From: Thermodesulfobacteriota bacterium
GTDB taxonomy: Bacteria > Desulfobacterota_D > UBA1144 > Nemesobacterales > N074bin48
Direction of reading: 5' to 3'
Assembly: GCA_041572575.1 (NCBI GenBank)
Contig: JBFFSH010000024.1
Coordinates: forward strand, 1-33,307
DNA: 33,307 nt
Shown here: piece by piece, positions 1 to 33,307 of the stretch
Numbering within the stretch: the stretch's first letter is position 1
Layout: each line of letters begins with the position of its first letter
The notes under the pieces: model-generated
What the model saw: only the letters and a program-made list of their open reading frames with translations
Told to the model about the DNA's origin: nothing
Database searches by the model: none
Program-made: the position numbers and the translations under genes

Positions 1-1
1 T

Positions 2-790
2 AGAGCTATCGAAGCGGTTGAATTGATGAAAAGTCAAATTGATGATGTAACATTAAACCAACTTAACAATTTGCATGATTATATAGATACAAATAATTTG
101 CTTCAAAACTCTCTTCTTCTCGATAGTCATACATTAAAAAGCATAGAAGGTTATGCAATCAAAATACCTTTTGAAGATATAGAAAAATCACTTACAGAAT
201 ATAAAAGATTATCTATACATCTTGAAGACTTTAAATCTTACAGAAATCAACCCGATGAATATATTTTTAGAACTACAACTTCAGAGACTACTTCTATTGG
301 TAATATTCAATTAAAAACTGTTCTGCATACTCAGTTCCAAGTACAAGAATTAAAGCAAGATTTTAATGACTTTAAAAATGATATAAAGGAAGATTCCAAA
401 AAGAAAGATGAAATGCTAGAAGAGCTTCTAGAGTATTTTAAAAAAGGTGGTAATAGTGTCGTCAAAGTTAAAAAGGTTAAATATAATTCCAAGGATGCAG
501 AACTTATTATAGATGATAGAAAAGTTAATTTGAGAGCGGATTCAAACCAGCATTATATATGCAAAATTTTATTTTCTGATAACGAAAGTGTTAGAAAAAC
601 ATGGGAAATAGTCGATATTGTTGAGTCAATGGGTGAACATTATTCTAATCCCAAGTATTGGAAGAGCTCAATTTACCATTCTATTAGACATCTTAATGAA
701 AAGATACAAATTCAAACAGGCTTAAACAAGTTCATACTTTATGATAATAAAACAATTATTGTTAATCCTAAGTATTTAGACCTTACCTAA
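2..790 (+). CDS. Hypothetical protein, 5'-truncated by the window edge; C-terminus resembles an OmpR/PhoB-type winged-helix DNA-binding domain
   Basis: The frame is open from position 2 (RAIEAVELMKS...) to TAA at 790. The C-terminal ~100 aa (LIIDDRKVNL...ICKILF...IYHSIRHLNEKI...IIVNP) has a winged-helix-like pattern. Confidence 0.6.
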   Translation, partial: RAIEAVELMKSQIDDVTLNQLNNLHDYIDTNNLLQNSLLLDSHTLKSIEGYAIKIPFEDIEKSLTEYKRLSIHLEDFKSYRNQPDEYIFRTTTSETTSIGNIQLKTVLHTQFQVQELKQDFNDFKNDIKEDSKKKDEMLEELLEYFKKGGNSVVKVKKVKYNSKDAELIIDDRKVNLRADSNQHYICKILFSDNESVRKTWEIVDIVESMGEHYSNPKYWKSSIYHSIRHLNEKIQIQTGLNKFILYDNKTIIVNPKYLDLT

Positions 791-794
791 TATT

Positions 795-812
795 CTGCGC
801 AGACTTGCGCAA
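795..812. promoter_or_regulatory. Tandem TGCGCA palindromes 10 bp apart; putative protein-binding site
   Basis: CTGCGCAG (795-802) and TTGCGCAA (805-812) form a GC-rich patch in an AT-rich intergenic spacer. Confidence 0.35.
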
Positions 813-836
813 CACTCTATCTGGCAATCTTTGAGT

Positions 837-1019
837 ATGGATTCAGGGATTGACTTAACTACACAATCTGAACTAGAGAATGCTCTCAGAAATAAAGAGG
901 CTAAAAAGAGATTGTGCACATTTTTCGAGGTTTTAATGAAAATAAATAAGCGTGAAAAATTGGTGAAGATAGAAAATGAAGATAATAAGCGAGATACAGG
1001 TAATTCCAGTAAAAGCTAA
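837..1019 (+). CDS. Small hypothetical protein (~60 aa) of the element
   Basis: ATG at 837 (the track starts at TTG 831). It is co-oriented with the other element genes and overlaps the next gene by 44 nt. Confidence 0.55.
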   Translation: MDSGIDLTTQSELENALRNKEAKKRLCTFFEVLMKINKREKLVKIENEDNKRDTGNSSKS

Positions 1020-1233
1020 CAAGGGATTGATAGCTTTTTGCAGTTTTGTTCTTTATGAATCAATTTACTGTAGTTCTGTTGGAATCTATACAAGTCCTCA
1101 TGGCGGTTATCGTCTTGTATATCCAACCAAGACCGTAAACAAGTGAGACTTAAATATCTTTCATCCCATAAATAATAAACTGGGGAAATTAATTGAATAC
1201 GAGGTAACAAAGATAGTAAAGATAATATTCTAG
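976..1233 (+). pseudogene. SpoVG-like nucleic-acid-binding protein (85 codons) interrupted by an in-frame TGA at 1144-1146
   Basis: Manual translation gives MKIISEIQVIPVKANKGLIAFCSFVLYESIYCSSVGIYTSPHGGYRLVYPTKTVNK*DLNIFHPINNKLGKLIEYEVTKIVKIIF*. The SpoVG-like pattern (MKI.EI...L.AF.S....P......DIFHPIN) continues across the stop. Confidence 0.8.
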
Positions 1234-1259
1234 CAAACATAAAATTTAATGAAAATGTG

Positions 1260-2408
1260 ATGATCGATACAATTACTTTAAGACTTGATGAATCAGAATT
1301 TAGAATTACAGACCATAATAAGTTCAGTCCATGCACATATAACTTTTATTACCCTCCATACACAAGAATGGGAAGCAGAGGCTATCTGGATGCATATCAA
1401 AACCCTACAAGGAAAGAACTGCTCGTAGGTAAGTACAAGCCACAGCTAACACTAAGAAAAAAATGGCAAGGAAATGCGCCTGCAATATATTTATATATTC
1501 AATTTTCAGCACCAAAGATGTTGTATGGTAATAATTTTGATGAAATATCAGATTTAGATTTAGACAATATAATAATGGAGCTAAATTCATTATTAAATGA
1601 AATGGGAGTGAGATTAAGATTGTTCGATTTAAGATTTGCCAAGGTAACCAAGATTCATTATTCAAAAAACATTTTATTACCAGAATATGTTATTTCTAGC
1701 ATGGTGATAGGTGAAGTTAAAAAGTCTAATATCAGTTTGTTTTATGATATTTCGGAAAAGGATTACAGGAATGAAGGTCATAGCTTTCGCTTTCATACTA
1801 ATGAGTTTGAGTTAATTCTATACGATAAAATAAAAGATTTACAAAAATCTAGCAAGAGCGATAGAAAATCGATAGAAAAGGATAATGCAATCCAATTAAA
1901 TCTATTTGATAATATACCGATTCAAAAACCTTTCGATGTATTAAGAATAGAGCTTAGGTTAAATACTCCAGATAAAATTTATAGAGAAACTAGAATTGAT
2001 AAAAAATCACAAACTCTAGAGAAAATGTTTAATAGTGAGATTAGTATAAATCTCTTAAGTAATTGTTGGGGAAATATTATTAAGAACTACCATCTAATCA
2101 GTTGCGACATTGAAGATAAGGAAAATTTTCTAGCTGGATTCTTGATAAACAATCCAGATATTAAATTAACAAATGCCCTTGCTGTATATTCAGCACTTGA
2201 ATTTTTTAAAGACATTGGAGCTAGAAAATTCAGGAATTTAATAGAGGCTAGGTACACAAGAGATACTTGGTATGCCTTAAATAGAAGGATAAGAAACTAT
2301 AATATGAAAAGCAGTTTGCCAAACTATTTACAAGCCATAACAAATTATTTGGAATACTATGAACCTTTGCGCTTAGAAAGCTATAAGGAAATAATTGAAT
2401 CTTCATAG
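1260..2408 (+). CDS. Putative rolling-circle replication initiator, phage gpII/X or Rep_trans-like
   Basis: MIDTITL start, FSAPKMLYGNN, candidate catalytic tyrosine motif LYDK, and LRIELRL; located beside XRE and recombinase genes. Confidence 0.7.
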   Translation: MIDTITLRLDESEFRITDHNKFSPCTYNFYYPPYTRMGSRGYLDAYQNPTRKELLVGKYKPQLTLRKKWQGNAPAIYLYIQFSAPKMLYGNNFDEISDLDLDNIIMELNSLLNEMGVRLRLFDLRFAKVTKIHYSKNILLPEYVISSMVIGEVKKSNISLFYDISEKDYRNEGHSFRFHTNEFELILYDKIKDLQKSSKSDRKSIEKDNAIQLNLFDNIPIQKPFDVLRIELRLNTPDKIYRETRIDKKSQTLEKMFNSEISINLLSNCWGNIIKNYHLISCDIEDKENFLAGFLINNPDIKLTNALAVYSALEFFKDIGARKFRNLIEARYTRDTWYALNRRIRNYNMKSSLPNYLQAITNYLEYYEPLRLESYKEIIESS

Positions 2409-2433
2409 AAATAAGTTTATGATATTTCAATAT

Positions 2434-2646
2434 ATGGAAATCAAGATATCAGACATTCTGACAAGAATAAAGTTGATTAGAGAACAAAATGAGATTACTC
2501 AACGAGAGTTAAGCATTATGTCTGGTATAAGTTATTCCACATTGACAAAACTAGAAACAGGAATAATTAAAAACCCGTCATTTCTAGTGATTTTAAAAAT
2601 ATCAAGAGCTCTAGATATTAAATTGGATGATTTGTTGGTTGATTAA
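2434..2646 (+). CDS. XRE/Cro-C1 family helix-turn-helix regulator
   Basis: IKLIREQNEITQRELSIMSGISYSTLTKLETG...NPS...KISRALDI is a typical HTH_3 pattern. ATG 2434 is preferred to the track start at 2395, which overlaps the rep gene. Confidence 0.9.
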   Translation: MEIKISDILTRIKLIREQNEITQRELSIMSGISYSTLTKLETGIIKNPSFLVILKISRALDIKLDDLLVD

Positions 2647-2666
2647 ATTACAATTATAGAAAAGAC

Positions 2667-4127
2667 ATGAAAGCAATACTTTTAGCAAGAGCATCAACTG
2701 AAGAGCAAGATACCGAAGGTCAATTAATCAAACTTAAAGAATATGCAGATAGGTGTGGTTTTACATATTCCAAAGGAGATATATTTGATTTTCATGAATC
2801 AGCTTATAAACCTGAACGGAAAAAATTTGAACAAGTTATTGAAGGTCTAAAGAATAAGACTAATAGAACAGCTTTATGTTGTGATAAAATAGATAGGCTA
2901 GTTAGAAACTTTCTGATTTATCTACCTATTATTGATGAATTGCGTAAATCTGGGATTGTAGAGCTCCACTTTGCTTCTGATAACATAAAACTAGATAGTG
3001 ACTCCCCAGCTACTGATTTATTTAGGTTCAATATGGGTGTAGCTCTTGCTCAATATTATTCAGATTCAATCAGAGATAATGTAAAAAGATCAATCTATAA
3101 AAGAATTAAGTCTGGTCAAATACTTAGTAAAGCACCTTACGGGTATAAAAATATTACAAATGATGATGATTCAAAGACGATAATTCCAGACCCGTTTGAA
3201 TCTAATATAGTTCTTAAATTATATGAATTATACGCAACTGGTGCATACTCATTCAGAGAACTTAGATCAAAAATCAATAAAGATTTCAATGTTAAATTGG
3301 CTATGTCCACAATTGCGGATATTCTGGATAACAAATTTTATATTGGTATTGCTACATATAAAAAAGAAGGAACTGAGTATCCACATATCTATCCTACTAT
3401 TGTTCCAGAGAATATTTACAATGCAGTACAAGATTTAAAATTGTGTAGAGACCTTAAATCTACAACAAAATTCAAATATGCTGGAAAAATTTTTTATTAC
3501 AGAGGCTTAATTAAGTGTGCTGTTTGTGGTTATTCTTTATCACCAGAAGAGCATAGAGGTAAAAAATATTACTGTTGTACAGAGTATGGAGGTAAACATG
3601 ATGCTAAATATGTGAATGAAGATATTCTAACCGAAGAATTTTCAAATGTTTTTAAGCGTATTTCAGTTTCTGAGGAAACAGCTAAACAAATAATTAAAGA
3701 CCTTCATCAATTAAATGAAACAAATCTTGCAATATCACAAGAACTGATAAATAAACTTAGAAGAGATAAAGATGTAATACGAAATCGAAAATCAAAGTTA
3801 TATGATGACTACTGCGATGCAAGTATTACTAAGGAATTCTATGAAGTAAAACACAAACAATATGAAACCGATTTAAATAAGATTGAAGACAAATTAAGTA
3901 ATGTAGATGAAACTGATAAAAGCTTTTATATTACTGCTGGGTATATAGTTGAGCTTGCTAAGCATAGCAGAGAGTTATTCAGATGTTCGGAATATGAAGA
4001 AAGAAGGCTTTTAATCAAAACTGTACTTACGAACGCTACATGGAATGGCGAAAACCTAAGCTATACTTACTTAGAACCATTCAACCTACTAGCAGAAATG
4101 AACGAAAGTCTGGTATGGGGTGGATGA
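2667..4127 (+). CDS. Large serine recombinase (resolvase, recombinase, Zn-ribbon and coiled-coil regions)
   Basis: ARAS with catalytic Ser10, DKIDRLVRN, APYGY, LDNKFYIG, Zn ribbon KCAVCG...YYCC; 486 aa. Confidence 0.95.
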   Translation: MKAILLARASTEEQDTEGQLIKLKEYADRCGFTYSKGDIFDFHESAYKPERKKFEQVIEGLKNKTNRTALCCDKIDRLVRNFLIYLPIIDELRKSGIVELHFASDNIKLDSDSPATDLFRFNMGVALAQYYSDSIRDNVKRSIYKRIKSGQILSKAPYGYKNITNDDDSKTIIPDPFESNIVLKLYELYATGAYSFRELRSKINKDFNVKLAMSTIADILDNKFYIGIATYKKEGTEYPHIYPTIVPENIYNAVQDLKLCRDLKSTTKFKYAGKIFYYRGLIKCAVCGYSLSPEEHRGKKYYCCTEYGGKHDAKYVNEDILTEEFSNVFKRISVSEETAKQIIKDLHQLNETNLAISQELINKLRRDKDVIRNRKSKLYDDYCDASITKEFYEVKHKQYETDLNKIEDKLSNVDETDKSFYITAGYIVELAKHSRELFRCSEYEERRLLIKTVLTNATWNGENLSYTYLEPFNLLAEMNESLVWGG

Positions 4128-4194
4128 CCGGAATTGAACCGGCGACCTCCTGGGCCACAACCAGGTGCTCTAACCAAGCTGAGCTACACCCACC
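4116..4194 (-). tRNA. tRNA-His (GTG) with encoded G-1 and CCA
   Basis: The reverse complement folds as G-GTGGGTG TA GCTC AGCTTGGTTA GAGC A CCTGG TTGTGGC CCAGG AGGTC GCCGG TTCAATT CCGGT CATCCAC C CCA. The anticodon is at 4158-4156, and the G-1:C73 His identity pair is present. Confidence 0.98.
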
Positions 4195-4246
4195 ATACTA
4201 ATTAATAAGGATCGTTATTTTACATAATAAAAATAAAAATTACAGA

Positions 4247-4606
4247 CTATTTGTGTGCTTTATTAATATTTTCTAAATATTCCTTTAATGCTGCTGCATT
4301 ATTATACTTTGTTTCCTTTGCGCTGAACATAAGAGTAGTCTTTGAATTTGATATAATACTGAGGAAATGATCCAGATTAATACTATCAAGCTCACGAAAA
4401 TATCTTTTCTTAAATTCCACCCATTTATCCGGGGTGTGATTAAACCATTTTCTTAATTCATGAGAAGGTGCGATATCTTTTTCCCAGTGATCCACCCTGG
4501 CCTTGTCTTTAGATAATCCTCTGGGCCATAGCCTGTCTACAAGGATTCTTTTGCCGTCCTCTACCGATGGTTTATCATAAATTCTCTTGATTTTGATGTC
4601 GGACAT
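4247..4606 (-). CDS. DUF488 / YeaO family protein
   Basis: IKIKRIYD...RILVDRLWPRGLSK...WEKDIAPSHELRKWFNH...NNAAALKEYL; likely ATG at 4606. Confidence 0.92.
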   Translation of the reverse strand: MSDIKIKRIYDKPSVEDGKRILVDRLWPRGLSKDKARVDHWEKDIAPSHELRKWFNHTPDKWVEFKKRYFRELDSINLDHFLSIISNSKTTLMFSAKETKYNNAAALKEYLENINKAHK

Positions 4607-4665
4607 AACAAGCTGGATCAAATTAGTGTAATAATATCAGGGGAACAAAAACATAGATAAAAAGT

Positions 4666-5010
4666 TTATAGTTCTGCAGAATTTTTCATATAATATTTTA
4701 ATAGTTCTGCATTTGGTCTGTTAAACTTAATGCCCATCTTGGCCTGCTGATTAGGGTGTTCGGTAACCCATACTACTTTGCCTTCCACTGTAACAACTTC
4801 GTCCACTAACATGTTTTCCGAATCATATTTGGTAAGGTGAATATTAATACATATGGACGCGTCTACTGGAAGGGCAACATCGGAGAGAAGAGAAAGACCA
4901 TTTGGAGAGAGGTTATAGGTGTATCCGTCATTTATAGGATGGTTGGTCGAAAATGTGACTTTTTCATCTACTAAAATTCTTGGATGCTCTCTTCTTTCTT
5001 TATCAGACAT
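4666..5010 (-). CDS. Stand-alone PilZ domain protein (c-di-GMP receptor)
   Basis: RxxxR motif (RREHPR), D/NxSxxG motif (NLSPNG), and GKVVW...MGIKF. Confidence 0.9.
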   Translation of the reverse strand: MSDKERREHPRILVDEKVTFSTNHPINDGYTYNLSPNGLSLLSDVALPVDASICINIHLTKYDSENMLVDEVVTVEGKVVWVTEHPNQQAKMGIKFNRPNAELLKYYMKNSAEL

Positions 5011-5111
5011 AATGTACTCATTCTTCTAAAATGGTTACTTATTATAATACTTTATTGTGAATAATTCTATATGTTTAGTTAATAAATTGATGCAGGTTTG
5101 TAAGTCGTTTG

Positions 5112-6848
5112 TTATTTAATCGCAAACTGAAGCTCTATTTCGCCAAAATATGATAGATCATCCTCTTCAAATGCACTGCCGGGGAAAAATAGACCGCCTA
5201 TGAATGCTACCTTTACATATTCTGTGATACTTGCGCCGAGGATTAAATCAATCTCATGTCCTATGTCTCTGCTTTCACCCGTGGGATCAGGCTCAATATC
5301 AGGACTTACAAGCCTGTCTCTTTTCTCGACCTGGTAAAAATAATGATAAACAAGATCTAATGATTTTTTCTTATGAGGTTTAATTCCTATCCCAAGTGTA
5401 GTTATAAATAAATTAGAAAGCTCAGGGTCAAAAACCTCGCCATAGTATTTAAAGTTAGTAGATCCTTTAAATCTCGCATTATTATCTTCAAGCCCAGTTT
5501 GCCTGAAGTCTTTAGAGCCAAATGCTGAGGCAATGGTGAAATTTGGCCTAAGCGGAAGTTTGAATGATTTACTAAACCCTGCGTCAACTCCATAACCCTG
5601 TTTCCATTCCTTGTCTCTATTTCTACCAATAAAAACAGCATTATCAATCCAGATTTTATTCCTGTTGTTTAAAGGTCTGCCTCTCCATGAAGCGCCAAAG
5701 GTATATGTATCGTCTATTCCGTCTCTATCCTGTCTTACTACACCAAACAGTGCAAACATTTCTTTTTTATCATATTCATATTGGGAATAAAGAACATAAT
5801 TTACTGTTTTATCCCGATCGTCCTCTAAATCTATTAGTATCGAACTTACAGATAGCTCGGCACTAAATTTTCCTGGCTTATAATACACTCTAAATGCATC
5901 CAGGTTATCGTCGTATATCCACTCCCTGTCATCCTTAAACCTCTGCCTTCCTACCTGCAAATCAAAATGCTGTTCTGTAAAATCTCTCCAGTGAATATAT
6001 GCTCTGCGAAGCTCAACATCTGTTTTTTCCTCTCCGACATCAAATTCATCTTCAATTAATTGTAGGTCCGTAAATCTTCCTTCAGCATAAATATCGATGT
6101 TTGGTAGGGGGTTGATAAGCCCAGCAGCGCTTACCTGAGTTTCGAATCTTGATAGAGTATCTCCAATATTACTATCAAGATCTTCGCTGTTATTCCTGAT
6201 ATCAAATTTTAGATTAACTTTACCGCCCACTGATATTTTATCGCCAATCTTTATTGGGAGCGGGGGTTTTGCATCAGGGTCAAAAGGCTCGTCACCGTTC
6301 TCGCCATTGAATTGATTATTAAGTGTTTCTTCTCCAAAATCAGTTTGTGAAATGCCCGAAGCTTTAATATTGTCAGCGGAATCATTTTTATCATTGCTTG
6401 CTGCATACACTTTAGGCTTTCGGTTTTTATCACTATTATTTTCAAACGATATTTCCAGGCGGCTGGGTTTACTAAGACGCGTAATTTTCGGATCATGCCT
6501 CTCTGAAAGATCAAATACTACTCTTGCTGTATTGGTATTAAACTGTGCTGAGCGTATACGCTTTACTAATGAATCTGATGTGTCTAATGTATGAGGTATT
6601 TGTTTACCAAGTTTTGAATCTTTAAAATCGATATAAACCCTGTATGGCTCATTTTTGTTTTCGGGTACTTTACCAACATTGTAATTGGTGTTGCCTGATA
6701 AATATATAGTATAAATATTGCTCGTACTGTTCTGGGTATGATCTATCTTATTAATAATATTTGATTGCTCAATACCGAAAGCGTGGTTGTTAGATATCAG
6801 GATTAAGAATATGAAAACTATTTTTCTTAAATAATCGGGTATGTCCAT
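5112..6848 (-). CDS. AMIN domain fused to an alginate-export (AlgE-like) outer-membrane beta-barrel
   Basis: Signal peptide ending AFG. AMIN pattern PYRVYIDF...VKRIRSAQF...ARVVFDL. AlgE-like motifs GRQRF.DDREW.YDDNLDA, FRQTGLEDN, YYGEVFDPELSNL and IGHEIDL. Confidence 0.85.
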   Translation of the reverse strand: MDIPDYLRKIVFIFLILISNNHAFGIEQSNIINKIDHTQNSTSNIYTIYLSGNTNYNVGKVPENKNEPYRVYIDFKDSKLGKQIPHTLDTSDSLVKRIRSAQFNTNTARVVFDLSERHDPKITRLSKPSRLEISFENNSDKNRKPKVYAASNDKNDSADNIKASGISQTDFGEETLNNQFNGENGDEPFDPDAKPPLPIKIGDKISVGGKVNLKFDIRNNSEDLDSNIGDTLSRFETQVSAAGLINPLPNIDIYAEGRFTDLQLIEDEFDVGEEKTDVELRRAYIHWRDFTEQHFDLQVGRQRFKDDREWIYDDNLDAFRVYYKPGKFSAELSVSSILIDLEDDRDKTVNYVLYSQYEYDKKEMFALFGVVRQDRDGIDDTYTFGASWRGRPLNNRNKIWIDNAVFIGRNRDKEWKQGYGVDAGFSKSFKLPLRPNFTIASAFGSKDFRQTGLEDNNARFKGSTNFKYYGEVFDPELSNLFITTLGIGIKPHKKKSLDLVYHYFYQVEKRDRLVSPDIEPDPTGESRDIGHEIDLILGASITEYVKVAFIGGLFFPGSAFEEDDLSYFGEIELQFAIK

Positions 6849-6902
6849 TTTATTTTTTTTAATAGTAAATTATCAACCTCCCTGTACTTTACTGTTAGTG
6901 TT

Positions 6903-9263
6903 TTATAAATAATCTTGTAGTCTTTGTTCACATAGGTTGAGAATTTGTTCAGTATAAATACATCTGTCTACAAAAAGGGTGCTTATATAAATATGTCTTA
7001 GAAGAGTAAGAGTCTTATAGGCTTGTATTGAGTCTGGACAGATAAGATCTGAAATGCTTAAGTATTGCTTTTCTATTTCATTTTCTATATCTAGATACCC
7101 GTCCGCATTCCCATTGGTTCTTATACTTAGCTCTGTTAAATGAGCAAGGAAATTACCTATATCAACAGCGGGGTCCCCTTTGCAGTACAGATCGAAGTCT
7201 AATAAATATATTCTGTTGCCGTTTATAATAAGCTGGTCATGATAAAAATCTCTATGAATACTGCATAGTACCGGATCAGCTATGGATGATGCCAGATTCT
7301 TAGCTGCTAAAAGAGTATTGTTTATCCGGCCTGAAAGTGTAGGTTTGCTAACCGACACCTTACTCAGTCTGTCTTCTAGAATTTCTATCTCGTTATCTAT
7401 TGTATGAGTTTTTCCGCTATCAATATTGCATTTGTGAATTTTATGTGCGGACCTGGCAATTAACTTTGTATATTCAAGCCCATTTGTGCTTAATAGCAGG
7501 TTTCTGTAATTATCTCCATCTACCTTTCTTTGAAACCACATATTCAAGTTTTTGTTATAGAATACGGGTTTAGGTATAGAAATAAAATCATCAGACTTTT
7601 CATCGAAGCCAGAATTGTATAATGCATCATTTAACTTATAATTACTTTTAACTGACCCTCTTGCCTTAGTCTTTCCAATTAAGCATAGATTCCTGTTGTT
7701 GCGAAATTTATATTCCAACAAGCATCTTCTTTCTTTTTTATATCTTATAACCTCTATACTTGATATTTTTGGTTTTGGTTGACTGTTGGAGAGCATATGT
7801 GTATCAAACAATGACTGCATATACTCAGGATCAAGAGCGTATTTCATGTAAGGCATTCTGCTATCGCTTGCTGCTGAATGGCTGTCATCTATCTCTATAT
7901 AATTATCTTCTGAACTAACATAAAATGTATTTTTATTCTTAAGCTTATCGGTTGTCTGTTTTATATATTCCAGAAGATCGTAAATACTATTATCCCAGTC
8001 TCCATATCTGTATTTAAACGGATCGGTAAGAAGTCTTATCAGGCATGCAACTGTAAAAATATTTATATCATCGGCATCTATTCTGATTTTAGATGTTTTA
8101 AAAAAACCGTTTTCTATAGATTCTCTTATCTCTGTAACCAAACTCGAATTTAGGCTTATTTTATATGACTGATTAATATAATGTGCAATAAAATTTCCAA
8201 TATCAAAAGCCGGGTGGCCAAGGCATGACTGATCAAAATCCAATAAGCACAATGAACTATCTCCAGTACTTTCCCTGCTGCCCACAATTACCTGATCTGC
8301 ATTAAAATCACCATGAATAGGTATGTAAATATCCGGGATATTTAAAAGCAGCTCTGATACTCTGTTAACTATCCTGTTTATTTTTACTGATATGTTAGGA
8401 AGAAGATACGATACATCCTGTGAAATTGAGAGCAGTTTGTAAATAAAATATTTCCTGTCAAATTTTAACTGCTTTGTTATTTTCTGATTGTTAAGCTCTC
8501 CAAGTGCTGTACCCACATTTTCAACAATATTTGCCTGAGGGTTATTATTTAATATAAGACTATTTAAATTTTTGCCGTCAACCCACTCATAAACCAGGCA
8601 ATTCAGTTTGCTAATTCTTTTTTGCAGGTTTGGGACAAAGAATGCAGAATTATTTTTATATAATCTGGAGTTAATAGCGGCATGTTCATAATAAGAATCT
8701 CCATAAAGCTTTATAACAGAAGCTTCCTTGCTATTCTTGGAAAGTTTAGCAACAAATCGTTTCTCAGGTTTATAGTTTATTGGAACTATTTCTGAATCAA
8801 TCAGGTCTTGATTTTGAGGCAGCTTGTAACTGAATAATTTATTTCTATACTCTGTATCATAGAGCTTTACAATATTTTTAAGCCTCCGGTCTACAGGAAG
8901 AAAATAGGTTATTATGCCGTTATCGAAGTTGTTAAATTCACGAGTTAATTCAACACCCTGTGACCGTTTGTGTTTGGAATCGGAAATTCTATTTTCAAGC
9001 CTTTTTCGTTCATTATCAATTTTTTGTAAACCATAGACTGTGGAATAGGCAAGTAAACTTCCAGAGTCGGAGATAAGATTATGAAGAACGATGCATTTGT
9101 TTGAAGGTTTATAGTTTAAGTAAGTGTTTTTTACCTTTTTAATTTTCAGATAAGGTAAATGCGTATTTATTCTGTTCTGAATGTATTCAGTGTCAAGTAA
9201 CAATCTTAAACCTGGAAGAGAGTTGTCTCTTAAGGTTAATTCTTTATCTATTTGGGACAGCAT
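6903..9263 (-). CDS. Protein with two tandem aminoglycoside-phosphotransferase-like (APH/choline kinase fold) domains
   Basis: Two motif sets, IHGDFNADQV/LLDFD/GHPAFDIGNF and IHRDFYHDQL/LLDFD/GDPAVDIGNF, with repeated YKP..R/C lead-ins. Confidence 0.85.
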   Translation of the reverse strand: MLSQIDKELTLRDNSLPGLRLLLDTEYIQNRINTHLPYLKIKKVKNTYLNYKPSNKCIVLHNLISDSGSLLAYSTVYGLQKIDNERKRLENRISDSKHKRSQGVELTREFNNFDNGIITYFLPVDRRLKNIVKLYDTEYRNKLFSYKLPQNQDLIDSEIVPINYKPEKRFVAKLSKNSKEASVIKLYGDSYYEHAAINSRLYKNNSAFFVPNLQKRISKLNCLVYEWVDGKNLNSLILNNNPQANIVENVGTALGELNNQKITKQLKFDRKYFIYKLLSISQDVSYLLPNISVKINRIVNRVSELLLNIPDIYIPIHGDFNADQVIVGSRESTGDSSLCLLDFDQSCLGHPAFDIGNFIAHYINQSYKISLNSSLVTEIRESIENGFFKTSKIRIDADDINIFTVACLIRLLTDPFKYRYGDWDNSIYDLLEYIKQTTDKLKNKNTFYVSSEDNYIEIDDSHSAASDSRMPYMKYALDPEYMQSLFDTHMLSNSQPKPKISSIEVIRYKKERRCLLEYKFRNNRNLCLIGKTKARGSVKSNYKLNDALYNSGFDEKSDDFISIPKPVFYNKNLNMWFQRKVDGDNYRNLLLSTNGLEYTKLIARSAHKIHKCNIDSGKTHTIDNEIEILEDRLSKVSVSKPTLSGRINNTLLAAKNLASSIADPVLCSIHRDFYHDQLIINGNRIYLLDFDLYCKGDPAVDIGNFLAHLTELSIRTNGNADGYLDIENEIEKQYLSISDLICPDSIQAYKTLTLLRHIYISTLFVDRCIYTEQILNLCEQRLQDYL

Positions 9264-11094
9264 ATATCTTGTTTTTTAAATCATTTTCTGCTGGATTTTG
9301 CAGGTAGTATTGCTTTTTATAATCATTACATGAAACAACCATACTGTTATGATTTCCACAATCTAATATTTCTCCGTCTTTTATATAAAAAATCTGATCA
9401 GCTTTTAATGCCTGCTTTAATTTATGTGTTACCAAAATTGTAGTTCTGTTTTTTCTCAGGTGTTCTATGGCCTGTATTACTTTTGCTTCATTGTTTTCAT
9501 CAAGTGATGCTGTGGGCTCATCTAGGATTAGTATAGGAGTATCTCTGAGTATTGCTCTTGCAATTGCAATTCTTTGTCTCTGCCCATTTGAAAGCGTTGT
9601 ACCCCTCTCGCCAACAATTGTGTCATAACCATTTGGCATAGTGCTAATAAATTCATGAGCGTTAGCAAGTGTAGCTGCGTTAACTATCTGTTCATGGCAT
9701 ACATATTTTAAGCCGCCAGAAATATTATCCTTAATACTTTCAGCAAATAATATATTGTCCTGTAGAAGAACAGTTATCTGTGAGCGTAACGAATCAATCT
9801 TGTATTTCCTAATATCTTCACCATCAACACATACAGTTCCCTGATTTGGATCATACAGCCTCATAAGCAGACTAAGTATCGTAGATTTGCCGTTTCCAGA
9901 CGGTCCTACAAGAGCTATAAACTGTCCGGGGTTGATTTTAAATGATATGTTTTTTATCGTATCAACCTTATCTGAATAAGAGAAACTAACTTTATCAAAC
10001 TTTATATTCCCCTTAAAATCCGGAGCTTCTATGGAATCGGGGGTATCCACAATATCAGGACTAACTTCCAGAACATCTAGTACTCTTTCGCCTGATGCTA
10101 CCGCTCTTGATAGCCTGCCTGTATATTTCACTGTATCCCTTATGGGTTTGAATGCGGCTTTTAGATAAGTTACAAAGACCAATATGTCCCCCGGGGTAAT
10201 TTCATGCAGAAATACCAGTCTTACTCCATACCAAAGCACAATAGCGGTGCTTGCAGCAACTATGATATCCACAGACCTTCCAAGATTAGCTTCAATCTTT
10301 TTTGCCTTAACACTGTCTTTAAATCCTTTTTGGCTTTGTGTAGAAAATATGTTTAAAAACTTATTGTGCAAAAAGAGGGCCTGTACGGTTTTAATGGCGT
10401 TAATAGACTCTGCAGCAGTGGCAGCCATTGCTCCCTCTCTTCTTCTTTGATCGCGTGATACATTGTGCAGGCGCCTGCTAAGAGTTTTTGTTCTTAACCA
10501 AAAAAAAGGGAGCAGCATTATAGAAACAAGAGTGAGCTTCCAGTGCATAAACAGCATAACCGACAGGATTCCGGTTATAATCAGGATATTTCCAATAAAA
10601 GGCAGTACGGCGGTGACTGTTACATCTCTTAGTATTCCAACGTCGCTTATTAGTCTTAAAGTCAGGTCTCCGCTTTTGCTTTTGTCATGAAATCTAAGTG
10701 AGAGCTTTTGGAGGTGATCAAAAAGTCTCTCTCTTATTTTTACCATTACCCTGTTGCCAACTACCGCAAAACCAATAGTGCTGTAGTAATTGGCAATAGA
10801 CCTAAGGGCTGTAAATATTATAAGCGAAACACAAAGTATGATAAGAACTGAGTTGTTATCAAAGTTTTTGAAATAACCGGTTATAGTATTTTCTTTACTT
10901 AAATCATTTAGTAGCAGATAATCGAATATATATTTTATGGGCCAGGGTTCGAGAAGCCTGAAACCCACCTGAGCAAACAGTGCCAGAGTGGATAATGCAA
11001 TTATAGTTTTCTGCTTTCCTATATATGCAGAAAAATATTTAAATATGTGTATTAAGCTTGGAATAAGCTCTCTTATATTTTTCTTACTAGACAT
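9244..11094 (-). CDS. ABC exporter, fused permease and ATPase (MsbA/PglK-like architecture)
   Basis: N-terminal TM helices, Walker A GPSGNGKST, signature variant LSNGQRQR, Walker B ILILDEPT, and H-loop VTH. Confidence 0.95.
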   Translation of the reverse strand: MSSKKNIRELIPSLIHIFKYFSAYIGKQKTIIALSTLALFAQVGFRLLEPWPIKYIFDYLLLNDLSKENTITGYFKNFDNNSVLIILCVSLIIFTALRSIANYYSTIGFAVVGNRVMVKIRERLFDHLQKLSLRFHDKSKSGDLTLRLISDVGILRDVTVTAVLPFIGNILIITGILSVMLFMHWKLTLVSIMLLPFFWLRTKTLSRRLHNVSRDQRRREGAMAATAAESINAIKTVQALFLHNKFLNIFSTQSQKGFKDSVKAKKIEANLGRSVDIIVAASTAIVLWYGVRLVFLHEITPGDILVFVTYLKAAFKPIRDTVKYTGRLSRAVASGERVLDVLEVSPDIVDTPDSIEAPDFKGNIKFDKVSFSYSDKVDTIKNISFKINPGQFIALVGPSGNGKSTILSLLMRLYDPNQGTVCVDGEDIRKYKIDSLRSQITVLLQDNILFAESIKDNISGGLKYVCHEQIVNAATLANAHEFISTMPNGYDTIVGERGTTLSNGQRQRIAIARAILRDTPILILDEPTASLDENNEAKVIQAIEHLRKNRTTILVTHKLKQALKADQIFYIKDGEILDCGNHNSMVVSCNDYKKQYYLQNPAENDLKNKIYAVPNR

Positions 11095-11112
11095 TTATTG
11101 CTTATTAGCCTG

Positions 11113-12270
11113 CTAATTTAATTTTTTTACTATATCAATAATTCTTTTAGCAATAGCATCCCAGGAGTTGTTCTTAACACTTTCTTTTCCCTCTTTGCCA
11201 ATTTTTTGACTAATATCCTTATTATCTTTTAAAAACTGAAGGTTATCGCAAAGAGACCCAACATTACCGGGGGCAAACAGCTTTCCGTTCTCAAAGTCTT
11301 TAACTATTGACTGAATCTGCTTTACATCGCTTGCAAGTACCGGTACTCCTGCTGCCATATATTCATAAATTTTAAGTGGTGAAAAATAAAAATTCTGGTC
11401 ATCAAGATAGGGAGCCACGGCAATATCAAGTGAAGCAAGGTAGCCTGGAATTTGAGAATGCTCTACTGAGCCTGTTAAAATTACAGAGTCTGAAATACCT
11501 TTACTGTTAATTTGGTTTTCTAAGTTTGCCCTTTCCTTGCTGTCACCTACTATAAGCAGGATGCTTTGAGGATTTCTTTTTAAAAATAGCTCAAATGCAT
11601 CTATAAGCATTGAAACCCCATGCCATTTTTTTAGTGAGCCAACAAAACCAATTACAAATTTGCCCTTAATATTTCCTAGTTCGGGTTGTTTAGCATTATT
11701 AAACTTTTTGGTATTAACTCCGTTTGGGAATACATACACCTCTTTGTCGTTGTTCAGAAATCGTTGTACATATTTTCTAATAGGATCAGAAACAACTGTT
11801 AATACCGGGCTATTATTGAAGTTCTTTTTTGCAATACCAAGTGCGGTGTCTTCGTTTATGAGTTTTCTATACTTTTTTTCCTCTTCAATTAAAGGAGCAT
11901 TAATTTCCAGCACGCTTGGTATTTTATTTTGCTTTGCATATTCAATTGCCGAATAACTCCAAAGTGAATATCGTTCATAAATTAAATCATATTTTTTGGA
12001 GTCTCTCAGATAACGAAGCAGGTCACTGTTCATATCAATACAAAGATTTTCCCTGGTTTCTAAATCACCTTTTGGTGCATCTGGAAGTTTTATGATCTTT
12101 ACTTCTTCAAGCCCGCTTGGTGTATTACCATCTACTCTTGGAGTATACAAGTCCACTCTAGCTCCATTATTTATCATTGACCTGATAATTTCCTGAACAT
12201 GTATGGAGCTTCCCTTTGTGCCATATGAAGGTATTCCGGGGTCTGCATTTATATAAGCTATATTCATCAT
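11113..12270 (-). CDS. Glycosyltransferase family 4
   Basis: PNGVN, GFVGSLKKWHG and FSPLKIYEYMAAGVPVLAS. Confidence 0.93.
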   Translation of the reverse strand: MMNIAYINADPGIPSYGTKGSSIHVQEIIRSMINNGARVDLYTPRVDGNTPSGLEEVKIIKLPDAPKGDLETRENLCIDMNSDLLRYLRDSKKYDLIYERYSLWSYSAIEYAKQNKIPSVLEINAPLIEEEKKYRKLINEDTALGIAKKNFNNSPVLTVVSDPIRKYVQRFLNNDKEVYVFPNGVNTKKFNNAKQPELGNIKGKFVIGFVGSLKKWHGVSMLIDAFELFLKRNPQSILLIVGDSKERANLENQINSKGISDSVILTGSVEHSQIPGYLASLDIAVAPYLDDQNFYFSPLKIYEYMAAGVPVLASDVKQIQSIVKDFENGKLFAPGNVGSLCDNLQFLKDNKDISQKIGKEGKESVKNNSWDAIAKRIIDIVKKLN

Positions 12271-12271
12271 T

Positions 12272-13525
12272 TTATACCGCTATTTTATTGTCCTTCTTGT
12301 TAATCGCCTGTTCGAACAGTTTTGCTAATTTAGGTGCATTCTTTTCTATATCAAACAAACTCTCTACTCTTTTTCTGCCACTCTCAGAAAACTCCAATTG
12401 TAACTCTGGGTTTTCTAATAATATTTGTATAGATTCTGCAAGCTTCTCTGGATCTTTTTGCTCAACTAATATCCCGGATATATTGTTTTCTATTATTTCT
12501 GGTATTGCGCTTACTTTGGTTGAAATTACCGGTACTTTCATTGCCATGGCTTCAATTAGAACCGTAGGTAATACATCTCTGTCCCCTGAGTCATCTATAA
12601 TAGAAGGCAGTACAAATACATTTGAACTGTAAAGAAGTTCAATTATCTGTTCCTGATTATTTGATCCCAATAGCTCTACGTGGTTACTTAAATCATATAA
12701 ATCAATTAATGATTCGAGATTACTACGTTGGCTGCCATCTCCCACAATTAGGCACTTAAAATCAATTAATTTATTCTTAAGTATACGGGCTGATTCAATA
12801 AGGAATTCAAATCCCTTCTTCATTTCTAACCTGCCTACCGCAAGGACAATATCTTTGTTATTGGCGTTTGTTTTATTGCTGTCTTTACTAAATCTGTGAA
12901 GATCTATTCCGTTATATAATCTGATAATTTTATGATCATCAGTTTTAAATTTATTTCCCAAAAACGCTTTGTTATATTCAGATACTGTTATCACGAATTC
13001 CGATTTATTAATTTTAAGACCAAGATCACCGTAATTAACATCATTTTTATATATATCTTTTGCATGAGTTGTAAAAGAAAAACTGATATTTGCCAGTAGT
13101 GAAGCCTGCATTGCAACATTTGATGCTGTTCCAAAATGAGAATGTAAATGAGTTATATTATTTGCAGTACAAATTGAGGCTATAGCTGAGGCTCTGATAT
13201 GGTTTTTGTTATCTTCATTATCTGGATCATCTATTATACTTTCTATACTTTGTTCCTTAATGGTATCGCTGGCAGGATCCAAAATTTTTATTTTGCTGTT
13301 TTTAAGGACCCTTTTATTTGGCAAGTAAATAACCTTCGCTTTTAATTGTTTTAAATATTTATGAGATATCACGGAATCTTCAGTGTCAAAAGGGTTTTTT
13401 ATGGAAAAGATGATTATATTTATACCAAGTTTTTCTAGTTGTAATAACTCATTTAGGATAAATGTTTCAGAAAGCCTAGGAAACTTTTTTAAAACATAAC
13501 CAATAGTAAGATTACTGTATTGCAT
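12272..13525 (-). CDS. Glycosyltransferase family 4 (WcaL-like)
   Basis: FPRLSETFILNE, HLHSHF, TTHAKD, VGRLEMKKG and DVLPTVLIEAMA. Confidence 0.93.
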   Translation of the reverse strand: MQYSNLTIGYVLKKFPRLSETFILNELLQLEKLGINIIIFSIKNPFDTEDSVISHKYLKQLKAKVIYLPNKRVLKNSKIKILDPASDTIKEQSIESIIDDPDNEDNKNHIRASAIASICTANNITHLHSHFGTASNVAMQASLLANISFSFTTHAKDIYKNDVNYGDLGLKINKSEFVITVSEYNKAFLGNKFKTDDHKIIRLYNGIDLHRFSKDSNKTNANNKDIVLAVGRLEMKKGFEFLIESARILKNKLIDFKCLIVGDGSQRSNLESLIDLYDLSNHVELLGSNNQEQIIELLYSSNVFVLPSIIDDSGDRDVLPTVLIEAMAMKVPVISTKVSAIPEIIENNISGILVEQKDPEKLAESIQILLENPELQLEFSESGRKRVESLFDIEKNAPKLAKLFEQAINKKDNKIAV

Positions 13526-14816
13526 TGCTTAAACCTCTTTGTAGTTTTTTATGCTCCAAAGCAATTACGGGTGAGGGTGAAGCGAGATTGTCATTTAAGC
13601 TAAGTAGCAGGTCCGATAACCGGCCTATAGTATTGTTAATATTAAATCTGTCTTCTATTTTCTTTCTTGCTGCAAATGAAAGCCTTAGTCTTAAGGCTTT
13701 ATCATTAAATAATTTCTCAATTGATTTTGATAGCAGATCTGGATTCTCCGGCGGTGCCAATAAACCAGATTTATTATCATCTATTATTTCTTCCATAGCT
13801 GGTATGGAGGTAGTTATAACGGGGATACCCACAGCCATTGCTTCTTTGATAACATTTGGAATAACATCCCTGTCACCGTTTTCTAAAACCCTGCATGGAA
13901 GCACAAACATTGTTGCACTCTTATACAGCTCAATCAAGTCATCGTGGCCAAGTGCACCAACAAGCTTTACATGTTTTTTTAGGTTTAGTTCGGAAATAAG
14001 TTGTTTAAGATATTTATATTTAGAACCCTCGCCAACAATGCAGCATTCAAAGCTAATACCTTTATCTATAAGTTTTTTGCAAGATTTAATCAAAAGATCA
14101 AACCCTTTTTTCTCTTCTAACCTGCCGACGCTAAGTATTAGATTTTTAGTTTTAACTGCAGGCGTATAGGTGAATTTATTTAAATCGATTCCATTATAGA
14201 CAGTAAACACTTTGTTTTCATATTCGATTCCCAATGCATTTATTATGTCCGCTTTACTGGTATTACTATTGGCAATAACAAATTCTGCATTTTTTAACCG
14301 ATTAATTGTCGAAACAGAGTTAAGTGTGTTGTCTAAATATATATCTTTTGCATGAGTAGAAATTGAATAGGGCATTCCTGTGATTCGATTAACCAGGGTC
14401 ACAAGTCTTGTAGGAACTGTTGCGAAATGTGCATGTAAGTGAGTGCACTCTCCCATATCCTTGATAATACAGCAGCACTGAAAAAATCTAATGAGCGATT
14501 TGCTGTTTGAATTAAGAAATTTGACCTTAAGTGCACGAATAAAAGTCTTTAATGTTCTGCCGGGGAACTTTAGAAACACATTTAGAAAGGCAATTAATAT
14601 TTGCAACTTTTCTGTACCAAGAAATTCTGGAAGATGTGTAGTCTGAGATCTGACATCTTTTACCTTGTTGTGCTCAATGGTTTCAGATGGATATTTAGAT
14701 GAGAAAATATGAAGATTGAATCCCATTTTTTCTAATTCTACAATTTCATTTAATATGAAAGTTTCAGAAAGCCTTGGGAACATCTTGACCACATATGCTA
14801 TTTTTTTATTATTCAT
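13512..14816 (-). CDS. Glycosyltransferase family 4 (WcaL-like), paralogue of the downstream gene
   Basis: FPRLSETFILNE, HLHAHF, STHAKD, VGRLEEKKG and DVIPNVIKEAMA. Confidence 0.93.
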   Translation of the reverse strand: MNNKKIAYVVKMFPRLSETFILNEIVELEKMGFNLHIFSSKYPSETIEHNKVKDVRSQTTHLPEFLGTEKLQILIAFLNVFLKFPGRTLKTFIRALKVKFLNSNSKSLIRFFQCCCIIKDMGECTHLHAHFATVPTRLVTLVNRITGMPYSISTHAKDIYLDNTLNSVSTINRLKNAEFVIANSNTSKADIINALGIEYENKVFTVYNGIDLNKFTYTPAVKTKNLILSVGRLEEKKGFDLLIKSCKKLIDKGISFECCIVGEGSKYKYLKQLISELNLKKHVKLVGALGHDDLIELYKSATMFVLPCRVLENGDRDVIPNVIKEAMAVGIPVITTSIPAMEEIIDDNKSGLLAPPENPDLLSKSIEKLFNDKALRLRLSFAARKKIEDRFNINNTIGRLSDLLLSLNDNLASPSPVIALEHKKLQRGLSNAIQ

Positions 14817-14827
14817 AGGTCTTATTT

Positions 14828-16021
14828 CTACAGTGCAACCTTATATTTGTGGTTTTCGGAACATTCCCCGTTTATTATATTTATAATTAATTGTGGAATT
14901 CTACTAAGGCCATCGAGGTCTATTCGGCAGTAACTATCTGATTCAGTAATATCTTTACAAAGCCATGATTGTATATTATTTGATGACAGTTCACTTGGTA
15001 ATATAGTATCAATTAAACCAATTTCACTTAATTTTTGACCTCTAATTATCTGTTCTTTTCTTGAATTTATTCTTGGAACAATTAAAGCCTTCTTTTTGTT
15101 TGCCAACAGCTCGCAGACCGTGTTGTATCCTCCCATAGAGATAATACGTTTCGCATCACTAAATAACTTGATTGGATCTGGTATAAACTCGATAAGCTTA
15201 ATTGTTTTGTTGTGTGCTACTTTTACTTTAAGCCGGTCTTTATCATCACCAGACATGTAAGGCCCTGTGAGCAAAACTCCAACATAGCCCCTGGGCATTG
15301 TCGTATCAGCAAATGTATCTGCTAATACTATTCCATCCTGCCCCCCGCCAACTACACAAAGCACTACCTTCTTATTGCCAAAGTCATTATCAATATATTT
15401 CTTTCTTCTTTCTTTATAATCACCCAAATCGGTCTGCCCAAGATAGCCAGTAAATGATAGTTTGTTTCTAATATCATCTGGAAATCCGCAGTCATCTGCC
15501 ATGTTATAAATATTTGGATCACCATAGATCCAAATATGGTCATAGTAGTTTCTTGTGAATTCTATTATTTTCTTTTTGTTCCAATCTTTATTTACATAAT
15601 CCGGATCACCCAGAATGTCTCTTAATCCGAGTACGCAGATCGTGTCGGAATATTTGTTGACATATTTAAGGGTTTTGGTTAATTCGCCGAGCCCGCCTTT
15701 GGCAGCGTAATCGACAATGAAAATGTCTGGTGAGTAGGACTTGATTGTTTCTTTGATAATGCCAGATCTTAAAGTTATAAGCTCATCCAGTGATACTTTT
15801 AGTGATTTAGGCTCATAATCACTATCTGATTCTTTGTAATAAGATGGCAATGTAAGACAATCTACGCCCTTGGGAACATTAAATTTATTAATCTCTTTCG
15901 CACCGGTTATGAGTAAGACTGATGAATTTGGGAAACTTGCTGATATTTTATTAGATATCAAAAGGTTTCGTCTCATATGACCAAGCCCTTTAGTATCATG
16001 AGAGTAAATTGCTATTTTCAG
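14828..16021 (-). CDS. Predicted glycosyltransferase, COG4671 / GT28-C-terminal-like; true start uncertain and upstream of the track start
   Basis: The frame continues upstream of 15976 as LKIAIYSHDTKGLGHMRR (conserved YSHD.xGLGH motif). Also GLRDILG, VGGGQDG, SMGGYNT and VPR...EQ. Confidence 0.85.
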   Translation of the reverse strand: MKIAIYSHDTKGLGHMRRNLLISNKISASFPNSSVLLITGAKEINKFNVPKGVDCLTLPSYYKESDSDYEPKSLKVSLDELITLRSGIIKETIKSYSPDIFIVDYAAKGGLGELTKTLKYVNKYSDTICVLGLRDILGDPDYVNKDWNKKKIIEFTRNYYDHIWIYGDPNIYNMADDCGFPDDIRNKLSFTGYLGQTDLGDYKERRKKYIDNDFGNKKVVLCVVGGGQDGIVLADTFADTTMPRGYVGVLLTGPYMSGDDKDRLKVKVAHNKTIKLIEFIPDPIKLFSDAKRIISMGGYNTVCELLANKKKALIVPRINSRKEQIIRGQKLSEIGLIDTILPSELSSNNIQSWLCKDITESDSYCRIDLDGLSRIPQLIINIINGECSENHKYKVAL

Positions 16022-16231
16022 TTTTGCAGAAAAAAGATCATTCTCTGTGACTTGTTCTTTAGCTCTTAGTGTTGTAATCCCAGAGCTTTTGATCCTTTTA
16101 TGCGAAGAGTATCCATCTTTATTTAGTAAAGAAATTTCATCATCCTCCTGCTAATAATAATTCTGAAAGGTAAACTATAAAGGGTAGGCCATATAAACAG
16201 CCAGGGTTAAGCATAAAGCTACATTACACCC

Positions 16232-16337
16232 CACATTTTCGGCAACCTAGCTACCATAAACATCATGCCAGTATGATGTTCTTAGGCCCACGGCTTTGCG
16301 TCCCAACCCTTTCAAGTGGTTTGCCTTTTCAGTACAT
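16232..16337 (-). ncRNA. Cyclic di-GMP-I (GEMM) riboswitch
   Basis: The minus strand reads AAAAGGCAAACCACTTGAAAGGGTTGGGACGCAAAGCCGTGGGCCTAAG-AACATCAT ACTGGC ATGATGTT-TATGGTAGCTAGGTTGCCGAAA. It shows the P2 GAAA tetraloop, the GACGCAAAG junction and a complete 11-nt tetraloop receptor CCUAAG/UAUGG. Ends are approximate. Confidence 0.95.
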
Positions 16338-16343
16338 AATTCA

Positions 16344-16372
16344 ATTTTAACTCCATGTTAATGCAATGTCAA
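16344..16372 (-). promoter_or_regulatory. Sigma70-type promoter for the riboswitch/glycosyltransferase operon
   Basis: TTGACA (16372-16367), 17 bp spacer, TAAAAT (16349-16344). The predicted start near 16337 coincides with the riboswitch 5' end. Confidence 0.85.
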
Positions 16373-16713
16373 TAATGCTATGGTCTGAGACATACTATTG
16401 TATTAATCATGCATATATGCAAACTGTTTGCTTTTTTAGTATTAGAAAGAAATTGTATTATTTAATAAGTGGATTTTTTAATAAACACAATTAATATAGA
16501 AAAAGCAATCTTATGCAATTATACTAACTATCAAAATCAATACCGACTAATCTCATCTAATTTATCTGATACTCATTTTAATGACGCTGATAACAGTAAT
16601 ATACTCAATTTGTGCAAACAGTCTTTATGAAAGGGGTAAAACTGTATTTTATTAGAATTAAAACATATAGATTGATATAAAAATGAAGTTTTAATATAAT
16701 TAATAAGAATAAA

Positions 16714-17910
16714 GTGAGATTAAATCAAATCGATTTAAAAAAAGTACACAAGATAGGATCTCGAATAAATATTTGGAAACAAGATCCAAGTGTAAAAGAG
16801 CTTGGAGTCAGAACTACATTCGTTCACAATAGAGTAGACCCAGGCCCTTGTGATTCTCAGATTATCATTAAGGGGCTCCCATTAGTATACCCAGATTCCA
16901 ACGGCGATTTTCTGTTCCCGACACCGGATCAATATGTTGTCGGTGACATTTATAACCCTCCGACAATAACTTTTTTAGAAAAAAGTTTTGATGCTGCTCA
17001 CACTTACGCAATAGTTCGCAAGGTTTTAATTATGTATGAAAGGGTATTGGGTAAAAGAATAAAATGGGCATGGAATTCCGATACAAACAGTGAGCCCCTT
17101 CAGGTATATCCTCATGCAAATCTTGGAAGATGGGCCTATTATGAAAGAGACCTTAAATCTATAAGGTTTCAATATTACTACATACCCGACCACATGCCTA
17201 TTTTCACATGCCGTTCACTTGATGTCGTGTCCCATGAGACAGGTCATGCCATATTTGATGCATTAAAACCCGAGTGGAGCGTTTCAGAACCCAGAAGAGG
17301 TATATCTTTGGAGATAGGGGCAATTCAGGAATCACTTGCGGATCTTACATCTATGTTTCTTATTCTCTCACAACTTGACCTTGTTGAGTATATTATTACG
17401 GAGACAAAAGCAGATCTGAATTATGAAAAAAACATATTAGCTGTTTGGTGGGAACAACTTGAAGAAATTGGTTATATGGGGCCAAGAAGCGCTATAAATG
17501 ATTTAAAGCTAAGTGAAGCCGGAACGCAGGTGCATAGAATCTCAGAGGTATTTACCGGTGCCGTTTATGATATACTTGCAGATATATTCGCTTCTTCCAG
17601 AGAGCCGGATTTCAGAAGCGATGCAGAGACGTTATATATGATTGGTCAGTACATGCTATCACTCATAGTAAAATCAGTACTCAGATCACCCGACACTGAA
17701 GTTAGATTTGTAGATATAGTAGGTGAAATGATCAAAATCACAAAAGAGACAAGCCGTTTTGATCATGCTGAGATAATTCGAAAAAACTTTTTAAAAAGGG
17801 AAATTTTAACAGACAATGGCCAAATAAATTCCAAGATAGATCTATCAACTCTTATACCTGATTACAAAGGCTGTTGTGCAACCTTAAGCAACAACCCATA
17901 TCTAAAATGA
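16714..17910 (+). CDS. Zinc metalloprotease, gluzincin (M4/M36-like)
   Basis: DVVSHETGH (HExxH), GAIQESLAD (third zinc ligand) and VHRISEVF. No signal peptide is evident and the GTG start is uncertain. Confidence 0.8.
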   Translation: MRLNQIDLKKVHKIGSRINIWKQDPSVKELGVRTTFVHNRVDPGPCDSQIIIKGLPLVYPDSNGDFLFPTPDQYVVGDIYNPPTITFLEKSFDAAHTYAIVRKVLIMYERVLGKRIKWAWNSDTNSEPLQVYPHANLGRWAYYERDLKSIRFQYYYIPDHMPIFTCRSLDVVSHETGHAIFDALKPEWSVSEPRRGISLEIGAIQESLADLTSMFLILSQLDLVEYIITETKADLNYEKNILAVWWEQLEEIGYMGPRSAINDLKLSEAGTQVHRISEVFTGAVYDILADIFASSREPDFRSDAETLYMIGQYMLSLIVKSVLRSPDTEVRFVDIVGEMIKITKETSRFDHAEIIRKNFLKREILTDNGQINSKIDLSTLIPDYKGCCATLSNNPYLK

Positions 17911-18012
17911 TATGAATTTATAACCAGGTAATTATTAACACTTGTTAAAACATTAAAATCTCATAAAAAAATCATATCTGAAAATCCCTCTTTTCTCTAT
18001 CTACTATTCATG

Positions 18013-18375
18013 TCAATCGCCTTCAATCTCAGCCATAGACTCAAAACTTAGCAACACCTTTGCACCCTGCTCATTTTCAATCTCCAATACTTCTTCTCTG
18101 CCGGCATCATCAAATTTAACCGCAACCTGAGTTACATTTGAAATGGAATGCGTCAGATGTTTCTGTCCGGGCCTCTCACCTCCAAGCATAATTTCAACCA
18201 CCGGAGATCCCTCTCCTTTCAGTTGCAGATCGAGTCCGGACAGTGGAAGACCGTGTTCTACGGTTTGCGCACCCATTTCATCAAACTCTTTTAGACACGT
18301 TGCGCGGGAAGAATTGATGTTATTAAATTTATTAAAAAAATCTGCCCATTTGTTTTTGGTTATAACTTCATTCAT
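18013..18375 (-). CDS. DUF5335-like hypothetical protein
   Basis: I...W..FF..F, GAQ..EHGLPLSG and HLTHSI patterns; AGGAGG ribosome-binding site upstream. Confidence 0.7.
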   Translation of the reverse strand: MNEVITKNKWADFFNKFNNINSSRATCLKEFDEMGAQTVEHGLPLSGLDLQLKGEGSPVVEIMLGGERPGQKHLTHSISNVTQVAVKFDDAGREEVLEIENEQGAKVLLSFESMAEIEGD

Positions 18376-18451
18376 AATATTTAACCTCCTATTGTAGTTT
18401 TAATTTACTTTTCAATACATTTATAAAATCATTGTCGTATACAAAACAATA

Positions 18452-18835
18452 TTATTTATTAGGACAGATAACTATCCTTGCATTAGTCAGGTTAAGGTTA
18501 TCTGTTCCTCCGCATGAAAAAGTGGTCTCTTCACAGAAATTTACAGGCACTGGAGTATTGCCCAGGGTTATCTCATCAATTTCATTTGTAAGTGTCATTG
18601 TAAATAACCTGTTTTTTAAACATATATTAAAATTTGTTTCTATACGCTTTGAAACCGAGAGGTCAAGACTTTCAATATCTAGGTTACTATCTTCAACAGG
18701 CACATCTATTTTAATCGGTTCGGTCTGTATCACCTGTGTTTCTTTCGCTTCTTTAACAGTCTTGTTCTCTACCCTGTGATGACAGGATAAGACCACAAAA
18801 ACTAATACAAACACTGCAATATATCTATTTCTCAT
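18452..18835 (-). CDS. Hypothetical lipoprotein
   Basis: Basic N-terminus, hydrophobic stretch and VLSC lipobox; GGAG upstream; 11 nt downstream of the preceding gene. Confidence 0.65.
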   Translation of the reverse strand: MRNRYIAVFVLVFVVLSCHHRVENKTVKEAKETQVIQTEPIKIDVPVEDSNLDIESLDLSVSKRIETNFNICLKNRLFTMTLTNEIDEITLGNTPVPVNFCEETTFSCGGTDNLNLTNARIVICPNK

Positions 18836-18846
18836 AGTTGCTCTCC

Positions 18847-20436
18847 TTATTTATTATTTGATATTCTTCTTTTAATAATTTCTCTAAACAACCGCTTAAT
18901 ATTTTTATCCGAGTCGGTATTCTCGTTTGTATTAGTCTTGAAATAAATATCTTTTAAACAATCTGAAGGTCTGTTGAATTTTTGCTTGAAGCTTTTAAAC
19001 AGGCCTATTCTCGCATCAGATATAGACTTATTACTGTCCCTGGCAAGTAGTCTTTGTTTTATGACCTTGTCTGAAGTTTTAGTTTCAATGTAAATGATAT
19101 TTGATTTCCATTTCTGTGAATTATTTATAATTTTATTCCTATAACTCTCAGCAGAAAAACTTGCATCCAAAATTACTATGTTCTTTAGCAAAAGTTGTTC
19201 ATGGGCCTGTTTGAACATTTCATCATAGGTTTTATTGGTCATATTTTTAGAATATAATCCATCATACAAATGCTCCCCTGCTTTTTGAGTAAGTGGAATC
19301 CCGGCCAGATTTTTTCTCGTAACATCCGATGAAATCACATTGCATCCAAGCTCCGACGATAATCTGTCGGCAAATGTAGATTTACCCGATGCAATTAATC
19401 CAAATATTACTATTACTACAGGGTCGCTACCAAAAAGGGCATATCTTGTAGAAAGCTGAAAATATTTTTTTGCATTCTGAACTGACTTAACCTTTTCGTC
19501 TTTTGGTAAATTTTTGTCCTCTGCCCTTATGCTTCCGACCTTTCCACGCACATATGCCCTGTAGCATTTATAAAAATCAACAAGTCTGAGCGTTTTACTA
19601 TCTTCCATTTTGTTGAGAATGGAGCTAATAAAATATCTTGAAAGATCAAAGCGCGCATTATAATCAAGGTCCATTGATAAAAATGCGATATCACAAACAT
19701 AGTCTATAAAACGAAAACTATTATTAAATTCAATACAATCAAATATCTCAATTTCATTTTGCCTAACAATAACATGCTCAAGGTGCAAATCCCCATGACA
19801 GTCTTTTATATAACCATTGCTAACCCTTCTTTCCAGTCGTTCCTTATTTACTCTTAAGAACAAGTTGTTGAAATATTTAATAGTTTCGAATGCAGTTCGA
19901 GTTATAGTTTTACCAACAAACTTTTCTCCCAATTCTCTATTTTGTTTTAGAGTATTTTTTATGTGTTTGGGGCTTCCATATTTAGGCAGTTTGTCTGGTG
20001 GTGTTTGTAAGATGTAAAATTTATGAAGTCTATCACTTATTCTTTTAATTTCTCTTTTGCTAATTTTATTCTTGGCAAGTAAATTTTTCACGAAATATCT
20101 TTCAGGGATCCTCTTCATTTTCACAAGATAGTCGCAAACTACTCCGTTTTTTTGAAAACTATAATTTCCCCTGTCGTACATAACGGGTACTACACCAAGA
20201 TATGAATTACTAAGTCTTGAATTCAAAGATACTTCCTGTTCGCAGTAATATTTTCTTTTACCAAGAGTAGAGAAATCCAGGAATCCAAAATTTACCGGTT
20301 TTTTTAATTTGTATACAAAATTTCCAGCTATAAAAACATATGAGGCATGGGTCTGAATAACATTTACATTTTTATTCTTTAACCCATATGTAGCAGGATC
20401 GGATAAGAATTTAATTAACCCTTTATAATATCTCAT
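18847..20436 (-). CDS. Bifunctional APH-like phosphotransferase / AAA_33 P-loop kinase (Rv2004c-like, COG2187 + COG0645)
   Basis: QTHASYVF...YKLKKPVNFGFLDFSTL, DCHGDLHLEH, FDCIEFN, YRAYVRGKV, and P-loop GLIASGKST. Confidence 0.92.
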   Translation of the reverse strand: MRYYKGLIKFLSDPATYGLKNKNVNVIQTHASYVFIAGNFVYKLKKPVNFGFLDFSTLGKRKYYCEQEVSLNSRLSNSYLGVVPVMYDRGNYSFQKNGVVCDYLVKMKRIPERYFVKNLLAKNKISKREIKRISDRLHKFYILQTPPDKLPKYGSPKHIKNTLKQNRELGEKFVGKTITRTAFETIKYFNNLFLRVNKERLERRVSNGYIKDCHGDLHLEHVIVRQNEIEIFDCIEFNNSFRFIDYVCDIAFLSMDLDYNARFDLSRYFISSILNKMEDSKTLRLVDFYKCYRAYVRGKVGSIRAEDKNLPKDEKVKSVQNAKKYFQLSTRYALFGSDPVVIVIFGLIASGKSTFADRLSSELGCNVISSDVTRKNLAGIPLTQKAGEHLYDGLYSKNMTNKTYDEMFKQAHEQLLLKNIVILDASFSAESYRNKIINNSQKWKSNIIYIETKTSDKVIKQRLLARDSNKSISDARIGLFKSFKQKFNRPSDCLKDIYFKTNTNENTDSDKNIKRLFREIIKRRISNNK

Positions 20437-20482
20437 TCATTTATCGAGGCTATATAAAAAACAAATAATATATACATCTAAG

Positions 20483-20499
20483 TGCAACTTCGGTGCCAA
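20483..20499 (-). promoter_or_regulatory. Sigma54 (-24/-12) promoter
   Basis: TTGGCAC-CGAAG-TTGCA on the minus strand is a perfect match to TGGCAC-N5-TTGCA, ending 46 nt before the ATG at 20436. Confidence 0.85.
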
Positions 20500-20673
20500 G
20501 ATAATTATAATGGAGACGGTTATGTTCACATTGGAAAGAAACTATGATTTATTACTCTATTTTACTAATATAGAGATAGTTTTTGTGGGAATTATAAATA
20601 ACCAGATATATTTCATTACCTAAATCATAAATATTAAGTTGGAAATAACTTTATCTATAACAATGTTATTGTA

Positions 20674-20705
20674 TGTCCTAATTTAAGACACTGTGCATAT
20701 TGACA
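20674..20705. promoter_or_regulatory. Candidate enhancer-binding-protein sites
   Basis: Imperfect palindrome TGTCCTAATTTAAGACA (20674-20690) and adjacent TGTGCATATTGACA (20692-20705), lying between two sigma54 motifs. Confidence 0.4.
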
Positions 20706-20739
20706 GGGATTAAATCCAATAATTTGAACTGCTTAGACA

Positions 20740-20755
20740 TGGTATATGGTTTGCA
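20740..20755 (+). promoter_or_regulatory. Sigma54 (-24/-12) promoter upstream of ftsH
   Basis: TGGTAT-ATGGT-TTGCA with exact GG-N10-GC spacing, about 90 nt upstream of the ATG at 20848. Confidence 0.65.
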
Positions 20756-20847
20756 CTAAAAATCGTTAGTACTACTTTATTTGATGATAACTATCAGTAA
20801 GTTATGTAGACTATTGCTTATTAAAAACATTAATAAATACAAATAAA

Positions 20848-22812
20848 ATGACCTCTGAAAATAATAATCAAAGATCAGATATCAAAAAATCACCACAAAA
20901 TATATTATTAATATATTTACTTTTGTTAATGGCTTTTCTTATATGGAACGGAATTAAATATGCTAATAAACAACAAGATGAAATTAAAATACCTTATTCA
21001 GAATTTATTAAACAACTCAAATCCGATAATGTTCGTAAAGTAGTAATAGAAGAAGATAAAATCAAAGGATCATTTCTTAAAGCGATATTGTTTTCAGACC
21101 TTACAATTTATAAACAAGATATGGAAGCCAGGTCAAAATATGATGAAGAATTCAAAGACACTGGAAAAACTTTTACAGGGTTTCAGACAACATTTCCACA
21201 AGCCATAGGAGATCCAAATCTGCTGGTCCTGCTTGAACAACATAACGTGATGGTAGATGTAATATCGTCTACGAGAAATAAGTTGATTACAACACTTCTA
21301 TCATGGCTTCCTTTTTTATTATTAATATTGTTTTTCCTATGGATGAGCAATCAGGCTATGGGCAGGAGGGGTAATATGTTTGGGTTTGGCAAGAGCAAAG
21401 CCAGACTCTACCAGGGAGATAAAAAGGTAGTCACTTTTGATGACATTGCCGGAGCGGATGAGGCAAAGGCTCAGCTTCAGCAGGAGGTGGATTTTCTTAG
21501 TAATCCCAAGAAATATCATGATATAGGGGCAAAAATACCAAGAGGAATTCTTCTAATTGGTCCACCGGGTACCGGAAAAACTCTACTTGCAAAAGCAGTA
21601 GCGGGTGAAGCCGGTGTTCCATTTTTGAGCATCAGCGCCTCGGAATTTGTAGAGATGTTCGTAGGGGTCGGAGCAAGCCGGGTAAGAGACCTGTTTGCTC
21701 AGGGAAAGCAGGCAGCACCCTCTATAATATTTATTGATGAGCTTGATGCAGTAGCCAGAAGAAGAGGTGCAGGGATGGGAACTGTGAATGACGAGCGAGA
21801 ACAGACACTCAACCAGCTCCTTGTGGAAATGGATGGATTTGACGAAAGACTCGAAGTCATTATTCTAGCGGCAACCAACAGACCCGATGTGCTTGATCCG
21901 GCGCTACTGCGTCCCGGACGATTTGACAGGCAAGTAGCACTCGGACTACCCGATAGAGAGGGTCGAAAGGGTATATTAAAGATTCATACACGCAGACTCA
22001 AGCTTGACCCCGACGTGGATTTTTCATTACTAGCTCGTTCCAGTACCGGAATGAGCGGAGCAGACCTAGCAAACCTCTGTAATGAAGCGGCGCTTGTTGC
22101 AGCGAGAAAGGATAATAAAAAAGTTTGTATGGCCGATTTTGAACAGGCTTTTGACAAGGTTCTGCTTGGTGAAAAACGCAAGCTGTATATGGATCCAAAG
22201 GAGAGGGAAGTAATTGCGTATCATGAGGCGGGACATGCTGTAGCTGCCTGGTTTATACCAGAGGCAGACCAGGTGCATAAAGTAACTATAATACCCCACG
22301 GAAAGGCGCTTGGAGTAACACAGCAGCTACCCACTGAAGATCATTATAACCTCAGCAAAGCTTATTTGATGGCCAGACTCGCAGTGCTGCTTGCAGGACG
22401 AACAGCTGAAGAAATAGCAATAGGAGAAATTACTACGGGGGCAGAAAATGACCTTATTGAGGCTACGCAGCTTGCACGTAAAATGGTCACCCGATGGGGT
22501 ATGGGTAAGCTCGGTTTGAGAGCGTTTAGAGCAGATGAGGAGCATCCGTTTTTGGGCTATGAGCTTTCAAGAGGCAAGGACTATAGTGAGTCAACCGCTG
22601 CCATTGTTGATGAAGAAGTTAAAAAATTGCTTGATAAGTCGCACGAAACAGTGCATAAAATCTTAGTAAGTAATAAAGAAAAGCTGGATGCTACAGTACA
22701 TTTATTACTAAAAGATGAAACAATTGATTCTAAAGAACTTGAAAAGATATTAGGACCACGAGGATTACTCAAGATAGTAGAAAAGCCCAAACAGAACACA
22801 AACGATATATAA
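20848..22812 (+). CDS. ftsH: ATP-dependent zinc metalloprotease FtsH
   Basis: Two TM helices, Walker [49 protein letters not shown], and HEAGH. Confidence 0.98.
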
Positions 22813-22840
22813 AGAATGTATATATAAGGCGGATATACTT

Positions 22841-23803
22841 ATGATTTCCATAAATGAAAAGAAATATTCTTTTGTAATACTGTTAATTGTACTGATATCC
22901 ATTTTAGCCCTGTTATGGTTTTACAAATTTAGAGAAGATGATAGTGATCACATTGTATCTGGAAACGGAAGGCTTGAAGCAACAGAAATCGATATAGCGA
23001 CTAAGTTTCAGGGCAGAGTCGCAGAAATACTCTTTGATGAGGGAGATATGGTAAAAGCCGGAGAAGTGGTAGCAAGGATAGATACGCAATCTTTAGAAGC
23101 ACAGCTAAGAGAAGCTCTGGCAATGGTAAACAAAGCAGAAAAGGAGCGTGCCTATGCTGAGGCTCTATTATCTCAAAAAGAGAGTGAATGTGATTTAAAA
23201 AGGAAGAAATTAGCTCGTTATGAAAAACTATTTAAAGATGGAATAGTTTCAGAAGATAAGTTAGATGAGGCTAAAACCGAAGTCAAAATCTCTGCTGCTG
23301 CATGTGATGCTGCCAAGGCACGGATAGATAATGCAGATGCTTCTGTGAAGTCCGCAGTTTCGGTAACCGAGAGACTCAAATCTGATATTGAAGACTGTAT
23401 ATTAAAAGCCCCTCGTGATTCAAGGGTTCAGTACAGACTGGCAGAACCAGGCGAGGTTCTTCCACAGGGAGGAAAGGTTCTTACTACAATTGATCTTGAC
23501 GATATATACATGACCATATTTTTACCGGAAGTTGAGGCTGGAAAAGTAAGAATCGGTGCAGAAGCACGTATTGTTCTGGATGCATTTGCTGAAGATGCAT
23601 TTGGGGCAAAAGTTACATATATCGCTTCAAAAGCGCAGTTCACGCCAAAAGAAGTAGAAACCAAAACAGAGAGGCAAAAACTCTCATTCAGAGTCAAGGT
23701 AAATTTAACAGAAACTGACAGTCTTCCGGCAAAACCCGGTATGCCAGGCAATGCCTACATCCTCACGGATAAATCTGCCGGCTGGCCTGAGCACTTACAA
23801 TGA
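22841..23803 (+). CDS. yhiI: HlyD-family membrane fusion protein (YhiI-like)
   Basis: SGNGRLEATEIDIATK, RVQYRLAEPGEVL..GGKVL and AQFTPKEVET..ERQKL; directly upstream of rbbA. Confidence 0.9.
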   Translation: MISINEKKYSFVILLIVLISILALLWFYKFREDDSDHIVSGNGRLEATEIDIATKFQGRVAEILFDEGDMVKAGEVVARIDTQSLEAQLREALAMVNKAEKERAYAEALLSQKESECDLKRKKLARYEKLFKDGIVSEDKLDEAKTEVKISAAACDAAKARIDNADASVKSAVSVTERLKSDIEDCILKAPRDSRVQYRLAEPGEVLPQGGKVLTTIDLDDIYMTIFLPEVEAGKVRIGAEARIVLDAFAEDAFGAKVTYIASKAQFTPKEVETKTERQKLSFRVKVNLTETDSLPAKPGMPGNAYILTDKSAGWPEHLQ

Positions 23804-26565
23804 GTATTTATAAAAGCCATGGCCCCTTTGTGGCAGAGCTTGCAAATGTAATTCTCAAATATGATAAAATAACAGCTCTGCAAGATATAAATATAAAATT
23901 TCCTTCCGGGTGTATGGTTGGTTTAATAGGGCCCGATGGTGTTGGAAAGTCCAGTCTTTTAGCACTTGTTTCCGGAGTACGCAAAATTCAATCAGGCAGG
24001 GTTGAGGTTTTAGATGGAGATATGTCAAGCGGAACACACCGCAAAACAATCTGTCCCAGGATTGCCTACATGCCCCAGGGTCTTGGGAAGAATCTGTATC
24101 ATACTCTGTCTGTGTTTGAAAACGTCGATTTTTTCGCAAGACTCTTTGGACAGTCTGCAGTGGAAAGAAAATCCAGAATAAATGAACTGCTCGAAGCCAC
24201 GGGTCTTGCACGTTTTGCTGACCGCCCAATGGGTAAACTCTCAGGTGGAATGAAGCAAAAACTCGGGCTTTGCTGCGCACTTATACATGATCCTGACTTG
24301 TTGATTTTGGACGAGCCGACCACCGGCGTAGACCCTCTTGCAAGAAGGCAGTTTTGGGAGCTTATAGAAGATATACGATCACGCAGGAAAAGCATGAGTG
24401 TTATTGTGGCTACGGCTTACATGGAAGAGGCCGAAAGGTTTGACTGGTTAGTAGCAATGGACGAGGGAAGAATCTTATCTACAGGTACTCCTGCTGAAAT
24501 CAAATCACAGACAGACTCGGCGACACTCGAAGAGTCTTTCATAAAACTTCTCCCAGAACAAAAACAGTTAGGACATAAAAAATTATCAATACCACCTCGA
24601 ATATCAAAGGAAGAGGAAATTGCTATTGAAACCAAAAATCTCACTAAAATGTTTGGAGATTTTACAGCTGTCGATAGGGTTAGTTTTCGTATACAAAAGG
24701 GTGAAATCTTCGGCTTTGTAGGTTCAAACGGATGCGGAAAAACAACCACAATGAAAATGCTTACAGGGCTTCTGCCTGCAACTGAGGGTGAGGCAAAGGT
24801 CTTCGGACGACAGCTGATTGGAAGTGATATCGAAACCCGCAGGCTTGTAGGATATATGTCTCAATCCTTTTCATTGTATTCAGAGCTCACGGTACTGCAA
24901 AACTTACAGCTTCATGCAAGATTGTATCATTTGCCTGAAGACAAGATTCCTTTGCGGATAGAAGACTTATCGAATAGGATGGGATTGAAAGATGTCCTCT
25001 ACGAGCAGACACAAAAATTACCTTTAGGCATAAAACAGCGGCTTTCTCTTGCAGTGTCTGTAATACATTATCCAGAGCTTCTTATACTGGATGAGCCTAC
25101 ATCGGGAGTGGACCCGATAGCAAGGGATAAATTCTGGCAGCTTCTTATCGATCTATCCAGAGAAAAGGGGGTAACAATTTTTATTTCAACCCATTTTATG
25201 AATGAGGCTGAACGCTGTGACCGTGTATCGCTAATGCATGAAGGGAAGGTGCTGGCAACTGATACACCACAAAATCTGATAAATTCGAAAGACAGTAATA
25301 AACTTGTAGATGCATTTATATCTTATATTGAACAGGCTGATGAAAGCACAATTAGTAGAGGAAAAAATAATCTTAATTCAAATAATATTTTAAAAGAGAG
25401 AAGCCTTATATCGTCTAATCAAAATATTTACAAACGGTTATTTAATCTAAATAGTCTTTGGGCATTTACCAGGCGAGAATCTATAGAATTAATACGTGAT
25501 CCCATTAGAATGTTCTTTGCACTGGTCGGTCCAATTATTATGATGATAGTATTGGGATATGGAATTTCTTTTGATGTGGAAAACCTTCCTTACGCAGTAC
25601 TTGATAGAGACCAGACTCCGGACAGCAGAAAGTATATTGAGAATTTTTCAGGCTCGCGATATTTCTCCGAGCATGTTCATATAAATGATTACAATGAACT
25701 GGAAAATCGTCTGAGAACGGGTGAGCTAAGGGTTGCTATAGAAATTCCCCCTAATTTTGGCAAGGATCTTAAGCGCGGTGCTGAGCCGCAGGTTGGTGTT
25801 TGGCTTGACGGAGGTTTTCCGTTTCGGGCAGAGACTGCCAGAGGCTATATTCTGGGTCTTCACGACCTGTACCTTTCTCAAGTAAAGGAGAGTTCTCAAT
25901 GGAAACGCTATGAGGAGCTGCCTTTTACTATTGAAACCAGATTCAGATACAACCAGGATATGAAGAGCGCATTTGCGATTATTCCGGGTCTTATAGCTAT
26001 GATGCTTGCTCTTATACCTACAATTCTAACAGCCGTTGGTGTGGTAAGAGAAAAAGAACTTGGTTCAATCACAAATTTATATGCAACACCAGCAACAAGA
26101 CTTGATTTTTTACTTGGAAAACAGCTTCCATACGTAGCGATAGGAATTTTAAACTTTTTTTCACTTTGGATTCTGTCCAGTGTCCTGTTCGGGGTTCCGG
26201 TTAAGGGAAGCTCAATTGCTTTTATAGCAGGAGCAATCTTATTTGTCATGTCTACAACAGGATTCGGCCTGCTCATTTCGGCTTTCACAAAGACTCAGAT
26301 TGCAGCACTATTCGGAGCTTTTCTTTTTACGATGATAAATTCAATGACATTTTCAGGCTTCCTTCAGCCCGTTTCATCCCTTGTAGGTGGAGGAAAAATT
26401 ATTGCACTGACATTTCCTACAACATATTTCATGAACATAAGCAGGGGCACTGTTACCAAAGCGCTTGGTTTTGGTGACCTTTACATTAATTATATAATGA
26501 TCTGCATCTTTATTATCTTGTTTATGCTATTGAGCCTAAAGTTTCTTAAGAATCAGGAAAAATAA
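23800..26565 (+). CDS. rbbA: Ribosome-associated ATPase / ABC transporter RbbA (two ATPase domains plus ABC-2 permease)
   Basis: GPDGVGKS, IAYMPQGLGKNLY, LSGGMKQK, GSNGCGKT, LPLGIKQR and VVREKELGSITNLYATP; 921 aa. Confidence 0.93.
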   Translation: MSIYKSHGPFVAELANVILKYDKITALQDINIKFPSGCMVGLIGPDGVGKSSLLALVSGVRKIQSGRVEVLDGDMSSGTHRKTICPRIAYMPQGLGKNLYHTLSVFENVDFFARLFGQSAVERKSRINELLEATGLARFADRPMGKLSGGMKQKLGLCCALIHDPDLLILDEPTTGVDPLARRQFWELIEDIRSRRKSMSVIVATAYMEEAERFDWLVAMDEGRILSTGTPAEIKSQTDSATLEESFIKLLPEQKQLGHKKLSIPPRISKEEEIAIETKNLTKMFGDFTAVDRVSFRIQKGEIFGFVGSNGCGKTTTMKMLTGLLPATEGEAKVFGRQLIGSDIETRRLVGYMSQSFSLYSELTVLQNLQLHARLYHLPEDKIPLRIEDLSNRMGLKDVLYEQTQKLPLGIKQRLSLAVSVIHYPELLILDEPTSGVDPIARDKFWQLLIDLSREKGVTIFISTHFMNEAERCDRVSLMHEGKVLATDTPQNLINSKDSNKLVDAFISYIEQADESTISRGKNNLNSNNILKERSLISSNQNIYKRLFNLNSLWAFTRRESIELIRDPIRMFFALVGPIIMMIVLGYGISFDVENLPYAVLDRDQTPDSRKYIENFSGSRYFSEHVHINDYNELENRLRTGELRVAIEIPPNFGKDLKRGAEPQVGVWLDGGFPFRAETARGYILGLHDLYLSQVKESSQWKRYEELPFTIETRFRYNQDMKSAFAIIPGLIAMMLALIPTILTAVGVVREKELGSITNLYATPATRLDFLLGKQLPYVAIGILNFFSLWILSSVLFGVPVKGSSIAFIAGAILFVMSTTGFGLLISAFTKTQIAALFGAFLFTMINSMTFSGFLQPVSSLVGGGKIIALTFPTTYFMNISRGTVTKALGFGDLYINYIMICIFIILFMLLSLKFLKNQEK

Positions 26566-26566
26566 A

Positions 26567-27691
26567 TTGAAGGGAATAAAGAATATCTACAATCTTGGGA
26601 AAAAAGAATTTTTAAGCCTTCGTAATGACAAGGTCTTGATATTCCTCATAATTTACGGTTTCACATTCGTGATTTATTCATCTGCACAGGACGATAATAT
26701 GGAGCTAAGGAATGCTTCAATTGCCATTGTAGATGAAGACAGATCACAGCTATCAAGCCGTATATATGATGCATTTCCAGAACCGTTCTTTCTTACACCT
26801 GAATCCCTTGATATCAATAAAATAGATTCTGCTATGGATTCAGGCAAATTCACTTTTATAGTTGATATACCGGATGGTTTTGAGTCAGATGTTATTTCGG
26901 GACGCAGCCCCATCATTCAGGTTAATGTAGATGCAACTGCAATGAGTCAGGCAGGAAACGGGTCGGGATACATAAGCCGGATACTTGCAGATGAAGTAAC
27001 CGAGTACCTAAAAGGCTACAAATACTCCGCAGCACAACCCGCGGGGGTGGTTATAAGAATAAAGTTTAATCCAAACCTGACAGGAAGCTGGTTTATGAGC
27101 ATAATGGAAATGATAAATGTGGCTACCATGCTTGCAATACTTTTCACAGGCGCTGCAATTATTAGAGAAAGAGAGCATGGAACTATAGATCACCTGCTGG
27201 TCATGCCACTTACACCACTTGAAATTATGACTGCAAAGTTTTGGGCAAATGGTCTTGTAATTGTTTTGGCCATGCTCTTCTCTCTTACATTTGTTGTTAC
27301 GCTAGCGTTACAGGTTCATATACAGGGCTCTGTCCCGCTGTTTATTGCCGGAACCGCGCTATATCTTTTCTCAATGACTTCCATTGGAATATTTATTGCA
27401 ACCATATCTCGCTCCATGCCGCAGTTAGGCCTGCTATGTATACTGGTAATCTTTCCGATGCTTACACTTTCGGGCGGCTATACGCCACTTGACAGTATGC
27501 CGAAAATTATCGAGATAATAACCACATTGTCTCCTACAAGACACTTTGTAAGTTATGCCCAGGCTGTATTGTTTCGTGATGCGGGACTGCTAATTGTATG
27601 GAAAGAGTTTGTGATTGTAGCTGTAATCGGACTTGCTTTTTTTATTGGCTCTTTAATGAGATTTCGAAAGACCATTACAATGGCACAGTAA
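26567..27691 (+). CDS. yhhJ: ABC-2 type permease (YhhJ-like)
   Basis: IAIVDEDRSQLS, VDATAMSQAG, REREHGTIDHLLVMP and RSMPQLGLL; TTG start 1 nt after the rbbA stop. Confidence 0.9.
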   Translation: MKGIKNIYNLGKKEFLSLRNDKVLIFLIIYGFTFVIYSSAQDDNMELRNASIAIVDEDRSQLSSRIYDAFPEPFFLTPESLDINKIDSAMDSGKFTFIVDIPDGFESDVISGRSPIIQVNVDATAMSQAGNGSGYISRILADEVTEYLKGYKYSAAQPAGVVIRIKFNPNLTGSWFMSIMEMINVATMLAILFTGAAIIREREHGTIDHLLVMPLTPLEIMTAKFWANGLVIVLAMLFSLTFVVTLALQVHIQGSVPLFIAGTALYLFSMTSIGIFIATISRSMPQLGLLCILVIFPMLTLSGGYTPLDSMPKIIEIITTLSPTRHFVSYAQAVLFRDAGLLIVWKEFVIVAVIGLAFFIGSLMRFRKTITMAQ

Positions 27692-27740
27692 TAATGATTT
27701 ACTTGTAAAGATTAACACAATCAATTGATTAACTTTGTAA

Positions 27741-28961
27741 CTATAAGGATTTTAACTGAAACCGGATTTCAAAAGAGTTAAATAAATCGAGGTATTGTTC
27801 TAGCAGTCTGGGCATTAAAAAATTATTTTTAACGCTTTCTCTGGCTTTGCTGCCCATTTGTTTTCTCAGTTCCTTATCTTTTAGTAACTGTACGATTCTG
27901 TCTGCAGTTTGCTGCACAGAAGAGACCAAAAAGCCATTTTCACCATCTTTTATTTGATATCGGATACCTCCCACATTCCCTCCGATAACCGGGGTTCCTT
28001 TCCACATGGCTTCGGTTACCGTCAAGCCAAAGCCTTCGCGTAAAGATTTTTGAATAACAACCTCTGCTCTGCTCTGAAGGGCATTAACCAATGCTGTATC
28101 CTGACGCGAAAGAATGATTATCCGGTCCTCTTTTGAACTTATAACAGATTCATAAATCTGCTGTCCTTCGGGATCGTCTGTTGCCACGTTGCCCAGTAAA
28201 ACAAGAGTGCAGTCAACTTCTTTTCTCGCTATTTTAAAAGCTTCAATAACCCCATCGGGGTCCTTCCATCTGTCAAATCGTGAAATTTGCACAACCAGAG
28301 GAAGGTCGGTTGGTATACCATAATGCTCCATTCGTTCATCAATCTCTTTGTTGCTCAATTTCTTGTTTTTAATACTAAAAGGATCGATGGCAGGCATAAA
28401 GAAAACCTGTGGAGTTTTAAGTGTCTTTTTATATTCTTTTAACGTGAGAATTACCGCATCATACTTTTCTATATATGGAACCATATAGTTCCACAACCTT
28501 TTATTAGGACAGCTAAGATCAAGATGGCAGCGCCAGACCCAGGGACAGTGTTTTTTATAGTGATTTATCATCCCCAAAGGTTGGGGATCATGGATGATTA
28601 CCAGGTCGTGATTTAAGTGATTTCTGAGAGAGTTTTCATATATAACGCTTTCATATATATCTGTTTTGCGTCTGCTCAGATTTAGCTTTTCGCCTTGAAG
28701 TGCATTATGAACTTTTTTTGTAATACTGAAAAAATCAGGTGAGCCCTGTATAACTCTCCATTCTGTTTTAATCCCTACACTGTTCATGAGCAGTGTGAGA
28801 GACGACAGTATTTCGGCAACACCACCACCATAATAAGTTGAATTTATATGAGCAACGTCGAAGTCTTTTAACTTTTCTGCCTTTTTGCTTATGCGGTCAA
28901 CCGTATGAGCACCTACCAGTTTTTCATAATTCACTAGTTTAACTATTTCATATCCTGTCAT
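27741..28961 (-). CDS. treT: Trehalose synthase (TreT-like GT4 glycosyltransferase)
   Basis: HINSTYYGGGVAEIL, HDPQP, WRCHLD, QISRFDRWKDP and EGFGLTVTEAMWK. Confidence 0.85.
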   Translation of the reverse strand: MTGYEIVKLVNYEKLVGAHTVDRISKKAEKLKDFDVAHINSTYYGGGVAEILSSLTLLMNSVGIKTEWRVIQGSPDFFSITKKVHNALQGEKLNLSRRKTDIYESVIYENSLRNHLNHDLVIIHDPQPLGMINHYKKHCPWVWRCHLDLSCPNKRLWNYMVPYIEKYDAVILTLKEYKKTLKTPQVFFMPAIDPFSIKNKKLSNKEIDERMEHYGIPTDLPLVVQISRFDRWKDPDGVIEAFKIARKEVDCTLVLLGNVATDDPEGQQIYESVISSKEDRIIILSRQDTALVNALQSRAEVVIQKSLREGFGLTVTEAMWKGTPVIGGNVGGIRYQIKDGENGFLVSSVQQTADRIVQLLKDKELRKQMGSKARESVKNNFLMPRLLEQYLDLFNSFEIRFQLKSL

Positions 28962-29010
28962 AATGTTTTGCCTCTATACAAATATATTATAAACGCTTTT
29001 ATCTCTGTGT

Positions 29011-31725
29011 TTACATTACATCTTTACTATGAAGCCTCCACTTAATCATTTTATATATCTCAAAAACAATAAAAACAGGAACAGCAAATATCAATATCAG
29101 GCCCCAATCATAAAGGCTAAGTGGAACTGTATGAAGTGCATCCTGTAAGAAAGGCAGATACACAGCACACACCTGTAGACCTATCATTCCAAAGAGCGCA
29201 GCAAGTATCCACGGATTAGTTAAATAACCTACATTGAAAAGCGGGGCTCTTAGAGCGCGAAAGTTCAGCACATTAATTTTTTCCAGGATAATAAGACCAG
29301 TAAAGGCTACGGTTTGCGCTTTTATGACTAATAGCTGATCTTTACTGTATAGATAATAATAGAATAGAAGTAATGTCACGATTCCCATATACGATCCCAA
29401 CACCAGAATTTTAATGATTCCGGGTCGGTTTAGAATTGGTTCTTTGGTATTTCTGGGTGGACGCTGCATTATGCCTTTCTCTGCAGGCTCCAAACCAAGG
29501 GCAACCGCGGTTACCCCGTCGGTTATTAAATTCATCCATAAAATCTGAACGGGTAGTAAAATAAGTGGCCCGCCTATAATAATATTTATAAATATTGCAA
29601 CAACCTCTCCCGTGTTTGATGAAAGCAGATATCTTACAAATTTCTGGATGCTATCATACTGTCGTCTGCCCTCTTCGACCGCTCCTATGATAGATGCAAA
29701 GTTATCATCAGTTAATATAATATCTGATGCGCCCTTTGCCACCTCAGTACCCCTTAGTCCCATGGCGATTCCTATATCCGCCTTCTTTAGAGCAGGTGCA
29801 TCGTTTACTCCGTCTCCTGTCATGCCTACAACATGCCCCATATCCTGGAGCATATTAACGATTCTAAGCTTATCTTCGGGAGTCGTACGAGCGAATAAAA
29901 CCTCCCGAGATAAAACATTCTGTAGAGCCTGGTCATCCATTGTTGAAAGCTCCTCGCCGTTTATGGCTCTGTTTACTTTCATGCCGATCATTTTTGCGAT
30001 AGCAAGTGCAGTGGCAGGGGCGTCTCCTGTTATCATGATATTTTTTATTCCCGCACTATGAGCAAGCTTAATTGCATTTGGCACCTCTGCTCGCGGTGGG
30101 TCTATTATTCCGACTATTCCGATTAGTGTAAGTTCACACTCTACGTTTTGCTCGTCTAGTTCAGATTCCTTTGGAATTTTACGTCTGGCTATTGCAAGGG
30201 TGCGCAGACCCATCTCTGCATATTTTTTATAAGCATTGTTGATATTTATCAAATCGTTTCTGCTCAATATCCTTTCTGTATCTTTGTCAAGCACCTTAGA
30301 GCTTCTTTTGATTATTACTTCAGGAGCTCCTTTAACGTAAGCAACCAAGGAGTCAGGTAATTGTTCGACCACTGTCATTCTCTTTCTGGTAGAGTTAAAT
30401 GAGAACTCACTTATAAATTCCCTGTTGTTATCAGGATGCAATCCAGCTTTATTTGCTGCAACAACAAGGGCTGATTCTGTAGGCTCTCCAATCGCATACC
30501 AATAGTCTCCGTCGCGGGCTATACCGGAATGGTTACATTTAAGGCCAGCCTCCAGTAATGCCATGAGATCATAAAGCTTGCCTGGCTCAATCACTGACCC
30601 ATCTTTTTGAAAACCCCCCTCTGGTTTATAGCCTATCCCTCCCACATTAATCTCACCGCTTAGAAGCCATATCTTTTGTACAGTCATTTGGTTTTGGGTT
30701 AAAGTGCCTGTCTTGTCCGTACAGATAACAGTAGCAGAACCAAGCGTTTCACCAGCCTGCAGTCGGCGCAGAAGTGCTCTGCGTCTGACCATAGAGCGTA
30801 TTCCCAGAGCTAGTGTTACGGTGACAACCGCAGGAAGTCCTTCAGGTACTATTGCTACCGCAAGTGCAACACCTGTAAAAAACATATTGAACAACTCTTT
30901 TCCCAAAATAAGTCCTGAAGCTGCCACCAAAACAGAAATGATAATGGCTATTGCTCCAAGCTGTTTTCCCAGTATGCCAAGCTTGTTCTGCAGAGGGGTC
31001 TTTTCTCGTTTAATCGTCTCTGTAAGCTTTGCGATACGACCAAACTCGGTCTGCATACCTGTTGCTATAACCACACACCTGGCCCGGCCGTTTGTAACTG
31101 TAGTACCCATCCATGTAATTGATCCTCGCTCCGAAAGCGGAGCCTTTTCTAAAACGGGTTTGCTAGTTTTGCTGACAGACACTGATTCACCAGTGAGAAT
31201 GGATTCATCGGTCTTAAGATTAAGCTCTTCTATTATTCTTAGATCAGCAGGAACCCTGTCTCCTGTCTCTAACTGCACTATGTCTCCAGGCACCAAATAT
31301 TTTGCCTCAATGGTGTTTATAGCACCGCCCCTTACAACATTGCAGACAGGTTCCATCATTCTTTGAAGTGCTTCTATGGCTTTTTCTGCTTTCCATTCCT
31401 GAACAAATCCCAAAATGCCATTGAGGGCCACAATTATAGTAATAGTAATTGCGTCGCTTATTTCACCAACAACTACTGAAACGACAGCCGCAATGGTAAG
31501 AATTAGAATAAGAACGTCTTTGAACTGCCTTGCCAAAACCATGTGCCAGGTCTGCTTGCTCACAGAGCGTATCAGGTTCTCTCCGTATTTGGATAGTCTT
31601 TTACGGGCCTCATCAGAGTCCAGGCCATTTTGCAAATCTGTATTTAATAAGGCGATTGATGTGTGTGCATCCTGGGTATGCCAGGAGGTGGTGTTAGGGC
31701 TTTTACCAGCAGTATTATTTTCCAT
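29011..31725 (-). CDS. P-type cation-transporting ATPase (P2A-like, CtpF/PacL type)
   Basis: TGES, VPEGLP, DKTGTLT, KGAPE, MTGDGVNDAPALK and QILWMNL.TDG. Confidence 0.95.
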   Translation of the reverse strand: MENNTAGKSPNTTSWHTQDAHTSIALLNTDLQNGLDSDEARKRLSKYGENLIRSVSKQTWHMVLARQFKDVLILILTIAAVVSVVVGEISDAITITIIVALNGILGFVQEWKAEKAIEALQRMMEPVCNVVRGGAINTIEAKYLVPGDIVQLETGDRVPADLRIIEELNLKTDESILTGESVSVSKTSKPVLEKAPLSERGSITWMGTTVTNGRARCVVIATGMQTEFGRIAKLTETIKREKTPLQNKLGILGKQLGAIAIIISVLVAASGLILGKELFNMFFTGVALAVAIVPEGLPAVVTVTLALGIRSMVRRRALLRRLQAGETLGSATVICTDKTGTLTQNQMTVQKIWLLSGEINVGGIGYKPEGGFQKDGSVIEPGKLYDLMALLEAGLKCNHSGIARDGDYWYAIGEPTESALVVAANKAGLHPDNNREFISEFSFNSTRKRMTVVEQLPDSLVAYVKGAPEVIIKRSSKVLDKDTERILSRNDLININNAYKKYAEMGLRTLAIARRKIPKESELDEQNVECELTLIGIVGIIDPPRAEVPNAIKLAHSAGIKNIMITGDAPATALAIAKMIGMKVNRAINGEELSTMDDQALQNVLSREVLFARTTPEDKLRIVNMLQDMGHVVGMTGDGVNDAPALKKADIGIAMGLRGTEVAKGASDIILTDDNFASIIGAVEEGRRQYDSIQKFVRYLLSSNTGEVVAIFINIIIGGPLILLPVQILWMNLITDGVTAVALGLEPAEKGIMQRPPRNTKEPILNRPGIIKILVLGSYMGIVTLLLFYYYLYSKDQLLVIKAQTVAFTGLIILEKINVLNFRALRAPLFNVGYLTNPWILAALFGMIGLQVCAVYLPFLQDALHTVPLSLYDWGLILIFAVPVFIVFEIYKMIKWRLHSKDVM

Positions 31726-31812
31726 CAGGTAATTAATATGGTGGCCAGTTGGTCTTATCTATTAATAAATTTCCATAATATATATAACATACTCAAAAAT
31801 TAGCCGCATTTA

Positions 31813-33306
31813 TTACCTCAAATTCTCTTCCAGTTCTAAAATATCGAGTGTAGTTTTAATTACTGTATCAGGATTAAGTGAGATCGATTCTATTCCCTCA
31901 TTCACTAAAAACCTTGCAAACTCGGGATAATCACTCGGGGCCTGCCCGCAAATACCAATATGGCTTTTATTTTTCTTTGCCGCTTTTATTGCCATAGATA
32001 TAAATTTCATAACTCCCGAATCCCTTTCATCAAAAACGTGTGCGATTATCTCTGAGTCACGATCGACTCCAAGGGTAAGCTGCGTAAGGTCATTAGACCC
32101 AATCGAAAAGCCGTCAAACAGCGCGCTAAACTCGTCTGCTAAGAGTATATTGTTTGGAATCTCACACATCACATAAACCTGCAGACCCTTGTCCCCTCGC
32201 TTGAGTCCGTTTTTCTCCATTTCATTCAGTACTTTCTCTGCCTCTTCGAGTCTCCTGCAAAACGGGATCATGATAATAAGATTATCGAGCCCCATAACCT
32301 CTCTCACTTTTTTCATTGCTGCACATTCGAGTGCAAATCCCTCACGGTATCTGTTGTCATAGTAGCGCGATGCTCCCCTGAATCCTATCATCGGATTTTC
32401 TTCAGAAGGCTCGAAATACTGCCCTCCGATAAGATTTGCATATTCGTTTGTCTTAAAATCACTCATGCGAACTATTACAGGTTTTGGATAAAAAGCAGCC
32501 GCTATAGTGCCCACACCATATGCTAACTTCTCAACAAAATAATCCTCTTTTTTTTCATAACCATAAGTGAGACTATCAATCTGTTTTCTTACAGATGAAT
32601 CAGACACTTTTTTATAATGAACAAGAGCCATGGGATGAATTTTTATATAGCTGTTTATAATGAACTCCATTCGTGCAAGACCTACTCCATCGTTTGGTAT
32701 CATAGAGGTAGAAAAAGCTATGTCGGGGTTTGCAAGATTAATCATTATCTTGGTTTTTGGTCTTTTTATATCCTTTAATTCAACGCTGTCTATATGAAAC
32801 GGCAAAATACCATCATATACAAATCCTTCGTCTCCTTCTGCGCAGCTAACTGTAACCTGTTTTCCGGCTTTTATTTTCTCGGTGCCGTCCAATGTGCCGA
32901 CTACAGCCGGGATTCCGAGTTCACGGCTTACTATTGCAGCATGGCAGGTTCGCCCCCCTCTGTTTGTGACAATTGCAGAAGCTGTTTTCATGACAGGCTC
33001 CCAATCAGGAGTGGTAGTGTTTGAAACAAGCACTTCCCCCTTTTTAAATGAGTGCAGTTGTTCAGTACTTTCTACTATCCGTGTTTTACCCGAGGCTATT
33101 TTCTCTCCCACACTTTTTCCCTTAGCCAATAAACTGCTCTTTGTGTCCAGATAATATGTCTGCAGCACTTCCTGTGATTTTTGGGATTGTACTGTTTCTG
33201 GTCGGGACTGCACAACGAAAAGTTCTCCTGTGAGGCCGTCCTTTGCCCACTCTATATCTTTATGCTGAGGTTTGCCCGCTCTCTTTGAGTAGTGATCTTC
33301 AATAAC
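31813..33306 (-). CDS. ppsA: Phosphoenolpyruvate synthase, N-terminus outside the window
   Basis: The frame is open to the window end (VIEDHYS...DIEWAKDG...VQSRPETV). Phospho-His motif GGRTCHAAI, SDFKTNEY, EENPMIGFRGASRY and GSNDLTQ. Confidence 0.97.
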   Translation of the reverse strand, partial: VIEDHYSKRAGKPQHKDIEWAKDGLTGELFVVQSRPETVQSQKSQEVLQTYYLDTKSSLLAKGKSVGEKIASGKTRIVESTEQLHSFKKGEVLVSNTTTPDWEPVMKTASAIVTNRGGRTCHAAIVSRELGIPAVVGTLDGTEKIKAGKQVTVSCAEGDEGFVYDGILPFHIDSVELKDIKRPKTKIMINLANPDIAFSTSMIPNDGVGLARMEFIINSYIKIHPMALVHYKKVSDSSVRKQIDSLTYGYEKKEDYFVEKLAYGVGTIAAAFYPKPVIVRMSDFKTNEYANLIGGQYFEPSEENPMIGFRGASRYYDNRYREGFALECAAMKKVREVMGLDNLIIMIPFCRRLEEAEKVLNEMEKNGLKRGDKGLQVYVMCEIPNNILLADEFSALFDGFSIGSNDLTQLTLGVDRDSEIIAHVFDERDSGVMKFISMAIKAAKKNKSHIGICGQAPSDYPEFARFLVNEGIESISLNPDTVIKTTLDILELEENLR

Positions 33307-33307
33307 A

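Follow-up and report, generated by a model that had tools for sequence, protein, structure and literature searches.

We find that the first 4,194 nucleotides of the analysed stretch of Thermodesulfobacteriota DNA (33,307 nucleotides in full, referred to as the window) probably form the right two-thirds of a 6.3-kb element that sits at the 3′ end of a tRNA-His gene, likely excises as a circle by means of a serine recombinase, and is predicted to nick DNA for rolling-circle replication or transfer. Seen directly were the gene content, the left end, the fold and motif of Rep, an attachment site inside the recombinase gene and the repeated occurrence of the module beside tRNA genes; that it excises, replicates by rolling circle and is transferred by a given route is what we infer. 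The element apparently belongs to a large family of small tRNA-linked elements that has so far gone undescribed.

Extent and gene content of the element

The element is a low-GC segment of ~6,275 bp, bounded by a pilin gene and by the tRNA-His (GTG) gene (positions 4116..4193, minus strand; called by ARAGORN). The latter is the single tRNA-His gene of the assembly and the integration target, which is left intact. GC content is 0.295-0.302 across window positions 1-4000, against 0.33-0.44 for most of the remaining sequence. The left part was found on a second contig, C94, whose reverse complement shares an exact 141-nt overlap with window positions 1-141 and keeps the frame of ORF1 open across the join; here GC content is 0.25-0.30 as far as about position 2500 and 0.36-0.50 thereafter. 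The left end corresponds to a P′ arm (C94:2295), itself conserved and lying 90 nt past the pilin gene. In one run, from which this DNA may derive, a 34.5-kb contig reached some 6.1 kb beyond window base 1 on the left, its extent alone being compared.

This leftward extension revealed no tailed prophage. The earlier note had reported a lack of capsid and conjugation genes, and this held: such families gave no match in the window part of the element (Pfam and PHROG) or in the left extension. The element also contains no helicase, ssDNA-binding protein, coupling protein or packaging gene. Its cargo consists of a DUF3800-like gene and pseudogene debris only, with about 1 kb between the P′ arm and a 287-aa gene lacking intact frames.

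A co-oriented module of ORF1, a small ORF, a SpoVG-like frame, a Rep-like gene, an XRE gene and a recombinase gene had been described, and it was confirmed with every gene on the plus strand and positioned as claimed. ORF1 is cut at the contig start, leaving its C-terminal 262 aa in the window (2..790, plus strand); the frame continues from C94:3-407 (minus strand), where the start codon lies, to give a complete protein of ~351 aa. Its family comprises 30 homologues. In the model of the orthologue from the related element G030, residues 235-335 (pLDDT 80-88) match the DNA-binding domains of GlnR, OmpR, ToxR and PhoB (probability 0.97-1.0, TMt 0.57-0.69), and the C-terminal domain of ORF1 is accordingly predicted to be an OmpR/PhoB-type winged helix. 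Right behind the ORF1 stop lies a palindrome of two TGCGCA hexamers 4 nt apart (796..811), which is present in all five His-clade elements although the flanking proteins are merely 44-61% identical. Other clades have different palindromes, often ~190-270 nt upstream of SpoVG. The palindrome is a candidate operator or double-strand origin. It is followed by a 62-aa ORF (831..1019, plus strand), whose small product is conserved family-wide, carries the motif RLxxFFxxLIEIDxR and is 49% identical to its G030 orthologue. A small ORF fitting this pattern was found at 28 of the 50 loci with a complete recombinase, and it is possibly a recombination directionality factor (RDF) or a Rep accessory factor. 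Between the Rep and recombinase genes, an XRE-family HTH regulator is encoded at 2395..2646 (plus strand; Pfam HTH_3, E 1.2e-13), a position occupied by an excisionase-family HTH in the relative L064.

The SpoVG-like gene (976..1233, plus strand) proved to be broken. It had been described as an 85-aa gene, but this is not an open frame: it stops after 56 codons at an in-frame TGA (1144-1146), and homology resumes past the stop. The intact 88-aa G030 gene is 76% identical over 67 aa and has Thr at the stop position, and the internal stop occurs in the present copy alone among 57 orthologues compared, in a family column that is mostly K, R or G. Because 185 of 1046 long frames in the host end in TGA and no UCA-anticodon tRNA was found, the host uses TGA as a stop codon. 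The 56-aa frame in the window has no match to the Pfam SpoVG model (PF04026), whose cut-off of 29.6 bits lies below the score of the L064 orthologue (36.5) and above that of the G030 orthologue (24 bits). Family-wide, SpoVG is the commonest gene upstream of Rep, directly adjacent at 58 of 75 loci. Three of the four closest relatives yielded no SpoVG gene, and together with the broken copy here this indicates that SpoVG is dispensable in the present clade. Borrelia SpoVG binds RNA, ssDNA and dsDNA (PMC11086051), and a role like that of gpV, binding ssDNA beside gpII, had been proposed for the protein; this proposal is now weakened.

The Rep-like protein

The 383-aa protein encoded at 1257..2408 (plus strand) was assigned a Rep_trans (TBP-like) fold from a structure model and a motif, in agreement with the fold suggested before. 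Its AF2 model (pLDDT 84.8, pTM 0.83) gave VIA Z scores of 9.2 against 4cij_A (208 aa, rmsd 4.4) and 8.8 against 4cwc_A, followed by TBPs at 5.8 and 5.4. Foldseek against the PDB placed the same two entries on top, with a weak E value (3.5e-3) and low TM scores, and in BFVD the model matched Inoviridae G2P-type replication proteins (best E 3.8e-8). Residues D4, E185, Y189, K191, D194, R230, E232 and R234 are invariant in the family. Of these, Y189-x-K191-x-x-D194 reproduces the Rep_trans motif Y-x-K-x-x-acidic, on a strand (184-190) followed by a helix (191-200). By comparison with published residues, the arrangement agrees with Y191, K193 and E196 of RepD, and the invariant acidic residues D4, E185 and E232 are candidate counterparts of metal ligands such as D9 of RepSTK1 (PMC4797284). 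The protein is therefore predicted to be a rolling-circle initiator or nickase with Tyr189 as putative catalytic residue.

Sequence models did not recognize this protein. No match was found among the Pfam, PHROG and NCBIfam models, a profile search of the genome with PF05144 (Phage_CRI) and PF02486 (Rep_trans) did not recover the gene, and just one of 55 relatives matched Phage_CRI (E 1.6e-3). As described for pT181-family Reps (RepD and RepSTK1; 4cwc and 4cij) and filamentous-phage gpII, the common features are a crescent TBP-like catalytic fold, a C-terminal helical domain and a strand Tyr that is followed by Lys at +2 and, on the next helix, by an acidic residue at +5 (PMC4797284). The 383-aa protein differs from these in having no significant sequence match to them and a long insert at ~200-227, and in being encoded beside an integrase on an integrated element.

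An attachment site inside the recombinase gene

The large serine recombinase gene (2667..4127, plus strand) encodes 486 aa when integrated. The product contains Resolvase (residues 3-151, E 2.8e-21), Recombinase (PF07508, 4.2e-8) and Zn_ribbon_recom (PF13408, 1.7e-7) domains and matches a PHROG integrase (E 1.8e-61), with R8 and S10 invariant across 30 relatives. The tRNA 3′ end overlaps the final 12 nt of the gene, such that its complement supplies the last three sense codons and the stop, and the integrated recombinase terminates W-G-G-stop within the tRNA. The P′ arm at the other end of the element encodes an in-frame 39-aa tail, which is open both here and in G030 and begins with T-L-x-D-V-F-R-T-K (residues 1-9) in both. 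The recombinase gene contains the attachment site, and integration swaps a conserved 39-codon tail for one tRNA codon and a stop; the circular form would restore the tail. In the L064 circle the recombinase is 531 aa long, its frame continuing beyond a tRNA-like stub.

The right junction, attR (4100..4140), comprises the P arm, a proposed crossover GT at 4120-4121, and the tRNA acceptor and T-arm as B′ arm. The P′ arm that pairs with it runs from C94:2295 downwards and is also present in G030, where a 20-mer is identical to the present copy (25 of 29 nt with the preceding 9 nt), compared with just 48% identity for ORF1. Dyad symmetry between the arms was used to place the crossover: 9 of 11 inverted positions agree between the P arm (window 4108-4118) and the P′ arm (C94 2292-2282), around a central GT. 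GGA(C/T/A) occurs at +15 in 10 of the 11 sites compared, the exception being the G030 junction (AGAC). GAAC lies at +21 in all four tRNA sites; among the seven attP-type sites, five have it at +26 and two at +27, L064 having CAAC as read by eye. The left junction does not carry the expected core. It reads GAC-AC ahead of the P′ arm, where clean integration would leave TGGG-GT. The repeat of the tRNA-His 3′ end that had been anticipated was likewise not found in the left extension, and no second copy exists anywhere in the assembly.

These features suggest a mechanism in which the recombinase would read the tRNA acceptor and T-arm as attB, and the P′ arm of the element would imitate the tRNA T-arm with its GAAC element 5-6 nt farther out. 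After excision, Rep would nick an origin via Tyr189, perhaps at the conserved palindrome behind ORF1, with ORF1 (winged helix) and XRE acting as putative regulators and the small ORF and SpoVG as putative accessory factors.

The element family, alternative readings and known systems

A word-indexed search returned 461 proteins related to Rep, and 1398 cluster representatives were found at E<=1e-3. Relatives were encoded at 281 places in representative genomes, and 80 loci were kept for synteny counts. The recurring module consists of the small ORF, SpoVG, Rep, an HTH gene, cargo and a serine recombinase adjoining a tRNA, and it occurs in many phyla, Patescibacteria foremost. The recombinase lies downstream of Rep on the same strand at 60 of 63 loci. 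A tRNA adjoins its end at 32 of 47 loci (Asn 15, His 8, Arg 5, Gln 2, Pro 2); when seven loci without a called tRNA were examined with Rfam, four had a tRNA 3′ half followed by a group I intron. The same element was found at tRNA-His in three relatives of the same order. The gene order first noticed in the window is thus that of a real and widespread family tied to tRNA 3′ ends. Relatives without the element genes were also found: 37 of 40 searched had no match to this Rep, and in five relatives whose tRNA-His loci were fetched, no element gene lay within 1.5 kb. The relatives carry defence cargo in the Rep-recombinase interval or left of ORF1, including Type I RM in G030, Avs2 in G034 (PADLOC, 1.5e-164) and a Type IIG-like RM in L064; a second element in the present genome carries a Type ISP/MmeI-like enzyme. 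The expectation of a circular form was borne out in part. L064, a 9.2-kb contig without a tRNA whose ends overlap by 75 nt, was assembled as a circle, its circularity being probable only, since the overlap differs from the k=99 in the contig name. For the present element, the contigs showed no joints indicating a circular or empty-site form. No relative turned up in PLSDB plasmids, INPHARED phages or IMG/VR, so those collections document no such replicon in isolated form.

The present copy may nevertheless be a decaying island that is no longer mobile and persists as passenger DNA, regardless of the family elsewhere, which we consider a serious possibility without thinking it probable. The SpoVG nonsense codon and the left junction, which lacks the tRNA-derived core and the GT, both suggest immobility, and the 1 kb without intact frames points the same way. 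An in-frame TGA likewise interrupts the recombinase of the genome's second element, which lies at tRNA-Gln, and near-identical sequence including the tRNA junction was found in many runs. Against decay, the frames of the recombinase, Rep, XRE, ORF1 and the 39-codon tail are all open, and all family-invariant residues are kept. In one run, moreover, depth was 23 for the flank contig, 18.6 for the element contig and 5.06 for an alternative 1,059-nt contig joining at 4114, a hint of polymorphism at the site.

Two further readings concern the route of spread. It could be an integrative mobilisable element (IME), whose Rep would serve mainly as a MOB-T-like relaxase nicking an oriT, with helper conjugation moving the circle and replication incidental. 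We think this unlikely, given that family members are most frequent in Patescibacteria and further lineages with small genomes, in which conjugation systems are not known to be common, and that the element has no coupling protein or oriT-type accessory gene. The element does have its own integrase and attachment sites, as an IME must. In its favour, Rep_trans-family proteins act as relaxases of conjugative transposons and ICEs (PMC4797284, PMC6499999, PMC9371924), and an integrase and an initiator without transfer genes is the layout described for IMEs (PMC5357655, PMC5704250). Much less probable still is a satellite of filamentous (ino-like) phages, with Rep as gpII, SpoVG coating the single strand like gpV, and a helper supplying coat and export. 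Inoviridae replication proteins are the best viral structure matches of Rep, SpoVG lies immediately upstream of it at most loci, and Borrelia SpoVG binds ssDNA (PMC11086051). However, no coat, pI/Zot-like or other morphogenesis gene was found in any annotated element (the left extension and L064 included), SpoVG is broken here and missing from most near relatives, and the viral collections IMG/VR and INPHARED yielded no relative.

Returning to an excising, nicking element, a wider proposal is that of pan-bacterial, Patescibacteria-rich, minimal integrative rolling-circle replicons, with an integrase gene whole only on the circle, an attP mimicking the tRNA acceptor and T-arm with its outer motif displaced by roughly half a turn of the helix, ferrying of defence genes, and SpoVG and the 60-aa protein as dedicated replication or directionality factors. 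This we regard as speculative and rather doubtful. If true, attP mimicry would enable the family to move among the tRNA genes for His, Asn, Arg, Gln and Pro, tandem accretion at one site may bring even a type IV minor-pilin operon, and SpoVG-fold proteins would acquire a function in mobile DNA.

SSV1-type integrases of archaeal viruses and plasmids are tyrosine recombinases whose gene is cut in two by integration. They share with the present integrase an attP within the reading frame, so that integration alters the gene, but the serine recombinase loses merely a 39-aa tail. The actinomycete element pSAM2 is tRNA-integrated and has a tyrosine integrase, an HUH-type Rep and transfer genes. Integration into a tRNA gene and rolling-circle replication after excision, the latter predicted for the present element, are common to both, in contrast to the serine recombinase, Rep_trans fold and absence of transfer genes here. 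Rolling-circle replication of pSAM2 is mentioned in PMC3146451.

In streptococcal and other Firmicutes IMEs, a serine integrase occurs together with a Rep_trans/MOB-T initiator (PMC5357655, PMC5704250). As described there, they resemble the present element in being compact, in carrying cargo and small HTH regulators next to a site-specific integrase and an initiator of rolling-circle type, and in lacking transfer machinery of their own (PMC5357655, PMC5704250). The present element, in contrast, has a Rep that the Pfam models Rep_trans and Phage_CRI do not recognize and a module that further includes SpoVG, the conserved ~60-aa protein and an OmpR-type winged-helix protein. Its attachment site falls inside the integrase gene, and the hosts are Patescibacteria, Proteobacteria and a lineage near delta-proteobacteria/Thermodesulfobacteriota.

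The Dehalococcoides ssrA islands differ in their tmRNA target and 20-bp repeat, and in their DsiA, RecF-like, ParB-like and Mom-like genes, with no Rep_trans-fold protein or SpoVG among the genes described in that account (PMC3146451); conversely, DsiA, RecF-like, ParB-like and Mom-like domains gave no match in the element ORFs. As in the present element, the 3′ end of their large serine recombinase gene (DsiB) overlaps the attachment site in a tRNA-like gene (PMC3146451). Those islands also build up in tandem at a single site (PMC3146451), a feature proposed for the present family too. The authors of that work suggest that the recombinase gene is possibly complete solely on the circle (PMC3146451).

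Gene content of the element and its leftward extension

The window is the beginning of contig C24 of a 2.6-Mb assembly (96% complete). Its first part encodes, on the plus strand, a predicted winged-helix frame that is open at the contig start (ORF1, 2-790), a 62-aa ORF (831-1019), a SpoVG-like frame (from 976), a 383-aa ORF (Rep, 1257-2408), an XRE-type regulator (2395-2646) and a 486-aa large serine recombinase (2667-4127). Pfam recognized the regulator and all three domains of the recombinase and found no match in the other four frames, with PHROGs in agreement. The window has a single tRNA gene, a minus-strand tRNA-His(GTG) at 4116-4193, such that the last three sense codons of the recombinase and its TGA stop are the complement of the CCA end and acceptor stem of the tRNA. 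The GC content is ~0.30 as far as position 4000 and 0.33-0.44 over most of the remainder. This layout agrees with the earlier note in all but one respect: the SpoVG-like gene is broken rather than intact.

Producing the 85-aa SpoVG-like protein described in that note would need read-through of a TGA at 1144-1146, downstream of which SpoVG homology resumes. The orthologue in G030, a relative of the same order, is intact and has Thr at this position; among the 57 SpoVG orthologues compared, an internal stop was found in the window copy alone, and the corresponding column holds mostly K, R or G. Recoding of the TGA was considered and rejected, as 185 of 1046 long host frames stop at TGA, a tRNA-UCA was not found, and the column residues K, R and G are each a single base change from TGA. 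Since TGA serves as a stop in this host, which has no suppressor tRNA, and no other orthologue compared has an internal stop, the TGA is a nonsense mutation. The SpoVG identity itself rests on orthologues, with the one at locus L064 scoring above the Pfam cut-off. The gpV-like role suggested earlier for SpoVG is a weak proposal for the clade of elements at tRNA-His; if the reading is true, the family represents a recurring genetic partner for the enigmatic SpoVG fold.

To the left, the element continues in contig C94 (7,698 nt), whose reverse complement ends in the first 141 nt of the window, exactly; these 141 nt occur in no other contig of the assembly. ORF1 is open across the join and has a whole length of ~351 aa. 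It is preceded in C94 by a 287-aa gene on the element strand (DUF3800-like, as a lead only), ~1 kb without intact frames and, further left, genes for a prepilin-like protein (183 aa) and a PilY1-like protein (>1,573 aa), with the low GC stopping at ~C94:2500. The earlier note had seen no capsid or conjugation genes, and this holds for the extension, where neither a phage structural family nor a conjugation family was matched; PADLOC found nothing in Rep, SpoVG or the 287-aa protein. A 34.5-kb contig from one sequencing run, flagged as a possible source of the window DNA, reaches ~6.1 kb left of window base 1.

ORF1 has 30 homologues only, counted with the G030 orthologue (48% identical to that of the window), and the model of this same orthologue is poor as a whole (59.6) with a confident C-terminal 100 residues that match OmpR/PhoB-type winged helices. 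The 62-aa ORF belongs to a small protein found family-wide with the motif RLxxFFxxLIEIDxR, and among 50 loci whose recombinase is complete, 28 have a small ORF fitting the pattern. Directly 3′ of the ORF1 stop (796-811), two TGCGCA hexamers stand 4 nt apart and are kept in all five His-clade elements, while different palindromes often lie ~190-270 nt 5′ of SpoVG in other clades. The palindrome is a putative specificity site, which would serve as operator or as origin.

Right of the tRNA (4247-5010, minus strand) are two host genes encoding DUF488 (PF22752, E 2.3e-33) and PilZ-domain (E 1.8e-10) proteins, without synteny to the tRNA-His surroundings in relatives. Within 20001-21000 the GC content falls to 0.271 over ~1 kb and then rises to 0.41-0.44, with the sign of the GC skew flipping from 21 kb, which may mark a further foreign-DNA boundary or an operon switch.

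Fold and family of the Rep protein

Rep heads a family of ~380-aa proteins with 461 matches in a word-indexed search, and none of the 120 family matches listed has a Pfam domain on record. An exhaustive profile search (1.84 billion representatives) gave, at E≤1e-3, 1398 cluster representatives, of which the best 150 were all close family; the profile search thus offered no bridge to named Rep_trans proteins. Rep matched neither Pfam nor NCBIfam, its gene was not found when the PF05144 and PF02486 models were run on the genome, only one of 55 Rep relatives gave a Phage_CRI match, and a sequence-profile search against PDB chains yielded nothing relevant.

An AlphaFold model of Rep built from 55 sequences was confident (pLDDT 84.8, pTM 0.83) and was compared with ~48,000 solved chains. 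RepSTK1 (4cij_A; Z 9.2 and rmsd 4.4 over 208 residues) and RepDE (4cwc_A; Z 8.8), both rolling-circle initiators of the Rep_trans type, were the top two matches, followed by TATA-binding proteins (Z 5.8 and 5.4). Foldseek again placed the RepSTK1 and RepDE entries on top, weakly (E 3.5e-3), and BFVD contained 11 matches at E≤1e-3 (best 3.8e-8), the named ones being Inoviridae replication proteins. A TBP-like crescent is described as the hallmark of Rep_trans proteins in two reports (PMC4797284, PMC13107129). The invariant Y189-x-K191-x-x-D194 of Rep runs from a strand into a helix, an arrangement equal to that of Y191, K193 and E196 in RepD according to PMC4797284, and the invariant D4 may correspond to the N-terminal metal ligand. 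These model matches bear out the Rep_trans/gpII fold that had been proposed for the 383-aa protein. With fold and motif present and a sequence link absent, Rep is filed under the Rep_trans fold and motif but in neither Pfam family; if true, the Rep family widens the Rep_trans superfamily past the reach of sequence models.

A recurring module at tRNA genes

The proposal of an element family was borne out by a recurring module with tRNA-adjoining recombinases; the excision, rolling-circle replication and transfer proposed for it are putative. A Rep relative is encoded at 281 places (one representative genome per species), with record titles naming Patescibacteria lineages, Alpha- and Gammaproteobacteria, Rickettsiales, Omnitrophota, Dehalococcoidia, Dependentiae and others. 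Within the same order, three of 40 relatives (G030, G025 and G034) carry the module at tRNA-His. In the 80 loci kept for synteny counts, SpoVG lies directly 5′ of Rep in 58 of 75 cases, a related, co-oriented recombinase lies 3′ of Rep in 60 of 63 (gap 24-6,821 nt, median 2,970), and the recombinase end adjoins a tRNA in 32 of 47. When seven loci without a called tRNA were sent to Rfam, four showed a tRNA 3′ half followed by a group I intron (L039:15546-15794, L083:16834-17061, L054:9671-9935 and L098:13710-13912), and it is this interruption of the target tRNA that leaves ARAGORN without a call. A Trp codon near the recombinase C-terminus is the complement of the tRNA CCA in most elements listed.

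In a quick tree of 53 recombinases, with target labels taken from the sequence stub where no tRNA was called, the target tRNA is clustered with several switches (8 changes versus a shuffled mean of 22). Some recombinases are near-identical (branch lengths 0.006-0.07: L097/L098, L039/L056, L041/L042 and L072/L081+L087) in MAGs whose titles name different phyla, such as Saccharibacteria versus Pseudomonadales or Promethearchaeota versus Actinomycetota. This reflects either mis-binning of small elements or very recent cross-phylum transfer.

The cargo of relatives includes type I restriction-modification (G030), Avs2 (G034) and a type IIG-like enzyme (L064). The G030 element (L012:814-15170, ~14.3 kb) encodes an HsdR with a C-terminal Schlafen/AlbA_2 domain and has, in its left part, three opposite-strand genes (EcsC-like, DUF4145 and unknown). 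The window genome has a second element at tRNA-Gln(CTG) on contig C32 (L011:3726-10812). Its Rep is 38% identical to that of the window, its small ORF shows the family motif, its recombinase gene contains one in-frame TGA, and its Type ISP/MmeI-like restriction enzyme spans two frames. No relative was found in PLSDB, INPHARED or IMG/VR, and a metagenome scan with a single protein returned eight distant loci, none with a terminal overlap.

The pSAM2-type elements, which are integrative and use rolling-circle replication, are among the nearest kinds and are without this module. Also among the nearest are IMEs of Firmicutes that pair a serine integrase with a Rep_trans/MOB-T initiator, again without this module (PMC5357655, PMC5704250); in Dehalococcoides ssrA islands the recombinase gene overlaps the att site, as here, and the module is likewise absent (PMC3146451). 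The freely available literature searched, apart from supplements, gave no description of the module. The window copy is an ordinary, perhaps immobilised representative of a family that is unusual and widespread and apparently has yet to be published. If true, this is a very common and so far unnamed carrier of restriction-modification and Avs-type defence in uncultured small-genome bacteria.

Attachment sites and the recombinase tail

The 3′ ends of tRNA genes are normally tyrosine-integrase territory. Left of the G030 element, 81 nt left over from the C-terminus of an older recombinase run into an arm starting ACCTTAGTAGACGTATTCCGAACGAAGAT, and the same arm occurs in C94 from 2295 downwards, 90 nt past the pilin stop. 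The two copies of this P′ arm are identical over a 20-mer and agree at 25 of 29 nt when the preceding 9 nt are included, fixing the left end of the element at C94:2295 and its length at ~6,275 bp. The P arm, at window 4108-4118, is inverted relative to the P′ arm at 9 of 11 positions around a 4-nt spacer with a central GT (4120-4121), and the right junction is in keeping, reading P arm, GT and then tRNA.

Translation of the P′ arm in frame with the recombinase gives a 39-aa tail. Its frame is open in the window genome and in G030 alike, with T-L-x-D-V-F-R-T-K as the first nine residues in both, so the recombinase of the circle form would be ~524 aa. Integration would then swap a 39-codon recombinase tail for one codon and a stop. 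A comparable tail is seen at L064, a contig of 9,230 nt from a Saccharibacteria MAG, with a 75-nt terminal overlap and no tRNA, where a 531-aa recombinase continues beyond a 10-nt tRNA-like stub; of 36 whole contigs tested, this was the only one with a terminal overlap. Tandem junctions at L050 and L074 likewise have the P/P′ form. If true, a tRNA look-alike arm sits within the element's own integrase gene, the tail swap forms an intrinsic switch from the circle to the chromosome form and back, and the system shows how a serine integrase exploits tRNA 3′ ends; integrases with a short natural attB in conserved tRNAs may also serve genome engineering.

Counting from the CCA complement, GGA(C/T/A) is found at +15 in 10 of 11 sites compared, with AGAC instead at the G030 junction. 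GAAC is at +21 in four of four tRNA sites and, in seven attP-type sites, at +26 (five) or +27 (two), the L064 offset being a manual reading of CAAC that the script pattern had missed. In large serine integrases the zinc-ribbon motif spacing differs between attP and attB, and by analogy the 5-6-nt GAAC offset recalls this difference.

The left junction reads GAC-AC, where a clean product should retain TGGG-GT, and no TGGGGT adjoining a P′ arm was found in the assembly. A repeat of the tRNA-His 3′ end, which the earlier note had suggested looking for, did not appear in the extension (blastn, word 7) or in the whole assembly (≤3 mismatches in 20-30 nt). The sequence left of the junction could be an older P arm that has decayed, but the local alignment was not significant (46 of 500 shuffles scored as high). 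Nor was an empty-site allele with matching flanks obtained from 12 relatives, in which the tRNA alone is conserved and the flanking genes are not syntenic.

Metagenomes from sediment, soil, marine and estuary samples contain sequence near-identical to window 1-4300, in 20 runs from 11 studies; 19 of these runs are flagged as possible sources of the window DNA. The Logan contigs of four runs contained neither circle nor empty-site joints. In run X8, the element contig (window ~137-4143) has a depth of 18.6 and the right flank contig a depth of 23. A further contig (1,059 nt, depth 5.06) connects to the tRNA end at 4114 and has another recombinase-like C-terminus; depth at contig level is a weak measure. 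The assembly break at window 1-141 and the start of the X8 contig at ~137 both fall within ORF1, which suggests co-occurring variants that differ in the left part of the element.

A third P′-like site lies on contig C8 of the window genome (~base 3251, plus coordinates; 2 mismatches in 20), upstream of minor-pilin genes (220 aa, PilW-like 418 aa, PilX-like 201 aa and a PilY1-like start at the contig end). These genes appear to run on into C94 (2386-7698), with no joining overlap between the two contigs. Taking this site together with the P′ arm in C94, two attachment-type sites may enclose a type IV minor-pilin operon next to tRNA-His, as in tandem accretion.

Follow-up and report, generated by a model that had tools for sequence, protein, structure and literature searches.

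Described export systems and the Synechocystis sll1722-sll1726 cluster

Alginate export is synthase-dependent (Alg8/Alg44/AlgK/AlgE/AlgL) and combines a GT2 synthase, Alg44, a TPR scaffold and PilZ co-polymerase control. The KpsMT/KpsDE capsule is exported by a two-gene Wzm/Wzt-type ABC transporter. In E. coli O9a, a Wzm/Wzt O-polysaccharide pathway includes the kinase chain terminator WbdD, in which a methyltransferase domain is fused to the kinase. Single-gene TMD-NBD half exporters stand beside non-processive GT4s in the PglK, Wzk, NdvA/ChvA and HepA pathways, and in Helicobacter the ABC transporter Wzk stands in for Wzx.

In Synechocystis sp. PCC 6803, the sll1722-1726 cluster is connected with EPS production and with protection from light and H2O2, according to an excerpt of PMC3566033 (citing Foster 2009). 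Excerpts of PMC7133116 (supplements 3 and 5) give sll1723 as WcaL-like (413 aa), sll1724 as a GT (379 aa), sll1725 as MsbA-like (610 aa) and sll1726 as a phosphotransferase (329 aa), and list sll1722 merely as hypothetical. Further literature excerpts report induction of sll1723 by salt and by ethanol, Cd sensitivity for these genes, and a claim that sll1722 is a myo-inositol-1-phosphate synthase. Sll1725 alone is described as a Cd efflux pump, duckweed included (excerpt of PMC12691841). As a side observation, which speaks against the reading preferred below, such efflux is not obviously expected of a dedicated glycan flippase.

Layout of the locus

Within the window, i.e., the whole stretch of 33,307 nucleotides, the seven genes of interest and an aptamer all lie on the minus strand. 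The promoter, c-di-GMP-I riboswitch and seven tightly packed genes described in the earlier note were all recovered:

16344..16372, minus: TTGACA-17-TAAAAT, a sigma-70-like promoter shortly before the aptamer (11/12 consensus match)
16238..16335, minus: c-di-GMP-I (GEMM-I) aptamer, RF01051 (70.4 bits, gathering score 35, E 4.7e-12)
16123..16149, minus: Shine-Dalgarno (SD) sequence AGGAGG (16149-16144), out-of-frame mini-ORF MMKFLY-stop (16143-16123) and in-frame ATT (16135)
14828..16135, minus: gene 1, GT-B glycosyltransferase, Pfam GT28 C-terminal domain, start codon uncertain
13512..14816, minus: GT4 paralogue A, WcaL/EpsE-like, 434 aa (EpsE 192 bits, cut-off 400; WcaL 131, cut-off 538)
12272..13525, minus: GT4 paralogue B, WcaL/EpsE-like, 417 aa, 38% identical to A
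11113..12270, minus: GT4 of another type, 385 aa (stp3 is the best NCBIfam match, with a score under the cut-off)
9244..11094, minus: type IV ABC half-exporter resembling MsbA/Sav1866 (signature LSNGQ; intact Walker A and B)
6903..9263, minus: fused double APH/choline-kinase-fold phosphotransferase (HGDFxxxQ/DFD and HRDFxxxQ/DFD)
5112..6848, minus: AMIN domain and AlgE-like outer-membrane beta-barrel (PF13372 110.6 bits; PDB AlgE E 4e-11)
4666..5010, minus: stand-alone PilZ gene, 114 aa, 101 nt past the porin gene

The gaps between the seven genes were, in order, 11, -14, 1, 18, -20 and 54 nt. Pfam assigned Glyco_tran_28_C, three times Glycos_transf_1, ABC_membrane + ABC_tran, APH in two stretches, and Alginate_exp. 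In agreement with the earlier note, none of the seven genes was named as a GT2, Wzx/Wzy, co-polymerase (PCP) or initiating phospho-GT by Pfam or NCBIfam. The promoter-like sequence (16372-16344) is one of two 11/12 sites among 55 in 4000-18100; since shuffles yield about as many by chance (57.5 +/- 6.4), the promoter call depends on where the site lies, shortly before the aptamer. In the relative L099, the aptamer is preceded by TTGACT-17-TATAAT. The PilZ gene, missed by the earlier note, is a doubtful member of the cassette; no PilZ match was found in 80 GTDB loci homologous to the cassette, and six similar matches occur elsewhere in the same genome.

Judged from gene content, the route that the cassette would provide does not correspond to any of the three export pathways found in textbooks. 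With alginate export it shares an AlgE-homologous porin, a c-di-GMP link and, in some variants, a lyase, but the synthase, Alg44 and TPR scaffold are absent from the seven genes, an ABC exporter, GT-B enzymes and kinases are found in their place, and control would be exerted by a riboswitch and not by a PilZ co-polymerase; for an Alg44-type PilZ co-polymerase or AlgK scaffold, just the 114-aa PilZ protein was seen. Unlike in KpsMT/KpsDE, export would depend on a single ABC_membrane + ABC_tran half exporter, and the OPX and PCP of ABC-dependent capsules were not found in the locus, nor were the initiating phospho-GT, Wzx and Wzy of the Wzx/Wzy pathway. The PglK, Wzk, NdvA and HepA pathways resemble the cassette in exporter type and neighbouring GT4s; however, here an initiating phospho-GT, oligosaccharyltransferase and ligase are lacking, and kinases and a porin are extra. 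The O9a pathway likewise has GT4s, a kinase and ABC export, whereas here the exporter is of type IV, the kinase carries no methyltransferase and an own porin takes the place of lipid A ligation. The cassette combines parts of three different export pathways; the known rules of glycan export would therefore be widened by identification of its product.

The first gene and its start codon

Gene 1, which we take to be of the 'COG4671' type, has a predicted fold nearest to GT1/GT28 enzymes. CalG1 was matched with Z 26.7 (rmsd 3.5, 337 aligned), the sterol glucosyltransferase UGT51 with Z 25.5 and MurG with Z 22.8. The top 50 matches were all GT-B proteins (Z 19-27), headed by natural-product GTs (CalG1, YojK, GtfA).

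The reading frame is open from 16150, and the first in-frame ATG (15976) lies past the invariant YSHD.xGxGH motif, a point that the earlier note missed. Both ATGs that follow AGGAGG are out of frame and belong to the mini-ORF; the in-frame ATT is 8 nt past AGGAGG. In this genome, AGGAGG and ATG are 6-8 nt apart in 38/62 cases and 0-3 nt apart in 4/62. The site was spanned by long contigs from three of four runs with no indel, and for the fourth run no piece across it was among those listed. Because no in-frame ATG precedes the invariant motif, gene 1 may either begin at the candidate ATT start or be dead in this genome.

The ABC exporter and the kinase

The ABC protein has the architecture of a type IV half-exporter with intact motifs, yet it scored below every NCBIfam cut-off for such exporters (bits/cut-off: MsbA 403/602, HepA 341/725, glucan exporter 330/733, PglK 197/1000); its top bacterial PDB match was Sav1866. 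In the kinase, the catalytic motifs are kept in both domains and no membrane segments were predicted. The fold, HxDxxxxN/Q, DxD and the N-lobe Lys are present, with Q or H in place of N. Homoserine kinase, LicA, maltokinase and APHs were found at Z 20-22, which indicates no particular substrate, and structural identities to APHs were just 12-17%. Pfam detected kinase domains alone, with no methyltransferase domain. In most cyanobacterial cassette copies the kinase is single-domain; here it is doubled.

The riboswitch

The Rfam covariance model RF01051 was matched over its full length (model 1-87), with G at model position 11, which by our own mapping corresponds to Vc2 G20, and the consensus CC at the 3' end. 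Contacts of G20/C92 specify c-di-GMP rather than c-GAMP (excerpt of PMC6140456), and by the same mapping to Vc2 numbers the aptamer appears to follow this ligand rule. It is like other RF01051 riboswitches in its full-length, above-gathering, G20-type match but unlike them in its leader, where neither a terminator nor a clear SD-sequestering switch was found; SD accessibility was 0.60 with and 0.55 without the aptamer, and the leader z was -1.0.

In the earlier note, c-di-GMP would tie the pathway to a lifestyle switch. The aptamer is real here, but the proposed scan upstream of homologous clusters identified it in only one relative among 108 loci. It is kept in L098/L099, and the relative's copy has A at the ligand-specifying position. 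The genome contains 16 aptamers of the c-di-GMP-I type. The riboswitch is thus lineage-specific and local, not a pathway-wide feature; as a link to a signal of sessile life it is a regulatory clue, yet an ordinary one for this genome.

Distribution and variants of the cassette

In the GTDB collection, about 1,400 stored stretches are estimated to fit the patterns of the first gene. The GT4-ABC-kinase core was found downstream of this gene in 52/80 GTDB loci from many phyla, and in 44 of the 54 loci where 9 kb or more was available. Two or three EPS-type GT4s are almost always present (71/80 and 67/80 loci). Copies occur in Chloroflexota and in 18/5426 E. coli genomes, plasmid-borne in all 18; the E. 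coli plasmids carry the entire gene set and a UDP-glucose dehydrogenase (Ugd). The seven genes thus represent a single copy of a conserved cassette that is widespread, and in the neighbourhood check proposed earlier this unit had no synthase, Wzy or Wza/KpsD as partners. Among the scanned flanking genes (a de-duplicated subset of flanks), the Wzy, Wza and Wzc families were not identified.

Some variants contain accessory genes suited to the chemistry of anionic glycans, namely Ugd (L004, L056, L125), a heparinase-III-like lyase (L006, L084, L117), a sulfotransferase (L099, L058, L075) or, in five loci, an NDP-sugar epimerase/dehydratase. Ugd, lyase and sulfotransferase are hints that the chain contains uronate and may be heparosan-like. 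Each accessory type is confined to a few loci, and glycan loci in general often include lyase and Ugd genes.

The Synechocystis cluster fits the cassette as GT - WcaL-like GT4 - GT4 - MsbA-like ABC - phosphotransferase, by order, lengths and annotation, not by alignment, and in order and sizes it agrees with the cyanobacterial copies; the Sll1722-1726 sequences were absent among the best 120 matches. It differs in having one GT4 and one kinase domain fewer and no AlgE, none being found in Synechocystis in an excerpt of PMC4594306. The inositol-phosphate synthase claim would not agree with the GT-B fold predicted for the first-gene family, if sll1722 belongs to this family as its place in the gene order suggests. 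Because of this match, the cassette is not wholly unstudied. The earlier note knew of no characterised product; indeed, no description of the cassette's product, and no product structure for the Synechocystis cluster, was found in the literature searched, despite the occurrence of the cassette in many phyla and on E. coli plasmids, but phenotypes have been published for a cluster with this architecture. One pathway may account for the scattered Synechocystis results (EPS, peroxide, salt, cadmium and the doubtful inositol-synthase label), and in this model strain it is directly testable.

A variable porin slot

At its N-terminus the porin carries an AMIN domain (E 1.2e-9) that was overlooked before. 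Among 40 full-core loci with downstream room, 2 had an AlgE-like porin, 14 SomB/OprB and 24 neither, and many porin-less loci are in diderm hosts. The AlgE-like porin was present in 5/5 uncut ABC + kinase cassettes from the class of G120 and also in cassettes L068, L073, L079, L006 and L098/L099. The proposed place of the porin in the cassette thus held in so far as it recurs in cassettes from several phyla and from E. coli plasmids, but not for the 24/40 loci without one. The porin is an accessory in a variable slot, which is AlgE-like, SomB/OprB-type (many cyanobacteria) or empty.

AlgE-like porins are not tied to the cassette, and stand-alone genes are common: 22/60 relatives carry one, none of which has the first gene of the cassette. 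In the porin tree, four stand-alone porins lie on one side of a branch (94/98) and 11 cassette porins on the other.

Proposed export route and alternatives

With a probability of about 0.5, non-processive GTs would make a short anionic glycan on a presumed lipid-like primer, a cytoplasmic kinase would phosphorylate it, the ABC exporter would flip it and the porin would release it. The GT-B enzyme, with a predicted structure nearest to inverting GT1/GT28 enzymes with hydrophobic acceptors, would add the first or a beta-linked sugar. The retaining GT4s, whose families are clear, would lengthen the chain non-processively by linkages that can be presumed. The kinase phosphate may be a decoration or, WbdD-like, a stop-and-export signal on a presumed glycan substrate. 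An ABC homodimer could export the glycan in the manner of the exporters PglK or NdvA, and the AMIN-anchored porin, which co-occurs with the core, might let it out. Expression is predicted to be linked to c-di-GMP by the riboswitch, and the product is probably a surface or stress-protective anionic coat. Of the distinct export logic and phosphorylated anionic glycan proposed in the earlier note, the conserved unit and the intact kinase motifs stand, but the porin is accessory and the c-di-GMP control local.

No lipid-primer enzyme was identified in the cassette. Since Wza/Wzc-like (C81), WbaP-like (C51), Ugd and GT2 genes sit elsewhere in the genome, help in trans is possible. PF02563 was found solely on C81 and PF02397 solely on C51; a 510-aa GT2 on C44 has an unrelated context.

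Only tentatively can the cassette be called a fourth secretion route, with distributive GT-Bs (one inverting, one to three retaining) that would build a uronate-containing, heparosan-like alternating chain, phosphorylation by an APH fold, sulfation in certain hosts, export by a type IV ABC protein, an interchangeable peptidoglycan-anchored porin, no synthase, Wzy, OPX or PCP, and here a c-di-GMP riboswitch and AUU start.

It is rather unlikely that the product is a soluble, lipid-free phospho-oligosaccharide delivered to the periplasm in the style of the NdvA/ChvA cyclic beta-glucans, likely an osmolyte or metal chelator of which the porin only leaks some. The missing initiating phospho-GT, the frequent absence of the porin, the reported salt induction and Cd sensitivity in Synechocystis and the 330 bits on the glucan-exporter model would suit such a product, but this score is below the cut-off of 733 and the MsbA scores, the fold of the first GT points to hydrophobic acceptors, the reported Synechocystis phenotype is EPS, and copies occur in Chloroflexota, which are not known to have a classical periplasm.

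Improbable, too, is a membrane glycolipid or LPS-linked glycan that is made or decorated by the cassette and kept in the envelope, with the porin as a general uptake channel riding along. The MsbA-like ABC, the MurG/MGD/sterol-GT-like fold and the common stand-alone AlgE-like genes are consistent with this, and the porin in the cyanobacterial slot exceeds the cut-off for SomB 'iron uptake porin'. However, the slot after the kinase is filled by either of two unrelated porin families in several branches of the ABC tree, and the lyase genes of the variants suit a released polymer better.

The preferred reading, a released glycan, also has to be weighed against a detoxification module, in which the GT1-like enzyme and APH-like kinases would alter a toxic small molecule for expulsion by a multidrug-like ABC exporter. 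Natural-product GTs and APHs as top folds, the Sav1866 match and the reported Cd efflux by Sll1725 argue for it, but the nearly constant EPS-type GT4s, the Ugd, lyase and sulfotransferase accessories and the low structural identity to APHs make it very improbable. That the cassette feeds a repeat unit to the Wzy/Wza pathway of the genome, with the ABC replacing Wzx, would agree with the WbaP-like and Wza/Wzc-like genes but is the least probable, since none of the Wzy, Wza and Wzc families is in the flanks scanned and the cassette travels from phylum to phylum and by plasmid as a self-contained unit, its porin included.

The riboswitch and the seven genes

The arrangement described from sequence in an earlier note, a c-di-GMP-I riboswitch followed by seven tightly packed genes, proved to be real. 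Upstream of the first gene (gene 1), two elements were located:

16372-16344, minus strand: promoter-like site, identified by sequence match
16335-16238, minus strand: full-length c-di-GMP-I aptamer, 70.4 bits

The seven minus-strand genes are separated by 11, -14, 1, 18, -20 and 54 nt. Pfam assigned to them a GT28 C-terminal domain (gene 1), three GT4 glycosyltransferases, a TMD-NBD ABC half exporter, two APH stretches in one protein and, for the porin, an Alginate_exp barrel preceded by an N-terminal AMIN domain; every NCBIfam match to the seven genes stayed under the cut-off. Gene 1 is presumably of the type named COG4671; a literature search on this name found nothing. A stand-alone PilZ gene lies 101 nt downstream of the porin, and its membership of the cassette was without support. 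In the RNA run X15 the coverage was even over genes, spacers and opposite-strand neighbours, and this run may hold DNA; in run X17 it was patchy; contigs have no power to show transcription.

Distribution of the five-gene core

Scanning 27 of 64 parts of the GTDB genomes confirmed 597 relatives of gene 1. In the best 80 of these 597, which were retrieved, a WcaL-like GT4 (71/80), a second GT4 type (67/80), an ABC exporter (70/80) and a kinase (60/80) were found downstream of gene 1 on the same strand. The co-occurrence of GT4, ABC and kinase genes with gene 1, proposed earlier as a check, was borne out in 52 of the 80 loci, and in 44 of the 54 with room of at least 9 kb; the AlgE-like porin, part of the same proposal, proved to be a variable member. 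The hosts include Cyanobacteriota, Chloroflexota, Gemmatimonadota, Planctomycetota, Myxococcota, Calditrichota and Pseudomonadota. On E. coli plasmids (18/5426 genomes) the cassette occurs with an AlgE-like porin and Ugd, adjoining a heat-stable enterotoxin gene; a Paracoccus copy has no porin. Copies of gene 1 were also seen in archaeal-labelled records (L069, L083 and the protein match P0053: Thermoplasmata, Nitrosopumilus, Methanoperedens), and some of these labels may be binning errors. A Manganitrophus variant (L006:7288-10323) combines the cassette with radical SAM/SPASM, histidine phosphatase and lyase genes.

Nearer to the window, gene 1 was not found in 60 relatives, where two weak matches (E ~1e-4) were the only ones, and 119 further genomes of the phylum gave no match either; for G001, a genome of the same genus that is 74% complete, this means not found rather than absent. 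Since gene 1 was not found in these 119 genomes, a horizontal gain is suggested. The GC content of the cluster is 34.8% and that of the genome 37.2%. A metagenome scan with window-specific patterns gave no match, and a second scan yielded loci L098-L103; the L102 row of alignment A3 (18% identity) is probably not homologous. L098 and L099, one close relative in two assemblies, share the riboswitch and the complete set of seven genes. Identity is 48-73% for their cytoplasmic genes and the ABC gene, and a sulfotransferase gene precedes their AMIN-porin.

A second gene 1 subfamily, matched in 105 of 301 genomes of one class (that of G121; L118-L131), was rejected as the same cassette. It is a different system with other neighbours, namely a paralogue, GT4s, a His phosphatase and SBP_bac_5, and no kinase or porin match was obtained in the six loci retrieved.

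The porin slot

In 40 full-core loci the sequence runs on for 1.8 kb or more downstream; an AlgE-like porin was present in two of these, a SomB/OprB porin in 14 and neither in 24. The 14 SomB/OprB loci, which are largely kin, comprise 13 from records titled as cyanobacteria and one from an uncultured bacterium that falls in the same clade. In the class of genome G120, where 22 of 400 genomes matched and 14 were retrieved, all five uncut ABC and kinase cassettes had an AlgE-like porin. AlgE-like cassettes fell on several branches of an ABC tree made by a quick search; its branches are long, and it points to no donor. In 22 of 60 relatives AlgE-like genes stand alone, so an AlgE-like porin need not mean that the cassette is present. 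In a porin tree that included four of the six stand-alone porins, the window porin was not grouped with the second AlgE-like gene of its genome. This second gene (contig C67:8185-9510) directly follows ftsK-like and lolA-like genes, with no glycan genes adjoining. Porin homologues bear AMIN or PF05036 (SPOR) extensions, which would suit a peptidoglycan anchor that takes over from AlgK.

Riboswitch and regulation

Sixteen c-di-GMP-I matches and two GGDEF genes were counted in the genome. All 14 other full-length aptamers examined were G-type and many lie, as judged by eye, upstream of secreted-looking ORFs; three stand in tandem (contig C87:7818-8472) upstream of a secreted-looking Cys/Asp-rich ORF. 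A profile built from these 14 aptamers detected a riboswitch, among 108 loci, in the window and L098/L099 only. Folding of the window leader revealed neither a terminator nor a Shine-Dalgarno switch. The L099 aptamer (L099:2109-2207) has an A at the G20-equivalent position, a change that, according to one study, admits c-GAMP in other riboswitches (PMC6140456). By this analogy, c-GAMP or dual specificity is possible for the aptamer on the orthologous operon.

Near 23 of 80 cassettes (L009-L079) there is a histidine kinase, in most cases accompanied by a response regulator. A two-component system may be the usual cassette regulator.

Enzymes, product and export

The gene 1 model (pLDDT 86.6) has a GT-B fold with CalG1 as nearest structure (Z 26.7), followed by YojK, GtfA and a sterol glucosyltransferase, and with MurG at 22.8. 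These enzymes are of the inverting kind and act on hydrophobic acceptors. The kinase consists of two paralogous halves (probability 99.9), each of which retains the HxDFxxxQ, DxD and N-lobe Lys motifs. Across loci it is the C-terminal half that commonly occurs, and the N-terminal one can be fused, split off or missing. The kinase fold is that of APH/choline kinase, with a nearest substrate class that was not clear from fold searches: these and the Atlas led to the APH superfamily only, and a profile of the C-domain had no real match in the PDB. No membrane segment was predicted in any of the glycosyltransferases or the kinase, which would put assembly and phosphorylation before export. In variants, accessory genes encode Ugd (three loci), a heparinase-III-like lyase (three), a sulfotransferase (three) and an NDP-sugar epimerase/dehydratase (five). 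Because heparinase-III-type lyases require a uronic acid, a uronate-containing or heparosan-like product can be hypothesized from gene content, although the accessory genes behind this idea are minority features.

The earlier note had proposed that non-processive glycosyltransferases and kinases build a short anionic glycan, which the ABC exporter moves across the inner membrane and the porin releases under c-di-GMP control. This is the best available mechanism, with a probability of about 0.5. A five-gene core carries the porin and the riboswitch as optional additions. The cassette resembles an ABC-flippase glycan pathway extended by a kinase step and by an exit borrowed from the alginate type, and it lacks defining features of all three canonical export systems.

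The cluster sll1722-1726 of Synechocystis

For the five-gene core, mutant phenotypes are probably already on record from a model cyanobacterium, with no product described. Two papers, citing Foster 2009, give Synechocystis sll1722-1726 (UniProt P73403, P73402, P73401, P73400 and P73399) a role in EPS production and stress protection (PMC3566033, PMC6971039). Gene sizes and annotations in supplement rows agree with the cyanobacterial cassette copies (PMC7133116), and responses of cluster genes to LexA, salt and ethanol are reported in two further papers (PMC4759255, PMC3564720). Judged by architecture alone, the cassette genes would be orthologous to sll1722-1726. As to single proteins, Sll1725 is counted among MsbA homologues in one paper and reported as a Cd exporter in two reviews, and the title of a cited reference makes Sll1722 an inositol-phosphate synthase. 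A paper describing the three canonical export pathways reports that AlgE was not found in Synechocystis (PMC4594306). Literature searches gave no description of the cassette beyond these Synechocystis mentions; some supplements lay outside the search and could bear on the term undescribed.

The start codon of gene 1

The first ATG of gene 1 (15976) lies downstream of the YSHD.xGxGH motif, which is invariant in 41 aligned homologues, and the whole enzyme can therefore not be made from that ATG. The frame is open from 16150. Downstream of an AGGAGG, there are two out-of-frame ATGs, one at spacing 0 and the other at 3, and then an in-frame ATT at 8. Of 62 AGGAGG-ATG pairs in this genome, 38 have a spacing of 6-8 nt. 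In L099, an ATG in frame directly follows at spacing 0, with an ATC at 9. An AUH start codon has a precedent in infC. Either the gene 1 copies of both the window and L099 start at an AUH codon, or the window copy is a recent pseudogene, with the AUH start as the favoured candidate. No indel at the gene start was present in contigs of three runs from three studies, two of which are possible sources of this assembly, and support for ATT starts in a genome survey was at background level. A -1 frameshift from an out-of-frame ATG was dismissed, as no slippery heptamer was seen by eye.

Surroundings of the cassette

Positions 1-4193 of the window are likely an element integrated at tRNA-His. This low-GC (30%) stretch encodes a serine recombinase (2667-4127), the gene end of which overlaps the 3' end of tRNA-His (4116-4193), and two further ORFs (23-790 and 1257-2408) with no Pfam match. 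On the other side of the cassette, a divergent ORF of 398 aa (16714-17910, plus strand) had no Pfam or NCBIfam match and contains, by eye, a HETGH zinc-metalloprotease-like motif.
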